Shown: positions 1 to 64,000, counted from the stretch's first letter. The stretch: 64,000 bases of DNA from an uncultured Pseudomonadota bacterium (GCA_949292375.1 CASEZG010000003.1:5510-69509), one strand, 5' to 3'. Program-made: numbers and translations. Notes: generated by a model from the sequence alone, not told the origin.

Positions 1-72
1 AGTATCGGTTTCGGTGGCTTGCTGCTTGGTATAATTTGTGCATTCTTCGTCTTTAAAAAATGGGGAAAATAA
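1..72 (+). CDS. 3' end of an upstream gene (partial): hydrophobic C-terminal segment plus short basic tail
   Basis: Frame 1 is open from the window edge to TAA at 70-72 (..SIGFGGLLLGIICAFFVFKKWGK*). The tail resembles the C-terminal anchor of the next gene. Confidence 0.4.
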   Translation, partial: SIGFGGLLLGIICAFFVFKKWGK

Positions 73-73
73 A

Positions 74-997
74 ATGAAAAAATTGAGTTTGGTTTTGCTG
101 TTTTTATTAGGAACAAGTTCATTTTCTGTCGCCGAGGATAAAGTTTTATCAAAGGAAGAATTAGCACAAATATTGGAAGTCGGAGCGCAGTCAGAATTTA
201 ACTCTGATGGCACGCCTTACACAGGTGTCGTTCGGAAAAGAATGAGTTTGGGCTTTATCTCTATTCCCTATGTGGATGGCTTTGTTACGGGAAGGCTCAC
301 AATAGAGTATGACAATGGCGAAAAATTATTCAATGATTTGAACAAAGGATTGGATAGTGGTGAATTTCGCATATACTATCCCGATGGCACATTAAAAGTG
401 GAATGCGATTATCGCGATGATAAATGCATTACCTCAGAGCGTGAATATTATGAAAATGGAAAGCTTAAAATTGAAAAAGAATGCGTAAACGGCCACTTTA
501 ACGGATTTATCAAAACATATTACGAAAATGGTCAAGTGGCGCAAGATGTCCAACAAAAAAACGGAAAGCTTAATGGTATGTCTCATCGTTATGATGAAAA
601 CGGCGTTTTGCTTTCGGAAGTAGAATATATTGATGACGTAAGACAGGGGATTGCAAGAGTTTATTATCCAAATGGCAAGCCGCAAGCGGAAATAACAATC
701 GTAGATGGTAAGGAAAACGGTCCGGCTAAAGAATATTATGAAAGTGGTCAGCTCCGTAAAGACTATACTATTGTGGACGGACAGCCGGAAGGAAAAGTTA
801 AGGAATATTATGAAAGTGGTCGCTTATATGCAAAATCTGTGTTCAAAGATGGAATGAGCCATAATGTAACATTTTATTTTGATGAACCTTCAGCTAAAGT
901 AATATACTCAACGATAGGTGGAATATCATTCTTTTTAGGTTTTATTCTGACATTTTTCTTGCTTAAACGGCACGCAAAAAGAAAACGAAATAAATAG
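74..997 (+). CDS. MORN/YwqK-type repeat protein with N-terminal signal peptide and C-terminal TM anchor
   Basis: Repeated YYENG/YYPNG/EYYESG motifs recur about every 23 aa. N-terminus MKKLSLVLLFLLGTSSFSVA. C-terminal hydrophobic stretch followed by KRHAKRKRNK. Start moved to ATG 74 because the upstream frame stops at 72. Confidence 0.75.
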   Translation: MKKLSLVLLFLLGTSSFSVAEDKVLSKEELAQILEVGAQSEFNSDGTPYTGVVRKRMSLGFISIPYVDGFVTGRLTIEYDNGEKLFNDLNKGLDSGEFRIYYPDGTLKVECDYRDDKCITSEREYYENGKLKIEKECVNGHFNGFIKTYYENGQVAQDVQQKNGKLNGMSHRYDENGVLLSEVEYIDDVRQGIARVYYPNGKPQAEITIVDGKENGPAKEYYESGQLRKDYTIVDGQPEGKVKEYYESGRLYAKSVFKDGMSHNVTFYFDEPSAKVIYSTIGGISFFLGFILTFFLLKRHAKRKRNK

Positions 998-1006
998 GAA
1001 TATATT

Positions 1007-1624
1007 ATGAAGCAACAAGAACTCAGAGAAAAGTTTGCAAAATCAGATATTGATTTTGTTGATATTGAAACGGTTTATTTCAGAGAAGATACCGAGATAG
1101 CTGCGGGAACATTGGTTGAGCCATTTGTCGTTTTCGGAGAAAAAGTCAAAATTGGCAAAGGCTGCACAATTAAGGCTTTTTCGCATTTGGAAGATGTTAT
1201 TGTTGAAGATAATTGCATCATCGGGCCTTTTGCCAGAATAAGAGGCGGTTCGCATATTGCATGCAACGCAGGTGTCGGAAATTTTGTTGAGGTCGTTCGC
1301 TCAACTATCGGCAGCAAAACGGCGGCTTGGCACCTAAATTATATTGCCGATGCCGAGATAGAAGAGAATGTTGAACTTGGCGGCGGTTTGGTTATCAGCA
1401 ATTATGATGGCTTCAATAAGCACAAAACCAAGATAGCCAAAAACAGCTTTGTCGGAGCCAACACCACACTTATTTCTCCGACAAATGTGGGGGAGGGCGC
1501 AATGGTGGCAGCCGGAAGCGTCGTTTCCGGAGATATTGAAGAGGATGCCTTAGTCATCGAACGCAGCCCGCTAGTCAAGAAGCCCCATGGTGCCTCAAGA
1601 TATATGCAAAGAAAAAAATCTTAA
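1007..1624 (+). CDS. Left-handed beta-helix acetyltransferase matching only the C-terminal (acetyltransferase) half of GlmU
   Basis: Strong resemblance to the E. coli GlmU C-terminus: IGPFARIR, VGNFVEV, NYDGFNKHKTKI, FVGANTTLISPTNVGEGAMVAAGS. No uridyltransferase domain lies upstream. Confidence 0.75.
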   Translation: MKQQELREKFAKSDIDFVDIETVYFREDTEIAAGTLVEPFVVFGEKVKIGKGCTIKAFSHLEDVIVEDNCIIGPFARIRGGSHIACNAGVGNFVEVVRSTIGSKTAAWHLNYIADAEIEENVELGGGLVISNYDGFNKHKTKIAKNSFVGANTTLISPTNVGEGAMVAAGSVVSGDIEEDALVIERSPLVKKPHGASRYMQRKKS

Positions 1625-1676
1625 AAGCAAAAGCCCTGCCAAAGAGCAGGGCTTTTCTAAAAGAATAACCGGTTGC

Positions 1677-3608
1677 TTATTCGTGCTTATGCGGCATCTC
1701 AGCTTCTTTAACCAGAGCAGCAATAAAGTCATCAAGTTTGACGGTTTCTTGCTTCTCAGAGCCAAGGCGGCGAACAGTAACCGTACCATTTTCTTTTTCC
1801 TTAGCACCGACAACGGCAATAACCGGAATCTTGGCAACGGAATGCTCACGAATTTTATAGTTGATTTTCTCATTGCGCAAATCTGTTTTGGCATACAAGC
1901 CCGCTTCCTGAAGCTTCTTTGCAACTTCCAGAGCATAATCATCAATCTCGCTGACAATCGGGCAAACCACAACTTGCTCCGGAGATAACCACAAAGGCAA
2001 TTTACCGGCATGGTTCTCAATCAAGATACCTAAGAAACGTTCAATAGAACCAAACAATGCGCGGTGCAACATAACCGGCTGATGTTTTTCACCATCTTCA
2101 CCGATATAAGAGATATCGAAACGTTGCGGCAGATTCATATCCATCTGGACCGTACCGCATTGCCACTCACGACCGATGGCATCACGCAAAATAAATTCGA
2201 GCTTCGGACCATAGAAAGCACCTTCGCCCTCATTAATTTCATATTTATAGCCATTATGTTCCAGAGCATTAGCCAAAGCTTTTTCGGAGATATCCCAAAT
2301 CTCGTCGGAACCGATACGATAAATGCTGTCCGGACGTGTAGAAAGATAAATCTTAACATCTTCAAAACCAAAGTCTTTATAGATGTCCAAAATCAGCTTA
2401 ATTGTCTTAACGCATTCTTCTTCCATTTGTTCCGGCGTGCAGAAAATATGCGCATCATCTTGCGTAAATTCACGCACACGCATCAAGCCCATCAAAGAAC
2501 CCGATGCTTCATAACGGTTTACCATACCAAATTCAGCCACACGCAACGGCAAATCGCGATAAGACTTAATACCTTGTTTATAAACCAACAATCCACCGGG
2601 GCAGTTCATCGGCTTAACACAAAACTGTTTTTCATCTTCTGTTTTGCCGGAATAGTTATGAGCACCATACTTATCCCAGTGACCGGAAATTTCCCACAGA
2701 ACACGATCCATAATGCGAGGTGTTGCAATTTCAATATAACCATTGTGCTCTTGGCGGTTACGCATATATTCAATCAATTTGCGATAGATTTTGTAACCTT
2801 TATCATGCCAGAAAACGGCACCCGGAGCATATTCAGGTTCAAAGTGGAACAAATCCATCTCTTTACCGAGCTTGCGGTGGTCGCGTTTTTCGGCTTCTTC
2901 TAACATCTCTAAATAAGCTTTAAGGTCTTTTTTGTCAGCCCAAGCCGTTGCATAAATACGTTGCAACATTTCTTTAGTGGAATCCCCGCGCCAATAAGCA
3001 CCGGCAACTTTCATCAACTTAAAAGCATCGCCGATTTTGCCTGTAGACGGAACATGCGGACCGCGGCAGAGGTCTGTAAATGAACCTTGACGATATAAAG
3101 AAATCGTTTCATCTTCCGGCAAGTCCTCAATAATTTCAGCCTTATAAAATTCGCCATTGTTTTTGAAGAATTTGATAGCTTCATTGCGCGGCATAATAAT
3201 GCGTTCCAATTTTTCATCACGCTTAATAATCTCGTGCATTTTAGCTTCAATTTTTTCAAAATCTTCAGTTGTAAAGGGTTCTTTGCGAGCAAAGTCATAA
3301 TAAAAACCGTTTTCAATAGCGGGGCCTATTGTAACCTGAACATCCGGCCAGAGCTCCTTGACGGCTTGAGCCATAACATGCGAGCAAGAGTGACGCAAGA
3401 TATGCAAGCCTTCCTTATCCTTGCCGGTGATAATAGTCACGGTTGCGTCGGTAGTGATGGGAGTGCTTAAATCTTGTGTTTTGCCGTTTACGGTTATAGC
3501 CAAAGCTGCTTTTGCCAAATTGGGGCTAATCTTGTTTGCAATGTCAAAGCCGTTGACACCGCTTTCCATCTCTAAAATACTACCGTCAGGTAATTTTATC
3601 GCAACCAT
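1677..3608 (-). CDS. thrS: Threonyl-tRNA synthetase
   Basis: 643 aa with TGS domain, editing-domain HSCSHVMA, class II core motifs (FRVREFTQDDAHIF, MLHRALFGSIERF) and C-terminal anticodon-binding domain. Confidence 0.97.
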   Translation of the reverse strand: MVAIKLPDGSILEMESGVNGFDIANKISPNLAKAALAITVNGKTQDLSTPITTDATVTIITGKDKEGLHILRHSCSHVMAQAVKELWPDVQVTIGPAIENGFYYDFARKEPFTTEDFEKIEAKMHEIIKRDEKLERIIMPRNEAIKFFKNNGEFYKAEIIEDLPEDETISLYRQGSFTDLCRGPHVPSTGKIGDAFKLMKVAGAYWRGDSTKEMLQRIYATAWADKKDLKAYLEMLEEAEKRDHRKLGKEMDLFHFEPEYAPGAVFWHDKGYKIYRKLIEYMRNRQEHNGYIEIATPRIMDRVLWEISGHWDKYGAHNYSGKTEDEKQFCVKPMNCPGGLLVYKQGIKSYRDLPLRVAEFGMVNRYEASGSLMGLMRVREFTQDDAHIFCTPEQMEEECVKTIKLILDIYKDFGFEDVKIYLSTRPDSIYRIGSDEIWDISEKALANALEHNGYKYEINEGEGAFYGPKLEFILRDAIGREWQCGTVQMDMNLPQRFDISYIGEDGEKHQPVMLHRALFGSIERFLGILIENHAGKLPLWLSPEQVVVCPIVSEIDDYALEVAKKLQEAGLYAKTDLRNEKINYKIREHSVAKIPVIAVVGAKEKENGTVTVRRLGSEKQETVKLDDFIAALVKEAEMPHKHE

Positions 3609-3634
3609 TTTAAAATTTTCCTTTAACTTATAAA

Positions 3635-4813
3635 TTAATCACTTTCTTTATCAGAAGCTATAAGCTCCTCATAAACCTTGATAGTTTTATCACACATAAT
3701 TTCTTTTGTGAAGTTGTCTTTTACGTTTTTTATGCCGGCTTGAGCAATTTTTTCTTCCTCATCTTTAGAAAGAGCCAAAGCCCAATCAATGGCCTCAGCC
3801 AAAGAAGCCGCATTGTTATTATAAAAGAGCTTTCCGGTAACGCCGTCAACAATACTGTCTAGCGAACCGCCATGGTTCGATGCGACCACAATCTTACCCA
3901 TGGCCTGGCCCTCGATAGCAATACGCCCAAAAGCCTCAGGTTCAATTGCCGTTGATAAAATGACGTTGGAAACCATCATCAAAGCAGGCATATCCAAAAC
4001 CTTACCAAAGATTGCTACCCGATTCTCAAGCCCGAATTTCTGTATCATTTTTTTAAGTTCGTTAACATACTCTTCACGGCCTTGTTCGTCACCGGCAATA
4101 ATACAATAATAATTTTGATTTTTGACTTTCGATAAAGCCTCAATCAAAAGATGCTGCCCTTTCCAGCGAGTTATTCTGCCGCCCAAGAGCAAAACTTTTT
4201 TGTCATCTGGAATATTGTAGTCGCGGACCGTATTGATAATCCGCTCTTGAGTAACGGCATCAGGAGAAAATTTCTCGGTGTTAACACAACGATGAACCAA
4301 TCTGATTTTGTCTTCAGACACCTTATAATTTGCCAAAATGTGCCGTTTGATATGTTCAGAGATAGCAATAACTTTTTCCCCGTATGTCATAACGCGGTTG
4401 TAAAGTTTTTTTAACCCCCAAGGACCTAAACCATATGTACCGTGGAAGGTTGTCATATAATGTACACCGGCTTTTTTTGCTGCCCAATAAGCACTCCATG
4501 CCGGAGCCCGAGAGCGTGCATGAACAATATTAATTCCTTTTTCCTTAATAAACTTTGCCAGTTCATTTGCGTTTTTGCGCATTTTAAAGATATTCTTTGT
4601 CTTAAGAGGCAGAGTTAAATGTTCGACTTTAAGCCTGTCTAAATCATAGACCAACCGGCCGCCTTGAGATGCAACATAATTTTTAATGCCTCTTTTTTGC
4701 AGACCGGAAGCGATTTCGATTGTTCCGATTTCTACGCCGCCCATTTCAAGCTCGGGCAAAACTTGTAAAACAACGGGTTTTTGTTCGCTTTGTTTTGTCA
4801 TCTTCTCGTACAT
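3635..4813 (-). CDS. GT4-family glycosyltransferase
   Basis: 392 aa. N-terminal GGVE motif and C-terminal E-x7-E region (EPEAFGRIAIEGQAMGKIVVASNHGG). Confidence 0.85.
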   Translation of the reverse strand: MYEKMTKQSEQKPVVLQVLPELEMGGVEIGTIEIASGLQKRGIKNYVASQGGRLVYDLDRLKVEHLTLPLKTKNIFKMRKNANELAKFIKEKGINIVHARSRAPAWSAYWAAKKAGVHYMTTFHGTYGLGPWGLKKLYNRVMTYGEKVIAISEHIKRHILANYKVSEDKIRLVHRCVNTEKFSPDAVTQERIINTVRDYNIPDDKKVLLLGGRITRWKGQHLLIEALSKVKNQNYYCIIAGDEQGREEYVNELKKMIQKFGLENRVAIFGKVLDMPALMMVSNVILSTAIEPEAFGRIAIEGQAMGKIVVASNHGGSLDSIVDGVTGKLFYNNNAASLAEAIDWALALSKDEEEKIAQAGIKNVKDNFTKEIMCDKTIKVYEELIASDKESD

Positions 4814-4833
4814 ATCCTCTAAAAGTTTTTAAG

Positions 4834-5298
4834 TTAGTAAATTCCTTTGTTAAGCGGGTCATCCTGCAAAACACTTTGCGGACGATAAACATAAATATTT
4901 GTTATGCTGGGCAAATTATAAGTCCGATGCCAATAGCCTCTGTCCTCCATGCATAATCTGTACTTTCTTGGGCTAGAATCCGAGTCGTTACGCAAGCTGT
5001 TAACCATAAGAGGCATTGCTCCCGGATAAGGGACATAACTTGCCCAAATACCTTTCTCCGAGTGCCAATCGGCTCTGATATTCATCTTAACTTCTTCAGA
5101 GAAGAACCAAGTCCGAACGTCGGGGAGTAACTTAAAATCCTCAGCTTGTCGCATACACTCAGAATGATCGCGAGCAAATTTTTGTACGCCGGTGTTTTCT
5201 CTCTCCCAATGGTAAATAACTTGTCCGTCACCATCCTGAAATAATGTGCAGGAAGAAACCATAAATAAAGTTAATGTCGCAATAAATATCTTTTTCAT
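4834..5298 (-). CDS. Hypothetical lipoprotein
   Basis: MKKIFIATLTLFMVSSC lipobox at the internal Met. The longer ORF start would overlap the GST gene. Confidence 0.6.
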   Translation of the reverse strand: MKKIFIATLTLFMVSSCTLFQDGDGQVIYHWERENTGVQKFARDHSECMRQAEDFKLLPDVRTWFFSEEVKMNIRADWHSEKGIWASYVPYPGAMPLMVNSLRNDSDSSPRKYRLCMEDRGYWHRTYNLPSITNIYVYRPQSVLQDDPLNKGIY

Positions 5299-5299
5299 T

Positions 5300-5965
5300 T
5301 TAAAAGTCCAAATTAGCATAATGTTTTGCCGGTAGAATACCTTTAATATTGTCTTTCAAAATCTCCTTAAAACTTGGACGGGATTTTATTTTAGAATACC
5401 AAAGTTTGGCATTCTTATAACCCTCCCAAGGAATATCACCCAAATAGTCCAAGACAGATAAATGAGCAGCAGCCGTAATATCAGCTAAAGAAAAATCATC
5501 GCCGCCAAGATAATTGCGCCGCTCCGCCAACCAGTCAATATATTCCATGTGAAAATTAAGGTTATTCATACCTATTTTCAATATCTTAGAATCAGGCGGG
5601 TTTCCGGAACCAAAGCGTTTATGAATTTTTTCTTGAACAATGTTTCTGTTAACTTCTTTCAAAAACTTAGCATCAAACCACTCCATCAAACGTCTTATTT
5701 CTGCTTTTTGTTTTGGATCGGATGGCATAAGTTTTATATCTCTGTTCACTTCTTCCAAAAATTCCGTAATAGCATAATTTCCGGCAATTACGTTTCCGTC
5801 GAAAACAAACACGGGCAAATCGCCGGAAGGATTAAGCTTAAAAAGATCCTGAGAGGGTTTCCATGGTTCTTCTTCTTTTAAAACAAACAACATTCTTTTT
5901 TCAGACATAATTATCCGAATTTTACGAGAAGCTGCCGAGGCAGGATGATGAATCAAGAGTACCAT
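5300..5965 (-). CDS. Glutathione S-transferase family protein
   Basis: 221 aa with N-terminal thioredoxin-like fold (SAASRKIRIIMSEK..LNPSGDLPVFV) and C-terminal helical GST domain. Confidence 0.8.
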   Translation of the reverse strand: MVLLIHHPASAASRKIRIIMSEKRMLFVLKEEEPWKPSQDLFKLNPSGDLPVFVFDGNVIAGNYAITEFLEEVNRDIKLMPSDPKQKAEIRRLMEWFDAKFLKEVNRNIVQEKIHKRFGSGNPPDSKILKIGMNNLNFHMEYIDWLAERRNYLGGDDFSLADITAAAHLSVLDYLGDIPWEGYKNAKLWYSKIKSRPSFKEILKDNIKGILPAKHYANLDF

Positions 5966-6056
5966 GAACTTGCCGCTTTCTGTTAAAGTTTAAATCAAAT
6001 TCAATTTAAACAATAAGTTTTCAAAGGTCAAGAATGCGATACAAGTTTTAATCCGT

Positions 6057-7007
6057 TTATTGTCGTCTTTTAGGCGGTAAAATCATAATCATTGTATTCG
6101 GTTGCTCGTGAACGGCGGTTTCTTCAATGTCAGGAAGCTTTTTGTCACTGCTGAAAGATGGAGGAACGACGCCTTTTGTTTCATTTTGAATCTTAACGAT
6201 AGTGTCTTTTAGTGTTTTTTCTATGGATTTTACCGTTTCGGGTCTTTCCATAAAAGCGGTAAAAGTTTTTGAGAGCAATTTTTTGTGCGGAGAAAGTTTT
6301 GAGATGCCGATAAATAAAGGCATATCCCAAAGAGATTGTTTTGAAAAGCTTACTTTGTTATAAACTCCAAGTCTCAAAGCTTCAATCATGCTAAAATAGC
6401 GACTGCCTAAAATATAATCTACCTGTCCGGCAAAAAGAAGCTCATACATATCAAGCGGTTTATCGAATTTTTTAATGTTATATTGCTTAAGTTCTTGAGC
6501 AACAAAGTCGCTTATGTGTTCATGCGAACTCATGGCTCCTTGTAGTTTCTTTAGGTCACTGCGAGACTTTACTTCTTTGATTCGGCTTGGAAGCATAATA
6601 ACAACGATAGGATTGTTGACTGCGGCGGGAAAAACATACTCTAGCCCCATATACATATCGGTTTCGTGGTACAATCCAAGGAGCATATCAATCTCCCCGC
6701 GGCGCACATCTCGAACCAAAGTGGAATAATTTTTTGAAATAATATAATTGGTTTCAAAATTTTGTCTCTCGGCATATTGTGCGATAACCGGCTGAAAAAT
6801 GCTGGTAAAGCTGTCTTTGTATGGAGGGTCTGCATAATGTCCGAATGGCGGATAATCTAAAAAAGCGGCAATTTTTAGTTCTTGCTTAATGCGGTTTTTT
6901 TCTTTTTTTAACTCTACCATTTGAGCGGAAACCGTCTCAAACAGAAAGATGCTGCCAATAATCGCAAACAATAGTGTTTTAAGAAATTTTATCATAATCC
7001 CCGCCAT
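6057..7007 (-). CDS. Periplasmic substrate-binding protein (family 3, amino-acid-binding-like)
   Basis: Signal peptide (..FLFETVSAQ). Typical DYPPF and GEIDMLLG-type motifs of SBP_bac_3. Confidence 0.7.
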   Translation of the reverse strand: MAGIMIKFLKTLLFAIIGSIFLFETVSAQMVELKKEKNRIKQELKIAAFLDYPPFGHYADPPYKDSFTSIFQPVIAQYAERQNFETNYIISKNYSTLVRDVRRGEIDMLLGLYHETDMYMGLEYVFPAAVNNPIVVIMLPSRIKEVKSRSDLKKLQGAMSSHEHISDFVAQELKQYNIKKFDKPLDMYELLFAGQVDYILGSRYFSMIEALRLGVYNKVSFSKQSLWDMPLFIGISKLSPHKKLLSKTFTAFMERPETVKSIEKTLKDTIVKIQNETKGVVPPSFSSDKKLPDIEETAVHEQPNTMIMILPPKRRQ

Positions 7008-7107
7008 AAAAAAATTGTATTATCTAAAAATCTGTTCTAAAATATACTCTATATTAACCAAATTTAATTAAAAAGACTTTAATCGAAACTAAATTAGAGT
7101 GTTAAAT

Positions 7108-7500
7108 ATGAATGAATCTCAAAAATATTCGGCGGCAGAAGTGTCCTCTATGCAACAAAATGAGCTTGAGAGCAGAGCTTTTATCAGAACAGCTTCAGCT
7201 TTAAATATGATTAAAGAACATTGGGAGGAGAAAAAGTCAGAACTTCCGGAAGCTCTGGATAAAAATCGTCGTCTTTGGACAATAATCGCTAGTGCCATGC
7301 AAGAGAGCGATTGTCCTCAGCCACCGGAAATCAGACAAAATATCATCAATCTGGCGATGTTTGTTTTTCAAAGAACGGTTAAAGTTTTAGCAGAGCCGTC
7401 TCCAGATGGTCTCAATGCTTTAATTAATATTAATATGAATATAGCAAGAGGTCTGGCAGGCAAACAAGCAGACGAAAATGAACTTTCATCAGGAATGTAA
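7108..7500 (+). CDS. flaF: Flagellin synthesis regulator FlaF
   Basis: Aligns by eye with Caulobacter FlaF (NRRLW.., ..ININMNIARGLAG). An alternative GTG start lies at 7099. Confidence 0.8.
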   Translation: MNESQKYSAAEVSSMQQNELESRAFIRTASALNMIKEHWEEKKSELPEALDKNRRLWTIIASAMQESDCPQPPEIRQNIINLAMFVFQRTVKVLAEPSPDGLNALININMNIARGLAGKQADENELSSGM

Positions 7501-7513
7501 AATTTGTTTCTCT

Positions 7514-7548
7514 AAAAAAAGGAAGCCCCAAAGGCTTCCTTTTTTTTG
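7514..7548 (+). terminator. Rho-independent terminator after flaF
   Basis: AGGAAGCC-ccaaa-GGCTTCCT stem followed by a T8 run. Confidence 0.85.
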
Positions 7549-7571
7549 TGTGTGGAGATATATATATTTTT

Positions 7572-7587
7572 TGGCACGAATTTTGCA
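7572..7587 (+). promoter_or_regulatory. Sigma-54 (-24/-12) promoter of the fliK-flgD-flgE operon
   Basis: TGGCAC-GAATT-TTGCA exactly matches the consensus TGGCAC-N5-TTGCW. It lies 40 nt upstream of the fliK ATG, and GAGGA Shine-Dalgarno follows. Confidence 0.8.
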
Positions 7588-7626
7588 TAAGATATCTCAG
7601 ATAAACTTTTATGAGGATTTTCTGTC

Positions 7627-9321
7627 ATGGAATTGAGTGAAATAAAAAATCAATTGGCAAGCCTGATGAACTTCAGCAAGATAAATGTATCTTCGGCAGC
7701 AGGTGAAGATGCTTTTGCTCAGCTTCTGAGTAAAAATACGGAAGTTAAAGAAGCTCCGGTGCGCGATGTGGAGAAAAAGCCTGTGGCAGAAAAGAAAGAT
7801 ACCGCAAAAGCAGATAATGGTCGTTTAAATGAGGATAAAAAAACGACCGCTCAGGATGATAAAAAACGTCCGGAAATGAACGAAGATAATTCGGAGAAGG
7901 TATCTAAGCCCGAACAAGATGTTGCAAGCAAGAAGGAAAATTCATCGGCCGCAGATGGTGTTAAAAAGCAAGAAAATGTAGCGGAAAAAGGTGAGGTTGT
8001 TGCGGATGTTGCTGAAAAACCGCAGATTGCGGAAGATAAAGGAAATGATGATGTTGCGGCAATAATAGCTGTTCCGCTGAATGATTTATCTTTGATGGGG
8101 ATGATTAATGTTGTAAATCCTCAGACGGGTGAAATGATGCAAATGACCGGAGCTGATTTGGCTGAACAGTTAGCTTCTGGCGAAAATATGTTTCAGGTTA
8201 ATATGATTGTTCCGCAAGACGGAAGTGAGCCGATATTTACGCTGACACCGATATCTCAAGAAAATAATGTTGAGTTGCCACAAGCAAATACTATGGAAAA
8301 TTTGATGCAAACAGATTCTGAAAAAGGCGTGGAACTTAAGAATTTTGTTGCTGTTTCAGATGAGGAAACAGTTCAGTTGAGCGTCGACGCTGCAAACTCA
8401 AACGTTGAGAATAAGGAGTTGAAAAAGCAAGATGTTTTGCAAAAAATGGCTTCAGATATTGAGGTTAAAGATGTCGTGGATCAAAAAACAAGTGACCAAG
8501 CGGCAAAGTTATCTGAAGTTTTGGGAAAGGATGCTATTAAGACAGAGGTAAAAGTTTCGGTAAAAGAGGAAAAAATTTCCCAGTTAAGCAGCAACGATCT
8601 GTTGGCAAATACGGGAAGTGTTGCAGATTCTGTTGCTATTCAAACACAGAATGGCTCTGTCGAGGAGCTTGGAACTGCTAAAAATTTAAATGTTATGCCG
8701 ACATTTAATGCTATGACGCAGGGTGCCGTTGAGGGAGCTGTACAAAATTCAGCTCCGGTAGCGCAAGTTGAAACCAGCACGGCAAATCTGAATACGACGA
8801 TTGCCGCCGGAAGTGAATTTGTCAGAGCTGCAAAAGCAGATGCTAGCGCAGAAAGCAATCAAACCTCTTTCCGTGATATTTACAAGGGAATGAGTAAAGA
8901 AATAATAGACCAAGTAAAAGTAAATATTACCAAGTCTGCGGTAAAGGGTGTTGATAAAATAGATATTTCTTTGAAGCCGGTTGATTTGGGTCACATTGAG
9001 GTAAAGATGCAAATCGGCAAGGATGGAAAATTGCAAGCGCATATAATTTCCAGCCGACCGGAAACAATGGATGTATTGCAAAGAGAGATTCAAACATTGG
9101 AAAAGGCATTTAATGATGCTGGTTTCCAAACAGATTCCGGCTCCCTGAGCTTTAGTTTCAGAGGAGGAAATCAGGCAAATCAAAATCAAGGAAATGATAA
9201 CGGTTTGCGCAATTTTATCGGCGATATCTTTGAAAAAGAGGCAAGTAATGACCTCTTGGCCGGAGATGCTTTTCAGGGACAATCTTGGGACGGCACAACC
9301 GGTCTTAATATCAGAGTTTAA
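7627..9321 (+). CDS. fliK: Flagellar hook-length control protein FliK
   Basis: 564 aa. Long low-complexity acidic/Lys-rich N-terminal part. C-terminal Flg_hook-type region (ISLKPVDLGHIEVKMQIGKDGKLQAHIISSRPETMDVLQ). Position is upstream of flgD-flgE. Confidence 0.85.
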   Translation: MELSEIKNQLASLMNFSKINVSSAAGEDAFAQLLSKNTEVKEAPVRDVEKKPVAEKKDTAKADNGRLNEDKKTTAQDDKKRPEMNEDNSEKVSKPEQDVASKKENSSAADGVKKQENVAEKGEVVADVAEKPQIAEDKGNDDVAAIIAVPLNDLSLMGMINVVNPQTGEMMQMTGADLAEQLASGENMFQVNMIVPQDGSEPIFTLTPISQENNVELPQANTMENLMQTDSEKGVELKNFVAVSDEETVQLSVDAANSNVENKELKKQDVLQKMASDIEVKDVVDQKTSDQAAKLSEVLGKDAIKTEVKVSVKEEKISQLSSNDLLANTGSVADSVAIQTQNGSVEELGTAKNLNVMPTFNAMTQGAVEGAVQNSAPVAQVETSTANLNTTIAAGSEFVRAAKADASAESNQTSFRDIYKGMSKEIIDQVKVNITKSAVKGVDKIDISLKPVDLGHIEVKMQIGKDGKLQAHIISSRPETMDVLQREIQTLEKAFNDAGFQTDSGSLSFSFRGGNQANQNQGNDNGLRNFIGDIFEKEASNDLLAGDAFQGQSWDGTTGLNIRV

Positions 9322-9335
9322 GGGAGGATTAAGCT

Positions 9336-10178
9336 ATGACAGACGTAAACGCATTAAACGGTTACACACAGACAGGGACGACGACCAACACCGCCTCTCA
9401 GAATCTGTCGGCGGATATGAACACCTTTCTGACTTTGTTAACCACACAATTAAAATATCAAGATCCGTTGGATCCTATGGATACGGCAGAATTTACCAAC
9501 CAATTGGTTCAATATTCAAGCGTAGAGCAAGCCATCCAAACCAACGAGAAACTTGATGATTTGTTGAGTATGAATATTGCTAATTTAGGAGCTCAAGCAG
9601 TTTCTTATATCGGTAAGGTAGCTCAAGTAATGGGTAACGTAATGCCTTTAGAAGGCGGCAAAGCCAAGGCAACCTATACTTTGGATAAAAATGTTGTAAA
9701 CACAACGATTGTTGTAAAAGACATGAACGGCAATATTGTCTATTCAGAACAAGGAAAAATGACCTCTGGTACGCATGAATTTACTTGGGATGGTAAAGAT
9801 GCTAACGGCAATCAGTTAGAAGACGGAGCCTATAAGATAGAGGTCACCACCAAAGTTGCGAGCGGAGAAACTGCAGCCAATGTTGTTACGACGGTATTTG
9901 GCCGGGTGACAGGCGTTGCCAGCGATTCCAGTGGCGTTTATGTTGGCTTAGGTGATGCCGTAACCGCTGCTTTAGGTGATATTCTGACTGTTCGAAACGA
10001 TGATTATTTTAACAAGGATGACGGCGCAACCGGTGGAGATGGAGATACCGGTGGCGACGGGAATACAACCCCACCTGAAGAAGGGGGCGACGAAGACGGT
10101 GCTCTGGAAACGGCAGCAGCTGTCTTTGGGCGGGCCGCAGGAGAGGCTGTTAAAGCAGCAGCCTTCGGTTTGATTTAA
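9336..10178 (+). CDS. flgD: Flagellar hook capping/assembly protein FlgD
   Basis: FLTLLTTQLKYQDPLDPMD..FTNQLVQYSSVEQ signature and FlgD Ig-like region (YKIEV). Has an unusual Gly/Asp-rich C-terminal tail. Confidence 0.92.
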   Translation: MTDVNALNGYTQTGTTTNTASQNLSADMNTFLTLLTTQLKYQDPLDPMDTAEFTNQLVQYSSVEQAIQTNEKLDDLLSMNIANLGAQAVSYIGKVAQVMGNVMPLEGGKAKATYTLDKNVVNTTIVVKDMNGNIVYSEQGKMTSGTHEFTWDGKDANGNQLEDGAYKIEVTTKVASGETAANVVTTVFGRVTGVASDSSGVYVGLGDAVTAALGDILTVRNDDYFNKDDGATGGDGDTGGDGNTTPPEEGGDEDGALETAAAVFGRAAGEAVKAAAFGLI

Positions 10179-10199
10179 TAGAACTTTAGGAGAGAGAAA

Positions 10200-12458
10200 A
10201 TGAGTATTTTTGGTGCAATGCAATCCGGTATTTCGGCTTTGGCATCCCAGTCTAGTTCGATGGGCGCCATCTCCGATAATATCGCCAACGTAAACACCGT
10301 AGGTTACAAAAACAACTCAGTTGCTTTTTCAACCTTGGTGACCAAACAAACATCATCAAGTCTGTATTCACCGGGCGGTGTGCAGTCTGGACCAAAGCAG
10401 AGCATTAGTGCTCAAGGTCTGCTTTCTGCAACATCAAATTCAACGGATGTCGCAATCAGCGGTTCAGGTTTCTTTGTTGTAAACCAAGCGGCCAATCCTG
10501 GTGAGGGAGATTTATGGGCTTATACCAGAGCAGGTAGCTTTTCTGTTGACCAAAACGGATTCTTGAAGAATACCGGTGGCTACTATGCACAGGCTTGGTC
10601 ACTTCTGCCATGGGATGGCAATCCAAATGCCACAGTTGTGGATGTAAACGGCATCAAATATATGAAAGCTTACTATGATTCTGCCGGTAATACGGTTTAT
10701 ATCAATGATAATATTATTGACGGAACAAACTTGCGTCCGGTTAATTTGTCAAACATTGGTGGTACGGCAACTCCGACACATCAAATCAGTTTGGGTGCAA
10801 ACTTGCCGTCTTCAGACCCGATTTATGATCCGACCAATGCTGCAGCTGGTGGAAAGCGTAAGGTTTCGGCCCTGATTTATGATAGTTTGGGCAATGCTAG
10901 CAACATGAGCTTGGAATATACCAAAACAAGTTCTAACGGTTGGTCAATGGGCGCATCTGTTCCGAGCGGAGCCTCTAGTGTAACCTTGTATGGTGGAAGA
11001 GAAACCTCTGGAGATGTAAACCAAGATGTTTACTATGCAGCTGGACAATTGGAATTTACGAAGATTCCTGAGAATGGTTCAAGCATTGCGATTACAGATG
11101 CCGGAACAGGCGTAACCTATAACTTTATCTTCACTAACGGTACGGCCACAATTCCGCCAGATGCCGGACAAAATAAGTACATTGCGGTAGATATTGCAAC
11201 AGGCATTATTACGACAAACGATTTTGTTCAAGCATTTGAAACAGCATTAAGAGAGAATATGCCGTCTGCAAATCGTTTCACGGCAGATGCTAGTAGTATT
11301 CAGATTGTACAATCTGTTGCGGGGTCAGCATTGACAATTGATGCAAGCAAAACCTTGGCTTGTGTTCAGAGTGCGACCAATCCGGCTCAAGATACCGGAA
11401 TTCCGACGGGCGTATTCACCATTCAAGCTATTGATGATGATATCAAAAATACGGCTCGTATTGATTTCACATCAACAACAGCTTCAGATTATCTGAACAA
11501 AACTATTACGCTTGATGGAAAAACCTATCATTTTGTAAACACAGATACACCCGATACTCCGGATGACGGAAACTACTATATAAATATTTCCGACGCCATT
11601 AGTGGTGGAGATGTTAATCCGACCAAATTGGTAGCCCTCTTGGGTGCTAAGCTGAACTCTACGGCAAGCGAGCCATCAAGATTTATTGCCAGCGGTTCAT
11701 CTTTGGAGATTATGCCGAGCTCAACCGGTGGAGATATTGCAATTGACACCACGGATTTGGGAACAGCAATTAATGGTATTGTAAGAGATAAAGACTTGAA
11801 TACCTGGAAATCAATTCAAAATACGACAGCAACTTTAGCTAACCAGTTTACGGTAAACGGAACTGAGGTTGAGCAAGGGGCTGTAGTTCCGGCAGTTCGT
11901 TTCAATGCTGATGGTACACCGAAATATTTCTATGTAGACGAAATGGCAATTGAATGGGCTAATGGAGCTCAAAATATGGATGGCGACCCGGATAACGGAA
12001 CCCGCATCACTCTTGATATGGGTAACGTCGGTACCAACGATGGTTTGACCAACTTATCCGGCGATTTCTTAACCAACTACATCAATCAAGATGGTGCGAA
12101 GTTTGGTAGTTATACCGGCGTAAGCATCAGCGAAGACGGCGTTGTAACAGCCTTGTTTGATAATGGTGAAACACGTCCGATAGCCATCTTGCCGTTAGCA
12201 ACTTTTGCCAACGCAGAAGGTATGGATGCTCTGACCGGTAATACCTGGATTGAAACAGACGCATCAGGTCAGGCTATGTTAAGACAAGCCGGAACCAACG
12301 GCGCGGGTGAGATTACCGCTTATTCATTGGAATCTTCAAACGTTGACTTGGCAACAGAGTTTTCTAACATGATTGTGACTCAAAGAGCTTATTCTGCCGC
12401 GACCAAGATTATTACTACGGCAGATGAGATGTTAGATGAACTCACCCGTATGACATAG
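10200..12458 (+). CDS. flgE: Flagellar hook protein FlgE (long form)
   Basis: N-terminal MSIFGAMQSGISAL..ISDNIANVNTVGYK and C-terminal LESSNVDLATEFSNMIVTQRAYSA axial-protein signatures. A large central insertion gives 752 aa. Confidence 0.92.
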   Translation: MSIFGAMQSGISALASQSSSMGAISDNIANVNTVGYKNNSVAFSTLVTKQTSSSLYSPGGVQSGPKQSISAQGLLSATSNSTDVAISGSGFFVVNQAANPGEGDLWAYTRAGSFSVDQNGFLKNTGGYYAQAWSLLPWDGNPNATVVDVNGIKYMKAYYDSAGNTVYINDNIIDGTNLRPVNLSNIGGTATPTHQISLGANLPSSDPIYDPTNAAAGGKRKVSALIYDSLGNASNMSLEYTKTSSNGWSMGASVPSGASSVTLYGGRETSGDVNQDVYYAAGQLEFTKIPENGSSIAITDAGTGVTYNFIFTNGTATIPPDAGQNKYIAVDIATGIITTNDFVQAFETALRENMPSANRFTADASSIQIVQSVAGSALTIDASKTLACVQSATNPAQDTGIPTGVFTIQAIDDDIKNTARIDFTSTTASDYLNKTITLDGKTYHFVNTDTPDTPDDGNYYINISDAISGGDVNPTKLVALLGAKLNSTASEPSRFIASGSSLEIMPSSTGGDIAIDTTDLGTAINGIVRDKDLNTWKSIQNTTATLANQFTVNGTEVEQGAVVPAVRFNADGTPKYFYVDEMAIEWANGAQNMDGDPDNGTRITLDMGNVGTNDGLTNLSGDFLTNYINQDGAKFGSYTGVSISEDGVVTALFDNGETRPIAILPLATFANAEGMDALTGNTWIETDASGQAMLRQAGTNGAGEITAYSLESSNVDLATEFSNMIVTQRAYSAATKIITTADEMLDELTRMT

Positions 12459-12499
12459 AATTAAGAATAATTCTAAAAACAAAAATTTCTCCCCTAAAG

Positions 12500-12528
12500 A
12501 AAAGACCGCCAGAAGGCGGTCTTTTTTA
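12500..12528 (+). terminator. Rho-independent terminator after flgE
   Basis: AGACCGCC-agaa-GGCGGTCT stem followed by T6. Confidence 0.85.
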
Positions 12529-12638
12529 ATTTAAATAAAAAGGGCTTGTGAATATATGTTAATTAATCGTTTTAATCTGAGAAAAATTAAGTTAATACAT
12601 AAAACAAATGGGGAAATATAAAGTATTTATTTTATAGA

Positions 12639-14270
12639 TTGGGGAATCTAGTGAATAATTTTATACAGAATATCAAAAATTTGTCGCCCGGACGTTTGGC
12701 GTCAATAGCTGCTGTTGCAATTTTTTTGATAAGTTTTTTTGTTTATTTGGCAACAAAACTCAATACCGGCGATTATGCCATTTTATATACAGACTTGGAA
12801 ATGGAAGATGCGAAACAGATTGTTCAGCATCTGGAAACCGCCAATATTAAATATCGTTTAACCAAAAATGGTACGGAAATTTTGGTTCCGCAAGAAGTTG
12901 TCAATAAAATGCGCATTGACACGGCGGATTTAGCACTTGCTTCCAAAGGAGCAAATGTCGGATATGAGATTTTCGACCACACGGATGCACTAGGTTCAAC
13001 TAATTTTGTTCAAAATGTAAATCTGGTCAGAGCTTTGGAGGGAGAGTTGGCTCGGACAATTCGTTCGGTCGACCATATAAAATCCGCGAGAGTTCATTTG
13101 GTTTTGCCTAAACGCGAGATGTTTTCCCGAGAAGAACAAGTGCCGACGGCATCTGTTGTTATAAAAACGGATGGTGGTCAATTAAGTCTTGAAAATATTC
13201 GCTCTATTCAGCAGCTTGTTTCGGCAGCCGTTCCGAAGCTTGATGTTAAAAATGTTTCAATTGTAGATAGCAACGGCAATTTGTTAACAAATGATTTTGA
13301 AGATGAAGAGGCTGTAAAAGTTGCTAATAACGAGGCTCTGCGTTTGGAACAAGAACGCAAAATGTCGCAGCAAGTTCAAAATTTATTGGAAAAGAGTATC
13401 GGCGAAGGCAAGGTTAGAGCACAAGTAAATCTGGAGATGGATTTTGATCAGGTTGTCACCAATGAAGAAATTTATGATCCTGATTCTCAAGTCGTTCGTT
13501 CTCAAGCAACGGTTACGGATAATTCCACCAGCAATGAGATGGAACAACCAGTCAGTGTTGCGCAAAATATTCCCAACGGAGATGTCATCACAGACGGAAG
13601 CGGTACTGTGAGCCAAAAGTCTCGTATGGAAGAAACCATAAATTATGAAATATCCAAGATAGTCCGCAATAAAGTTAAAAATAGCGGAACAATAAAAAGA
13701 CTGGGTGTTGCCGTTGTTGTTGATGGTGTTTATGAACGCAACAGTGAAGGAAAATTGGTTTACAGAAGTCGTTCACCGGAGGAAATGGAACAGATTCGCT
13801 CTTTGGTAAAGTCTGCAGTCGGCTTTGATGCTGAACGAGGAGATTTGGTCGAAGTTGCCAATATGCAGTTTGCCTCCAATCAGCCGGAAGTTGAAATGGT
13901 GGAAGAAGTCTTGATTATGGGCTTCACCAAAGACGAGCTGATTCGTATAGCAGAGGGAATAGGCGTTGCGATAGTTGCTATATTGGTCATTTTGTTAGTT
14001 ATTCGTCCGCTTATCAACAATGCTTTTGAAACAAATGCGGCAGGAGGAGAGGGACGCTTGCTTGGAGATAACGCAGAAGAAGATAATTTGCTCTTATCTA
14101 ACTTCTTAAATGAAGAAGACAGCGAAATTGAGGAGCTTATTAATATGAACAAGATTGATGGTCGTATCAAAGTTTCCTCACTTAAGAAGATTAATGATAT
14201 AGTTGAAAAGAATCCCGATGCTGCGGTCAATATTATCCGTGGATGGCTCTATTCAAATGATGGAAATTAG
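12639..14270 (+). CDS. fliF: Flagellar MS-ring protein FliF
   Basis: 543 aa with N-terminal TM, YscJ/FliF domain (..GYEIFD..LVRALEGELARTI..SARVHLVLP) and C-terminal TM. Start uncertain (TTG 12639 or GTG 12651). Confidence 0.93.
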   Translation: MGNLVNNFIQNIKNLSPGRLASIAAVAIFLISFFVYLATKLNTGDYAILYTDLEMEDAKQIVQHLETANIKYRLTKNGTEILVPQEVVNKMRIDTADLALASKGANVGYEIFDHTDALGSTNFVQNVNLVRALEGELARTIRSVDHIKSARVHLVLPKREMFSREEQVPTASVVIKTDGGQLSLENIRSIQQLVSAAVPKLDVKNVSIVDSNGNLLTNDFEDEEAVKVANNEALRLEQERKMSQQVQNLLEKSIGEGKVRAQVNLEMDFDQVVTNEEIYDPDSQVVRSQATVTDNSTSNEMEQPVSVAQNIPNGDVITDGSGTVSQKSRMEETINYEISKIVRNKVKNSGTIKRLGVAVVVDGVYERNSEGKLVYRSRSPEEMEQIRSLVKSAVGFDAERGDLVEVANMQFASNQPEVEMVEEVLIMGFTKDELIRIAEGIGVAIVAILVILLVIRPLINNAFETNAAGGEGRLLGDNAEEDNLLLSNFLNEEDSEIEELINMNKIDGRIKVSSLKKINDIVEKNPDAAVNIIRGWLYSNDGN

Positions 14271-14285
14271 GATTGGAAATTCGTT

Positions 14286-15308
14286 ATGAAACAAAATGTA
14301 ATAGATGATTATAATTTACTTTCCGGACAACAAAAAGCCGCAATCCTCATGATGTCTTTGGATGAAGACAAATCCGCCCAAATATTTTCTCTGATGGATG
14401 ATGAGGAAATTAAGGAGCTTTCCGTCATAATGGCAAGCTTGGGCAAGGTGAACTCAAACGTTGTTGATCAGTTGTTTCAGGAGTTTACGGAGAAATCTGC
14501 CAATACGGGAGCACTTATCGGTACATTTGAAAGCACGGAACGTTTGTTGGCAAAAACTTTGGATAAAGACAGAGTTGCGGCCATTATGGAAGAAATCAGC
14601 GGTCCGGCAGGCCGTACGATGTGGGATAAATTGGGTAATGTTAATGAGCATGTTTTGGCCAATTATTTGAAAAATGAATATCCGCAAACGATTGCCGTCA
14701 TCCTATCCAAAATTAAGGCAGAACATGCCGCAAAAGTTATTGCCTTATTGCCGGAAAACTTTGCAATGGAAATTGTTATGCGCATGTTGCGTATGGATTC
14801 TGTTCAAAAAGAAGTTTTAGATGGTTTGGAAAAGACCTTGCGCAAAGAGTTTATGTCAAACTTGTCTAAGTCCACACGTCGTGATTCTCATGAGCTTATT
14901 GCCGATATTTTCAATTCATTGGACCGCAATACGGAAGGTCGCTTTATGGAGGCGTTGGAAGAGCGCAACCGAGAAAGTGCTGAGCGTGTTAAATCTCTTA
15001 TGTTCACGTTTGAAGATTTGGTTCGTGTCGATTCTCAGGGTATTCAGATTCTGTTGCGTAATGTAGACAAAGATAAGTTGGCGATTGCCTTAAAAGGTGC
15101 TTCGGATACGATTAAAGATTTGTTCTTCAGCAACATGTCTTCACGTGCAGGAAAGATTATCAAGGAAGATATGGAAGCCATGGGGCCTGTCCGTCTGCGC
15201 GATGTAGAAGAAGCTCAACAATACATTGTTACTACGACCAAAGAGCTTTCCAATGCCGGCGAGATAGTCATCAGCGAAGGCAAAGAAAACGACGAGTTGA
15301 TTTACTAG
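14286..15308 (+). CDS. fliG: Flagellar motor switch protein FliG
   Basis: 340 aa. GQQKAAILMMSL.., typical middle and C-terminal FliG domains (..FTFEDL.., ..MSSRAGKIIKEDME). Confidence 0.95.
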   Translation: MKQNVIDDYNLLSGQQKAAILMMSLDEDKSAQIFSLMDDEEIKELSVIMASLGKVNSNVVDQLFQEFTEKSANTGALIGTFESTERLLAKTLDKDRVAAIMEEISGPAGRTMWDKLGNVNEHVLANYLKNEYPQTIAVILSKIKAEHAAKVIALLPENFAMEIVMRMLRMDSVQKEVLDGLEKTLRKEFMSNLSKSTRRDSHELIADIFNSLDRNTEGRFMEALEERNRESAERVKSLMFTFEDLVRVDSQGIQILLRNVDKDKLAIALKGASDTIKDLFFSNMSSRAGKIIKEDMEAMGPVRLRDVEEAQQYIVTTTKELSNAGEIVISEGKENDELIY

Positions 15309-15321
15309 CGGATAGAAGGCG

Positions 15322-16059
15322 ATGGCAGAGCTTAGAAAATTTCTGTTTGATAATTTTGTCATTGAAGACAAAAAAAAAGCCCAACCAATTCCGGAGCCGA
15401 TAGAGCCGGAAGAGGAAGTCGAAGCTTTGCCTGAAGCCGAGCCGGAGCCAGCCCCGATTGAGGTCGAGCCGGAGCCTATGGTGGAAGAAGCCGAACCTGA
15501 GCCAGAAATTATCACATTCACGGAAGAAGAAGTTGCCGAGAAAGTAAAAAATGCAGAGCAGGAAGCTTTTGAAAAAGGTTATAAGGCGGCACAAGAGAGT
15601 ATTGAACAAAATACCAAAGAATTATTAGAAACCATAAATACTAAATTGATAGCTATAATAGCGAACTCAAACAAGGCGGAAGAAAAGGCTGAACACGAAG
15701 TCTTCACTTTGGCAAAAGCTGTTGTAGACAAGCTTGTTCCAGGGTTAAATGATGAATATGCCACAGAAATTGTGAACAAATTTATTAAAGATAATTTCAA
15801 CAGTTTTAAGAATGAATCAAAATTATCTTTCTATATTCATCCCGATATTATATCATATGTGCAGGAAACGATAGCCAAGCTTGCAAACAGCTATGATTTC
15901 GAGGGCAAGATTTCGTTGCATAAAGATGCAGGCTTGGGTAAGGCAGATTGTCGGATTGAGTGGGAAAACGGTGGTGTTGAAAGAAATTCCGCCGAACTGA
16001 GTGAAAGAGTTAAGGATTTATTGGCGGAAGAACCTGAAGGGAAAAATGAAAATGAGTGA
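15322..16059 (+). CDS. fliH: Flagellar assembly protein FliH (FlbE-position gene)
   Basis: Position between fliG and fliN as in the Caulobacter fliF operon. Pro/Glu-rich linker then FliH-like C-terminal domain (..CRIEWENGGVER). Confidence 0.75.
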   Translation: MAELRKFLFDNFVIEDKKKAQPIPEPIEPEEEVEALPEAEPEPAPIEVEPEPMVEEAEPEPEIITFTEEEVAEKVKNAEQEAFEKGYKAAQESIEQNTKELLETINTKLIAIIANSNKAEEKAEHEVFTLAKAVVDKLVPGLNDEYATEIVNKFIKDNFNSFKNESKLSFYIHPDIISYVQETIAKLANSYDFEGKISLHKDAGLGKADCRIEWENGGVERNSAELSERVKDLLAEEPEGKNENE

Positions 16060-16405
16060 GAATTTAGAGTTAGATGAGTTGAGTGAGAGTGCCGGAATGG
16101 ATGATGATCCGGTTCTCAAAAAAGACAATCTGGATGATAATTTTGATATTCCGAGTTCAGCTAGTGATTTGGAAGCTGTTTATGATATTCCGGTTAAGGT
16201 TTCTGCGATTTTAGGCAAGACCAAGATGAAGGTAAGCCAGTTGTTAAAACTTAACAAGGGTGCGATTATAGAGCTGGATCGTAAAGTCGGCGAGGCTATA
16301 GATATTTATGTTAATAATAATCTGGTTGCCAGAGGCGAGGTCGTTGTCGTAGACGACAAATTAGGAATAACAATGACCGAGATTGTCAAGTCGGTAACCA
16401 AATAG
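16046..16405 (+). CDS. fliN: Flagellar motor switch protein FliN
   Basis: C-terminal SpoA domain (IPVKVSAILGKTKMKVSQLLKLNKGAIIELDRKVGEAIDIYVNNNLVARGEVVVVDDKLGITMTEI). The ATG overlaps the end of fliH. Confidence 0.9.
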   Translation: MKMSENLELDELSESAGMDDDPVLKKDNLDDNFDIPSSASDLEAVYDIPVKVSAILGKTKMKVSQLLKLNKGAIIELDRKVGEAIDIYVNNNLVARGEVVVVDDKLGITMTEIVKSVTK

Positions 16406-16416
16406 GGTACAATAAG

Positions 16417-17733
16417 ATGGAATTGTTGATTGTCGGAACTTTGGACGGGCAAATAGGTGCAGCAAGTAAGATTGCCATAGCGCAAGGCGGACATGTGTCT
16501 TTGGCAGACAAGATAGAAAACGCCTTAGATATTTTGCGTTCCGGCAAAAACATTGAGTTAGTAATGATAGATGTCAAACTTGATGTTCACAAGTTCATCT
16601 CAAGTTTAGAAAATGAACGTATAAATGTTTTGGTCGTTGCGGCAGGTGTTTCCAATGACCCTGCTTTAGCCGTAAATGCGATTAAAGCCGGCGCAAAGGA
16701 GTATATTCCCTTACCTCCCGATCCTGAGCTTATAGGTGCGGTTTTGGCTGCGGCCACAAGAGAAAATCATGCCCTGATTTACGGAGATAAAAAAACCGAA
16801 CAGGTTTTGAAGTTAGCAAAACAGATTGCTCCGTCCGAAGCCAATGTTTTGTTAACGGGAGAGTCCGGTACGGGTAAAGAAATTTTTTCACGTTTTGTAC
16901 ATGACAATTCCAAAAGGGCAAATAAGAAATTTGTTGCGGTTAACTGTGCTGCAATTCCCGAAACCTTATTAGAATCAGAGCTTTTTGGCTATGAAAAAGG
17001 TGCGTTTACGGGAGCGGTAGCAAGACGTATCGGAAAGTTTGAGGAAGCCTCTGGCGGAACATTATTGTTAGATGAAATTTCAGAAATGGATATCAGAATA
17101 CAAGCAAAGTTGCTGAGAGCCATTCAAGAAAAAGAGATAGACCGCATCGGCGGCAAAGCCCCCATAAAGGTAGATACAAGAATTATCGCAACATCAAATC
17201 GCAATTTAGATGAAGCCGTAAAAAACGGCACTTTCAGACAAGATTTATATTATCGTTTGAATGTAGTTAATATCAATATTCCGCCTTTAAGAGAGCGTGC
17301 GGATGATATCATTGTCTTAGCTAAGCACTTTGTTAAGAAATATTCCGAGCTCAATGACATTGAAATAAAGCCGATAGCCAAATCAGCCGAAGAAAAATTG
17401 CTTAACTATCTGTGGCCGGGTAATGTGCGCGAACTGGAAAATACAATACATAGAGCCGTATTGTTGAGCACGGGCAAAGAGATTGATGAAAATGCAGTTA
17501 TTCTTGATTCTCCGGATTCCGTTATCAATAAGAGTGAAGGAGAAGTAATGACCGGAGCCGAGTTCGTCGGAAATACGGTTGCGAATATGGAACGTAATTT
17601 AATAATTGATACGCTGAAACATACAATGGGCAATCGAACCGTTGCCGCAAATATTCTGGGTATATCGATTCGCACATTAAGAAACAAATTAAAACAGTAT
17701 GAGAGCGAAGGCTTCAGTATTCCGGAAAATTAG
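16417..17733 (+). CDS. flbD: Sigma-54-dependent flagellar activator FlbD
   Basis: N-terminus aligns with Caulobacter FlbD ([31 protein letters not shown]). AAA+ core has GESGTGKE and an intact GAFTGA. C-terminal HTH present. Confidence 0.88.
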
Positions 17734-17753
17734 AATAGGTAATTAAAACAGGT

Positions 17754-19877
17754 ATGGCAAAGAAACCGCAAAATAACGCCGCAATGTTCGGTGGTAAATC
17801 TTTCAAAGATTTGCTGATATCTTCCACCAAAAGGGGAGATATTTTGTTTGCGTTCGGTATTGTCTTGATGTTGGTTATCTTGATTTTGCCGATGCCTGCC
17901 TGGCTGTTGGATATTGCGCTGGCATTATCAATCACCATGGCTTGCATGGTTTTGATGACCGCCATTTTTATTGAAAAGCCGACCGAGTTTAGTGCATTTC
18001 CTTTAGTCTTGTTGATTACAACAATGTATCGTTTGGCACTGAACTTGGCATCAACCCGCCTGATTCTATCTCGAGGTCACTTAGGTCCCAGTGCTGCCGG
18101 TGAGGTTATTGAGGCATTCGGCGGCTTTATCATGGGCAACAGCTTTGTTATCGGTGTCATTGTTTTTGCAATTTTGGTTATCGTTAACTTCGTAGTTATC
18201 ACCAAAGGTTCCGGCCGCATTGCGGAAGTTGCCGCTCGTTTTGCATTGGATGCAATGCCCGGTAAACAAATGGCAATAGACGCCGATTTATCATCGGGAT
18301 TAATTACGGAAGAAGAAGCTCGCAGTCGCCGTGAAGATTTAGCCAAAGAAAGCTCTTTCTATGGAGCAATGGACGGTGCATCTAAGTTTGTGCGCGGAGA
18401 TGCGATAGCCGGTTTAATCATTACGCTGATTAATATTGTTGCCGGTATAATTATCGGTATGGTTCAAAATGATTTAAGCTTTTCGGAAGCGGCAGAAACC
18501 TATACGCGTCTAACGGTCGGTGATGGTCTGGTAGCGCAGGTTCCGGCCTTGATTATCTCAGTGGCCGCAGGTATCTTGGTTTCTAAAGCCGGAATGACTG
18601 ATGCCACGGACAAAGTTTTATTTGACCAATTGGCCAATTATCCGAAAGCTTTGGGTATGTCATCTTTCTTGGCTTTGGCTTTGGGAATGTTACCGGGTAC
18701 GCCTGCCTTCCCATTTGTGTTGTTGGCTACGTTGACAGGAGGCACGGCATATTATTTGAACAAGCAGCAACAAGAAGCCGCGGCACAAGCTCAAGCTGTT
18801 ATGGAACAGGAGAAAAAGCAAGGAGCTGCCGCGAAAGCAGCAGATGAGCCGATAGCCAACGCTCTAAGAATAGACCTGATTAGACTTGAAATAGGTTATG
18901 GTTTGTTACCTTTGATAAATGAAGAAACAAACAGAAAACTAACGGACCAGATTAAAGCCCTGCGTCGAGCACTGGCTTCCGAGCTTGGTTTTGTTATGCC
19001 CTCCATCCGCATTCAAGATAATATGCAGTTAGAGGCGAATGAGTACAACATTTACATTAAGGAAGTTAAGGCAGGCAAAGGAGAACTTCGTCCGACGCAG
19101 TTATTGGTTATGGACCCTCGGGGTGAGCCGATAACCTTGCCGGGAGAAACCACAACCGAGCCGACCTTTGGCTTAAAAGCCATGTGGGTGGATCAATCAT
19201 ATCGTGAAGAAGCGATGTTTAGAGGTTATACAGTTGTTGACCCGGCAACGGTTGTGACCACACATATTACTGAGTTGGTTAAAGATAATATGCCGGAGCT
19301 TCTGTCTTATGCCGAAACGCAAAAACTTCTGGATGAGATGGATAAAGACCAACAGAAACTGGTTAAAGAGCTTATTCCAAGCAAAGTCAGCCTTGGAGCG
19401 GTTCAGCGCATTTTGCAGAATCTACTGCAAGAGAGAGTTTCCATCAGAGATTTGCCAACCATATTGGAGGGAATATCTGAAGCTGTTTCAACAACGCGTT
19501 CATTGATGATGATAACCGAACATGTCCGCACACGACTGGCAAGACAATTGTCAAATGCCAATACAAACGAATTTGGAGTTATACCGTTGGTAACTTTATC
19601 TCCGGAATGGGAAAGGGCTTTTGCGGAATCAATAATCGGGGAGGGTGATGAGCGTCAGTTAGCGATGGCGCCGACAGCGTTGCAGAGTTTTATTACCAAG
19701 GTACGTAATGTCTTGGAAGACTTGGCCGTTAAAGGAGAAACGGCAGTCTTGCTGACAAGTCCGGCGATTCGTCCATTCGTTCGCTCCATCATTGAGCGTT
19801 TTAGACCTCTAACCGTAGTTATGTCGCAAAATGAAATTCACCCCAAAGCCAAGATTAAAACAGTCGGTCAGATTTAA
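17754..19877 (+). CDS. flhA: Flagellar export apparatus protein FlhA
   Basis: 707 aa. Multiple N-terminal TMs, the FHIPEP motif region (GRIAEVAARFALDAMPGKQMAIDADL) and a cytoplasmic C-terminal domain. Confidence 0.97.
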   Translation: MAKKPQNNAAMFGGKSFKDLLISSTKRGDILFAFGIVLMLVILILPMPAWLLDIALALSITMACMVLMTAIFIEKPTEFSAFPLVLLITTMYRLALNLASTRLILSRGHLGPSAAGEVIEAFGGFIMGNSFVIGVIVFAILVIVNFVVITKGSGRIAEVAARFALDAMPGKQMAIDADLSSGLITEEEARSRREDLAKESSFYGAMDGASKFVRGDAIAGLIITLINIVAGIIIGMVQNDLSFSEAAETYTRLTVGDGLVAQVPALIISVAAGILVSKAGMTDATDKVLFDQLANYPKALGMSSFLALALGMLPGTPAFPFVLLATLTGGTAYYLNKQQQEAAAQAQAVMEQEKKQGAAAKAADEPIANALRIDLIRLEIGYGLLPLINEETNRKLTDQIKALRRALASELGFVMPSIRIQDNMQLEANEYNIYIKEVKAGKGELRPTQLLVMDPRGEPITLPGETTTEPTFGLKAMWVDQSYREEAMFRGYTVVDPATVVTTHITELVKDNMPELLSYAETQKLLDEMDKDQQKLVKELIPSKVSLGAVQRILQNLLQERVSIRDLPTILEGISEAVSTTRSLMMITEHVRTRLARQLSNANTNEFGVIPLVTLSPEWERAFAESIIGEGDERQLAMAPTALQSFITKVRNVLEDLAVKGETAVLLTSPAIRPFVRSIIERFRPLTVVMSQNEIHPKAKIKTVGQI

Positions 19878-19888
19878 GGAGATAGGTT

Positions 19889-20845
19889 GTGCGCATCAAG
19901 AAAATCACAGCCCCCGATATGCCGACTGCTTTGTCTCTGATAAGAGAAAGTCTGGGCCCTGATGCAGTCATAATTTCTGAGGAGCATAATGCCAAGGGAG
20001 AACTGGAATTAACTATAGCCTTAGAAGAGGCGGAGGAAATATCTTTCGATAAGGAAGATAGAGCAGAAGTTCGTCAAGCCAGATGGAAGTATGATGACGA
20101 GGCTCTCCGAGAAAGTTTAGAATATCATACGTTGTTAGATGTTGTAAAAGATAGAATATTGGCACGTTGTCGCAAGATTTCGGCAGAAGAGAACATCCGC
20201 GACGACAAAGAACTATTATCGCGTTGTTTTGCGCAAATGTTCAAGTTTCATGATGTTTTGGATTGCAAGCAACCGGTTAAAATGTTTATGGGCGTTCCGG
20301 GGTCAGGAAAATCCACAGCCATAGCCAAAGTTGCCACTCAGGCAAAAATACAAAAGCTTAGCGCCTGCATTATCTCAACGGACAATGTCAGAGCCGGAGC
20401 CAACAGCCAGTTGCAAGCCTTTGCCGATATCTTGGAAACAAATTTTCGGTTCGTAAAAAGCCCTCGAGGTTTATACGATATGGTTGAAGACGCCAAACAA
20501 AAATATGCCTTGGTTTTGATAGACACCCCCGGAATAAATCCTTTTTTGCAAGAAGAAGTTGAAAAAGTCAGCCTGATGACGGAGGCAGTCCGAGCAGATA
20601 TGATATTAACGATGGATGCCGGCAAAAATACAATGGAAGCCGTAGAGGTTGCGGATGTTTTTGCCGAAATAGGTGCAAATTATTTATTGCCGACGAGGTT
20701 GGACCTAACCCGCAGAATAGGAGCCTTATTATCGGTTGCCGGCTGTTGTGAACTAGGCTTCTGCGGCGCAAGCGTGAGCTCAAGCATAGCCAAAGGTTTG
20801 TCTGAAGTTGATAGCTTATCGTTGGCAAAATTAGTTTTATCCTGA
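19889..20845 (+). CDS. flhF: Flagellar placement SRP-type GTPase FlhF
   Basis: GTG start. N-terminal B-domain (IKKITAPDMPTALSLIRESLGPDAVIIS). G1 GVPGSGKST, G3 DTPG, G4 TRLD. Confidence 0.88.
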   Translation: MRIKKITAPDMPTALSLIRESLGPDAVIISEEHNAKGELELTIALEEAEEISFDKEDRAEVRQARWKYDDEALRESLEYHTLLDVVKDRILARCRKISAEENIRDDKELLSRCFAQMFKFHDVLDCKQPVKMFMGVPGSGKSTAIAKVATQAKIQKLSACIISTDNVRAGANSQLQAFADILETNFRFVKSPRGLYDMVEDAKQKYALVLIDTPGINPFLQEEVEKVSLMTEAVRADMILTMDAGKNTMEAVEVADVFAEIGANYLLPTRLDLTRRIGALLSVAGCCELGFCGASVSSSIAKGLSEVDSLSLAKLVLS

Positions 20846-20862
20846 AAGATGGGAGAAAGAAG

Positions 20863-21672
20863 ATGGAAGAAAAAGGACAAGAAGAATTACGGGTAATGCC
20901 GCGAGGCGGAATGCCGAGAGGAGCGCGCAAAGGTCGTAATATGATAGCCGTTGCATCAGGCAAAGGAGGCGTCGGCAAGACATGGTTTTCCATCACCTTA
21001 GCCCATGCTTTAAGTGGCTTAAGACAGAAAACGCTTTTGTTTGACGGCGATTTAGGACTGGCAAATATTGATATTCAACTAGGCTTAATGGTTAAGGACG
21101 ATTTAGGTAGCGTCATTAGCGGAGCCAAAACGCTTAATCAAGTTGTACATCATTGTGACAAGACACGATTTGATATCATAGCCGGCCGCTCAGGTTCGGC
21201 GGGCCTGGCTTCAATGCCGATAGGCAGATTGCAGATATTGGGTGAGGATTTGTCGCTTTTGACCTCAAATTATAACAAGGTTATTCTGGATATGGGGGCT
21301 GGTGTAGAAAAGCCCGTGCGTATTTTGTCCGGCATGGCGGAAAAAATTATTGTTCTTTGCACCGGAGAACCAACATCTTTAACCGATGCCTATGCTTTTA
21401 TAAAAATTATGACAATGCAGTATCCGAAATGTAATCTGAATGTGGTTATCAATCAGGCAAATTCCTTAAGAGAAGGACAAAGAACATATGATACATTGTT
21501 AAAAGCATGTCGTAATTTTCTGAAGATATCACCGGAGTTATTAGGTATAATCAGACATGACACCAGAGTGCGCGATTCTATCCGCAACCAAACGCCTCTG
21601 ATAAATAGATATCCGACGTCGGAAGCTGCAGAAGATGTTATAGAAATAGCAAGGAAATTGATAGATGAATAA
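20863..21672 (+). CDS. flhG: MinD/ParA-type flagellar number regulator FlhG (FleN)
   Basis: Deviant Walker A VASGKGGVGKT. Position immediately after flhF. Confidence 0.88.
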   Translation: MEEKGQEELRVMPRGGMPRGARKGRNMIAVASGKGGVGKTWFSITLAHALSGLRQKTLLFDGDLGLANIDIQLGLMVKDDLGSVISGAKTLNQVVHHCDKTRFDIIAGRSGSAGLASMPIGRLQILGEDLSLLTSNYNKVILDMGAGVEKPVRILSGMAEKIIVLCTGEPTSLTDAYAFIKIMTMQYPKCNLNVVINQANSLREGQRTYDTLLKACRNFLKISPELLGIIRHDTRVRDSIRNQTPLINRYPTSEAAEDVIEIARKLIDE

Positions 21673-23308
21673 TGTTATTCCGCCGCTGAATTCCCCACAG
21701 ATAAACACGCCGACAACAGAAAATTCGGTTACCGGCAGTATAGAAAATTTGGGTGGACAATTAAGCGGAGAAAACATTACAATCGGGCAAAGCGCAATGT
21801 TGGAAGTTTTGGCTTCCGCCAAGCAAAATGCTTTAAAAGCTTTGTCGGGAACAATCAGTCTGACAATCAATAACCAACTCGTAAAAATTCCCGTAGAAAT
21901 AAAATTAGATATACCGCTCAAATTGCCGGAAAATACATCTCCGCAAAATAACCAGACCAATAATATTGAGCTAAAGCTGCAACCGCAAAAAGATGGAGGC
22001 ATTGCGGTAAAACTTATTTCAATAAATAATGAAAATCCGACAAAGTTTATTATGCCGCAAACCGAAAATTTGCCCAAAAATGAAAATACTCAGGCAATAA
22101 TTAAAGACACGGGAACAAGACTTCCGCCGATGGAAACCACCCCGCTAAAAGCGACAAGCATACTTGAAAAAATGGTGGCAGAGTTGAAAATTCCGCAAAA
22201 CAAACTCCAACCTTTGATGCACGAATTTCAGAATATGTCATCACGAGTTTCCGTAAGTTTAAGTGAAGATTTTTCCTTATCGCAAAGTTTGCCTTTGAGT
22301 GAAAAAGCCTCTCAAAATATCCAACAAATTACAACAAATATTCAAAATTTGGTTAAAGATTTTAGTGATGGTAAAATAGATTTACCTGAAGCGATTCGAC
22401 AAATTAAAACCGAATTAAGCACCCTCAAAGGACAAACATTTATAACCCCTGCGGAAGTTCGTCCTGAAAATAATGTGGTCTTGCTTAAAACACCTTTGGC
22501 AGAACTTCCGTTAAAAGAAAGCGTTAAGTTAGGAAATGGTTTACCTTTGTTGCTTGAGGTCGAAGGTTTTGAAGAAATTTTGCCGCAATTATCCGAGCTT
22601 GAAACAAAACAAATAGCCACCGCGCAGGCGGCGTCAAAAAGCACCCCGCCGGACAATATTATGAAAATACTTCGTCCGCTGCTAAACGCCGGACAACAAG
22701 AGTTAGCCACAGCAGTCTTGAACAAAATTCCCCAACCCACATCACCGAAGATGTTGGCAAATATGGTGTCATACATCAAAGCCGGAAGCGAGCATAATCT
22801 AAGCAAGTGGTTGGGAGCAGAGATTGTAGACAAGCTAAGCGCGACCAAAGAGGGTAGAGAGGTTGTTGCCAAGTTGGGAACAATGTTTGTATCCTCCAAT
22901 CAGGATGGTATAAATTGGCGGATTATGGAAGTTCCCGTGCTCAACGGACAAACCATTAATAAAATCAGAATAGCCGTCAAAAAAATTTTGGATGAAGAGG
23001 AAAAGAAAAAGCGCAAAGAAAACAGGTTATACGGAACACGTTTTGTCGTAGATACCAATTTCAGCCGTCTGGGCTCATTTCAGTTTGATGGCTTCGCTCT
23101 GGCCAAAGATAAAAGATTTGATTTGGTTATCAGGACGGAAAAAGAAATCGGCTCGGATTTTTGTGCCAATATAATACGTTTGTTCAAAAATACGTTATAC
23201 GAGGAAGGATATTCAGGCAACGTCAAAATTAATGTTAAAGAAAAGTTTATTAAAGTATGCGAAGATAATGCAGAGAATGAATTTTTAGCAGACGGAATTT
23301 TCATATGA
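21665..23308 (+). CDS. Uncharacterised flagellar-operon protein, C-terminal region FliK-C-terminal-like
   Basis: Its ATG overlaps the flhG stop by 8 nt. 547 aa with no TM and a Pro/Asn/Gln-rich N-terminal half. The C-terminal pattern (FSRLGSFQFDGFALAKDKRFDLVIRTEKEIG..GYSGNVKINV) parallels the Flg_hook region of FliK in this window. Confidence 0.6.
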   Translation: MNNVIPPLNSPQINTPTTENSVTGSIENLGGQLSGENITIGQSAMLEVLASAKQNALKALSGTISLTINNQLVKIPVEIKLDIPLKLPENTSPQNNQTNNIELKLQPQKDGGIAVKLISINNENPTKFIMPQTENLPKNENTQAIIKDTGTRLPPMETTPLKATSILEKMVAELKIPQNKLQPLMHEFQNMSSRVSVSLSEDFSLSQSLPLSEKASQNIQQITTNIQNLVKDFSDGKIDLPEAIRQIKTELSTLKGQTFITPAEVRPENNVVLLKTPLAELPLKESVKLGNGLPLLLEVEGFEEILPQLSELETKQIATAQAASKSTPPDNIMKILRPLLNAGQQELATAVLNKIPQPTSPKMLANMVSYIKAGSEHNLSKWLGAEIVDKLSATKEGREVVAKLGTMFVSSNQDGINWRIMEVPVLNGQTINKIRIAVKKILDEEEKKKRKENRLYGTRFVVDTNFSRLGSFQFDGFALAKDKRFDLVIRTEKEIGSDFCANIIRLFKNTLYEEGYSGNVKINVKEKFIKVCEDNAENEFLADGIFI

Positions 23309-24489
23309 GCAAGACTGAGAACAAAACATTTTCTTTTGACCCTCTGGGATATTATGAAATCTTGGGCGTTGCATATAATGCTCCGGAAGAAGAGATAAAG
23401 CAGAATTATCGAGAAAAGGCAAAGGTTCTGCACCCTGACCGCAATCCGGATGAAAATGCTTTGGAAAAGTTTCAAAAGCTGTCGGTTGCTTATGATGTTT
23501 TGAAAGATGCAAACTCTCGTCTGATATATGATTTAATGGCGCAAGCCCACCCGAAAGAAAGTTTTCCGGATATCAATGCTCTCAAAGCTTATAAAAACCA
23601 TAGCGGAGAAGAGGACATAAGCGTAAGGACAATTGCACTGCGTCAAGTAACCGGAAAGATTATTAAGTTTTCGGACGTTGAAAATCATGAAATTTGTAAT
23701 TTTAAGGAAGCCCAGACGGCGGTCTTGTTGGCTTCAATTTCAAACTGGTTTTTAGGTTGGTGGCATCCGAAAGCCTTTGGCAGAAATTTACAGGCATTGC
23801 TTGAAAATTTTAAGGGAATTAATGCCAACCGTCAGGATAACTTCACGCTTTTAACGCATAATGCTGTGGCGTATTGGGAAGACGGCAAAAGAGAGCAGGC
23901 TTTGTTGTCTGCATTGCAGGCCGGATATTATGCCAATGCATATCAGAAAGGTTTGTTGAATAAATTTATTGCAATGCTGAATATCAGAACGACGGCAAAA
24001 CTTCCCACATGGAATTGGGGCAGATTAAAAGCCTTGCAATTAATAATACCGGGATTTTTGGTCTTGGCAGTTTTGCTTTCTTTAACCAGCCGTGTAATGA
24101 CGGATTCGGAGCTGGCGAAATATTTTGCCAAGAAAAATGAGATAACCTATTTTCAACAAGTCCAGTTTCGCACCGGCGGAGAAACGGTTGATGACATGGT
24201 TGTCGGTCGTATTATTGACCTACCGGCGGACTCAACAGATACAAAACTTTTGTACCATACGGTTTCTGCCGTAAATGCCATGCATGGCCCCTCTGATGAA
24301 TTTGATATAATGAAACAACTCAAAGCACGTCAAACGGTTCGGGTAACGGGATATACGCCGGACAATATTTGGTATCGCGTACAGATAGATAATGGCGAAA
24401 TGGGCTTTGTTCGTGCCGAGTTTCTAAAGAAAGGCGTCGGAGCCAAAATCCCCGATGGCAGCAAGGTTTATACCGGACCCGAAATCTGA
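23305..24489 (+). CDS. Membrane-anchored J-domain protein with C-terminal SH3-like domain
   Basis: ATGA overlap with the previous gene. J domain with HPD (YYEILGV..KVLHPDRNP). TM LQLIIPGFLVLAVLLSL. C-terminal SH3_3-like region (VTGYTPDNIWYRVQIDNGEMGFVRAEFL). Confidence 0.85.
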   Translation: MSKTENKTFSFDPLGYYEILGVAYNAPEEEIKQNYREKAKVLHPDRNPDENALEKFQKLSVAYDVLKDANSRLIYDLMAQAHPKESFPDINALKAYKNHSGEEDISVRTIALRQVTGKIIKFSDVENHEICNFKEAQTAVLLASISNWFLGWWHPKAFGRNLQALLENFKGINANRQDNFTLLTHNAVAYWEDGKREQALLSALQAGYYANAYQKGLLNKFIAMLNIRTTAKLPTWNWGRLKALQLIIPGFLVLAVLLSLTSRVMTDSELAKYFAKKNEITYFQQVQFRTGGETVDDMVVGRIIDLPADSTDTKLLYHTVSAVNAMHGPSDEFDIMKQLKARQTVRVTGYTPDNIWYRVQIDNGEMGFVRAEFLKKGVGAKIPDGSKVYTGPEI

Positions 24490-24660
24490 ATATTTTGTGT
24501 ATAAATAAAAATATTTTGTCTATTTTGGCTTGACAGAAAATGTTGCCGTATTATATTCAACAATACAAAAGCTATTATTAGGGATGAATTTTAGACTAAA
24601 ATCTTATTTCAAAAACCTAAAAATAGCGAAAAAGATTGTTGAACTTAAAAAAATTTCTGT

Positions 24661-25005
24661 ATGAAAGCAAAAAAATTTTTCTGTGATGGCGGTTTAATTG
24701 CATCAAACAGTGTTAATAAAACAACCTGCTATGCCGCTGTTCGTCGGGGCTCTGCCGGAGTCTACGGACGTTATGAAGTCGGACGTTCATATGTGGTAAA
24801 AGTTGAAAACGGCAAACCTCAGTTTCCGATTTTCAGCACGGAAGAAAAAAGCAAAATCAAAGTCGTCTGCCAAGGCGATTTGAAGTTGGAAGATGGCAAA
24901 TACTACGAGTTTCTGCTCATCAAAGTAATGCTTGGGTCTTGCCGTAAGCTTGAAAAAATCAAATTTCGCGCCCTTCGCGAGGTTACTCCCGACGAATGGG
25001 AATAG
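24661..25005 (+). CDS. Hypothetical protein (114 aa), monocistronic
   Basis: Own TTGACA-N16-TATATT promoter-like site at 24530-24557 and its own terminator. No recognisable motifs and no obvious Shine-Dalgarno. Confidence 0.5.
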   Translation: MKAKKFFCDGGLIASNSVNKTTCYAAVRRGSAGVYGRYEVGRSYVVKVENGKPQFPIFSTEEKSKIKVVCQGDLKLEDGKYYEFLLIKVMLGSCRKLEKIKFRALREVTPDEWE

Positions 25006-25025
25006 AAGTAAGATTAATTTAAAAA

Positions 25026-25066
25026 GAAAAGCTTTTCATTGGTCAGACGCCTTTGAAAAGCTTTTT
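25026..25066. terminator. Bidirectional terminator between convergent genes
   Basis: GAAAAGCTTTTC appears twice (25026-25037 and 25054-25065) and can pair. T-run on the + side and A-run on the other. Confidence 0.7.
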
Positions 25067-25088
25067 TGTTTTTATAAAGACAAAGGAG

Positions 25089-25871
25089 CTAAAGTTTAAT
25101 CTGAGTAACGGATTTTGCTAGACCTGTAGTATCATCTGTTTCAACAAAAATCCCAAACAAAGTTCCCTTTCCTTTAGCCGGAACAAGACGACCGCCGGTA
25201 TAACGACGATTTAAGCGATTAATGGGTTCCTCAACTTCAAACCCCAGAACAGATTCATAATCGCCGCACATTCCAACATCCGTAATATAAGCTGTTCCTT
25301 TAGGTAAAACTCTGGCATCAGCCGTTGGCACATGCGTATGTGTACCGGCAACAATGGAAACGCGTCCGTCCAGAAAATACCCCATAGCCAGTTTTTCAGA
25401 AGTTGCTTCAGCATGAATATCCACCAAGATGGCAGCAATATTTTTACCGAGAGTATAGTTTTTCAAAAGTTTCTCAATCGCTTGCGCCGGACAATCCACG
25501 GCTTCCATAAACAAGCGCCCCAAAACTTGCGCAACCAAGATTTTTTTGCCGTTAGCAAGCTCAATTTCAACGGCCCCGCGCCCCGGCAATCCCTCAGGAT
25601 AATTCAACGGACGCACGATTTTTTTGCAGTCATTAAGAAAAGGGATTATATCTCGTTGTTGCCAAACATGGTTACCCGTAACCAAGGCATCAACGCCTTT
25701 TTCCAAAAAGTCGCGGCAAATTCCCGGACTAACACCGAAACCATGCGCCGCATTTTCCACATTAACCACAATCACATCGGGTTTATAAGTTTCACGAAGT
25801 TCAGGCAGATTATTAAGAACAGCTTCCCTACCGGCGCGTCCGACAACATCTCCGCAATAAATGATTTTCAC
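25089..25871 (-). CDS. ymdB: YmdB-family metallophosphoesterase (2',3'-cyclic-nucleotide phosphodiesterase-like)
   Basis: MKIIYCGDVVGRAGR..VVNVENAAHGFG..TGNHVW signature of TIGR00282-type proteins. Confidence 0.9.
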   Translation of the reverse strand: MKIIYCGDVVGRAGREAVLNNLPELRETYKPDVIVVNVENAAHGFGVSPGICRDFLEKGVDALVTGNHVWQQRDIIPFLNDCKKIVRPLNYPEGLPGRGAVEIELANGKKILVAQVLGRLFMEAVDCPAQAIEKLLKNYTLGKNIAAILVDIHAEATSEKLAMGYFLDGRVSIVAGTHTHVPTADARVLPKGTAYITDVGMCGDYESVLGFEVEEPINRLNRRYTGGRLVPAKGKGTLFGIFVETDDTTGLAKSVTQIKL

Positions 25872-25902
25872 TTAAACAAACTTTCAAAATATTTTAAAAC
25901 TC

Positions 25903-26100
25903 AAAAATCCCGCAACGGGATTTATAAATCAAAGGGAGGGGCCGTCTCAGCCGTATAATGACATTCTTATCGAACCGCTTCTCACAAAGTGGGTGCCATT
26001 TAATTAAACCAGGGTTTAAACAGTGACAGCTCCCTAAATAAAAATGTTGGCTCGGAAGATCTGCGGAAACAACGCACCGGACAGCTCGCCTCCTATGCCC
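25903..26100 (-). ncRNA. ssrS: Probable 6S RNA (ssrS)
   Basis: About 195 nt non-coding and GC-richer, immediately downstream of zapA (the classical zapA-ssrS synteny). It ends in a hairpin plus U-run (AAATCCCGTTGCGGGATTTTT on the - strand). The 5' GGAGG and 3' CCUCC segments and internal stems can pair into a rod-like fold. Ends are approximate. Confidence 0.5.
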
Positions 26101-26105
26101 CTAGC

Positions 26106-26459
26106 TTACAATGATTCGATTTGATTTGCAACAAAATTTATCTGATTGGTAATCTTATCCAGAGCCTCAGCCGTAAGCTTATCCGTTTCAAGGAGTCGCT
26201 GTTTGTCTAAGGCAGCAGGCGAGGGAGACTGCGCAGTGGCAGTTGTGTGATTCCCCTTGCGTAATTCGGACAATTCGTCAGCCAAAAGCAGCCCGACCAT
26301 TGCAAGCAGCATATTTTCATTGACTTGCCCGCTGGCCTCGGTCAAAAGCTTTGCTTTTTCATCAAGCATGCGAGCAAGTTGTAAAATGCGAACTTCTTGC
26401 CCGTCCTCACAAGCGACGGCATATTCGCGCGAATTAATTGTTATTGTTACTTGAGCCAT
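26106..26459 (-). CDS. zapA: Cell division protein ZapA
   Basis: 117 aa. VTITINSREYAVACEDGQE..L..A..LD pattern typical of ZapA. Confidence 0.85.
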   Translation of the reverse strand: MAQVTITINSREYAVACEDGQEVRILQLARMLDEKAKLLTEASGQVNENMLLAMVGLLLADELSELRKGNHTTATAQSPSPAALDKQRLLETDKLTAEALDKITNQINFVANQIESL

Positions 26460-26703
26460 TGTTTTCCAATACGTTGTCCAGTTTCAAAATAATCTCGTCC
26501 ATTTGTCCGATGATATGGGCAGAATTTTCTTTCAAAAAAGCAATTTTACCTTCGCTTTCTTTGAGCTTGGCTTCATTATTTTTCCTTTGCTGTGCAAGTT
26601 CTTCTTTCTTGGCAGAAAGAACAGAGGCAAGCTTGTCCAAAGCCTCGCTGAGAGAGGCAAGCGCATCGGCCGTCATCGGCAAATCGGAATTTTTTGCGTC
26701 CAT
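26434..26703 (-). CDS. Coiled-coil DUF4164/ZauP-like protein (ZapA upstream partner)
   Basis: Short coiled-coil protein overlapping the zapA start, as for alphaproteobacterial zauP. Start placed at the internal Met (MDAKNSD). Confidence 0.6.
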   Translation of the reverse strand: MDAKNSDLPMTADALASLSEALDKLASVLSAKKEELAQQRKNNEAKLKESEGKIAFLKENSAHIIGQMDEIILKLDNVLENNGSSNNNN

Positions 26704-26795
26704 AGTCAAAATTCTCTTTCTTTTACAAGATTCTTTAAGTATATTGAAGAGCATATTATAACATAAAAAATCAATTACAAGCGGCAAACGAAATT

Positions 26796-27338
26796 ATGCA
26801 AAAGTTTATTATCGCAATTACCGAAGAAAATGATGAGTTGATTCAAGATTCTGCCATAGAATGTTATCTTTTAACATCAAGTTTGAGCAAGAAGTTTATG
26901 TCAGACTTTGCGACAAAAGCGGCTAAAGCTCAAAAGTTGGCCTTGGTGCAAGGTGAAAATGCGCCGGCTTTAAGCAAAGAGTTGGGGTTGGATGGTTTTG
27001 TCTTGGATGTGTCTCATTCAGAGAAGATAAAAGCCGAATTTGAAAAAGCCAAAAAAGCGGCCGGAAGTGATAAAGTTTCGGGTTTGATTGTGCGCAATCG
27101 TCGCCATGAGGCAATGATAGCCAGCGAATGCGAGCCCGATTTTATAATCTTTCAGGCTTGGAAAGAAGGCCTGGAAAATACCCGAGAACTTGTATCCTGG
27201 TATTCTGAGTTGTTTTTAATCCAATCAGCGATTCTTTGTGAAGAAGACATCGATTTTGAGAGCCTGAATGCCGATATCGTAATATTAAATGACAAATCAT
27301 ATAAGATTTTTGTTGCTAAAAAACAAAGATTAGATTAA
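26796..27338 (+). CDS. Hypothetical protein, weak thiamine-phosphate-synthase (ThiE/TenI)-like pattern
   Basis: 180 aa. The spacing of LALVQGE..LGLDGFVLDV..GLIVRN..EPDFIIF loosely follows the ThiE TIM-barrel motifs. This is a weak call. Confidence 0.3.
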   Translation: MQKFIIAITEENDELIQDSAIECYLLTSSLSKKFMSDFATKAAKAQKLALVQGENAPALSKELGLDGFVLDVSHSEKIKAEFEKAKKAAGSDKVSGLIVRNRRHEAMIASECEPDFIIFQAWKEGLENTRELVSWYSELFLIQSAILCEEDIDFESLNADIVILNDKSYKIFVAKKQRLD

Positions 27339-27387
27339 TTTGCCCTTAATCATTTCATTTCAAAAATTGTAAATATGGAGAGTAAAT

Positions 27388-27951
27388 ATGAAACAGTTAG
27401 CAGGATCAATCAGAATTGGTTGGGTAATTGAATACAAAGGCAAACCCTGGACGGTGGTTAAAGCTATGCATATTAAGCCGGGTAAAGGTGGCGCATTTAT
27501 GCAGGTTGAGCTGAAGTCTGTTGAGGAAGGTACCAAAACCAACGAACGTTTCAGAACAGAAGATAACGTAGAAAAATTGATGGTTGAAGAAAGAGATTGC
27601 CAATTCTTGTTTGAAGACAGCAATGGTTTGACCTTTATGGAAAGTGATACTTTTGACCAATTCACAATGCCTGCGGATATCTTAGGCGATTCTCGCCCGT
27701 TTATGACGGAAGGTATGGCTGTTCATGTAGACTTCATTGAGGGTCGTCCGATTTCGGTTGAACTCCCCTTACAGGTAACTTGCGAAGTTGTTGAAACAGA
27801 GCCTGTTGTTAAAGGCCAAACAGCAGCATCTTCATACAAACCGGCTATTTTGGATAATGGCGTACGTTGTATGGTTCCTCCTTTCATTAATACCGGCGAC
27901 AAGATTGTTGTTGGCACGGCAGAAGCAAACTATGTAGAGAGAGCAAAATAA
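27388..27951 (+). CDS. efp: Elongation factor P
   Basis: 187 aa. HIKPGKGGAFMQVELKS loop and three OB/KOW-like domains. Confidence 0.97.
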   Translation: MKQLAGSIRIGWVIEYKGKPWTVVKAMHIKPGKGGAFMQVELKSVEEGTKTNERFRTEDNVEKLMVEERDCQFLFEDSNGLTFMESDTFDQFTMPADILGDSRPFMTEGMAVHVDFIEGRPISVELPLQVTCEVVETEPVVKGQTAASSYKPAILDNGVRCMVPPFINTGDKIVVGTAEANYVERAK

Positions 27952-27952
27952 C

Positions 27953-28753
27953 ATGTCATATCTTTCACCTTTTATGACGCAGTTGATATCTGCAGTGAAG
28001 AAAGCGTCTGGTTCTTTGAACCGCGACTTCAGTGAGATAGAACAACTGCAATCCTCGGTCAAAGGGTATAAAGAATTTGTCGTTATGTCCTACGGCAAGG
28101 TAGAACGTGCGCTTAGAACCGAATTGGCAAAAATCAGACCTGATTATCCGATAGCCATAGATGGTTTACCCAAACCGCAAGGTCCATACTTTATCGTTTC
28201 GCCGATTGACGGCTTGAGTAACTTTGCTCATGGCGTTGCGCATTTCGCCGTTTCTGTTGCTGTTTTTGAGAATAATACCATAACGGCGGCAGTGGTTTAC
28301 AATCCGGCCTCAGATGAAATGTACTTTGCCGAGAAGGGAAAAGGAGCTTATAAAGAAGGCTTCCGCAATCACGAAAGACTTCGTGTCTCTGCGCGCAAAG
28401 ATGTAGCTGATGCGCTCATTTCCACTTTGGTGAACTATAAAAAAGCGGCATCAGAATATCTGAAGTTACATGACAAAATCGTAAAAGCAGCAGATAACGT
28501 TCGTGTCTTAGGTGCTGTTTCTTTGGATTTGGCTTATGTGGCAGCCGGAAAGCTGGATGCAACCGTAAGTTTGAGCAACAAATTCTCAGAAATAGCTGCG
28601 GGTTTGCTCCTGGTAAAAGAAGCCGGCGGATATATTTTGGATATAAATCAGAAGGATAACCGCACAGAGCAGTTGAATCTTGTTTTAGAGAGCGGTAACC
28701 TGATAGCAACCAATGCGGAACTTTCCAAAAAGGTATATGATTTGGTGCGCTGA
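27953..28753 (+). CDS. suhB: Inositol monophosphatase family protein (SuhB-like)
   Basis: 266 aa. SPIDGLSNFAHG (DPIDGT-type) and C-terminal metal-binding region. Confidence 0.9.
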   Translation: MSYLSPFMTQLISAVKKASGSLNRDFSEIEQLQSSVKGYKEFVVMSYGKVERALRTELAKIRPDYPIAIDGLPKPQGPYFIVSPIDGLSNFAHGVAHFAVSVAVFENNTITAAVVYNPASDEMYFAEKGKGAYKEGFRNHERLRVSARKDVADALISTLVNYKKAASEYLKLHDKIVKAADNVRVLGAVSLDLAYVAAGKLDATVSLSNKFSEIAAGLLLVKEAGGYILDINQKDNRTEQLNLVLESGNLIATNAELSKKVYDLVR

Positions 28754-28779
28754 TTTAATTTTTATTATGGGGAAAAGCA

Positions 28780-29787
28780 ATGCGTAAAATTTTGGTTTTG
28801 GCAATAAGTGCTTTGTTTTTTGCTTCAAGTATTAAACAAAGTGTTGCGGCAGATGATGTTTATGTAGACCTTTCTGTTTTGGAAGAAATCGACAGTAGCG
28901 GTACATCTTCAGTGTACGGAAAACCAGAGCCTCTTTTCCCCGTAATCAAAAATACACCGCAGTTCCCGGTAGTGAAAAAAGCAGAAAAAAAGCCGGCAAA
29001 ATCCAAAGCAAGCAAAAAGCCTCAAACAAAGAAGACACCCAAAAAAGTAAAGACGCAAGAAAAGGGTGAGAAAATTGTTGCTTCGGAGAAAAAACAAAAT
29101 ATCGTACCTGAAGTTAAAAAGCCTGAAACAAACAAATCGGTAGAGAGCAAAACATCAACCTCTGTCGAGAAAAAAGTTCAGGAAGAAACGTTAGTCGTTC
29201 AGCCTCAGAAAAAAGCAGAGGAAGAGGCTAAGAATGTTAATGTTATAACAGAAGAGAAAAAAGAGCTGGCACCTCAATCAGAGCAAAAAGAGATGCCGTT
29301 TAAGCCAGAAACTCCGGCTCCCGCGGAAAAAATCACACCGGCTCCTGTCGCCGATGTTGTTGCAGCACCCGTCAATCAAGCTGAAACAGTGCAGAAAACA
29401 GAAACATCTGTAAGAGAGAACGCACCCAAAATAGAGCCGTTGGTTCAAGAAAATACAGCACCGAAGCAACAAACAAATGTTGAGCAGATAAAGCGGGAGA
29501 TTGTTTTCGCTGAAGGTTCTGATGAACTTGACGAGATTGCTAAAGAAAAAATAGATGCAATCATTGCCTCATTTGACAATGCTAAGGTCAACAAAATAGT
29601 CATTATGGCCTATAACTATGACAATGGTGAAGATGTTTTTCGTAAAAAAAGACAAAGTTTGAATCGAGCTATAGAGATTCGTTCGTATCTTCTGGGCAAG
29701 GGATACAAAAATTTCAGCATCAAAGTTATTAATATTACAGATGATGCAGCGAAAGGAAACATTGTCGAGATAGACGAGCTTAAGTAA
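28780..29787 (+). CDS. Secreted Lys/Pro/Glu-rich protein with C-terminal OmpA/MotB-like domain
   Basis: Signal peptide MRKILVLAISALFFASS..AADD, then a low-complexity K/P/E linker. The C-terminal ~100 aa carry an OmpA_C-like pattern (SLNRAIEIRSYLLGKGY). Confidence 0.7.
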   Translation: MRKILVLAISALFFASSIKQSVAADDVYVDLSVLEEIDSSGTSSVYGKPEPLFPVIKNTPQFPVVKKAEKKPAKSKASKKPQTKKTPKKVKTQEKGEKIVASEKKQNIVPEVKKPETNKSVESKTSTSVEKKVQEETLVVQPQKKAEEEAKNVNVITEEKKELAPQSEQKEMPFKPETPAPAEKITPAPVADVVAAPVNQAETVQKTETSVRENAPKIEPLVQENTAPKQQTNVEQIKREIVFAEGSDELDEIAKEKIDAIIASFDNAKVNKIVIMAYNYDNGEDVFRKKRQSLNRAIEIRSYLLGKGYKNFSIKVINITDDAAKGNIVEIDELK

Positions 29788-29890
29788 AAAAATTTAAAAA
29801 TATGTAAATTAATACTTGCCTAATTTGTAAGTCTAATGTATAAGGGCACTAAATTTATGTGTCATAAATTCAGTTTTTGGAGAAAATAAG

Positions 29891-30130
29891 ATGAAAAAAG
29901 GTATTCATCCTGATTATCACGAGATTACATATGTGATGACAGATGGTTCAGAATTCAAAACCAGATCTACTTGGGGTAAAGCTGGCGATAAGATGACTTT
30001 GGAACTTGATCCGAAGTCTCATCCGGCATGGACAGGTATCCATCGTATGGTCGATTCTGGTGGCCAGGTTTCTAAGTTCAACAGCAAGTTTGCTGCATTT
30101 GGCTTGAAACCGGATACTTCCGTAAAATAA
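29891..30130 (+). CDS. rpmE: 50S ribosomal protein L31
   Basis: [18 protein letters not shown] signature, 79 aa. Confidence 0.95.
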
Positions 30131-30153
30131 TTTTACAAGGTTTAATCTTTGTT

Positions 30154-30191
30154 AACCTGCACTTTGTTATAATAAGTGCAGGTTTTTTTTT
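30154..30191 (+). terminator. Rho-independent terminator after rpmE
   Basis: AACCTGCACTT..AAGTGCAGGTT stem followed by T9. Confidence 0.85.
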
Positions 30192-30211
30192 ATGTCTTGA
30201 AGAGAAGAAAA

Positions 30212-31807
30212 ATGGTCAAAATATCGCATTATGAAATTTATACGGATAGAGGAGATGGCTGGAAACTGGAAGACAGGTTTTCTAGTGATCAGCGTTATGA
30301 GGCCATGCGTATTGCTAAAGAGAGGGAATCTGAGAAAATTTCAGTAAAACTCTTAAAAGAAGATTTTGATGTTCAAGATAACTCCTATATTGAAACAGTT
30401 GAATATGTAAGTTTGGCCGGAAAAAAAGATAAAACAGGTTCAGATTACTCGTTAAGAGGAGGCTTGTCTTCCGCCAGCAGAAGCGGCGAATATAACATTG
30501 AAACGCAAGAGCCTTCAGGCCCCGTAAACGGTCAAAATGTTGTGACGGCAATATTCAAGCTTGTTGCAATAGTCGTCTTTTGCTTAATTTCAGCCAATAT
30601 ATTAGTAACATTATTAATCCCTGTAATAGAAATTACGGTTCCGGAACACCTCAAGCGAACTGTAATGTTTTTAACATTTTTCACCGTATTTTTGCTTTTT
30701 GCGGTGCCCTTGGTTCTGCGCAAAGTTCCTTGGTATGTATTTTCTTCGCGCAAGGTTCGCCGTAAAAAGATTATTCACGAGAAGAAGTTTTTTGATAAAG
30801 CGGATGCAATTCTGCAAATATACAATCTGAATGATAGTTATGAGCCGACATTGGCACCCGCATTTCCGGAGGCTCCTGCAGAGTTTAAGCGAAGTATTGT
30901 TGACTATATGAGTCAAATAATCTCAAATTTGGATGGAGAAGTAAATATAAGTGATAACTTTAACCGTTTGGGTGTTAAGTTAATTATTTATGGCGGAGTT
31001 TTAGAGTTATCCAGATACAATGGTTTGGGAATTACGCATGCTAACTCTATGTTGCATGAAGCCTTTGGCATATTGGATGGCGATATTGGTGATGTTGAAG
31101 CTTTTTATGAAGCCAAAAAAACCTATAAGGATAACAAAGTTGCCGTCTTTTTGACCGGCGTAGGTGCATATTTAATGGCGCAATTATTGGCCAACAGACC
31201 AATGGATACACATATTTTGAAAAAAACTTTTGCAAAGTGGGAAGCTCTTAATAAATATGCCGCAACAGACAACAACAAAAAAGAAAAACCGCAGGAAAAA
31301 CAAGAGCCGGACATTTTGCTAAAATGTTTTGTCGGTATAGAAAATAGGGTTCGTTTTTATGAAAATGATCAGCCGGGAGACAGGGAGGACTTTGCAAAAG
31401 TAAAGTCAGAAGTAGAGAATATAATTACGGAATTATCTGAAAAATTTGGCGGAGATGATGTCAAGAAGGATAATTACATAACATCAATAGAATTTACAAA
31501 ACTCAATCAGGCCGTCAGCTTTGTGAGCGAATTTTTTAAGAGCGTTTCGCTTTATGAAGACCAATTGAACAATACCAATCTTATTGTAGCTGACAAATGT
31601 TGTATTTTATCTTTGAGACAAGAGCAAGAAGAGCAATTATCGCTTTTTTTGCAGGATGTTCTTGAGCAAACCTACGATAATGAGATTATCGTAAATGAAG
31701 AGGTTAAGCGACAGCTGCAAGGCGAAAAATACAATTTCGAGTTCTTGGGAGAAAAAATATTGAATAAAACGGGAGCCGCAGAATCCTTATACAAAATAAT
31801 CGAATAA
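30212..31807 (+). CDS. Uncharacterised membrane protein (2 TM) with degenerate nucleotidyl-cyclase-like C-terminal pattern
   Basis: Start moved to MVKISHY because the longer ORF begins inside the rpmE terminator. Two hydrophobic helices lie around residues 120-185 of the 543-aa ORF-track translation. The C-terminus (LLKCFVGIEN..FGGDDVKKDNYITSIEF..AVSFVSEF) follows class III cyclase spacing but lacks the metal-binding Asp. Confidence 0.6.
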   Translation: MVKISHYEIYTDRGDGWKLEDRFSSDQRYEAMRIAKERESEKISVKLLKEDFDVQDNSYIETVEYVSLAGKKDKTGSDYSLRGGLSSASRSGEYNIETQEPSGPVNGQNVVTAIFKLVAIVVFCLISANILVTLLIPVIEITVPEHLKRTVMFLTFFTVFLLFAVPLVLRKVPWYVFSSRKVRRKKIIHEKKFFDKADAILQIYNLNDSYEPTLAPAFPEAPAEFKRSIVDYMSQIISNLDGEVNISDNFNRLGVKLIIYGGVLELSRYNGLGITHANSMLHEAFGILDGDIGDVEAFYEAKKTYKDNKVAVFLTGVGAYLMAQLLANRPMDTHILKKTFAKWEALNKYAATDNNKKEKPQEKQEPDILLKCFVGIENRVRFYENDQPGDREDFAKVKSEVENIITELSEKFGGDDVKKDNYITSIEFTKLNQAVSFVSEFFKSVSLYEDQLNNTNLIVADKCCILSLRQEQEEQLSLFLQDVLEQTYDNEIIVNEEVKRQLQGEKYNFEFLGEKILNKTGAAESLYKIIE

Positions 31808-31879
31808 AAACCATTAAAGTATTGTTATAAATGTTTTTTTATGATAATATATAAAATAGATTAGTAAGGAGTATTGACG

Positions 31880-32713
31880 ATGGCGACAACAGTAAGCACA
31901 ACCATACCGGCAGATACCAGTAATTTAGGTTATTGGGAGAAGACTGTCACGGATATGAATGATATTGATGAGGCCTTCGCAAATGCTCGTGATTTAGGGT
32001 ATACACGTCTGAATTATGCCCGTGTCAGCGTCGTAGGAAAATTATCAGAACATTATGACAGTGTGGATATGTATAAAATCCAACTTCAGTCAAATGGTGT
32101 CGTTTCCTTGTCTGTAAAAGGAGGAAACGCAGATAAAGACAAAGTTTTGGACTTGTCAAAATATGAGCAGAAACTTGATGAGTTAAAGCAAATTACGGAT
32201 CCGGAAGGCTGGGCAAAAGAGCAGGCTGAAAAGCTAGAAGCTGATGCTAATAAAGATTGGATGGCTGAATTGGCTCCTGGCTTAAAGGTTGAAGTATACA
32301 CCCTAAAAAAGAACGGTCAGGAAGTATTAATCGGAGATAGCTCTGCAGAGAAGGGAACAGAAACCAGAGATAACATTGATGCAATGTTTAGTGGTGAGTA
32401 TAAAGCTCAAAAAGATACAATGCTTTATATTAAAATCTCAAGAGATGATACGGTCGGAAAAAATGACGAGTTAGCCTATGTGATGCAGATACAGCAAGGT
32501 GACAAGTTCGTTCATGATTATGTGTCAAAAGAAAGTATCTCAGAAGATACAAAAAATAAAACGGAAACTAAAATTCCATTAACCCAAACCAGTGCCAGCA
32601 GCAGTCTATCAAGTGTAAATGCTCTGCAGATACAAGCAAGCAGATATGAGGCAACGGCGCAAATGTTGCAGGTCGGCTATTTAAATATGGCTGATATTTT
32701 AAGTAAGAAATAG
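31880..32713 (+). CDS. Hypothetical protein, PPC (pre-peptidase C-terminal)-like beta-sandwich pattern, no signal peptide
   Basis: AAGGAG Shine-Dalgarno 7 nt before ATG 31880. HYDSVDMYKIQLQSNGVVSLSV and GEYKAQKDTMLYIKI resemble the PPC D-x-D-x-Y-K-F and G-x-Y motifs. Confidence 0.55.
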   Translation: MATTVSTTIPADTSNLGYWEKTVTDMNDIDEAFANARDLGYTRLNYARVSVVGKLSEHYDSVDMYKIQLQSNGVVSLSVKGGNADKDKVLDLSKYEQKLDELKQITDPEGWAKEQAEKLEADANKDWMAELAPGLKVEVYTLKKNGQEVLIGDSSAEKGTETRDNIDAMFSGEYKAQKDTMLYIKISRDDTVGKNDELAYVMQIQQGDKFVHDYVSKESISEDTKNKTETKIPLTQTSASSSLSSVNALQIQASRYEATAQMLQVGYLNMADILSKK

Positions 32714-32819
32714 TTTAATTTAGCAAAAAATATCTTGTATAATCTGTAAACATTCTTTATTCTCTGGAGTAAAGAATGTTTTTTTTATGAGATAAATAAA
32801 AAGTAGAAAGGATAATAAA

Positions 32820-33437
32820 ATGACTGCGCCTTTGATGCCTAAAGCAACAGCAGTATGGCTGGTTGAAAACACAACCTTAACATTTCGTCAGATTGCTGAA
32901 TTTTGTGAACTTCATGAGCTTGAGATACAAGCTATTGCGGATGGCGATGTAGCGTTTAATATTTTGGGTGTAAGCCCTATTGAAACAGGTCAGTTGACAA
33001 TTGAAGAAATAAGACGTTGTGAGGCAGACAGAAAGGCTCTGCTTCAGGCAAATGAGCTGGAGCGGAATGTAAAAGCCAAAAACGCTAAAGCAAAAAAGAT
33101 GCTGTCTCCGTCCCAAAGAAGCGATAAGCCTTGTGCGATATTGTGGATAATAAAAAATTGTCCTGAAATTATCGATTCGCAGATTTGCAAATTGATAGGG
33201 ACCACCAAACCGACAATTGAAGCAATCCGAACAGGAAGTCATAAGGATATGGCAAATATCCGAGCCAAAAATCCGGTGGCTGTAGGCTTGTGTACGGAAA
33301 AGGACTTAGATAAAGCAATCAGCATATCAAAAGCCCGCACAACCAAAAAAGAAAAGCCTGTTAAAGAAAAAAAAGTGAAGGAGACTAAAGCAAAAAAAGA
33401 AAAAAAGGCTCCTGCAAAAAAGACTAAAAAGGCATAA
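32820..33437 (+). CDS. DUF1013 (TrcR-like) alphaproteobacterial protein with Lys-rich tail
   Basis: MPKATAVWLVENTTLTFRQIAEFC..HELEIQAIADG is the conserved DUF1013 N-terminus. The C-terminus is a KKEK-rich tail. Confidence 0.85.
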   Translation: MTAPLMPKATAVWLVENTTLTFRQIAEFCELHELEIQAIADGDVAFNILGVSPIETGQLTIEEIRRCEADRKALLQANELERNVKAKNAKAKKMLSPSQRSDKPCAILWIIKNCPEIIDSQICKLIGTTKPTIEAIRTGSHKDMANIRAKNPVAVGLCTEKDLDKAISISKARTTKKEKPVKEKKVKETKAKKEKKAPAKKTKKA

Positions 33438-33470
33438 AAAACAAGCCCCATAAATTGGGGCTTATTTTTT
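33436..33470. terminator. Bidirectional terminator between convergent genes
   Basis: AAGCCCCA-taaat-TGGGGCTT stem flanked by an A-run and a T-run. Confidence 0.8.
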
Positions 33471-34007
33471 TTACTCATTAGGGCGCAAACCAAATTTTTC
33501 AGTCACAACCAATCGCTCGTTTGTACTCATCTTCATCAGGTCAAAAGCCACCCTCGGATTTTCAGGAATTTTTCCTGTCTTTGCAATCTCTTTCAAATCG
33601 TTAATATAATCATCATATTTTTGCTTATATTCCGGAATTTTTGCTAATTCTTCTTTGTCATAGGCCATATATTGTGGCGCAACGGCAACGGTAACTTTTT
33701 CTTCTTTTGAGGATGGAGAAACATCTGTCTGAGTTTTTTCACTCAAATCTGTTTCTTGCGGAGCTTTGATAACAGTAATAATATCTTCCGTATTTTCAAG
33801 ATGTTCGGTGTTGCTTTTTTCCTTTGTGGGAAGTTTGGGGTAATAGTTGAACTCAGGCAGTTTTTCCGTATTATCCAAATCTTTTTCGGGAATAAAAAAG
33901 TTTGGCTTTAGTTGTTTGCGAACATAACGTCCGGGTTGGGACGCTTGAGTAATAATGCTAAAAGCCAGAAGAGCGGTTATGGCTGAAAATAAAAACAACT
34001 TTTGCAT
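33471..34007 (-). CDS. Hypothetical secreted protein
   Basis: Signal peptide MQKLFLFSAITALLAFSIITQA. No recognisable domain. Confidence 0.55.
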   Translation of the reverse strand: MQKLFLFSAITALLAFSIITQASQPGRYVRKQLKPNFFIPEKDLDNTEKLPEFNYYPKLPTKEKSNTEHLENTEDIITVIKAPQETDLSEKTQTDVSPSSKEEKVTVAVAPQYMAYDKEELAKIPEYKQKYDDYINDLKEIAKTGKIPENPRVAFDLMKMSTNERLVVTEKFGLRPNE

Positions 34008-34050
34008 AATTTCAACTCTATTTTAAGAAATCATCTATAAACTAGTCTAC

Positions 34051-34752
34051 ATGAAAAAACTTTTTTTTATATTAACTTTTTTGCTTTTTTTCTTGTGCTT
34101 CCAAAATAATGTTTGGGCGCAAACATCGGATTTGTGCGCAACCCTAAAAGCAGAGCCGGAAATAGTTTTTACCACGTCTTATGGCAAGCTCAGATATGAT
34201 TATAGCTACAATTTGCAAGAGCTGACCAGTTTAGGTCAACAATATAATATTGTTGAAAAAGGGCTCTTTGCATCAGGTTTGGCAATAGTCAGCGTCAATT
34301 GGGAGGTTTCGCTTGATACCATAAGTAAGATAATCGGAGATACCAATATCTGTGTGGTGCCGACCAAATTAAAAGTTTTTATAGGCTATCAAGACCCGAC
34401 GATTTACATCTCAAATCAATTATCGGCAGGGAGTTGCGAGTATAATGTCGTTGTCAGACATGAACAAACACATCACCAAATCAATACGGCGGCGTTGGAA
34501 TATTTTATTCCGTCATTGCGACAAGCTGTAGAAAAAATCGCAAAGGAAATTAAGGCGCGTCAAATAGATTCTCCATCAAAGATAGATGATGCGACAAATG
34601 CTTTGACCGAAGAATATATTGCAAACATTGAGCCCCTAATCCGCCATTTTAAGAGCGAATTACTCAAAGAGCAAGGTAAGTTAGACAACCAAATGAATTA
34701 TGCCATGGAAAGCAATCTTTGCCGACGTTTTAACGCGGAACATAAACGTTAA
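34051..34752 (+). CDS. Secreted putative Zn-metallopeptidase (DUF922-like, HExxH)
   Basis: Signal peptide and an HEQTH (HExxH) motif in VVRHEQTHHQI. Confidence 0.55.
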   Translation: MKKLFFILTFLLFFLCFQNNVWAQTSDLCATLKAEPEIVFTTSYGKLRYDYSYNLQELTSLGQQYNIVEKGLFASGLAIVSVNWEVSLDTISKIIGDTNICVVPTKLKVFIGYQDPTIYISNQLSAGSCEYNVVVRHEQTHHQINTAALEYFIPSLRQAVEKIAKEIKARQIDSPSKIDDATNALTEEYIANIEPLIRHFKSELLKEQGKLDNQMNYAMESNLCRRFNAEHKR

Positions 34753-34754
34753 AA

Positions 34755-35429
34755 TTATTCTTTTGATGTATTCGAAAGATATTCATCTAAAAAGCTGTTA
34801 ATCCCCTTATAAGCCTCATCAATATAAGTTTTATCTTTTGCCGAATTTGCATTGTAATAGATTCTGACAGTTGTCATGCCGAGTTCTTTAGCAAACTCAA
34901 GGTTAGAATAACTGTCATCCACAAAAACGCAATTTTTGGGGTCAACATTAATTTTTTTGCAAAGTTTTGCATAAACATCGGAACTTTCGTTTTTCTTGAC
35001 GGTGCCAAAATCTTCAACAGAATAGAAGCGTCCCTCAAAGAAATCATACAAACCGATATGCTTCAATATTTTCTCGCAAACTTCTCTTGTGCTTGTAGAG
35101 AAAATATATTGCTGATTAGGAAGAGCCTGAAGTTTTTCAAGCAGATTTTCATAAGGAACAATCGGAGAGATAGGTTTGCGTTTATGATAGGCCTGAAACA
35201 TAGCCTCAGGGTCAATACCATATTGCTTTACGAAGATTTCTCCGCCGTCACGGTAAGTCATATAGGACTCCTTAACCTTGGCTTTAGCTTCAGCCAAATC
35301 AAGAGGAATGCCCAAATCCTTAACGGCGGCAATAGCTGTTGCCTCGTCAAGCATGTCGGCAAATTCCGGCGTAATTCGATACAAGGTATTATCCAAATCC
35401 CAAATGATAACTTTACCTGTAAGCGTCAC
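34755..35429 (-). CDS. HAD-superfamily hydrolase (pyrimidine 5'-nucleotidase-like)
   Basis: DLDNTLY motif I, and motifs S-T-S and DDS downstream. Start placed at GTG 35429, which is preceded by GGGAGA. The longest ORF extends to 35528. Confidence 0.8.
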   Translation of the reverse strand: MTLTGKVIIWDLDNTLYRITPEFADMLDEATAIAAVKDLGIPLDLAEAKAKVKESYMTYRDGGEIFVKQYGIDPEAMFQAYHKRKPISPIVPYENLLEKLQALPNQQYIFSTSTREVCEKILKHIGLYDFFEGRFYSVEDFGTVKKNESSDVYAKLCKKINVDPKNCVFVDDSYSNLEFAKELGMTTVRIYYNANSAKDKTYIDEAYKGINSFLDEYLSNTSKE

Positions 35430-35602
35430 TTCATATTCTCCCAAAAATTCTTCATCAAACCCAACAATAGTAACATATAAGAGGCATTCGTCAACCCCAA
35501 AATAAGCCAACAGAATGTTTCCCATCAAGACTTGAATAAGTTATGTCAAGACATATATCAATTGGTGCAAATTAAACATAAATTCAGAAAAAGGGAAAAA
35601 TT

Positions 35603-35926
35603 ATGAAAAAACTTTTAGCAACATTAGGAATTTCTGTTTTGGCCTTAGCAGCCTGCAACAGTCACCATGCCAACGCACAGTCTCAGATGTCCAATTCTGC
35701 AACAAATGCCGATTCGTCAGGCGTTATGGTCGTTGAAGAAGAATATGAGGCCGTCGTAGCAACTCCAGCCGATACACAGCCTGCATCTTCGCCCGCAGAT
35801 AATTCTAATATGAATAATGCGTCAAATGCTTCAGCTGACAATAATCCAACTATGGTAACAGAAGCGGTATCGGAAACAGTTACACCGAACGCAGTTTCTT
35901 ATGAGGCGGAAGAGATAGCTGATTAA
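35603..35926 (+). CDS. Hypothetical lipoprotein, Ser/Asn/Ala-rich
   Basis: Lipobox LALAAC. Low-complexity mature part. Confidence 0.6.
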   Translation: MKKLLATLGISVLALAACNSHHANAQSQMSNSATNADSSGVMVVEEEYEAVVATPADTQPASSPADNSNMNNASNASADNNPTMVTEAVSETVTPNAVSYEAEEIAD

Positions 35927-35964
35927 ATGAAAAAATAAAGCCTCGTTTTAGCGAGGCTTTATTT

Positions 35965-36492
35965 TTAGAAGTTTTCCATAGCGTAAACGTCCTTAACAAC
36001 CCAAGCTCCGCTTTTGTTGCTTAAGACGTAAATAATGTTGCCCTCGCATAAGCCAAACCACATACCATTGCATGTGCTTTCTGTATAAACTTCAATCATA
36101 TTAGCATCAATCGGCTTAATTTTGGTAATTTTAAAGCTCATTTCAGTAGGACGTTGCAAACTTTCGTCATCCATAAAGACAAATTTCGGCAACTTGTTTT
36201 TTGCGCATTCGCTATCCTTGAAGTTAAGCGTGCATTTCATATAAAGGTCAATGGCGCAAGCCACCTCGCTTCCTTTGTCACAGCCTTTTAGGGTTTCTCC
36301 AAGTTTATAAGTGTAAGTTGTTTCTTCAAATTTAATATCAAAATTGGGCTGAACCACAACTTGTTCTCCCTCTTCCAAAGCAGCTTCAAGAGGAAGATTT
36401 TCAGGGCTTTGCTGGTCATCTTGTTTGTCGGAACAAGCACTAACCAAAAGCAAAGCGGCAAACAACATCAAAAACTTATTCATCATTCCCAC
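35965..36492 (-). CDS. Hypothetical lipoprotein
   Basis: Lipobox LLVSAC. Confidence 0.6.
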   Translation of the reverse strand: MGMMNKFLMLFAALLLVSACSDKQDDQQSPENLPLEAALEEGEQVVVQPNFDIKFEETTYTYKLGETLKGCDKGSEVACAIDLYMKCTLNFKDSECAKNKLPKFVFMDDESLQRPTEMSFKITKIKPIDANMIEVYTESTCNGMWFGLCEGNIIYVLSNKSGAWVVKDVYAMENF

Positions 36493-36499
36493 CCCTTAA

Positions 36500-37054
36500 C
36501 TAGAAAGTATAACGCACACCGGCAGAATATTCCATCATGTGGTCAATATCATCAATTTGGTTAAAGTTAACATATCTGGCCACCATACGAACTCCCCAGT
36601 TTTGGTCAATATTGTACAAGGCACCGACACCAGCTCTCCAACCGATTCCATGATCGCGCTGGTCTTTTGCAAAGGAATAATCTTTGCTGAATGTATATTC
36701 ACCGAAACCAACCGTTCCCAAGAGGTTGAACGAACTATAGCAGTCAAGCGGCATATACCCGTACAAATCTAAGCCATAAGCCTGAAAAGATGTTTTTGTT
36801 TTATCAAGACCATTATGAGACTTGTGGTTGTCGGAGAGTTGATAAAAAACCTCTGTCCCGAAATATTTATTATACCAAGTACCGACATTAACCGAAGCAG
36901 AATTATAATGCGGACGCATAAATTTTGCATTGGTGTCGGAATAAGTATAATCCAAACCGACGTAAGGGATATATTCACCATCTTGAGCAAAGGATGAAAA
37001 AGCAGAAAGGACACCTAAAGCAAGAGTTGTAATAAAAACTTTTTTCATAATCAA
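36500..37054 (-). CDS. Small outer-membrane beta-barrel protein (OmpW/OmpA-barrel-like)
   Basis: Signal peptide, alternating-hydrophobic strands and an aromatic C-terminus (..GVRYTF). Confidence 0.7.
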   Translation of the reverse strand: MIMKKVFITTLALGVLSAFSSFAQDGEYIPYVGLDYTYSDTNAKFMRPHYNSASVNVGTWYNKYFGTEVFYQLSDNHKSHNGLDKTKTSFQAYGLDLYGYMPLDCYSSFNLLGTVGFGEYTFSKDYSFAKDQRDHGIGWRAGVGALYNIDQNWGVRMVARYVNFNQIDDIDHMMEYSAGVRYTF

Positions 37055-37196
37055 ATTCCCGGATAATTATTAAACTAAATCTAATATAACGAAGATTTAA
37101 CAAAAATAAAGTAATTTATAAACAGTTGTTGCATATAAATATGTTGAGCGTATGGCCGTTTGGTGTTATAACTAAGAAGATATAAGGGAGATATGC

Positions 37197-37742
37197 ATGA
37201 GAAGAGACGGAGACGAGCGAGGGGCAACATTGATTGAAATTCTTATGGTGCTTGGCATCGTGGGTGCGTTTTCGGTAAGCATAGCAACTTTGATAAATTC
37301 TATGTATGATCGTTATCGCGTAAGTCGCGTCGGCGGTCAAATAGCAGAACTCAAAAAAGTTATAAATAACCGTTACATAGCAGATGGTCGATATAACAAC
37401 GTTTCTGTTTCAACCCTGATAAATGAAGGTATAGCTCCCAAAGATATGGTAAGTAACAATAAGTTGTTTCACGCATATAGCGGAGAGGTTCGCGTGGTAG
37501 GCAATACGGACAATTTTGAAATTGCTTTTACAAATCTACCACAGAAAATATGCGTAGAGTTGGGTATAATTGATTGGGTGGTTGATAACTCGTCTGATTT
37601 GGTAAGTATGAGTATTAACGGAAATGGTTTTAACTGGCCATGGGTCGCGGTTGCAAATAAAACCCTGCCTGCGCAAATGGCAGATGTGGCCGCTGCTTGT
37701 AAAGAAGGCGATGGCAATACGATAAAATGGAACTTTCAATAA
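37197..37742 (+). CDS. Type IV pilin-like / pseudopilin protein
   Basis: Prepilin-type N-terminus: G|ATLIEILMVLGIVGAF with Glu at +5 after a short basic leader. Two C-terminal Cys (KICVEL .. AAACKEG) could form a D-region disulfide. Confidence 0.7.
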   Translation: MRRDGDERGATLIEILMVLGIVGAFSVSIATLINSMYDRYRVSRVGGQIAELKKVINNRYIADGRYNNVSVSTLINEGIAPKDMVSNNKLFHAYSGEVRVVGNTDNFEIAFTNLPQKICVELGIIDWVVDNSSDLVSMSINGNGFNWPWVAVANKTLPAQMADVAAACKEGDGNTIKWNFQ

Positions 37743-37754
37743 CGGAGAGCGAAA

Positions 37755-38177
37755 GTGATAAAAGTCAATGATGTTAACAAGACCGGAGATTTAAGCAATA
37801 CCTCCAAGGCTAAAAAAAACAGCGGCGGAGAAAGCTTTTCGCTTTACTTGAAGGAAACGATGAAGCCGGCATCTAATCCGGTAGGCGGCACCACGGGAAT
37901 AGCTGTCGCAGACGCTATTTTTGCCGCGCAAATGGTGGATGGCGAAGAGGAAAAAGCAAAGCGCAAACAAATGCTCAAACGAGGCAATACTTTGCTGGAA
38001 AAACTGGAAGAGATAAGAGATGGCTTGCTGATGGGCTATATTTCTAAAGACAAACTGATAGAAATATCTCGTTATGTAAAAGAAACCAAAATAAACACCG
38101 CAGATGAACAATTAGCTGAATTAATCGGCGAAATTGAGCTGCGGGTAGAGGTTGAGCTGGCAAAACTGATGAAATAA
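37755..38177 (+). CDS. fliX: Class II flagellar assembly regulator FliX
   Basis: GTG start with GGAGAG Shine-Dalgarno. Aligns with Caulobacter FliX (GGESFSL.., ..RKQMLKRGNTLLEKLEEIRDGLLMG.., C-terminal ELRVEVELAKL). Confidence 0.8.
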   Translation: MIKVNDVNKTGDLSNTSKAKKNSGGESFSLYLKETMKPASNPVGGTTGIAVADAIFAAQMVDGEEEKAKRKQMLKRGNTLLEKLEEIRDGLLMGYISKDKLIEISRYVKETKINTADEQLAELIGEIELRVEVELAKLMK

Positions 38178-38282
38178 CTGTGGTTTATTCGTTTTTTTGC
38201 TTGCAGTTAATAATTGAAGTCTGTATTTTGCTTGCTAGATAAAGAACCTCGCTAATAACAAATAAATCCAAGGAGACCGAAA

Positions 38283-38708
38283 ATGGATAGCGAAATCATT
38301 CTTCCTCCCGACTATAAACCTTCAGCTGATGAAGAGTATATGAACGAATATCAGATTGAGTATTTTCGTCAAAAACTTTTGAGCTGGAAAAAATCTCTTC
38401 TGGAACAATCCAAGGACACATTGGAAGATTTACGTCAGGGTGGCCTAAACCAGCCGGACCAGTTGGATAGAGCATCATTAGAGACGGACAAGGCTCTGGA
38501 CCTACGTACCAAAGACCGCGCGCGTAAGCTGATTTCAAAGATTAATGATGCCTTAAAGCGGATTGAAGACGGTGTATACGGTTATTGTGAAGAAACCGGT
38601 GAGCCGATTGGTATCGAACGTCTGGAAGCTCGTCCTGTGGCCACACTTTCAATTGAGGCACAGGAACGCCACGAAAGAATGGAAAAAACTTACGACGACG
38701 AAGCCTAA
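38283..38708 (+). CDS. dksA: RNA polymerase-binding factor DksA (Cys-poor variant)
   Basis: Coiled-coil with DxxDxA tip (DQLDRASLE) and YGYCEETGEPIGIERLEARP. Only 1 of the 4 Zn-finger Cys is retained. Confidence 0.9.
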   Translation: MDSEIILPPDYKPSADEEYMNEYQIEYFRQKLLSWKKSLLEQSKDTLEDLRQGGLNQPDQLDRASLETDKALDLRTKDRARKLISKINDALKRIEDGVYGYCEETGEPIGIERLEARPVATLSIEAQERHERMEKTYDDEA

Positions 38709-38711
38709 GCG

Positions 38712-39290
38712 ATGATACAGCCGCAAGAAAAAGACTTCATTCTGGCTTCCGGCTCTCCGCAACGCCGCGAACTTTTGGCTCAAATGGGGTTTATTCCCAA
38801 ACAAATTCGTCCGGCAGATATTGACGAGAGCGAGAAAAAATACGAAACAGCCACCGCCTATGTAAAGCGGATGGCCTTAGAAAAAGCCCGCCGTATTGCT
38901 GGGCTTTTTCCGCAAGAAAATATTTTAGCCTGCGACACGGTTGTTGTTGTCGGAGCCGCAATTTTGCACAAAGCCCGCAGTGAAGAAGAACAAACCAAGG
39001 TTATGGAAAAACTCTCAGGCAAGGCGCATCGGGTCATCAGCTCTGTTTGCGTCATAGCCAAGGATGGGAGGGTTGCTCAACGCACCGTTTCGACCCGTAT
39101 CTTGATGAAAAAGCTCACGCCGACAGAGATTAAGGCTTATGTTGAAAGCCACAACTGGGAAGGAGCTTGCGGTTATAAAATTGAAGATATGGATTGCTAT
39201 GTCAAAAAAATAATCGGTTCTTACTCAGGCGTCATCGGTTTGCCTTTATATGAAACCAGAAACTTGTTGAATGGGATAGGTATAAAATGA
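38712..39290 (+). CDS. maf: Maf-family nucleoside triphosphate pyrophosphatase
   Basis: LASGSPQRRELL N-terminus and GAYGIQ-like CGYKIED motif. Confidence 0.92.
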   Translation: MIQPQEKDFILASGSPQRRELLAQMGFIPKQIRPADIDESEKKYETATAYVKRMALEKARRIAGLFPQENILACDTVVVVGAAILHKARSEEEQTKVMEKLSGKAHRVISSVCVIAKDGRVAQRTVSTRILMKKLTPTEIKAYVESHNWEGACGYKIEDMDCYVKKIIGSYSGVIGLPLYETRNLLNGIGIK

Positions 39291-40456
39291 ATACAGATGT
39301 AATCGTTTATGAAAAAAAGAATAATCTGACCCGTATTGCCATGCTCGGCGCAGGCGAGTTGCAAGAGATTGAGTTTGTCAAAGAAAATCAAGCAGCGGAA
39401 GGCAACATCTATCTGGGCAAGATAACCCATAAGCTGGATTTGGCGCATGATAAGGTCGGCTTTTTTGTAGATATTGCCGATGGTAAAGATGCCTTTCTGA
39501 ATGCTGAGGAAGCAGGACTGAATGAAGCTAATATGACGGAAGGCCAAAGTCTGGTCGTTCAGGTCGCACAAGAGCAACGCGCCGAGAAGGGGGCAAAGGT
39601 TGTCCGCTCCATTCAGATTGTCGGACCGCATTTGGTCTATTGTCCCTATCGTTTGCATGTAGAGGCATCTCCGCGCATTGAAGATAAAGAGAAATTGGCA
39701 GAATATAAGGAAAAAGTATTGGAAAATACCACAGGTCAGGAAGGTTGGATTCTGCGCACTTCTTCGGTAGAAGTTCCGTTCGAGATTTTAGCCGAGGAGA
39801 TGAAAAGCCTGCGTGAGATTTATGAGAATGTCCGCATCAAAGCCCGCAACGCCAAGGCTCCAGCTTTGTTATATGCCAAAGCAGATCCTCTGGCAGAATA
39901 TATTATGCGCTCACAGCCGGCTTTGACCAAGGTTGTAGTGAACAATCATAATGTTGAAAATGAGCTAAAGGAAGCTTTTAAAGGCGAGTTTGCAGTAGAA
40001 TATATGGCAGAGCCTTTTGCTGAATATGGTTTGGAAGAGGCGATTTCTGAGGCCTTGCAAAAGACGGTTCGCTTAAAGAGCGGCGGACGTATTCACATTG
40101 AGGAGACCAGAGCTTGCGTTGCCATAGATGTAGACAGTGGTGATGACAAGTCTAACGGCTCCATCACAAGGTTAAATTCTGAGGCCGCAGTAGAAATCGC
40201 ACGCCAAATTCGCCTGCGCAATTTATCAGGTAAGATTATTGTAGATTTTGCCGGTTCTTCGGAATACAAGTTTTTGAAGCCGGTTATTGAGGAGTTGGAA
40301 AATGCTTTGGCGGAAGACCCGCATCGTGCAAGGGTTTTGGGCTTGAGCCGTGGCGGCAATGTAGAGATTCAGCGCGTTCGCCGTCGTCCGACCCTTTCAG
40401 ATGTCTTGACCACCGAATGTGAAACTTGTCAGGGCACGGGGAGGGTTGCCAAATGA
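39287..40456 (+). CDS. rng: Short RNase E/G-family ribonuclease
   Basis: S1-like N-terminus (GNIYLGKIT..GFFVDI), a DNase-I-like site (ACVAIDVDSG) and a C-terminal CETCQGTG Zn-link. Fits the maf-rng-yacG synteny. Confidence 0.85.
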   Translation: MNTDVIVYEKKNNLTRIAMLGAGELQEIEFVKENQAAEGNIYLGKITHKLDLAHDKVGFFVDIADGKDAFLNAEEAGLNEANMTEGQSLVVQVAQEQRAEKGAKVVRSIQIVGPHLVYCPYRLHVEASPRIEDKEKLAEYKEKVLENTTGQEGWILRTSSVEVPFEILAEEMKSLREIYENVRIKARNAKAPALLYAKADPLAEYIMRSQPALTKVVVNNHNVENELKEAFKGEFAVEYMAEPFAEYGLEEAISEALQKTVRLKSGGRIHIEETRACVAIDVDSGDDKSNGSITRLNSEAAVEIARQIRLRNLSGKIIVDFAGSSEYKFLKPVIEELENALAEDPHRARVLGLSRGGNVEIQRVRRRPTLSDVLTTECETCQGTGRVAK

Positions 40457-40668
40457 GCGAAGTCATAAAAACTTATCGCTGCCCCATATGCAAAAAAATC
40501 GCTCCTGCGGGAAAATATAAACCCTTTTGCTCCAAACGCTGTGCAGATATAGACTTAGGCAATTGGTTTAATGAGTGTTACCGCATTCCGGCAGAGGAGC
40601 TGGACGAAGAGGACTATGAGGAGCTTGAAAAAGAGCTTGAAAAACAAAAAGCAGATACGGAAGAATAA
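40453..40668 (+). CDS. yacG: DNA gyrase inhibitor YacG (zinc finger)
   Basis: CPICKK..FCSKRCADIDLGNWF signature. ATGA overlap with the rng stop. Confidence 0.85.
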   Translation: MSEVIKTYRCPICKKIAPAGKYKPFCSKRCADIDLGNWFNECYRIPAEELDEEDYEELEKELEKQKADTEE

Positions 40669-40669
40669 C

Positions 40670-40701
40670 AAAAACCCCTCGCATAACCGCGAGGGGTTTT
40701 T
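40670..40701. terminator. Bidirectional terminator (yacG / ankyrin gene)
   Basis: CCCCTCGC-ataacc-GCGAGGGG stem flanked by an A-run and a T-run. Confidence 0.85.
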
Positions 40702-40708
40702 GTTGATA

Positions 40709-41374
40709 CTACAGTAAATCGTAAATATTTTTTTTGCTCTTAAGTATATTTCGTATCTCATTAATATCGCCATCAGAACAAAAGCCTTGATTTATTAGAG
40801 CATCTAAAACTCTATTATCAGTTTTTTTTGTGTCAGCATATTTAATGGCGCGGGCAAAATAAACATAATTAGACTTATTTTGTTCTCCGATTAAAATTTT
40901 ATCAGATGGAATCATCATAATAATTTCGGGTTGGTCAGTAGCAATAGCAAGATCTGTTATTGTCATTCCCTTAGCTAAGACATCAAGATTAGCTCCTTTT
41001 TCTATCAAAAATTTGGCAATTTCAGGTTTTTTAATGAATATGGCCAACTGGAGCGGCGTATTTCCGCCATGGAGCGGACTATCAATATCAATATTGTTTT
41101 TTAAGAAAAAATCTATGACGTCAATCGGGTTTGGCGCATTAATTAAAGCTGCTTCAAAATGGTTAGTTTTATAATAAAAATCACTTTTAGTAATATTCAT
41201 TGGATTATAACCATTTTCTAGCATATCAGACATTGTTTGAATATCGCCGTTATCTGCGGCTTGATTAAATTTCCACCAAGACCAATAAGAAATGTTAAAA
41301 ACGAGATTAGCCAAAAGCCAAACAATAAAACAGCCGCCCAGAATAAGTCCGAAATATTTGAAAAACTTTTTCAT
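40709..41374 (-). CDS. Membrane-anchored ankyrin-repeat protein (221 aa)
   Basis: N-terminal signal anchor MKKFFKYFGLILGGCFIVWLLANLVF. ANK repeats (GGNTPLQLAIFIKKPEIAKFLIEKGANLDV). Confidence 0.8.
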   Translation of the reverse strand: MKKFFKYFGLILGGCFIVWLLANLVFNISYWSWWKFNQAADNGDIQTMSDMLENGYNPMNITKSDFYYKTNHFEAALINAPNPIDVIDFFLKNNIDIDSPLHGGNTPLQLAIFIKKPEIAKFLIEKGANLDVLAKGMTITDLAIATDQPEIIMMIPSDKILIGEQNKSNYVYFARAIKYADTKKTDNRVLDALINQGFCSDGDINEIRNILKSKKNIYDLL

Positions 41375-41440
41375 AGAAGATACTCCGTCATCTCAAAGAT
41401 AGCTGTATTTTAGCCAAATCAAGATAATATTTGGTTAAAA
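41333..41440 (-). repeat. 108-bp repeat copy 1 (5' coding end plus upstream region of the ankyrin gene)
   Basis: Identical to 42710-42817 except one base (G/A at 41379/42756). It covers codons 1-14 (MKKFFKYFGLILGG), the Shine-Dalgarno and a promoter-like TTGATT..TATCTT containing the CCAAAT-N9-ATTTGG dyad. Confidence 0.95.
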
Positions 41441-41441
41441 C

Positions 41442-42224
41442 TCAGACTGATGTTTTAATAGATTTTGCCAAGGGCTCATAACCATTTTCAACCAAATATT
41501 TTCTTGTCTGAAAAGTGGTTTTAGGACCGAGTTTTCCATCAATATCAAGAGGGGGAATAGCTCCTAGAATATTCAAACTTTTTTGTAAAGCTTTAACTCC
41601 ATCATTGGATGAATTGTTGTCAATAAGAGTCAGTTGTTCAGACAAATTTTGCAGACTATTTTCTATTGTATTACCATCTTTTGCTAACAGGGGCTTTTTA
41701 TGTTGAGAACTGAGCTTAGTATTTGTTGTAATCTGCCTTCCTGTAGCATCTCTTTTAACGGGAGCTGTTCCGTAAATATTGTTGTACCAAGAAGAAATTT
41801 TATCATTTATCTGTTTTCCTAAGGAAACATCATCATTATCAAACATAGCAAATTTCTTAGCTTTAAGAATATCATCACTGTCAAGATTCTGAATAGGATT
41901 TAATAAAATATCCAGTTCAGGACGATAGTTTTGAGTAAAACTATTCATATATTCTTTGCTCCGCTCAGAATGTTGTTCTTTAAATAAATTTTCCTTATTA
42001 TCAGGACTCTTATTAGGAAATGGAGAATTTTTGAGTCCATTAGGAAAAAAATTATTTTCATATTTTTTTCCTATTTCATAAACTTTTTCTTCATTTAAAG
42101 GGTCAGACATTATAACATTAGACCATTCATCGTCAATATTATTACTTTCTAGAGATTTTTTTAAAATATTCCCCAAACGTGTTTGATAGAATTTTTGTTT
42201 TAAATATTCTTTTAAGTTACTCAT
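41442..42224 (-). CDS. Leaderless hypothetical protein with C-terminal peptidoglycan-binding (PG_binding_1-like) motif
   Basis: GGGAGA Shine-Dalgarno before ATG 42224. No signal peptide. The N-terminal ~190 aa are Asn/Lys-rich with no recognisable motif. The C-terminus GVKALQKSLNILG..IDGKLGPKTTFQTRKYL fits PG_binding_1. Confidence 0.65.
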   Translation of the reverse strand: MSNLKEYLKQKFYQTRLGNILKKSLESNNIDDEWSNVIMSDPLNEEKVYEIGKKYENNFFPNGLKNSPFPNKSPDNKENLFKEQHSERSKEYMNSFTQNYRPELDILLNPIQNLDSDDILKAKKFAMFDNDDVSLGKQINDKISSWYNNIYGTAPVKRDATGRQITTNTKLSSQHKKPLLAKDGNTIENSLQNLSEQLTLIDNNSSNDGVKALQKSLNILGAIPPLDIDGKLGPKTTFQTRKYLVENGYEPLAKSIKTSV

Positions 42225-42241
42225 TTTGATTTCTCCCAAAA

Positions 42242-42266
42242 TAAAAAGGGGCTGAAGTCAGCCCCT
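42242..42266 (-). terminator. Intrinsic terminator/attenuator between ank154 and the PG-binding gene
   Basis: On the - strand: GGGGCTG-actt-CAGCCCC followed by TTTTTAT. Only about 18 nt separate it from the next Shine-Dalgarno. Confidence 0.7.
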
Positions 42267-42286
42267 TTCAAAAAATTATGATAAAA

Positions 42287-42751
42287 TTATTGATATTGCT
42301 CAATTGCTTTAATAATCTCTGAATTATCTGTGATACGAGCAATATCAAGTAGTGTTTTATTGTTTATTTTATAAGATGCATCTGTACCATATTCTAAAAG
42401 AAGTTTTATAATATCTGCACGTTCTTCCATAATAGCATGATGTATAGGCAGAAGTCCGTTTTTACTTTTAAAATTAACATCAGCACCATGATTGAGCATA
42501 AACTTAATTGTGTTATAATCACTTTTTGCGTAGGATATTGCCGCCAGTAAAGGAGAAACACGCATAAAGCTTTGATTAATATCAAATCCTTGATTTAAGA
42601 TTTCTTGCATTTGCAAAATATCATTTTTTTCAGCTGCTTCCACAAAATTTCCCCAGTCGCTGTAAATATAATAAAAAATATTCCATATCAAAACAACAGC
42701 CACAATTAAGCCGCCCAGAATAAGTCCGAAATATTTGAAAAACTTTTTCAT
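42287..42751 (-). CDS. Membrane-anchored ankyrin-repeat protein (154 aa)
   Basis: Same first 14 aa as the 221-aa paralog, then a diverged TM. ANK repeats (NGLLPIHHAIMEERADIIKLLLEYGTDA). Confidence 0.8.
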   Translation of the reverse strand: MKKFFKYFGLILGGLIVAVVLIWNIFYYIYSDWGNFVEAAEKNDILQMQEILNQGFDINQSFMRVSPLLAAISYAKSDYNTIKFMLNHGADVNFKSKNGLLPIHHAIMEERADIIKLLLEYGTDASYKINNKTLLDIARITDNSEIIKAIEQYQ

Positions 42752-42817
42752 AGAAAATACTCCGTCATCTCAAAGATAGCTGTATTTTAGCCAAATCAAG
42801 ATAATATTTGGTTAAAA
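42710..42817 (-). repeat. 108-bp repeat copy 2
   Basis: See copy 1. 107/108 identical while the rest of the two genes is strongly diverged. Confidence 0.95.
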
Positions 42818-42843
42818 AAACCGCCTGATAAAGGCGGTTTTTA
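42818..42843. terminator. Bidirectional terminator after ftsI
   Basis: ACCGCCT-gataa-AGGCGGT stem. T7 follows on the - strand. Confidence 0.85.
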
Positions 42844-42921
42844 AATACACTAAGAGCAAGTGACAAAAGAATAATATCAAAAATTTTTCAAATTGTCAAG
42901 GATTATATTCCTAAAATATCC

Positions 42922-44670
42922 TTACCTTCCGTAAGAAGCCTCAATAATCCGATTCCGTCTTTGTTCATCAAGGTCATAATTAGCCTTAATATTCAGTTGC
43001 GGTGCGATGGTTGAAATAATCTTTCCGGCAGTCGGAACCGTATTCCAACCGGAAGTAACAAAGCCCCAAGTATCTTTGGTTGCTTTAGGCTCATCCATCA
43101 TCAGGAATAAGGCATATTGCGGATTTGAGGCCGGAAAAGTAGCCAAGAAAGAGGTCATAACTTTTTTGTTAATATATTTGCCGTCTACCAGTTTGTTGGC
43201 TGTTCCGGTCTTGCCGGCAACTTCATAACCCAAAACATTGGCGCGTTTGCCGGAACCTTCCACAACAACACCGCGAAGCAATTGGCGCATTTCTTTAGAT
43301 GTATTGAAGGAAACGACACGATGGCTCAATGTGTTTTTGTTGTCCTTTATAAGTGTCGGTTCATGATAAATTCCGCCGTTGATAACACCGGCAAAAGCAC
43401 TGATTAAGTGTAATGGCGTAACCGAAATGCCGTATCCGTAGCCAATTGTTGCTGTTGTTTCTTCGCCCCAGCGTTTCGGTACAAGAGGGTAGCCTCTTTC
43501 TGCTACTTCAATACTTTTGATTGGTTCGAAGAAACCAAGATTTTTTAGGAAGTTTTGCTGCTCTTTTTTGCCAACTTTCAAAGCAATTTGGGCTGAGCCG
43601 ATGTTAGAGGAATAAATCAAGACTTCTTGCAAAGTCAGCCACCGATTTTCGCCGCGATAATCCTTGATGGTGTTATAGCGGAGTTTTAAGGGCTTGGTTG
43701 CGTCAAAACTATCAGCCATTTTAACTTTTCCGCTTTCCAAACCAAGCGCGGCATTAAAAATCTTCAAAACCGACCCCGGTTCATAAACGCCTTTTGTCGC
43801 AAAATTAAATTGTGCGCGCGGTATTTTATAATTATTAAGATTCGGGTCATAGTCAGGCAGGGAAATCATAGAGATAATTTCACCATTCTTAACATCCATG
43901 AGGATCGCGGCGGCACCATCGGCATTAAATTTTTCAACAGCAGCAGCGAGTTCGTTACGAATAGTATCCTGAATACCGGCATCAATGGTCAGCTGCAGCG
44001 GAATGTCTGATTCTGTTAAGCGATCATCAAGTTTCTTTTCAAGGCCGGATATTCCCTTGTTATCAATATTTGTGTTACCCAAGATATGAGCAAAGAGGTT
44101 TTTATGCGGATAAATGCGTTTTTCTCCGTCTTCAAAATCCAGCCCCGGAATACCCAGATAATTAATTTGATATTGTTGAGAAGGGGAAAGGTTGCGTTTG
44201 ATATAAACAAAACTGCCTCTGCGTTGGAGCTTTGATAAAATATCTTCATAACGCATATCAGGAAAAATACGGCTTAATTCGGCGGCAGCTTTTTTAGCGT
44301 TAAGAATTTTTCTGGGGTTGGCATAAAGGTTAACTGTGGGGAGAGATGTGGCAATAATTGTGCCATTGCGGTCAAGAATATCGGCACGTTTAATAGGGTT
44401 TGCGGCATAGGCGCGAATAGTGTCGGACTCATCGGCGGTTTGGGTTTCTGTGTTGTTGGGTGTAATGCAGACATTAAACAATCTGATGCCGATAACCGCA
44501 TATACCAACAAAAACATCAAGGTAGCAAAAGCGACACGATTCTTGCAGGTGGAAAGAGGGTCTTTCTCACAGGTATAGTTATTAAAAGAAAAACTCTTAT
44601 CAATCTTAATTTCCTGACCTGGAAGATAAAAATTTTTCTCCTCGCGGCCGGAAAAATACTTTCCCCACAT
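42922..44670 (-). CDS. ftsI: Peptidoglycan D,D-transpeptidase FtsI (PBP3)
   Basis: 582 aa with N-terminal TM, a PBP dimerisation domain, SxxK (GSVLK), SSN and KTGT motifs. dcw position. Confidence 0.95.
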   Translation of the reverse strand: MWGKYFSGREEKNFYLPGQEIKIDKSFSFNNYTCEKDPLSTCKNRVAFATLMFLLVYAVIGIRLFNVCITPNNTETQTADESDTIRAYAANPIKRADILDRNGTIIATSLPTVNLYANPRKILNAKKAAAELSRIFPDMRYEDILSKLQRRGSFVYIKRNLSPSQQYQINYLGIPGLDFEDGEKRIYPHKNLFAHILGNTNIDNKGISGLEKKLDDRLTESDIPLQLTIDAGIQDTIRNELAAAVEKFNADGAAAILMDVKNGEIISMISLPDYDPNLNNYKIPRAQFNFATKGVYEPGSVLKIFNAALGLESGKVKMADSFDATKPLKLRYNTIKDYRGENRWLTLQEVLIYSSNIGSAQIALKVGKKEQQNFLKNLGFFEPIKSIEVAERGYPLVPKRWGEETTATIGYGYGISVTPLHLISAFAGVINGGIYHEPTLIKDNKNTLSHRVVSFNTSKEMRQLLRGVVVEGSGKRANVLGYEVAGKTGTANKLVDGKYINKKVMTSFLATFPASNPQYALFLMMDEPKATKDTWGFVTSGWNTVPTAGKIISTIAPQLNIKANYDLDEQRRNRIIEASYGR

Positions 44671-44699
44671 ATTCTCGCTTCTGCCTTACTATAATTTAA

Positions 44700-45086
44700 T
44701 TATCGTTGAGCCTTAACCAGACGTTTAAGTTGTCTGTTTTTCTCAGCCTGATTACTGATGTTTTTACGAGCCAACAGCTTTCTACCTGATTCGCCCGATT
44801 CATAATTAAATGGTAACGCAGAATAGTTAATAATTTGTTCAGCCTTGAGCTGATTTAGTGCAATATGTTTGGTTGCCAAAGAACGAAGTCTTGCCGGATT
44901 ATTCAAATGGCTCCATTCTGCCTTAAGAATATGAATAGTTTTGACGTCTTCTTCGATGTTGTGATTAATGCTGGCAAGCTCCTTTTCCAGATTCTGTACC
45001 TGATTTTTCATCACGAACATTCCGAAACCAACCAAGCATGTAAGGGCAACCCAAAGTCCTAACGTTGCTGTTTTTGTACTATTCAT
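44700..45086 (-). CDS. ftsL: Cell division protein FtsL (alphaproteobacterial type)
   Basis: 128 aa bitopic protein with TM plus coiled coil, located between rsmH and ftsI. Confidence 0.7.
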   Translation of the reverse strand: MNSTKTATLGLWVALTCLVGFGMFVMKNQVQNLEKELASINHNIEEDVKTIHILKAEWSHLNNPARLRSLATKHIALNQLKAEQIINYSALPFNYESGESGRKLLARKNISNQAEKNRQLKRLVKAQR

Positions 45087-45124
45087 TGTCGCATTCCTTT
45101 CCTAGGTAAGCGGGTTAAAAATTA

Positions 45125-46045
45125 CTACTTTTTGACGGCGCAGCGCAACTTTGCCGAACGTGCTCTTTTGTTGCTTTCCATCTCTTCTTGACTTGGAGCA
45201 ATCGCTTTGGAGCATTCAGCGAGGCATGCGCTGTCATCTTTGGGCAAAACCTCCGGCATATAACGAGACACGCCGGCATTTTTGCCGCTTTGTTCTTTAA
45301 AAAAGCATTTGACAATTCTGTCTTCCAACGAGTGGAAAGTAACTACGACCAAGCGGCCGCGAGAGGAAAGAATGTCAACGGCGCCTTTCAAACCGTTTTC
45401 GAGCTCCTCTAGCTCATTATTGACCACAATCCGCAGAGCCTGAAAAGTTCTGGTTGCCGGATCAATATTGTTGTTAGGGGTTTTATGAATAACTTTGTAG
45501 ATAATTTCAGCCAATCCTTTAGTTGTTTCAATCGGCTTAAGACGGCGATATTCTGCTATTTTTGCCGCAATCTGGCGAGACTTGCGCTCTTCGCCGTATT
45601 TGTAAATCAAATCAGCCAATTCTTTTTCAGATGTTTCGTTGACGATATCTGTGGCCGAGCGACCGGAACAAGACATCCGCATATCAAGCGGTGCATCTTT
45701 AGAGAAGGAGAAGCCTCTTTGCGCCTCATCCAACTGCATAGATGATACGCCGATATCAAAAACCGCACCGTTAATCGGCTGAGCAATAAGATCTTTGATA
45801 TTGCCGAAAGTCCCTTGTCTGAACTCAAAGCGAGAGCCGAATTTTTGTTTGAGCTCTTCAACTCTGGGCAAAACCGTCGGGTCACGGTCAATGGCGATAA
45901 CTTTACAATCGGCGGAGTTCAAAATAGCTTCGGTATAACCGCCGTTGCCAAAAGTTGCGTCAACATAAACCTCACCGTCTTTGGGAGATAAGTACTGCAA
46001 AACTTCTTTCAGCATAACCGGAATATGTTTGGGCTGACTGCTCAT
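45125..46045 (-). CDS. rsmH: 16S rRNA (cytosine1402-N4)-methyltransferase RsmH
   Basis: HIPVMLKEVL.., DATFGNGGY, DLGVSS-like (FDIGVSSMQLD) motifs. Confidence 0.96.
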   Translation of the reverse strand: MSSQPKHIPVMLKEVLQYLSPKDGEVYVDATFGNGGYTEAILNSADCKVIAIDRDPTVLPRVEELKQKFGSRFEFRQGTFGNIKDLIAQPINGAVFDIGVSSMQLDEAQRGFSFSKDAPLDMRMSCSGRSATDIVNETSEKELADLIYKYGEERKSRQIAAKIAEYRRLKPIETTKGLAEIIYKVIHKTPNNNIDPATRTFQALRIVVNNELEELENGLKGAVDILSSRGRLVVVTFHSLEDRIVKCFFKEQSGKNAGVSRYMPEVLPKDDSACLAECSKAIAPSQEEMESNKRARSAKLRCAVKK

Positions 46046-46491
46046 TATTCGCCCTCCGTTTTGCGGGTGAGGGTAGGTCTGTTTTTCAAGGCCTCAGCCC
46101 GAATGCGTGCTTCTTCTTTTTCCCAGTTTTCAGGGTTCCAAATCTGGAATTTGCGCCCTTTGCCGACAAATACGGCTGTATCGGTGATGCTAGCGTGTTT
46201 AAGCAGCTTTTCGGTGAGCATAATGCGACCGGTTGAATCGAAGGTGAATCTTTTGGCATCTCCGAAAATAAGGTTTGTAAGGTTATCTTGGGTTTCGGAG
46301 AAAAAGTCCGTAGCGTTTTCAATCTCTGTGGCAAGCTTGTCCAACAGTTCTTCGGTGCAGCCCTCAATGCAGGGAGCAGTAAGGCTGCGGTAGCAAACAA
46401 TCTCGGTTGATAATTCTTTAACGATTGCGCGATAGTCTGAAGGCAAGGAAACGCGCCCTTTGGCGTCCACCTTGTTAAAAATCGTATCCAT
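46045..46491 (-). CDS. mraZ: Transcriptional regulator MraZ
   Basis: Two SpoVT/AbrB-like repeats with DAKGRVSLP and DSTGRIML. Start placed at ATG 46491 (MDTIFNKVDAKGR). Confidence 0.93.
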   Translation of the reverse strand: MDTIFNKVDAKGRVSLPSDYRAIVKELSTEIVCYRSLTAPCIEGCTEELLDKLATEIENATDFFSETQDNLTNLIFGDAKRFTFDSTGRIMLTEKLLKHASITDTAVFVGKGRKFQIWNPENWEKEEARIRAEALKNRPTLTRKTEGE

Positions 46492-46550
46492 AAAGAGAAA
46501 AGTTTTTCTCAATTTTAGAATCCTTCAAACCCATTAACCCTATACCTTAT

Positions 46551-46584
46551 GGTATATCATGGGTTTTTATGGGTTTCAATGGGA
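46551..46584 (-). promoter_or_regulatory. Candidate dcw promoter overlapping three TGGGN direct repeats (MraZ-box-like)
   Basis: + strand TGGGT (46560), TGGGT (46570) and TGGGA (46580) have exact 10-bp spacing. On the - strand TTGAAA-N17-TATACC (46579-46551) overlaps them. Confidence 0.55.
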
Positions 46585-46858
46585 AAATTTAGTATTTTGT
46601 TAACTGTTCATGTTTTGTTCTGAGCGAAATTATTACGATTCTCGCCAATCTGGCTCTGGGCTTGGTGTAGGGAAAAATAATTTTTTTGGGATAAAAAATA
46701 ACAATTTTTTTGCCCTTGTTTAAATCTAAATTTCTGTTGATTTTGTCTATTTACACCCCTTGGAAAATATGATATTCTGGCAACTGTTAAAATATTAAAT
46801 GTATCTTGCTTGAGGATGGGCTCTTAAGTGTAGATGAACTAAACGCCCGATTATAATT

Positions 46859-47869
46859 ATGGAAGCTTATAAATTTCCGAAACTAAGCACCAATTTTGGT
46901 CTTAAGGTTATGGCTAAAGGTGGTGAAATTTTCAAAAGAGTAGACAACATCACAAAGTGTGAAGCAAAAGGCAACTTTTTGCTTTGCTCAAATGTGGTTG
47001 AAACCGTTACAAGTATCAAAGACGGTCAGATTACATTACTCCCCGTTTTTGAACCAAACAATATCTTTACAGATATCAGTGGGCAGGGCTTCTTGCGTAC
47101 AACGGAGAAGGATGAAGCGGTGGATGCCGTAAAGGCTGCTGAAAGTGGATTGGGATATATCATTGTGCGCAACCGCTTTTTCGAGGAAGCGTGGTTGAAT
47201 GGTAAAAAAGTTCCATTTCCAACAACGTTGTGGAACGAACTTGGTGTCGAATACAAGTTTGTGGATTACAAAGCATACGGTGAAGTATGCAAGCGTATCC
47301 ACGGGTACTACATTGCAAAAAAGGTGGAACCCATTTACGTCTTTGACACAGTTGCCGGAGATAAGGTTCAGGCCGTCATCAACGGCGTGAAAGAGCACGA
47401 AACATATGTAGAGGCTGGTGAAACCAAGGTGCAGAATATGTACCACGGAGAAACCTATAAAATGAAGCTGAAAAAGCTTCGTAAGCTGTATGTCTACGAC
47501 TCAACAACAGCAGGCGGTATCCAGATTTGGAAGCCTCGCGATGAAAAGCAAACGTGGACTTTCACAAACGAAAATGTTTTCGGCGTCTTGTGGGAAGGTT
47601 TTGAATTTCTCGCCAAGGCGATGATAAACATCACCGATCCTGAGGACGTGTACGGCTGTAATTATGAGGTATTCAATGGTAACGACCTTGCTAAAGGCAG
47701 CCATCTAAAACTCAGGTTATTTATGCCTTTGCAGCCGATGCCAAAGACCGTGCTGAATAATCCTGCCGTATATGCCGGAAGTGTTGAGGTTTTGGAGGCA
47801 ATCCCAAAGATGGAAACAGAATACATAGAGGTGCCTCTGCCGATGGACCTTTATGCGAAAATAGGATAA
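46859..47869 (+). CDS. Hypothetical protein (336 aa), orphan
   Basis: Long ORF with coding-like composition, its own terminator, no TM, no signal peptide and no motif I recognise. Confidence 0.6.
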   Translation: MEAYKFPKLSTNFGLKVMAKGGEIFKRVDNITKCEAKGNFLLCSNVVETVTSIKDGQITLLPVFEPNNIFTDISGQGFLRTTEKDEAVDAVKAAESGLGYIIVRNRFFEEAWLNGKKVPFPTTLWNELGVEYKFVDYKAYGEVCKRIHGYYIAKKVEPIYVFDTVAGDKVQAVINGVKEHETYVEAGETKVQNMYHGETYKMKLKKLRKLYVYDSTTAGGIQIWKPRDEKQTWTFTNENVFGVLWEGFEFLAKAMINITDPEDVYGCNYEVFNGNDLAKGSHLKLRLFMPLQPMPKTVLNNPAVYAGSVEVLEAIPKMETEYIEVPLPMDLYAKIG

Positions 47870-47889
47870 TTTGGCAAAAAAAACTCAAA

Positions 47890-47920
47890 GAAGGGCTCTC
47901 GGGAGAGAGCTCTTTTTTTT
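47890..47920 (+). terminator. Rho-independent terminator after the orphan gene
   Basis: GCTCTC-ggga-GAGAGC stem followed by T8. Confidence 0.8.
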
Positions 47921-47951
47921 GTTAAAATTGCTCAATCTTTTCATAAAGCAC

Positions 47952-47980
47952 TTGCAATAATTTTGAGCTGCGTTTAATCT
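47952..47980 (+). promoter_or_regulatory. Candidate sigma-70 promoter of rnpB
   Basis: TTGCAA-N17-TAATCT, ending about 6 nt before the predicted RNA 5' end. Confidence 0.45.
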
Positions 47981-47985
47981 ACCAA

Positions 47986-48372
47986 GAACAGGCGACCGGA
48001 TAGCTGCTTTGCGGAAAGGAAAATCCGCCAAAGAGGAAAGTCCGGGCTTCAAGGAAACAAGATACCGGATAACGTCCGGCCGGAGAAATCCGAGGGAAAG
48101 TGCCGCAGAAATATACCGCCTTTTTTTGAAAAGGTAAGGTTGAAAAGGCGAGGTAAGAGCTCACCGCAAAATCGGCAACGGTTTTGGCAAGGTAAACCCT
48201 ATCTGAAGCAAGACCAAGTTAGGAGGGCTGAGGCTTTGTGCCTTGGTTATACGGAGGGTTTCCACTCTGCTCCAGAGGTAGGTCGCGTTGAGCCGCATAG
48301 TAATATTCGGCCAAGATGAATAGCTATCGCGCCGCAAGGCGTACAGAACCCGGCTTATAGGTCGCCTAAAAA
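47986..48372 (+). ncRNA. rnpB: RNase P RNA (bacterial type A)
   Basis: + strand conserved blocks: GAGGAAAGTCCGGGCTTC, GGTAAGGTTGAAAAGGCGAGGTAAGAGCTCACCGC, GGTAAACCC..GAAGCAAGACCAAG, AGATGAATAGCT and ACAGAACCCGGCTTATAGGTCGCC. P1 pairs AGGCGACC (47990) with GGTCGCCT (48360). Confidence 0.92.
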
Positions 48373-48397
48373 GTTTTTTGTTCATAAGGAGTTGCAT

Positions 48398-49246
48398 ATG
48401 CAGACGACTATATCAAAATCAGTTCAACTAAACGGCATCGGTCTTCATTCCGGCTGTAACGTCACTATGTCAATTCTTCCCGCACCGGCCAATACGGGAA
48501 TAGTTTTTCGCCGTGTTGATTTGCCGAACAAACCAGAGATTAAGGCCTTGTACAGCAATGTTGTTAATACCCAGAATTGCACTTGTTTGGGCGATGCTGA
48601 AGGCAATTTGGTTTCCACCATTGAGCATGTGATGGCGGCGTTATATGTTAAGGGCATAGACAATGCGCTGATAGAAGTCAATAATCAGGAGCTCCCGATT
48701 ATGGATGGCAGCGGTAAAATGTTTTTTGAGGCCTTAAAGGGAGTTGAGCTTAAGGATTTGAGTGCCCCGCGTATGTATCTCAAAGTTAAAAAGGAAGTTT
48801 CTTTTACAGATAAAAACGGCAATACGGCAAGCTTAAAACCGGCCGACAAATTTGCCGTAAATTTTGAGATAGAATTTCCGTCTCAGATTGTTGGGCATCA
48901 GAAGTTCTCGGGCGAGATTACGCCGGAGGTTTTTGAACAAAAAATCGCGCCTTGCCGCACTTTTTGTGAAAAATATCAGGTAGACTATCTTCAATCCATC
49001 GGTCTGGCTAAAGGAGGCAGCTTAGATAATGCGGTGGTTTTGGATGGCGAGCAGATTTTAAACCCCGGTGGTTTTCGTGTCAAAAACGAATGTGTCAACC
49101 ATAAGGTTATGGATGCTATTGGCGATTTGTTCACTTCCGGACATCGTATTTTGGGCGAATTAACAGCTTCCAAGACCGGACATTTTCATAACAATGAGCT
49201 CTTAAAACTTTTGTTCGCCGACAAATCTAATTATGAATTAGTATAA
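48398..49246 (+). CDS. lpxC: UDP-3-O-acyl-N-acetylglucosamine deacetylase
   Basis: ISKSVQLNGIGLHSG.., TIEHVMAAL and HKVMDAIGDL motifs. AAGGAG Shine-Dalgarno 6 nt before ATG 48398. Confidence 0.95.
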   Translation: MQTTISKSVQLNGIGLHSGCNVTMSILPAPANTGIVFRRVDLPNKPEIKALYSNVVNTQNCTCLGDAEGNLVSTIEHVMAALYVKGIDNALIEVNNQELPIMDGSGKMFFEALKGVELKDLSAPRMYLKVKKEVSFTDKNGNTASLKPADKFAVNFEIEFPSQIVGHQKFSGEITPEVFEQKIAPCRTFCEKYQVDYLQSIGLAKGGSLDNAVVLDGEQILNPGGFRVKNECVNHKVMDAIGDLFTSGHRILGELTASKTGHFHNNELLKLLFADKSNYELV

Positions 49247-49256
49247 GGATGAGAGA

Positions 49257-50003
49257 ATGAAAAAGTTAAAACTTTTTTTGGTCTGTGTTTTTTGTTTAGG
49301 TTTAACAGTCGGCTGTTCCTCTACCAAAGAGGTGGAGAAACCGCAAACTGCGGAAGAATTGTACAATCAGGCACATGATGACCTGGACAAGACCTCTTAT
49401 AAAAAAGCTGCCGAAACTTTTGAGAAAGTTGAGCTGGAATATCCATATTCCAAATGGGCGACCAAAGCCAAAATTATGGGAGCTTATGCTTATTACAAGG
49501 ACCAAAAATATGATGACGCCATCTTAAGTCTGGATCGTTTCATCAAGTTTCACCCCGGCAACAAAGACATCGCCTATGCTTATTATCTGAAAGCCCTTTG
49601 CTACTATGAACAAATCACCGGTGTTGAAAAAGACCAAGAAAACACACGCTTGGCTCTGCAGGCTCTGCGTCAGGTTATCACACGTTTCCCGAATACCGAA
49701 TATGCTAAGGATGCCTCGCTCAAGCTGGAGCTGACTTATGACCACTTGGCCGGCAAAGAGATGGAAGTCGGACGTTATTATCTTAAACAAGACAACTATC
49801 TTTCCGCTTTGAACAGATTTTCGGTAGTGGTTAATGATTATCAGATGACCTCGCATATTGAGGAAGCCTTGTATCGTCAGGTAGAGATTTATACGATTTT
49901 GGGTTTAAGCCAAGAGGCCAATCAGGCATATCGGGTTTTGGAATATAACTATCCCAAGAGCAAATGGACCAAAGCCGCCCGCAAGGTGCTAAAAATAAAA
50001 TAA
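49257..50003 (+). CDS. bamD: Outer membrane protein assembly factor BamD
   Basis: Lipobox LTVGC, TPR-like YfiO repeats and lpxC-bamD-recN synteny. Confidence 0.9.
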   Translation: MKKLKLFLVCVFCLGLTVGCSSTKEVEKPQTAEELYNQAHDDLDKTSYKKAAETFEKVELEYPYSKWATKAKIMGAYAYYKDQKYDDAILSLDRFIKFHPGNKDIAYAYYLKALCYYEQITGVEKDQENTRLALQALRQVITRFPNTEYAKDASLKLELTYDHLAGKEMEVGRYYLKQDNYLSALNRFSVVVNDYQMTSHIEEALYRQVEIYTILGLSQEANQAYRVLEYNYPKSKWTKAARKVLKIK

Positions 50004-50011
50004 GGTAAACA

Positions 50012-51676
50012 ATGCTTCAATCGCTCTCAATTCGCAATGTGGTTTTAATAGACAAGCTGGATTTGGACTTCAAATCCGGCTTAAGCGTTTTGACGGGTGA
50101 AACCGGCGCCGGAAAATCCATTTTACTGGATTCTCTGGGTTTGGTGCTTGGCAATAGGGCGGAAACTTCGCTCATTCGCCAAGGCGAGGATAAGTTGAGC
50201 GTAACCGCCACTTTTGAGGTGAAGGATAAGAATAATCCGCTTTTTGCGCTGTGTGAGGAATATGAGCTTGAGGCAGATGACGAAATAACCATCAAGAGAA
50301 GCCTGAATAAAGACGGCAAGGGCAAAATATTTTTCAACGACCAACCCATAAGTGCCAAACTATTAAAAGAGCTGGGCAAATATCTGGTAGAGGTTCACGG
50401 ACAGTTTGACAATCAAGGTTTGCTTAATCCCGCCAATCATCGAGATGTTTTGGATGCTTATGCCGGATATAAAAATCTTTTGGTAGAGGTAAAAGAAAAA
50501 TTTGCAAACTACAAAAAAGCCAAAGCGGCAAGGTTGGAGGCGGAGAATAACGTTGCCAAAGCCAAAAGCGATGAAGATGCCTTGCGTCATTGGGTGGATG
50601 AGCTGGAAAAGTTAAACCCCGAAAAAGGCGAAGAAGAGAGCCTGAGCAAAAAACGTCTGGAGATGATGAACGCCGAAAAAATCATTGAGAGCTTGAGTTA
50701 TGCTTATGGTGCACTGACACAAGGCGCAGATGTGCAGTCAGCCATACGTCAGGCGCAATCAGCCATGGACAAGGCCAATAGCTTGGTAGAAGGTAAATAT
50801 GACGACATTGTCAATATGCTGGAGCAGGCTTTGATAGATGTGAACGAGGCTGTCAATGAGTTGGAGGAGGCCTCACAAAACGTGAGCTTAAACCAAAACG
50901 AGCTGGAAAATATTGAAAGCCGCTTATTTGCTTTAAGAGGTTTGGCGCGCAAACATCAAACCACCATAGACGACTTACCGGATGTTTTGGCAGACTTTAA
51001 GCATAGATTATCAACCATAGAGCTTGGGGAGGAGGGTATAAACGAACTCCGCCGCGCCGAAGAACAAGCTAAGACAGATTATATTAAAGCGGCAACGGAA
51101 TTAAGCTCGCGCCGCAAGGCTGTAGCATTGCAGTTGGATAATCAGGTTATGGCCGAGTTGCCGCCGTTAAAAATGGAAAAAGCCCGCTTTGTAACCATTG
51201 TTGAAAAATTAGACGAGAGTGCTTGGAACGAGAGCGGCTTTGATAATGTTTATTTCACGGTTGCCACAAACCCGAACTCGCCGCAAGGCCCGATTAACAA
51301 AATAGCCTCAGGCGGTGAGCTGGCCAGATTTATGTTGGCCTTAAAGGTTAACTTGGCACAAAGTTCGTCGGTTTCTACCATGATTTTTGATGAGGTTGAT
51401 GCCGGTGTCGGCGGAGCCACGGCTCAGGCTGTGGGCGAGAGATTAGCCCGCTTGGCGCATGATGTTCAGGTCTTGGTTGTAACCCATTCGCCACAGGTTG
51501 CCTCCCGCGGCAATCATCATTTTAAGGTGGAGAAAAACACGGTCGAGAACATAACCACCACCAAAGTTCGCGAGTTAAACGACATTGAACGGCATGAGGA
51601 AATTGCCCGTATGCTTGCCGGAGAGAAAATCACCGACGAAGCAAGAGCGGCAGCCAGAGTTTTAATCGGTGCATAG
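50012..51676 (+). CDS. recN: DNA repair protein RecN
   Basis: N-terminal Walker A GETGAGKSIL, a long coiled coil and a C-terminal signature SGGELARFMLAL..FDEVDAGVGG. Confidence 0.96.
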   Translation: MLQSLSIRNVVLIDKLDLDFKSGLSVLTGETGAGKSILLDSLGLVLGNRAETSLIRQGEDKLSVTATFEVKDKNNPLFALCEEYELEADDEITIKRSLNKDGKGKIFFNDQPISAKLLKELGKYLVEVHGQFDNQGLLNPANHRDVLDAYAGYKNLLVEVKEKFANYKKAKAARLEAENNVAKAKSDEDALRHWVDELEKLNPEKGEEESLSKKRLEMMNAEKIIESLSYAYGALTQGADVQSAIRQAQSAMDKANSLVEGKYDDIVNMLEQALIDVNEAVNELEEASQNVSLNQNELENIESRLFALRGLARKHQTTIDDLPDVLADFKHRLSTIELGEEGINELRRAEEQAKTDYIKAATELSSRRKAVALQLDNQVMAELPPLKMEKARFVTIVEKLDESAWNESGFDNVYFTVATNPNSPQGPINKIASGGELARFMLALKVNLAQSSSVSTMIFDEVDAGVGGATAQAVGERLARLAHDVQVLVVTHSPQVASRGNHHFKVEKNTVENITTTKVRELNDIERHEEIARMLAGEKITDEARAAARVLIGA

Positions 51677-51791
51677 GTCTTGCATTAAAGGGCAAATTGC
51701 CTTATATCAATCTCAAATATTATCATTTTATAAATAAATTTATGCTATTTTCACATTAAATTCAGATTCTTACAAGAAAGAGGAAAAGTAC

Positions 51792-52799
51792 ATGACAAAA
51801 GTTGCAGTTGTCGGCGTAATGGAAAGTGTCGGCAGAGAAATTTTGAGCTTTTTGGAAGCAGATGGTATTAAAGCAAAAGATGTTTTTGCGTTGGAGCCCA
51901 AATGCCCGATGGGTAATCAGGTATCTTACGGCGAAGATGATGAGTTGGATGTCTTAAACTTGGATGATTTTGATTTTTCTAAGACCGATGTTGCTATTTT
52001 TGCAGGCAATGCGGAGACCTCCAAACGTTTTGTAAAAAAAGCGGCGCAGCATGCCAAGGTCATAGATTGCACGGATGCTTTTTTTGCCGAACCGGATGTT
52101 CCGATGATTATTGCCGGTTTGAATGATGAACAAATCGCTTCTGCTAAGCACAATATTGTGTCCTTGCCTTCGGCAATGGTAACCCAAATGCTTTTGCCGA
52201 TAGAAAAGGTTATCAAGAACAACAAAATAAAGCGTATTGTCGTTTCGGCATATATTTCCGCTTCGGTTTATGGCAAGGACGGAATGGATGAACTGTTTAA
52301 CCAGACCCGCAAAATTTTTATGAACGAAACTTTGGTTGACGACCAACAAGTTTTCCATAAACAAATAGCTTTTAATGTCATTCCGCAAGTGGGTGAGTTC
52401 ATCGGTGAGGAGACGCAGTGCGAATGGTCAATGAATGCCGAAACCAAAAAGATTTTGGGCGGAGATATCAAGGTTCATGCCAATTGCGCGATTGTTCCGG
52501 CATTTATTGGTGCGGCACAGTTTGTAAACGTCGAATGCGAACAAGATGTAGATGTCGATACTGTCCGCAGTGATATGAAGTCAGCCAAAGGCATAGTTGT
52601 TTTTGATAAGAATGTGGAAGGCGGTTATGTCAGCTTGACCGATGTTCAGGGCGAAGACGAGATTTATGTAAGCCGCCTGCGTCAGGATGCCTCGGTTGAA
52701 AACGGTTTTAGCTTTTGGTCAGTTGCGGACAACTTGCGTGTCGGCGTTGCAAAAAATGCTTTTGAAATAATGAAACAAATCTTGGCAGAAAAGAACTAA
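51792..52799 (+). CDS. Aspartate-semialdehyde dehydrogenase-like protein lacking catalytic residues
   Basis: Collinear with B. subtilis-type Asd (QIAFNVIPQV, ETKKIL, FWSVADNLRVG). Differences: GATGAVG becomes GVMESVG, NPNCST becomes LPSAMV, CVRVP becomes CAIVP, and GHSE becomes GAAQ. Confidence 0.8.
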   Translation: MTKVAVVGVMESVGREILSFLEADGIKAKDVFALEPKCPMGNQVSYGEDDELDVLNLDDFDFSKTDVAIFAGNAETSKRFVKKAAQHAKVIDCTDAFFAEPDVPMIIAGLNDEQIASAKHNIVSLPSAMVTQMLLPIEKVIKNNKIKRIVVSAYISASVYGKDGMDELFNQTRKIFMNETLVDDQQVFHKQIAFNVIPQVGEFIGEETQCEWSMNAETKKILGGDIKVHANCAIVPAFIGAAQFVNVECEQDVDVDTVRSDMKSAKGIVVFDKNVEGGYVSLTDVQGEDEIYVSRLRQDASVENGFSFWSVADNLRVGVAKNAFEIMKQILAEKN

Positions 52800-52821
52800 A
52801 CCCTATTAAAGGAACCCTCTG

Positions 52822-55272
52822 ATGAAAAAACTGTTAAGCCTTTTACTTGTTGCTCTCTTGGTTAATGTTTCGGGAGCTTTTGCGGCAGACAAAACTTCGG
52901 TTGATGCCGTAACCGAGTTGGTGGATGTTTATAATACACCTGAAATAAACTACCCCAAAACAAGTAAAAAGCTGCAGCAGATAGAGGAAATGCTTAAAAG
53001 CGGTCAGGTTTCCATTAAACAGATGTCTGAAGAAGTCAGTTTTTTGGATGAAACCAGAGGGAAACTTATGGTCGCCCGCAAGAGCATAGAACAAGAATTG
53101 ACCTTCGTTCAAAAGAGAATAGAGGCTTTAGGTACAGCGCCGGAGGATGGCAGTCAAGAATTAAAAGTCATTGCTCAGAAAAGAGAGGAGTTTGGCAAAG
53201 AGGAAGCCTATCAAAAGGGTAAACTTGCGGAAGCAGATGTCTTGCTGACCAAAATAGATGAACTGAATGCGCTAATATTAGACATCCGTAACAAGGAGCT
53301 TTTGGGTAGTTTGCTAACCAAACAGACACCGCTTTATTATCCGAGTGTTTTGTTGGGGGCATCCAAGCAGTTCGTTGAATTTGTTTTTGATATTATACGT
53401 TCACCTGTTTCATGGTACGGAGAACTCAATGCCGAGCAGCGAGAATATGTCAAGTCAAACATTATTCCGGTCGGTTTTACGGTGCTGTTTTCTTTGTGGT
53501 TTGGTATTTGGTTACGTTTATTCATTATGCGCCGCTTTGGCTATAAAAAAGAAGAAGAACATCCGAGATATGGTAAAAAAGTTTTTGCTGCTGTTTTTGT
53601 TGCCATTGCTTACGGTGTAATTCCGTCATCAATTATTATCGGATTTTTAATCTGGATAATCAGTACAAAAGTTTTGACCATAGGCTTTTTCGGCCTGACT
53701 TTGGCAAGTTTCTTGTATTACTCACTCTTTGTTATTATGGCGGCGGCATTTTCGCGCGTAACTTTTGCACCATATAATGAAAAATGGCGTCTTGTAAACA
53801 TCAGCAATGATAAAGCCAAACGCATAACCAAGGCCTTATACTTCAGTGCCTATGCTATCGGCATAGCCTCTTTTCTGGAACATATTGCCGTAACAGCTAA
53901 TTATGGTCTTGAGTTAAACTATTTCATAACGGTATTATCAAATGCGGTAAAGGCTTTCTGTATTATCCTGATTGTCAAAAGAGTCATCTGGGATGATGAA
54001 ATGGTGCGAGATGATATTGCCGATGAAACATCGGAAACGGAAGAAGATGAAGGGCTAAGTCCGGCCTTTAAGATTACATTTTTTGTATCATTATTTGCGG
54101 TAGGCGTCTTTTTGATAGCTGTCATCGGATATCCCAAACTTTCAGCCTTCATTTTAGACCGCTCTATTTTGACAGCAATAGTCATTGGCTTTTTTATCGT
54201 TTTGCGCAAGGCTTTATCAGAAGTTATGCATCGTGTTTTGATGTTACGCTTTTGGGTCAAAACCTTTAAGATGCGCCGTCGCATGCTTTCCAAAATCGAT
54301 TTCTGGATGAGCCTGATAATAGATCCGATGATGGTTTTGTTGGTAGCTTTTGTATTGTTGTCGCTCTGGGGTGTCTCAACAGATTTATTGTTACGTAGCA
54401 TTAAGAAACTGTTTTTTGGTTTTCAGGTCGGCGGTGTTAATATATCTTTAATTGCCATAATCTTTGCTATATTGGCATTTTTTATCTCTTTGGCAGCTGT
54501 AAAAGCATTAAGAGGGCGTTTAGTCAACAACGTTCTCGCAAAGATGGATATTGATGATGGTATCAAGCACTCATTGTCATCAGGCTTTAGCTTTGTTGGC
54601 TTTATACTGGCAGCAATTATTGCCATTACCGTAATGGGCGGCAACTTATCCAATCTGGCCTTGATTGCATCAGCCTTATCCGTTGGTATCGGTTTTGGTT
54701 TGCAGAACGTAATTAACAACTTTGTATCAGGTATCATCATTTTATTTGAGCGTCCGTTCAAGGTTGGCGATTGGGTAATCGTAAACAATGAGGAAGGCCG
54801 GATTAAGCAAATAAACATTCGTTCAACCGAAATAGAAACTTTTAAGAAGACGAGTATTATCATTCCGAATGCGACATTAATTTCAAATTCCGTAACAAAC
54901 TTGACCCACGGCAATAACTGGTCGCGTCAATCTGTTACGGTAGGTGTTGCTTATGGTACGGATGTAGATAAGGTAAAGCAGATTTTGCTTGAGTGTGCAG
55001 CAAAATGTAAATATGTTTTGAAAAACCCTGCGCCTTATGTCTTGTTTAAAGATTTTGGGCCGTCTAGCCTGGATTTTGAGGTCAGATGTTATACCAATGA
55101 TATCTGGAATGGTTGGATAATTCCGAGCGATTTAAGAACTGAGATTAATAAGAGGTTCATAGATGAGGGCATAGAAATACCGTTCCAGCAGATGGTTATT
55201 CACCAAGGTGAGAAAGTTGCCCCTGAGGAGCAGTTCTATGCCAAAAGAAAAGTTAAGAAAGAAGAAAAGTAA
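52822..55272 (+). CDS. MscS-family mechanosensitive channel (MscK/KefA-like, long form)
   Basis: Signal peptide, a periplasmic coiled-coil domain, about 10 TMs and a C-terminal MscS core (GFGLQNVINNFVSGIIILFERPFKVGDWV). Confidence 0.9.
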   Translation: MKKLLSLLLVALLVNVSGAFAADKTSVDAVTELVDVYNTPEINYPKTSKKLQQIEEMLKSGQVSIKQMSEEVSFLDETRGKLMVARKSIEQELTFVQKRIEALGTAPEDGSQELKVIAQKREEFGKEEAYQKGKLAEADVLLTKIDELNALILDIRNKELLGSLLTKQTPLYYPSVLLGASKQFVEFVFDIIRSPVSWYGELNAEQREYVKSNIIPVGFTVLFSLWFGIWLRLFIMRRFGYKKEEEHPRYGKKVFAAVFVAIAYGVIPSSIIIGFLIWIISTKVLTIGFFGLTLASFLYYSLFVIMAAAFSRVTFAPYNEKWRLVNISNDKAKRITKALYFSAYAIGIASFLEHIAVTANYGLELNYFITVLSNAVKAFCIILIVKRVIWDDEMVRDDIADETSETEEDEGLSPAFKITFFVSLFAVGVFLIAVIGYPKLSAFILDRSILTAIVIGFFIVLRKALSEVMHRVLMLRFWVKTFKMRRRMLSKIDFWMSLIIDPMMVLLVAFVLLSLWGVSTDLLLRSIKKLFFGFQVGGVNISLIAIIFAILAFFISLAAVKALRGRLVNNVLAKMDIDDGIKHSLSSGFSFVGFILAAIIAITVMGGNLSNLALIASALSVGIGFGLQNVINNFVSGIIILFERPFKVGDWVIVNNEEGRIKQINIRSTEIETFKKTSIIIPNATLISNSVTNLTHGNNWSRQSVTVGVAYGTDVDKVKQILLECAAKCKYVLKNPAPYVLFKDFGPSSLDFEVRCYTNDIWNGWIIPSDLRTEINKRFIDEGIEIPFQQMVIHQGEKVAPEEQFYAKRKVKKEEK

Positions 55273-55313
55273 TGCTTGCAAAATAAAAAAAGCGTGATAA
55301 AAGAATAAGCGTT

Positions 55314-55389
<76 letters not shown>

Positions 55390-55391
55390 CT

Positions 55392-55421
55392 AAAAAAGCC
55401 TCCCTTGTGGAGGCTTTTTTA
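55392..55421 (+). terminator. Terminator after tRNA-Thr (copy 1 of a duplicated 34-bp module)
   Basis: AGCCTCC-cttgt-GGAGGCT flanked by A6 and T6. The same module recurs at 55643-55677. Confidence 0.85.
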
Positions 55422-55443
55422 GTGGTGATGATAATAAAGACAG

Positions 55444-55481
55444 CTCGAACTACCGAAGGTAGTTTGAGTTACTAACCGCAC
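55444..55481 (+). other. Degenerate duplicate of the tRNA-Thr 3' end (att-scar-like)
   Basis: CTCGAACTACC is the exact reverse complement of the tRNA T-arm 11-mer. It is followed by gaa, then GGTAGTTTGAGTTACTAACCGCAC, which matches tRNA 3' GGTAGTTCGAGTCTACTAACCGGCAC with 1 substitution and 2 deletions. Confidence 0.7.
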
Positions 55482-55642
55482 AAAGCTAAAAAATGCCCCT
55501 GATGGTGCTTTTTTTAGCTTTGTGAAAAGAACTTGTTGATTTGTGAAGCCGCGACAGCGAGCAAAACAAATGCTACAAGTATCTTTGACCGAAACGCAGT
55601 TAGTTTTGCAATAATAAGCAAAACTTACGAAGTTAGAGCCAT

Positions 55643-55677
55643 TAAAAAAGCCTCCCTTGTGGAGGCTTTTTTTAGTG
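55643..55677. repeat. Copy 2 of the terminator module, nested in a CTTACGAAGT/ACTTCGTAAG inverted repeat
   Basis: TAAAAAAGCCTCCCTTGTGGAGGCTTTTTTTAGTG is identical to 55391-55424 apart from one extra T. It probably terminates the - strand gene at 55734-56342. Confidence 0.85.
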
Positions 55678-55733
55678 AATATTACTTCGTAAGTCTCGCT
55701 TCTATCAAGCTCAAACAACCAAGAAAGTAATAT

Positions 55734-56342
55734 TTAAGGGATAGTTTCAAGAAGATTGTCAACAGCTTCTGTCGGCCTTGAGTTATTTTTGTATTCATAC
55801 AAAGAAAAAATCTCATCGTCGCAAAAATGCTTTACGGCCAAGTGAACAATATCTCCCTTTTGTGTCGCCACCAATGGATTGATAAATTCATCCAAAGCGC
55901 GAAGTGCAACAAAACTTTTGTCAGTTCCTTTAATCAAGCAAAAATAAAAATTTTGCGGAATATAGCTTCCGTTCCAAATCTCAAAAGGCATATGTATAAG
56001 GAAGATTTCTTCAACCGCATAATCATAAGTTGCTAGATTTTTGCCCAAGTTGACATTTTTCCATTTAACGGAAAGATTTTGACATTTTTCAACTCCCAGA
56101 ACGCGAGATCTTGGATATACGCTGAAAAGCGTTATAAGCATTTTATCGCCTTTTTGGGCTAACAGAAAATAAGGCAAATCGTTAATCTTTACGGCGCATC
56201 TAAATGTCTTGTTATCCGAGGTCAAGATGTCACAGCTAAAAGGAAATTCATAGTTACCGCAATATTCGCAATGAATATTTTCAACACAAAACTGCAAATA
56301 ATATACCTTTTCGCTTTTGCTAAAAGAATAAATAGTTTTCAT
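55734..56342 (-). CDS. Hypothetical protein (202 aa) with apparent internal duplication
   Basis: Two ~85-aa halves share SDNKTF/GTDKSF and AQKGDKMLITL/TQKGDIVHLAV. It is Cys-rich, with no TM and a weak Shine-Dalgarno. Confidence 0.5.
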   Translation of the reverse strand: MKTIYSFSKSEKVYYLQFCVENIHCEYCGNYEFPFSCDILTSDNKTFRCAVKINDLPYFLLAQKGDKMLITLFSVYPRSRVLGVEKCQNLSVKWKNVNLGKNLATYDYAVEEIFLIHMPFEIWNGSYIPQNFYFCLIKGTDKSFVALRALDEFINPLVATQKGDIVHLAVKHFCDDEIFSLYEYKNNSRPTEAVDNLLETIP

Positions 56343-56432
56343 AAGCGTGAAAATTTAAAATATTAATAATAGAATTTTTTAATGCTTATTTTGTATGTTA
56401 TAAAATACTTTTTGTCAAATTTAATTTATTTA

Positions 56433-56466
56433 GAAAAAAGCTCTGAAAGACTAAGCTTTCAGAGCC
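56433..56466 (-). terminator. Rho-independent terminator after the 192-aa membrane protein gene
   Basis: GCTCTGAAAG/CTTTCAGAGC 10-bp stem followed by T6 on the - strand. Confidence 0.8.
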
Positions 56467-56480
56467 ATAAGTTCCAAACA

Positions 56481-57059
56481 TTAAGATAGGTAATATATAT
56501 AGTAACCAAGGCCGAGGTAAAAACCAAAGACATATTCGCCCCAGTTCCATCCCTCTTTGCCTAAAGCATAATAATTTTCCAGTTTAGAGCCGAGCCAATA
56601 GCACGGCCCCATTCCCAGCCCCCAAAACATAAAACCCACGGACTGTGAGGCAAGTCCCATCAAAAAAGTCAAGATGAACCCCGTCAAACATGTTCCGACA
56701 AAGCCGAATATTTTGGGATATTCACTCAGGTAGACCACATTCCCTTTAATGGAAATGTGTAGCGGCAAGAGCAAATCATCAATCAATTCGCATTCCTTAT
56801 CAACATTTGGGTCAACTTCTTTGCCGTTATAAATGCGTGAGACATAAACACCCCAGCCATAAAGCTGATAACCGGCATAAGCTGCGATAAATGCAGTTAA
56901 GGCCAAATTAAAAGAAAAGCCTTCCGCCAAGCAGATAATAATACTGAAGAAGATCGCGTACCAGATTTTGTTAAACGGCAATTTTTTGTCGCCGAAACGT
57001 AACCCGCCACGGACTCTCCACAGAAAGGAAGAGACAAATGTCACTAATACAATATACAT
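56481..57059 (-). CDS. Hypothetical polytopic membrane protein (192 aa)
   Basis: About 5-6 hydrophobic helices, Trp/Tyr/Gly-rich, with N-terminal WRVRGG. A TTGACA-N17-TATCTA promoter-like site lies upstream on the - strand. Confidence 0.6.
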   Translation of the reverse strand: MYIVLVTFVSSFLWRVRGGLRFGDKKLPFNKIWYAIFFSIIICLAEGFSFNLALTAFIAAYAGYQLYGWGVYVSRIYNGKEVDPNVDKECELIDDLLLPLHISIKGNVVYLSEYPKIFGFVGTCLTGFILTFLMGLASQSVGFMFWGLGMGPCYWLGSKLENYYALGKEGWNWGEYVFGFYLGLGYYIYYLS

Positions 57060-57255
57060 TCAAGATGTCCTTTTTTTTTACAATTAAAGACAGAATTGTA
57101 GATAGCATATAAAATTTAAGTTGTCAAGGATAAAATTCCTATTTTAGGATAAAAAGCCTTGACAAAAGTATTTTTTGGGTGTAAAGGTAAAATATCACAT
57201 AGCATAACTGTAACCTCAAAGCGATGGATTTTCCCGTCGTTTTTTTTGTGCAACA

Positions 57256-57287
57256 AGGCAGACAATAAAAAAGTCTGCCGTTTTTTT
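57256..57287 (+). terminator. Orphan intrinsic terminator/attenuator abutting the Shine-Dalgarno of the next gene
   Basis: GGCAGAC-aataaaaaa-GTCTGCC stem, then G and T7, ending 1 nt before AGGAG. No credible + strand ORF lies upstream. Confidence 0.65.
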
Positions 57288-57297
57288 AGGAGCAACA

Positions 57298-57504
57298 ATG
57301 CAAAAAACAATTTTTATTTTAGCTTCAACCGCTTTTGTTTGTTTTCTTTCTTACAAATTAGGGCAGGGGCGTTGTCAGGTAGAAACATTAATCAAAGAAA
57401 AGGAGGTCATCCGATATGTTGAAAAGCAAAAATCAGATATTTACTCTCGTCCGAATGTTGGCCGTGCTGAGTTGCTTGAGCTCATGCGCAACAACAAATT
57501 ATAA
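57298..57504 (+). CDS. Small single-TM protein (68 aa), i-spanin-like position
   Basis: AGGAG Shine-Dalgarno. N-terminal TM IFILASTAFVCFLSY, then a charged helical segment. Confidence 0.6.
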   Translation: MQKTIFILASTAFVCFLSYKLGQGRCQVETLIKEKEVIRYVEKQKSDIYSRPNVGRAELLELMRNNKL

Positions 57505-57652
57505 TCTCTGTCCACAATATCCCATAGCCGGAGAGAAAGTTGCAACTGAGCTAGAGAAGCTTCCCGCACAAGACATGGAAGCAACTTGGGAGTGGTTGGG
57601 AAGAATCAATAAGTTGCGTCAAGAGCTGGAAATTTGTCATAACGCTTTCTGA
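57416..57652 (+). CDS. Small lipoprotein (78 aa) overlapping the previous gene out of frame, o-spanin-like
   Basis: AAGGAGG Shine-Dalgarno and lipobox LSSC. It starts 89 nt inside the preceding gene in the +1 frame. The mature part has paired Cys (LCPQYP .. LEIC). Confidence 0.6.
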   Translation: MLKSKNQIFTLVRMLAVLSCLSSCATTNYNLCPQYPIAGEKVATELEKLPAQDMEATWEWLGRINKLRQELEICHNAF

Positions 57653-57709
57653 TTGAAAAAGTAAGGATAATGATTATTTGTATGGCAGAAAGCTGAAAAG
57701 GAGGAAAAT

Positions 57710-58120
57710 ATGAAAAGATTATTTTTTGTATGTAGCGCAATTTTATTTTTGCAAGCTTGCGCAACAGAAGCCAAATATGATAAAAAATTGCAATCAATGG
57801 TAGGCAAGTCAGAAGCTCAGTTAATATCAGAATGGGGTGCTCCGAGTGCGGCAAAAATTTTGAATAATGGTGAGCAGGTTATAACCTATACGCAAGCCAA
57901 TGATATGTATGTTCCGTCAGAATATTATATCTATAATACGACGGGAGCAGCGCCGAGTGAAACTGTATTATATTCGCCTTTTATGGATGACTACAATTTT
58001 GGCCCCTACAGTGAGACTTTCGGTTATGAAGTTGAAGAAGTATGCCAAACAGCATTTTATATCAAAGATGGTATTGTCAGCGGCTGGAAGTGGAAGGGCA
58101 ATAACTGCGTTTCAAACTAG
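57710..58120 (+). CDS. Hypothetical lipoprotein (136 aa)
   Basis: GGAGGA Shine-Dalgarno and lipobox LQAC. MVGKSEAQLISEWGAPS resembles SmpA/BamE-like lipoprotein motifs (weak). Confidence 0.65.
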   Translation: MKRLFFVCSAILFLQACATEAKYDKKLQSMVGKSEAQLISEWGAPSAAKILNNGEQVITYTQANDMYVPSEYYIYNTTGAAPSETVLYSPFMDDYNFGPYSETFGYEVEEVCQTAFYIKDGIVSGWKWKGNNCVSN

Positions 58121-58139
58121 TTTTTTAAGGTAAAAAGGT

Positions 58140-58175
58140 AAGCAGTCAAGGAGTCGTACTTGGCTGCTTTTTTTA
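58140..58175 (+). terminator. Rho-independent terminator
   Basis: AGCAGTCAAG..CTTGGCTGCT stem followed by T7. Confidence 0.8.
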
Positions 58176-58327
58176 TGAGTTAAAATATCATTAAAAGTTA
58201 GAAAAATAAAAAAATTAAAGATAAGTTCAAATCAATTTTCCGTAACTAATTTTTAACTTAAATATGTTGCAATTTTTTCATACCGAGCGCAAAAGCCGGA
58301 GTCACAAATTAACATCAAGGAAAAACA

Positions 58328-58651
58328 ATGGGCTTATTTTTAGACTTAACCAATAAGATTAAAAACTCTGGTTTTCTGATTCTTTGCGTATTGCTGTTTT
58401 TTTATTTCAGCTTTTATACCATCAATGGCGAACGCGGTTTGCTTAAATATATGTATCTGAGCAAAGAGATAGCTTATGCTAAAGATATAGCCGCTCGTTA
58501 TAGTGCAGAGAAGCAAAAGCTGGAAGAAAAAGTTCGTCTGCTTTCATCATCCAGTCTGGATTTAGATATGCTGGATGAACGCGCCCGTGTCGTTCTAAAC
58601 TTTGCCGGAGATGATGAGTTTATCATTTTAGACGATATCAATGGCAAATAG
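58328..58651 (+). CDS. ftsB: Septum formation initiator FtsB/DivIC family protein
   Basis: 107 aa with N-terminal TM, coiled coil, and ..ERARVVLNFAGDDEFII typical of the family. Confidence 0.8.
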   Translation: MGLFLDLTNKIKNSGFLILCVLLFFYFSFYTINGERGLLKYMYLSKEIAYAKDIAARYSAEKQKLEEKVRLLSSSSLDLDMLDERARVVLNFAGDDEFIILDDINGK

Positions 58652-58805
58652 CTGAGTAAAATTGCTGTATTTTCAATTGACTAGTGTCACGGTTGGGATA
58701 ACTGGATAAAAAAAGCTGTATTTTTAAATTTTTATTTGCTATACAATATCTTGCAAAATTAGTTAACCAACAATTAATGTCTCGGCATGCCGAGCAGGAA
58801 CTTAT

Positions 58806-60032
58806 ATGAATATAGGAAACGACAGCACACCGCCGCCCATGCAATATACGGAAAAGAAACCGTTATTCTCGGAAAAAGAAATTATTTTCCGAGGTTCCGG
58901 CTGTGCCAAAGTGTGGAAAATTTCCTCTCGAGCGCAGGTTATAGTTTTTGCCGCATTACTATTAGTCGGTTCTTGGTGTTTTTATTCATACTATTTGTAC
59001 AACAAATCCGGTCATATCATTTCATATAAAGAACAGGAACTTGATGCTACGCGAGATGCTTATGTTGAGCTGATGACAGATTTTGTTACCCTACATAAAA
59101 ATATCGGCGCGATGATAAGTTCTATAGATGACGGAAAAAATAAAAACAATAAAAAGTTTGACCAATACAAACGCCAAGCGCAATTAGTTGAAGACAAGAT
59201 AAAACAAATTACCGATGAGAAAGACTGGCTGAGTTCGGAAACAATTTCAGAGCGAGCATCGTTAAGCGAAGCCTTGTTGCAAAGAGACATCATCGCCTCA
59301 GAAAGAGATGCTCTAAAAGAACAAATAGATGAGTTGGAAGAAACCATCAAAGACATCAAAAAAGCCGAAATGGAGGTTTTGGAGCGTATAGACGGCATCG
59401 CCGATAAGGAAATGGGCAAAATAAAATCTGCAATAAATTCTATAAATCAGGCTTTAAAAAGTAAGGGTTTATATTTTAATGCTTTAGCCAATTCAAAACG
59501 CAAGAACAACAGCGGCGGTCCCTATATTCCGGATCGCCGTAATTTAGTCAAAGACAAGAAACTTGACGATAAAATTTCCGCTATTTTCAAAAATTATGAT
59601 GATTTAGAGTATTACAAAGAAGTCGTACAATATATACCGTTAGGTAAGCCGGTATGGAGTTATTGGGTAACTTCGCAATACGGTTCACGTTCAGATCCAT
59701 TCAATGGCAAACGAGCTCGACACAAAGGAATGGACTTAGCCAGCCGCACCGGAAATAAAATTAATGTCAAAGCCAAGGGAAAAGTAATTCGCGCGGAATT
59801 TGCCGGCGGCTACGGAAACCTTGTAGTTGTAGACCATGGCAACGGTTTCCAGACAAAATATGCACATATGCATAAAATCTATGTTAAAAAAGGACAATAT
59901 GTGGAGTATAATGACACATTAGGAGAGGTTGGCAGCACAGGACGTTCAACCGGCCCTCATTTGCATTACGAAGTTTTGTATATGGGAAAAAATGTTGATC
60001 CGATGCCGTTCTTGAAAGCTAAAATATCTTAA
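58806..60032 (+). CDS. M23-family peptidoglycan endopeptidase with coiled-coil N-terminal domain
   Basis: TM, a long coiled coil, and LytM motifs HKGMDLA and GSTGRSTGPHLHYEV. Confidence 0.9.
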   Translation: MNIGNDSTPPPMQYTEKKPLFSEKEIIFRGSGCAKVWKISSRAQVIVFAALLLVGSWCFYSYYLYNKSGHIISYKEQELDATRDAYVELMTDFVTLHKNIGAMISSIDDGKNKNNKKFDQYKRQAQLVEDKIKQITDEKDWLSSETISERASLSEALLQRDIIASERDALKEQIDELEETIKDIKKAEMEVLERIDGIADKEMGKIKSAINSINQALKSKGLYFNALANSKRKNNSGGPYIPDRRNLVKDKKLDDKISAIFKNYDDLEYYKEVVQYIPLGKPVWSYWVTSQYGSRSDPFNGKRARHKGMDLASRTGNKINVKAKGKVIRAEFAGGYGNLVVVDHGNGFQTKYAHMHKIYVKKGQYVEYNDTLGEVGSTGRSTGPHLHYEVLYMGKNVDPMPFLKAKIS

Positions 60033-60035
60033 GGG

Positions 60036-60512
60036 ATGAAAACAATGTTTAAAAAATTAAAACGAATTGCTTATTTGAAATTTGCTCGCAAATTGAATAA
60101 TGCGCCTTCAGTTCCCGTACCTAGCATAATTAGCGAAAACACCAAAGTAACAGGGGATATTATCAGCACAGGCATAGTTCATATAGATGGACGCGTAGAA
60201 GGAGATATTTCTTGCGAGGAGTTAGTAATTGGCCTTAAGGGAATGGTTATAGGTTCGGTTAATGCCAATAACTTACATTTATATGGACAGTTGCAAGGCA
60301 AGGCAGTTGTTGACAAACTCTTTGTTGCCAAGACAGCGAAGTTATTGGGAGATGCAACCCATAACCAGATAGCAATAGAACCTGGAGCTTATATTGACGG
60401 ACATTGTATCCGAGCAGGAGCACCGATTCCGGCAGAACAAGCAAAGCCGGATTTAATGATAACGGATGCTCATGAAAAACCATCAAAGAAAGCTGCTAAT
60501 GCTAATAATTAA
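60036..60512 (+). CDS. Bactofilin (polymer-forming cytoskeletal protein)
   Basis: DUF583 beta-helix repeats (KVTGDIISTGIVHIDGRVEGDISCEELVIGLKGMVIGSV..). It starts 4 nt after the M23 gene. Confidence 0.9.
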   Translation: MKTMFKKLKRIAYLKFARKLNNAPSVPVPSIISENTKVTGDIISTGIVHIDGRVEGDISCEELVIGLKGMVIGSVNANNLHLYGQLQGKAVVDKLFVAKTAKLLGDATHNQIAIEPGAYIDGHCIRAGAPIPAEQAKPDLMITDAHEKPSKKAANANN

Positions 60513-60514
60513 TT

Positions 60515-60542
60515 AAAAGCCCTCAGAAATGAGGGCTTTTTT
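60515..60542. terminator. Terminator after the bactofilin gene (potentially bidirectional)
   Basis: AAGCCCTCA-gaaa-TGAGGGCTT stem followed by T6. TTTTAATT follows on the other strand. Confidence 0.85.
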
Positions 60543-60753
60543 CGTCCTTCCGTCATCTTCCGAAGAATCCATCAAGATACAAGGCACAAACTCACGATAT
60601 GCACGTTGGAAGCAACGCGGTTCAACAAAGGTCCTCAAAGCAGCCATTGATGCGGTCAAGCTGGCAACAGCTTGCGCTCAAGGGCGGCCCCTTGTCATTT
60701 TCCTTGATTATATTTTCAAATTATGTATAACAAAAGGAAAATGAGGAAAGAAA

Positions 60754-61242
60754 ATGGCCAAGAAAGTATCAAAATCTGATTTTATTTCTACCGGTTTGGT
60801 TGCGCAAAACCGCCGTGCAAATTTTGATTATCAGATAGACAAGGTTTATATTGCGGGATTGGAGTTGACTGGAACGGAGGTCAAGTCTTTGCGCCTTGGT
60901 CATGCCAATATTAATGATGCTTACGGCATTGAAAAAAACGGCGAGCTTTTCATCTCTAATATGTTTATTGCCGAATATGCCAACAAAGGCTATGAGAGCC
61001 ACGCTGAAAAACGTGACCGTAAGTTGCTGTTGCTGCATAAAGAGATTTGCGAAATTATCTCGGAACTTTCGCGTAAGGGTTCAACGCTTGTAGCAATGAA
61101 GTTGTTTTTCAACGACAAGGGAAGAGCCAAGTTAGAAGTTGGGCTCGGCCGTGGTAAAAAGAACTATGATAAGAGAGAAACCATAAAAGACCGCGATTGG
61201 AGCAGAGATAAAAAGCGCATTTTGATTAATGCCAATCACTAG
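60754..61242 (+). CDS. smpB: SsrA-binding protein SmpB
   Basis: 162 aa. IAQNRRANFDYQI.., GTEVKSLR and a basic C-terminal tail. Confidence 0.96.
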   Translation: MAKKVSKSDFISTGLVAQNRRANFDYQIDKVYIAGLELTGTEVKSLRLGHANINDAYGIEKNGELFISNMFIAEYANKGYESHAEKRDRKLLLLHKEICEIISELSRKGSTLVAMKLFFNDKGRAKLEVGLGRGKKNYDKRETIKDRDWSRDKKRILINANH

Positions 61243-61700
61243 GCTTTAAGCCGCTTTTGCCGGAAGAATTTTTTTAAGATTTCCCCGCATTCTTTTTCCA
61301 TAATTCCGCCAACGACTTTTGGCTTGTGGTGGCAGGTTGATGCATCATAAAAACGCACGCCGTTTGCAACCGCACCGCCCTTAGTGTCATAGGCACCGAA
61401 GTAAAGCGTTTTAATTCGTGCCATAGAGATGGCCGCTGCGCACATTGTGCAGGGCTCAAGCGTTACATATAAATCCATATCTCTGAGCCGATTAATGCCC
61501 AAATTTTCGCAAGCACGTCGAATAGCCAAAACCTCGGCATGGGCGGTGGCATCGCTGCCATGTTCGCTTAAGTTATAAGCCTCGCTGACAATCTCTCCCG
61601 TATCGGGATTAACCACAATCGCCCCGATTGGCACTTCATCTGCAGCATAAGCCTGTTGTGCCAAAGTCAGACAATATTGCATATATTCTTGCGGGGTCAT
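61239..61700 (-). CDS. tadA: tRNA-specific adenosine deaminase TadA
   Basis: HAEVLAIR and PCTMCAAAI zinc-binding motifs. Start placed at MTPQEYMQ (the longest ORF reaches 61745). Confidence 0.92.
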   Translation of the reverse strand: MTPQEYMQYCLTLAQQAYAADEVPIGAIVVNPDTGEIVSEAYNLSEHGSDATAHAEVLAIRRACENLGINRLRDMDLYVTLEPCTMCAAAISMARIKTLYFGAYDTKGGAVANGVRFYDASTCHHKPKVVGGIMEKECGEILKKFFRQKRLKA

Positions 61701-61770
61701 ATTTCCTCTTTGCATTTTTAATTTAATCCGTTTATATAATAACAAAGGTTTCAGATAAGGAAAGACAAAA

Positions 61771-62493
61771 ATGAGCGAAAGACTGGCAAAATTTATGGCG
61801 CGTTCAGGCGTATGCTCGCGCCGTCAGGCAGAAGAATATATTAAGCAAAAACGCGTTAGCGTCAACGGCGAGATAGTCGATTCTCCGGCTTTTAATGTTG
61901 AGGGAAGTGAGAAAATTTTGTTTGATGGCGAAAAACTCCCCGCCATAGAGACCACAAGGCTTTGGCTTTATTACAAACCGGTAGGTTTGGTAACCACACA
62001 TAAAGATAATCAAAACCGCCCAACGGTTTTTGACAGCCTTCCTCCATTTATGCCGAGGGTTATTTCGGTTGGCCGATTGGACCTAAACTCAGAAGGTTTG
62101 TTGTTACTGACCAATAATGGCGAACTCTCATGCAAACTCGAACTTCCCGAAAATGGTTGGAGCCGTCGCTACAAAGTCAAAGTCCACGGCTTTGTTGATG
62201 CTAAAAAACTGGCTTCTTTGGAAAAAGGAGCTACGGTTGACGGTATAAATTATGGTCCCGTTAAAGCCGAGATTGAAACTCAAAAGGGTACCAATGCTTG
62301 GCTGATAATAACCTTGAGTGAAGGAAAAAATCGAGAGATTCGCAAATTGATGAAATCTATAGGTTTAGACGTTGCACGTTTGATTCGTTTATCTTACGGC
62401 CCATTCCAATTAGGAGCCCTCAAAAAAGGCGAGGTCAGGGAAGTTCCGGCCAAAGTTTTGCAGGAACAACTGGGGAGCAAGTTCAAGTTATGA
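61771..62493 (+). CDS. RsuA/RluB-family pseudouridine synthase
   Basis: N-terminal S4 domain (RLAKFMARSGVCSRRQAE) and catalytic GRLDLNSEGLLLLTN. Confidence 0.92.
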   Translation: MSERLAKFMARSGVCSRRQAEEYIKQKRVSVNGEIVDSPAFNVEGSEKILFDGEKLPAIETTRLWLYYKPVGLVTTHKDNQNRPTVFDSLPPFMPRVISVGRLDLNSEGLLLLTNNGELSCKLELPENGWSRRYKVKVHGFVDAKKLASLEKGATVDGINYGPVKAEIETQKGTNAWLIITLSEGKNREIRKLMKSIGLDVARLIRLSYGPFQLGALKKGEVREVPAKVLQEQLGSKFKL

Positions 62494-63038
62494 GAATAAT
62501 CGGCGGCACATATCGCGGCAAAAAGTTATATTCTCCGCAAAACGAAGGTGTTCGCCCAACGGCAGACCGCGCGCGCGAAGCTGTTTTTAATATCCTAAAT
62601 TCCAAGCTTGACAATGATTGGTCTGAATATGATGTCTTGGATGTCTTTACCGGCACGGGCGCACTCGGGCTGGAAGCCTTGTCGCGAGGCGCAAAAACAG
62701 TATCTTTGCTGGACATAAATCTACAAACCGCCAAGCGCAATGCCGAATTGTTTCCCAAAGAAAAAGAAAGGATAAAACTTATTTTGGCGGATGCCGCAAA
62801 ATTACCCTCCACGCAAAAAACATATAATCTGGTTTTTATGGATGCGCCATATAACAAAGGTCTGAGTGCCGCGGCCTTAAAGTCTCTGTCCGAAAGAGGT
62901 TGGCTTGCGCCGAATGCAATGATTTTGGTCGAGCTGGAAAAAGATGAGCAATTGGAGAACATACCTTGTTTTGAACAGGTCGATGAACGTCGCTATGGCT
63001 TAGCCAGAGTAATTTTCTTCCGATTCCGGATAAAATAA
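62490..63038 (+). CDS. rsmD: 16S rRNA (guanine966-N2)-methyltransferase RsmD
   Basis: MRIIGG..RPTADRAREAVFN, DVFTGTGALGLEALSRGA and DAPY motifs. ATGA overlap with the previous gene. Confidence 0.92.
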   Translation: MRIIGGTYRGKKLYSPQNEGVRPTADRAREAVFNILNSKLDNDWSEYDVLDVFTGTGALGLEALSRGAKTVSLLDINLQTAKRNAELFPKEKERIKLILADAAKLPSTQKTYNLVFMDAPYNKGLSAAALKSLSERGWLAPNAMILVELEKDEQLENIPCFEQVDERRYGLARVIFFRFRIK

Positions 63039-63105
63039 ATTGCATTAAAAATATTGTCATCTTTTTCGGTTGTGCTATTATCCCACTCCGAAAAGGAGAA
63101 AATAA

Positions 63106-63927
63106 ATGCCGCAGGAAAAATCAACAGACTTGCAAAAACAAATTGATGAGATTGACCTCAAACTCTACAACCTTCTTATTCATAGAACAGAGTTGGTTGA
63201 ACGCCAGTTGGACAACACCATCGAAAACTCTTTGGGCAAAGAGGCTGCCGCAATCAAGAATCTGTTGAAACTTCATCGCGGAAATTTTCCTCGCTATGTG
63301 ATTGCCAAAATCTGGCGCGAGATTTTGAGTGCCAGTGCATGCCTGAAGGAAAAACCAAAACTCTCCGTTTTTGAAACCGATTCTTGTACAGGATTGATTA
63401 ACATTGTTCAGGAGCACTTAGGAAGCTATGCCGAATATGTAACGAGAGGTTCTTTCGGGCAGGTTATGAATGTTGTAACCAACCACGAAGCTCAGTTCGG
63501 TATTATCCCTTGCGACAACCACGAGATGAACTTAAAACCATGGTGGAGCGGTTTTTCTTCTACGGCTGATGGTTTGAAGATTATCGCAAAATTGCCGTTT
63601 TTAAGAAGAAAAGAAAATCCGATTAAAGAGCAGGATATTTATGTTGTTGCTCAGGTTCATCCGACTCAAAGCGGTGATGATATCAGCTTGCTAGGCATTG
63701 AAGTAAACAACGATGTCAGTGTTTCAACTATTATTGAAACCTTAGAAAATTCAGGGCTTTCTCATGCGAAAATTCGCTTATCCGCAAAAGTCGATGATGA
63801 AAACAAGTCTTACTTGGTCGAAGTAGATGGGTTTTTAAAACCCAATGATGAGAAACTGAATCCTGCGCGCAAAACTTTTAACAATATCAATATTGTCGGT
63901 TCTTATGCACGTTCTATAGAGCTTTAA
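63106..63927 (+). CDS. Chorismate mutase-domain protein with PheA-like (PDT/ACT-like, degenerate) C-terminal part
   Basis: N-terminal CM_2-like helix (IDEIDLKLYNLLIHRTELV). The remainder follows prephenate-dehydratase/ACT topology but I do not see the TRF/ESRP motifs. Confidence 0.45.
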   Translation: MPQEKSTDLQKQIDEIDLKLYNLLIHRTELVERQLDNTIENSLGKEAAAIKNLLKLHRGNFPRYVIAKIWREILSASACLKEKPKLSVFETDSCTGLINIVQEHLGSYAEYVTRGSFGQVMNVVTNHEAQFGIIPCDNHEMNLKPWWSGFSSTADGLKIIAKLPFLRRKENPIKEQDIYVVAQVHPTQSGDDISLLGIEVNNDVSVSTIIETLENSGLSHAKIRLSAKVDDENKSYLVEVDGFLKPNDEKLNPARKTFNNINIVGSYARSIEL

Positions 63928-64000
63928 GTTAAAAAGTCTTAAGCGGAATATTCTCAATCAAAATCTGGTTGGAGTTAATATTAATCGGTGTCGTAACCGT

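Follow-up and report, generated by a model that had tools for sequence, protein, structure and literature searches.

Leaderless bacteriocins such as colicin M and pesticin act on the cell wall or its precursors in the periplasm of the target cell, and their immunity proteins (Cmi and Pim) face the periplasm, Cmi being membrane-anchored. Colicins carry a C-terminal killing domain and N-terminal uptake domains, and are plasmid-borne with lysis genes. The X-Tfe/Tfc effectors are also leaderless and include lipase and peptidoglycan-binding variants; TtsA serves toxin secretion. Ankyrin-repeat proteins act as the neutralising partner in Bdellovibrio bacteriovorus, where Bd3460 blocks the DD-endopeptidases Bd3459 and Bd0816 (PMC4686830), and in Enterobacter cloacae, where Tli neutralises the T6SS lipase Tle (bioRxiv 10.1101/2023.03.28.534661). 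Imm-ank is a listed immunity class of polymorphic toxin systems (Zhang et al. 2012, PMC3482391). TfcB of the Xanthomonadales T4SS carries a GH19-like domain at its N-terminus and a T4SS-recognition domain at its C-terminus (PMC11253643).

The locus compared with these systems lies in a 64,000-nt stretch ("the window") from an uncultured, Candidatus Scatocola-like alphaproteobacterium of the human gut. Three minus-strand ORFs (ank154, a central gene that we call the PG gene, and ank221) occupy the gap between ftsI and yacG, with yacG/rng/maf/dksA on the plus-strand side and ftsI/ftsL/rsmH/mraZ on the minus-strand side, the flanking genes being named through Pfam matches of their orthologues. 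The ORFs and their neighbours agree with the first-pass annotation, which had placed three minus-strand genes between the maf-rng-yacG and dcw blocks, had called the segment more AT-rich than its surroundings and had bracketed it with terminators. The GC content is 0.26-0.34 over positions 40600-43000 and 0.41-0.49 in the flanks, and the bracketing hairpins are far stabler than shuffled controls: the bidirectional terminator folds at -28 kcal/mol whichever strand is taken (z -7.8 and -9.7) and the hairpin on the ftsI side at -14.7 kcal/mol (z -4.3). The latter ends a short leader or candidate small RNA (-16.7 kcal/mol, z -4.3 against shuffled controls) that is kept across species and at a distant locus (L032) but is missing in L007-type strains. 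The predicted promoter matches the sigma-70 consensus at 11 of 12 scored positions; its motif is kept in 8 aligned loci, L032 among them, and occurs a second time in the window at 57123-57140.

Table 1. Features of the ftsI-yacG gap, in coordinates of the 64,000-nt window
Feature	Position	Strand	Remarks
Bidirectional terminator common to yacG (+) and array (-)	40667..40704		16-bp perfect inverted repeat
ank221 (type L)	40709..41374	-	Signal-anchored ankyrin protein; putative orphan in the window
Constant ank leader, copy 2	41332..41440	-	5' UTR and codons 1-14 of ank221
Central PG gene	41442-42224	-	260 aa from ATG
PG residues 206-260, PG_binding_1/PG_binding_3-like domain	41445..41609	-	Sub-threshold Pfam match; family-wide Pfam matches; local fold matches
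PG residues 87-205, constant helical domain	41610..41966	-	Motif DxLLK...WYxxxYGxxPxxxDATGRxI
PG residues 1-86, variable N-terminal domain type A	41967..42224	-	No sister-strain match; homologues within this family only
Intrinsic-terminator-like hairpin	42244..42269	-	11-bp stem and T run; 20 nt upstream of PG start codon
ank154 (type S1)	42287..42751	-	N-terminal signal anchor, then ankyrin repeats; putative cognate/immunity partner of downstream PG protein
Constant ank leader, copy 1	42709..42817	-	67-nt 5' UTR with RBS, and codons 1-14 of ank154
Short transcribed leader or candidate ~50-nt RNA	42818..42868	-	Invariant TGTCACTTGCT, small hairpin, terminator hairpin 42818-42843 with T7 run
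Array promoter (predicted)	42871..42912	-	Palindrome AGGAATATAATCCT overlapping -35 TTGACA, 17-nt spacer, -10 TATTAT

Both ankyrin proteins had been described as signal-anchored with repeats facing the periplasm, and the transmembrane segments and Pfam matches bear out the anchor and the repeats. Ank_2 matches ank154 at 78.2 bits (E 7.1e-22) and ank221 at 53.4 bits (E 3.8e-14), against a cut-off of 27.3, and each protein has one N-terminal hydrophobic segment following MKKFFKY, at about residues 3-30 (3-31 in ank154). Because a positively charged N-terminus precedes a single transmembrane helix, the proteins would be anchored in the inner membrane and their repeats should face the periplasm. 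The two proteins are 34% identical overall, while a direct repeat of 109 nt, 99% identical between its copies, spans the 5' UTR and codons 1-14 of each gene (the constant ank leader of Table 1). This repeat was not remarked in the first-pass annotation. At another locus (L004) the leader is present in three copies of 121 nt that are 92-95% identical. A stem of -24.3 kcal/mol (z -3.5 against shuffled controls) can form between the first 21 nt of leader copy 2 and the 3' end of the PG coding sequence (41486-41506, inverted repeat I3).

The organism is host-associated, being known from gut metagenomes, and its ankyrin proteins show generic similarity to Dot/Icm ankyrin effectors, so it might be supposed that they are secreted, host-targeting effectors in the style of Legionella or the Rickettsiales, functionally unrelated to the PG gene. 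We consider this very improbable. The Dot/Icm matches are at the level of the repeats only (15-30 bits against cut-offs of 500-1400), the signal anchor looks uncleaved, type IV secretion genes were not seen in the window, and ank and PG genes are tightly linked, type by type, in different species and at a second locus.

The central protein had been reported to lack a signal peptide, and a search for a hydrophobic segment or signal peptide in it found none. Its C-terminal, PG_binding_1-like motif is sub-threshold when the protein is taken alone (PG_binding_1, 16.9 bits against a cut-off of 23; PG_binding_3, 12.9 bits against 24.6), but is backed by homologues, 43 of 60 matching PG_binding_3 (best E 1.3e-12) and 18 of 60 PG_binding_1. 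An AF2 model of the constant part (pLDDT 95.4, pTM 0.88) is predicted to contain the three-helix bundle of a PG_binding domain. In local Foldseek comparisons the model matches TtsA (6v40; prob 0.8, 57-76 residues, rmsd 1.9-2.7 Å) and a phage tail lysozyme (prob 1.0), over about 57-77 residues in all, and we read the matched parts of both as probable wall-binding domains.

The remainder of the protein, which had been treated as one unit of about 190 residues, is in fact a variable N-terminal domain of about 85 residues followed by a helical domain common to hundreds of proteins. The helical domain has no fold match in the PDB or BFVD and no sequence match in the PDB, nor does it correspond, outside the wall-binding end, to any Pfam, PHROG, NCBIfam or PDB entry. 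The N-domains of this array are short and polar, and their structure is modelled at low confidence (pLDDT 42). No catalytic domain was found in the window protein in Pfam, NCBIfam, PHROGs or the PDB, and no recognised trafficking domain in Pfam, where the weak PG-binding match was the only one. PADLOC defence models returned only generic ankyrin-repeat matches, and neither the PG protein nor its long homologues were matched. Flagellar genes apart, no secretion genes were recognised among the ORFs of the 64-kb window, and T6SS and T4SS genes were not seen. The ORF survey and the domain and fold searches agree with the earlier statement that the window holds neither a secretion-system gene nor a recognisable toxin fold; the trafficking domains (Pfam, on the protein) and linked secretion genes (ORFs of the window) of polymorphic toxins were not found.

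An intrinsic terminator had been proposed between ank154 and the PG gene, with no room left for a separate promoter. The hairpin is real (-18.6 kcal/mol, z -4.4 against shuffled controls), and an equivalent hairpin and T run, differing in sequence, is present in every ank-to-PG spacer read and in all module types; the second half of the claim is not strictly true, as a sigma-70-like 9/12 match (TTGAGC-17-CATAAT) lies ahead of the PG gene at 42303-42275. When the spacers were compared by eye the stems were found to carry compensatory changes (GCGCAAT/ATTGCGC versus GCGCAAC/GTTGCGC, and GGGGCTG/CAGCCCC versus GGGGACTG/CAGTCCCC). The conserved hairpin is compatible with production of the ankyrin protein in excess of the PG protein.

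Comparison with related gut genomes showed how these genes belong together. The ftsI-yacG gap of Candidatus Scatocola-like MAGs holds from one to five such genes, and their number, order and degree of decay vary. Each unit is an ank-PG pair made up of a TM-anchored ank gene, a hairpin terminator and a leaderless PG gene, and arrays with a single pair (L025, L029 and L027) have the ank gene first and the PG gene second. The earlier picture of two paralogs flanking one toxin is replaced by this arrangement: judged from the sequences, ank154 and the 260-aa PG protein are the pair in the window and ank221 is an orphan, whose partner, a PG protein of N-type B, sits in sister strains. As for presence at the yacG-ftsI junction, the cassette was found in all relatives sampled, with a content that varies; it is not housekeeping, and it is a hypervariable locus and no simple insertion.

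At least three PG N-types (A, B and C), unrelated in sequence, occur in the array. Type B always follows ank221-type genes, in two species (L007, L008 and L018 in one; L027 and L028 in the other), and the ank221 of the window is 100% identical to that of L007, which precedes a type-B PG gene. Type C always follows ank194. Type A follows ank157, and in the window ank154; as the ankyrin ahead of type A is S1 in the window but S2 in other species (S1 and S2 are 45% identical), the types are not paired one-to-one. Overall, ank type co-varies with N-type, as expected of cognate neighbours, in about 30 loci, all from metagenome assemblies and amounting to some three species and one distant locus as independent observations. 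The order of an array across its repeated segments could be mis-assembled or collapsed; an ank body and the next N-domain have no repeat between them, so that their adjacency cannot be an artefact of assembly.

The distribution of sequence identity along the array is uneven. Against the sister strains L007 and L008, the only piece of the window without a match is 41977-42281, and the cassette pieces that are shared are 98-99% identical, versus 94-95% for the flanks. Within a species, copies of the constant part of the PG gene (PGc) that carry different N-types are 97.7-98.9% identical, and between species the figure is about 50%; taken with the 109-nt ank leader, the constant parts are 98-99% identical within species and only about 50% between them. 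N-types cross species boundaries at 66% identity. Between species, identity is 92% for ftsI, 87% for rng and 98% for dksA, and 63% for ank221, 62% for ank154 against ank155 (L009) and 54.5% for PG-A. One whole module is tandemly duplicated in L007. In the commonest allele (268 index blocks) a frameshifted, PGc-deleted PG gene lies between two intact ank genes, and L009 and L004 also retain ank genes beside PG remnants, whereas almost every one of the approximately 30 loci has intact ank ORFs (one frameshifted copy was seen, in L023). These patterns suggest that the locus is a hypervariable, accessory and recombining module.

There is a small chance that the array no longer has a function and is what remains of a phage or other mobile element in decay, its repeats and variability reflecting neutral recombination and erosion. 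The low GC of the segment, the many truncated or frameshifted PG alleles and the presence of distant homologues in T7-like prophages are what such a history might leave. Against it, the ank ORFs have stayed intact; the pair architecture, RBSs, promoter unit and hairpins are kept across species with compensatory changes; and the constant parts have been homogenised rather than eroded. The family is also absent from phage collections: tblastn gave no matches in 50,697 phage genomes, pattern scans of IMG/VR gave no family match, and matches to PHROGs are confined to the PG-binding stretch.

We lean slightly towards reading the ftsI-yacG gap as a polymorphic array of the effector/immunity type in which the variable end is N-terminal and not C-terminal. 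The first-pass annotation had proposed an effector/immunity module; the accessory, fast-evolving and linked ank and PG variants fit that proposal, as do ank genes that outlast decaying PG genes and distant homologues with toxin or hydrolase domains next to co-varying membrane proteins, while its grouping of the genes does not survive. In the reading we favour, the exchangeable cassette would consist of an ankyrin body and a PG N-domain, flanked by constant segments that gene conversion would keep identical and that could serve as substrates for homologous recombination, by which modules would be duplicated, deleted and swapped. The PG protein would leave the producer cell and target neighbours of its own or related species, acting on their wall or within their periplasm, its PG-binding domain retaining it on the sacculus and its constant helical domain serving export or import. 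The N-domain would be the specificity-determining and possibly toxic part, bound and neutralised by the cognate periplasmic ankyrin, which the hairpin would hold in excess over the PG protein. In the window, ank154 and the type-A PG protein would be a live pair, and ank221 a retained orphan immunity gene directed against the type-B proteins of sister strains. The immunity-first order and the N-terminal variable domain reverse the layout of classical polymorphic toxins and count against this reading, as do the failure to find a secretion-system gene in the window or a known trafficking domain in the protein, and a pairing that is not one-to-one. Also, the N-domains are short, polar, predicted with low confidence and free of a catalytic signature, and so may not be toxins.

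The wider family bears on what the PG protein does. The constant helical domain is conserved in at least 264 representative clusters at 50% identity. Among 60 long members the N-terminal domains include Ntox44 (7), Phage_lysozyme (3) and Lipase_3 (1), and others, with a conserved His followed by an NC motif, we read as cysteine-peptidase-like; no signal peptide was found in the long members, as judged from their printed N-termini. Family-wide there are dozens of N-types, which gives the constant-plus-variable architecture of polymorphic toxins with the variable end N-terminal. In two near-identical T7-like prophages (L014 and L016) the N-domain and adjacent multi-TM genes have been swapped together, and multi-TM neighbours are also found in L021 and L033. 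A distant homologue, 35% identical (L032), is preceded by a TM-ankyrin gene at a different locus and adjoins a TatA-like gene; the family as such is therefore not tied to the division cluster.

A class III holin has one N-terminal TM helix and a periplasmic domain, as do the ankyrin proteins, and the order holin-then-lysin would match ank-then-PG. The pair could on these grounds be a holin/endolysin system, similar to type 10 secretion, in which the ankyrin lets the leaderless PG protein cross the inner membrane and remodel the cell's own wall. The C-terminal domain of the PG protein resembles that of TtsA, a holin-associated muramidase; a homologue lies directly after a holin gene in the T7-like prophages; and two homologues (P0064 and P0067) match the muramidase model NF040573 weakly, at 22-29 bits against a cut-off of 240, the window protein giving no match. 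Yet the window protein has no catalytic domain, orphan ank genes, and the commonest allele with its dead PG gene between intact ank genes, make no sense for a holin, type-specific co-variation of ankyrin and N-domain is not expected of holins, and a terminator that reduces PG output relative to Ank runs counter to the needs of a lysis cassette. We give this explanation a low probability.

A non-toxic lock-and-key module of the envelope, in which the pairs signal identity, for example to recognise self or kin, or serve as a tether between inner membrane and wall, would account for polymorphic pairs with a constant wall-binding part, for N-domains that lack an enzyme signature and for a position beside the division and cell-wall cluster in Scatocola-like genomes. 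It sits poorly with the bona fide toxin and hydrolase domains of the long-form homologues, with PG genes that are often pseudogenised while ank genes persist, with the L032 pair, which is beside a TatA-like gene and not ftsI, and with a PG protein that has no signal peptide for reaching its own periplasm. We regard it as unlikely.

A bolder form of the effector/immunity reading, which we advance tentatively and consider rather doubtful, is that the helical and PG-binding module represents an undescribed delivery route for leaderless, wall-targeted effectors in Alphaproteobacteria, with a C-terminal, species-specific determinant of trafficking or uptake, and that the N-domains of about 85 residues are new, small, non-enzymatic periplasmic toxins neutralised by membrane-anchored ankyrins. 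If this were true, a shuffling array of such pairs would be the means by which strains of this uncultured lineage of the human gut compete. Many gut metagenomes, human and animal, contain the lineage, a single truncated allele being present in 268 index blocks, and a strain-variable effector/immunity array, if it is one, would offer a direct handle on strain competition and a natural strain marker. The helical domain defines an unannotated family, modelled at very high confidence, with lysozyme, lipase, Ntox44 and cysteine-peptidase-like heads in relatives. The unusual layout, in which the putative immunity gene comes first, an attenuator hairpin follows, the N-terminus varies and the C-terminus evolves in concert, may point to a new mechanism of export or import for signal-less wall-directed proteins, and the ankyrins would be putative additions to the short list of periplasmic ankyrin immunity proteins.

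Each of the described systems matches the locus in part. No TonB box or receptor-binding domain of the kind found in colicins is recognisable here. In contrast to the X-Tfe effectors, the constant domain precedes the PG-binding domain and has no PDB match, and no T4SS genes were seen in the window. Like the PG protein, TtsA of Salmonella Typhi is leaderless, and the part of the predicted model that resembles its C-terminal domain is the only one to find a structural counterpart in the PDB (6v40). A muramidase domain occupies the N-terminus of TtsA, whereas the window protein has none and is paired with polymorphic ankyrins.

Bd3460 offers a parallel to the proposed role of the ankyrins described here: this exported ankyrin protein shares an operon with a peptidoglycan-directed protein, which it binds directly and neutralises in the periplasm (PMC4686830). 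However, Bd3459, a PBP4-type enzyme, carries a signal peptide and is exported through Sec, and the PG partner is leaderless and lacks a recognised catalytic domain. Once its signal is cleaved Bd3460 is soluble; it has six repeats and lies outside any polymorphic array; the array ankyrins look signal-anchored, are shorter and fall into four types. The Tle/Tli pair shares with the proposed pairs of the locus an effector without a signal peptide and a membrane-tethered ankyrin immunity protein, and Tli must be periplasmic to protect (bioRxiv 10.1101/2023.03.28.534661). It differs in gene order, tli being downstream of tle and ank upstream of PG, in delivery by a defined T6SS and in its effector, a lipase that is not wall-binding.

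Imm-ank proteins have been described for cytoplasmic nuclease and deaminase toxins, and not as periplasmic anchored proteins (PMC3482391). The array departs from polymorphic toxins in its N-terminal variable end, its upstream putative immunity gene and its lack of recognised trafficking domains or repeats. It resembles them in having a constant region with exchangeable domains, a linked and co-varying putative immunity gene, putative orphan immunity genes, fast evolution with frequent recombination, and Ntox44 domains in its long-form relatives.

The first-pass annotation had described a terminator-bracketed, AT-rich cassette between ftsI and yacG, and that observation is confirmed. All three of the hairpins it named are real, with stabilities well beyond those of shuffled controls, and GC content is 0.26-0.34 across 40600-43000, compared with 0.41-0.49 in both flanks. 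A feature unseen in that annotation is a 109-nt direct repeat, whose two copies are 99% identical and span the 67-nt 5' UTR and codons 1-14 of both ankyrin genes, ank154 and ank221 (numbers are protein lengths). Overall the two proteins share only 34% identity. In the related locus L004 the ank leader is present in three copies (121 nt, 92-95% identity).

Features of the 64,000-nt window (window coordinates; z values are relative to shuffled controls)
Feature	Position	Strand	Remarks
Flagellar cluster	7600-23300	+	large; hook, FliF, FliG, FlhA-like, by eye from ORF translations
6S RNA; class A RNase P RNA	25935-26090; 47988-48373		Rfam
yacG	40426-40668	+	convergent with the array; hairpin in common with the ank221 end
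Hairpin at yacG/ank221 ends	40667-40704		-28 kcal/mol on either strand; z -7.8 and -9.7
ank221	40709-41374	-	
Spacer, PG gene to ank221			67 nt
PG gene	ATG at 42224; stop codon 41442-41444	-	260 aa
Spacer, ank154 to PG gene			62 nt
Hairpin in ank154-PG spacer	42244-42269		-18.6 kcal/mol; z -4.4
ank154	42287-42751	-	
Direct repeat, 109 nt	42709-42817 and 41332-41440		
Spacer, ftsI to ank154			170 nt
Promoter/leader unit	42818-42915	-	three parts, 5' of the first ank
Unit part 1	42871-42912	-	palindrome AGGAATATAATCCT overlapping a near-consensus promoter
Unit part 2		-	invariant TGTCACTTGCT and a small hairpin, stem differing between species
Unit part 3, terminator	42818-42843	-	-14.7 kcal/mol; z -4.3
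ftsI	42922-44670	-	first in order on this strand
tRNA	55314-55386		
Terminator-like direct repeat AAAAAAGCCTCCCTTGTGGAGGCTTTTTT, 34 nt	55387-55420 and 55639-55672		beside the tRNA; copies 252 nt apart, 97% identity
AT-rich ORF beyond the repeat	55734-56342		
AT-rich ORF beyond the repeat	56481-57059	-	192-aa multi-TM protein
Second palindrome and -35 motif, AGGAATTTTATCCTTGAC	57123-57140	-	5' of the ORF at 56481-57059

About 30 loci related to that of the window, itself part of a gut MAG, were read in assemblies from ENA, JGI, Logan and GTDB; among named relatives, Candidatus Scatocola faecigallinarum is closest. The flanks are the same and the contents of the ftsI-yacG gap differ, in a comparison made up entirely of metagenome assemblies, whose independent observations represent about three species within a single genus and one distant locus, and in which module order and copy number over the repeats (109 nt and ~520 nt) could be mis-assembled. 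Each array combines ank genes with genes for leaderless, putatively wall-binding proteins (PG proteins), which fall into at least three N-terminal types, A, B and C. The window array reads ank154, PG(A), ank221. In L007, from the same species (ftsI 98.6% identical in amino acids), a whole module is duplicated, giving ank221, PG(B), ank221, PG(B), ank154; L008 and L018 carry ank221, PG(B), ank154. The order is ank194, PG(C), ank157, PG(A), ank221 in L003-L005 and L022, with an extra PG remnant in L004, and ank157, PG(A), ank221, ank155 in L009, L010 and L019. A dead PG(A) lies between ank157 and ank155 in L035-L040, and L023 includes frameshifted copies. Single pairs make up the arrays of L025 and L029 (ank194, PG(C)) and of L027 (ank221, PG(B)); the L028 contig is shorter and stops behind the PG gene. 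Because its contents vary so widely, the gap is best described as a hypervariable array with no fixed three-gene cassette. The locus is always occupied, in form the conservation in all relatives that had been named as speaking against an effector/immunity module, but the modules that occupy it vary, decay and duplicate.

Ankyrin type and PG N-type are linked. Upstream of N-type B there is always ank221, in two species; upstream of N-type C there is always ank194; and N-type A has ank157 on that side, except in the window, where ank154 takes its place. On the downstream side the ank gene varies, and pairing of PG with its downstream neighbor was rejected, since PG(B) has ank221, ank154 or nothing on that side while its upstream partner stays the same. 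Single-pair arrays likewise run ank then PG. The boundaries of the ank-PG-ank module proposed from the window alone were therefore wrong, and the unit is an ank gene followed by a PG gene. Assembly error could not have created these adjacencies, because the stretch from an ank body to the following N-domain is free of repeats. The pairing is imperfect: the A-linked ank154 of the window is an orthologue (62%) of ank155, a terminal orphan in other species, and shares just 45% identity with the ank157 that is A-linked there. A TM-ankyrin gene again lies upstream of P0019, a 35% identical PG homologue at a different locus (L032), with a TatA-like gene adjoining.

The constant and variable parts of the array have evolved in different ways. 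Relative to the sister strains L007 and L008, the whole window array has counterparts that are 98-99% identical, except for 41977-42281, which holds the hairpin and N-domain A; identity in the housekeeping flanks is lower, at 94-95%. The common C-terminal part of the PG proteins (PGc, about 170 aa) is 97.7-98.9% identical between different N-types of the same species and about 50% identical between species, compared with 66% for N-types across species boundaries. The ank leader evolves as PGc does. High identity within species and about 50% between them indicate that the constant segments are homogenized within the genome or species, and these segments flank a variable cassette consisting of ankyrin body, hairpin and N-domain. 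Between the window species and the L004 species, amino acid identity is 98% for DksA, 92% for FtsI, 87% for Rng and 83% for RsmH, and falls to 63% for ank221, 62% for ank154 against ank155 and 54.5% for PG(A).

Broken PG genes are frequent. P0004 is a frameshift allele, and internal deletions occur in P0012 and in the L004 remnant (L004:11525-11790), a PGc piece directly 3' of the ank221 stop codon that has no N-domain; P0012 joins this deleted form to N-type A. In L009 just the last ~35 nt of PGc are left between ank221 and ank155. The commonest allele in public data is P0021 (268 index blocks), in which a frameshifted PG(A) lacking PGc sits between intact ank157 and ank155 genes (L035-L040; for example L035:4458-5922). 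Functionless debris of mobile elements is argued against by the intact ank reading frames, by regulatory elements conserved with compensatory changes, and by the homogenization of constant parts to 98-99%.

In every ank-to-PG spacer read, covering three module types and several species, a GC-rich hairpin with a T run lies just 5' of the PG ribosome-binding site. By-eye comparison showed that the hairpin sequences differ and that the differences are compensatory: the stem is GCGCAAT/ATTGCGC in L007 and GCGCAAC/GTTGCGC in L027, and GGGGCTG/CAGCCCC in the window and GGGGACTG/CAGTCCCC in L004. This conservation supports the prediction that read-through is attenuated and that more Ank than PG protein is made. 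The accompanying argument, that the spacer leaves no room for a promoter, is weakened by a weak promoter-like site at 42303-42275, which makes an independent PG promoter possible.

The promoter/leader unit found 5' of the first ank gene recurs in the ftsI-to-ank spacers of L004, L009, L019, L022, L025, L027 and L035 and, between ank and PG genes, in the distant L032 (L032:1209-1320); L007-type strains do not have it. The unit, which could travel with the cassette, might act as an attenuating leader or encode an RNA of about 50 nt. No site complementary to TGTCACTTGCT was found within the 64-kb window. The palindrome with its -35 motif occurs twice in 64 kb, compared with 0.14 copies expected by chance, and the second copy may mark an operator or regulon in common with the array promoter. 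Separately, the last PG codons (41486-41506) recur in inverted orientation, with 90% complementarity over 21 nt, at the start of the next ank leader (41420-41440; leader sequence also at 42797-42818). When the two pair, the PG stop codon is enclosed between them (-24.3 kcal/mol, z -3.5); a hairpin of the leader start by itself (CCAAAT...ATTTGG) is possible, and the element could act in processing, stability or switching. The AAAAAAGCCTCCCTTGTGGAGGCTTTTTT repeat beside the tRNA could be an att-like duplication, or it could mark the border of a small island.

The sequences of the ankyrin proteins agree with the topology predicted for them, an N-terminal anchor followed by repeats facing the periplasm. 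Both exceed the Pfam Ank_2 threshold and have a single hydrophobic segment (residues ~3-30) right behind an MKKFFKY start, which by the positive-inside rule should place the repeats in the periplasm. The LILGGC motif of ank221 raised the possibility of a lipoprotein, which was rejected because the Cys is not kept in ank154 or orthologues and the hydrophobic stretch runs beyond it; we treat this N-terminus as a signal anchor. The ank221 family is small (7 clusters). There is essentially no support for the ankyrins as host-directed effectors, since matches are at the level of the repeat only, and PADLOC matches to generic Ank only led us to set aside anti-phage defence.

The window's PG protein, PG260, has no hydrophobic segment, in agreement with the earlier finding that it has no signal peptide. 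The PG_binding_1-like end also recorded then is a Pfam match of 16.9 bits, under the cut-off of 23. The first ~190 aa, formerly treated as a single stretch, are really two domains with opposite evolutionary behavior: an N-domain of ~75-85 aa, of which there are at least three unrelated types, and the helical part of PGc. Close homologues are few: 12 clusters, in a set of 5.8 billion proteins, with no named member, and a genome scan with the narrower alignment found 5 genomes only. When 1.84 billion representatives were searched with a profile, 264 proteins matched at E <= 1e-3, of which 86 reached E <= 1e-10; many are 400-650 aa long and match in their C-terminal half.

A good predicted fold was reached for the constant part only, after the alignment was deepened: AlphaFold gave pLDDT 95.4 and pTM 0.88 for residues 87-260 from a 53-sequence PGc alignment, and an unusable AF2 model, N-domain included, for the whole 260-aa protein from 12 sequences (pLDDT 42). 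Foldseek matches in PDB and BFVD extend over only ~57-77 residues, which we take to be the C-terminal PG-binding domain; they are to TtsA of Salmonella Typhi (6v40) and to a phage baseplate-hub/tail-lysozyme protein. For the helical part (residues ~87-205; motif DxLLK...WYxxxYGxxPxxxDATGRxI) neither structure nor sequence searches gave a match, and the family profile matched no PDB sequence.

N-domain diversity across the family is large. Among 60 long relatives, Pfam recognized PG_binding_3 in 43, PG_binding_1 in 18, Ntox44 in 7, Phage_lysozyme in 3, LysM in 2 and Lipase_3 in 1. The Ntox44, lysozyme and lipase domains are the N-terminal ones; further N-domains that recur have a conserved His ahead of a GxNC motif and read as cysteine-peptidase-like. 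No signal peptide was apparent among the N-termini inspected. A non-toxic recognition or tethering module is a less likely alternative: the featureless N-domains of the arrays speak for it, but it leaves unexplained both the toxin heads of the relatives and the frequent loss of PG.

Two T7-like prophages, L014 (Thalassospiraceae LMO-JJ14) and L016, whose alphaproteobacterial hosts are marine or soil bacteria, each carry a long family member between holin and tail-tubular genes (L014:6524-9605; L016:7263-9641). The prophages are otherwise near-identical, the N-domain and adjacent, divergently transcribed multi-TM genes having been exchanged together, and the non-prophage members at L021 and L033 also have multi-TM neighbors. 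The family had no match in 50,697 phage genomes, IMG/VR pattern scans or PHROGs; the reading as a core phage protein was therefore rejected, and the prophage members look like cargo. The holin neighborhood, together with the TtsA-like C-terminus and leaderless state of the PG protein, suggests that ank and PG might form a holin/endolysin-like or type 10 secretion-like export pair. Such a pair is difficult to reconcile with orphan ank genes, with dead PG genes flanked by intact ank genes, with the type-specific co-variation of ank and N-domain, or with a PG protein that has no catalytic domain.

The comparative evidence partly supports the effector/immunity reading of the array: evolution and linkage favor a putative module of this kind, although not the gene grouping first proposed. 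Several features are a signature of polymorphic effector/immunity systems: fast divergence between species with homogenization of constant parts within them; exchange of a cassette that pairs a membrane-tethered binding protein with a variable protein end; persistence of orphan ank genes while the PG partner decays; relatives with toxin or hydrolase heads; and an upstream gene predicted to be the more highly expressed. On the effector/immunity reading the N-domain would be harmful and bound by Ank, and the PG protein would leave the producer cell and act in the periplasm of a neighbor. The species-specific, concertedly evolving PGc would fit a domain matched to a species-specific export or uptake machine, which is speculation. 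No T1SS, T4SS or T6SS genes were recognized within the 64-kb window, and the flagellar export apparatus is the sole protein-export machine seen near the array.

Ankyrin immunity has precedents. Bd3460 (PMC4686830) and Tli (bioRxiv 10.1101/2023.03.28.534661) are periplasmic ankyrins that neutralize envelope-directed proteins, and Imm-ank is an ankyrin immunity class (PMC3482391). Given these precedents and the pattern of the arrays, we take ank154 with PG260 to be a live pair, and ank221 would be an orphan that gives immunity to the type-B proteins of sister strains.
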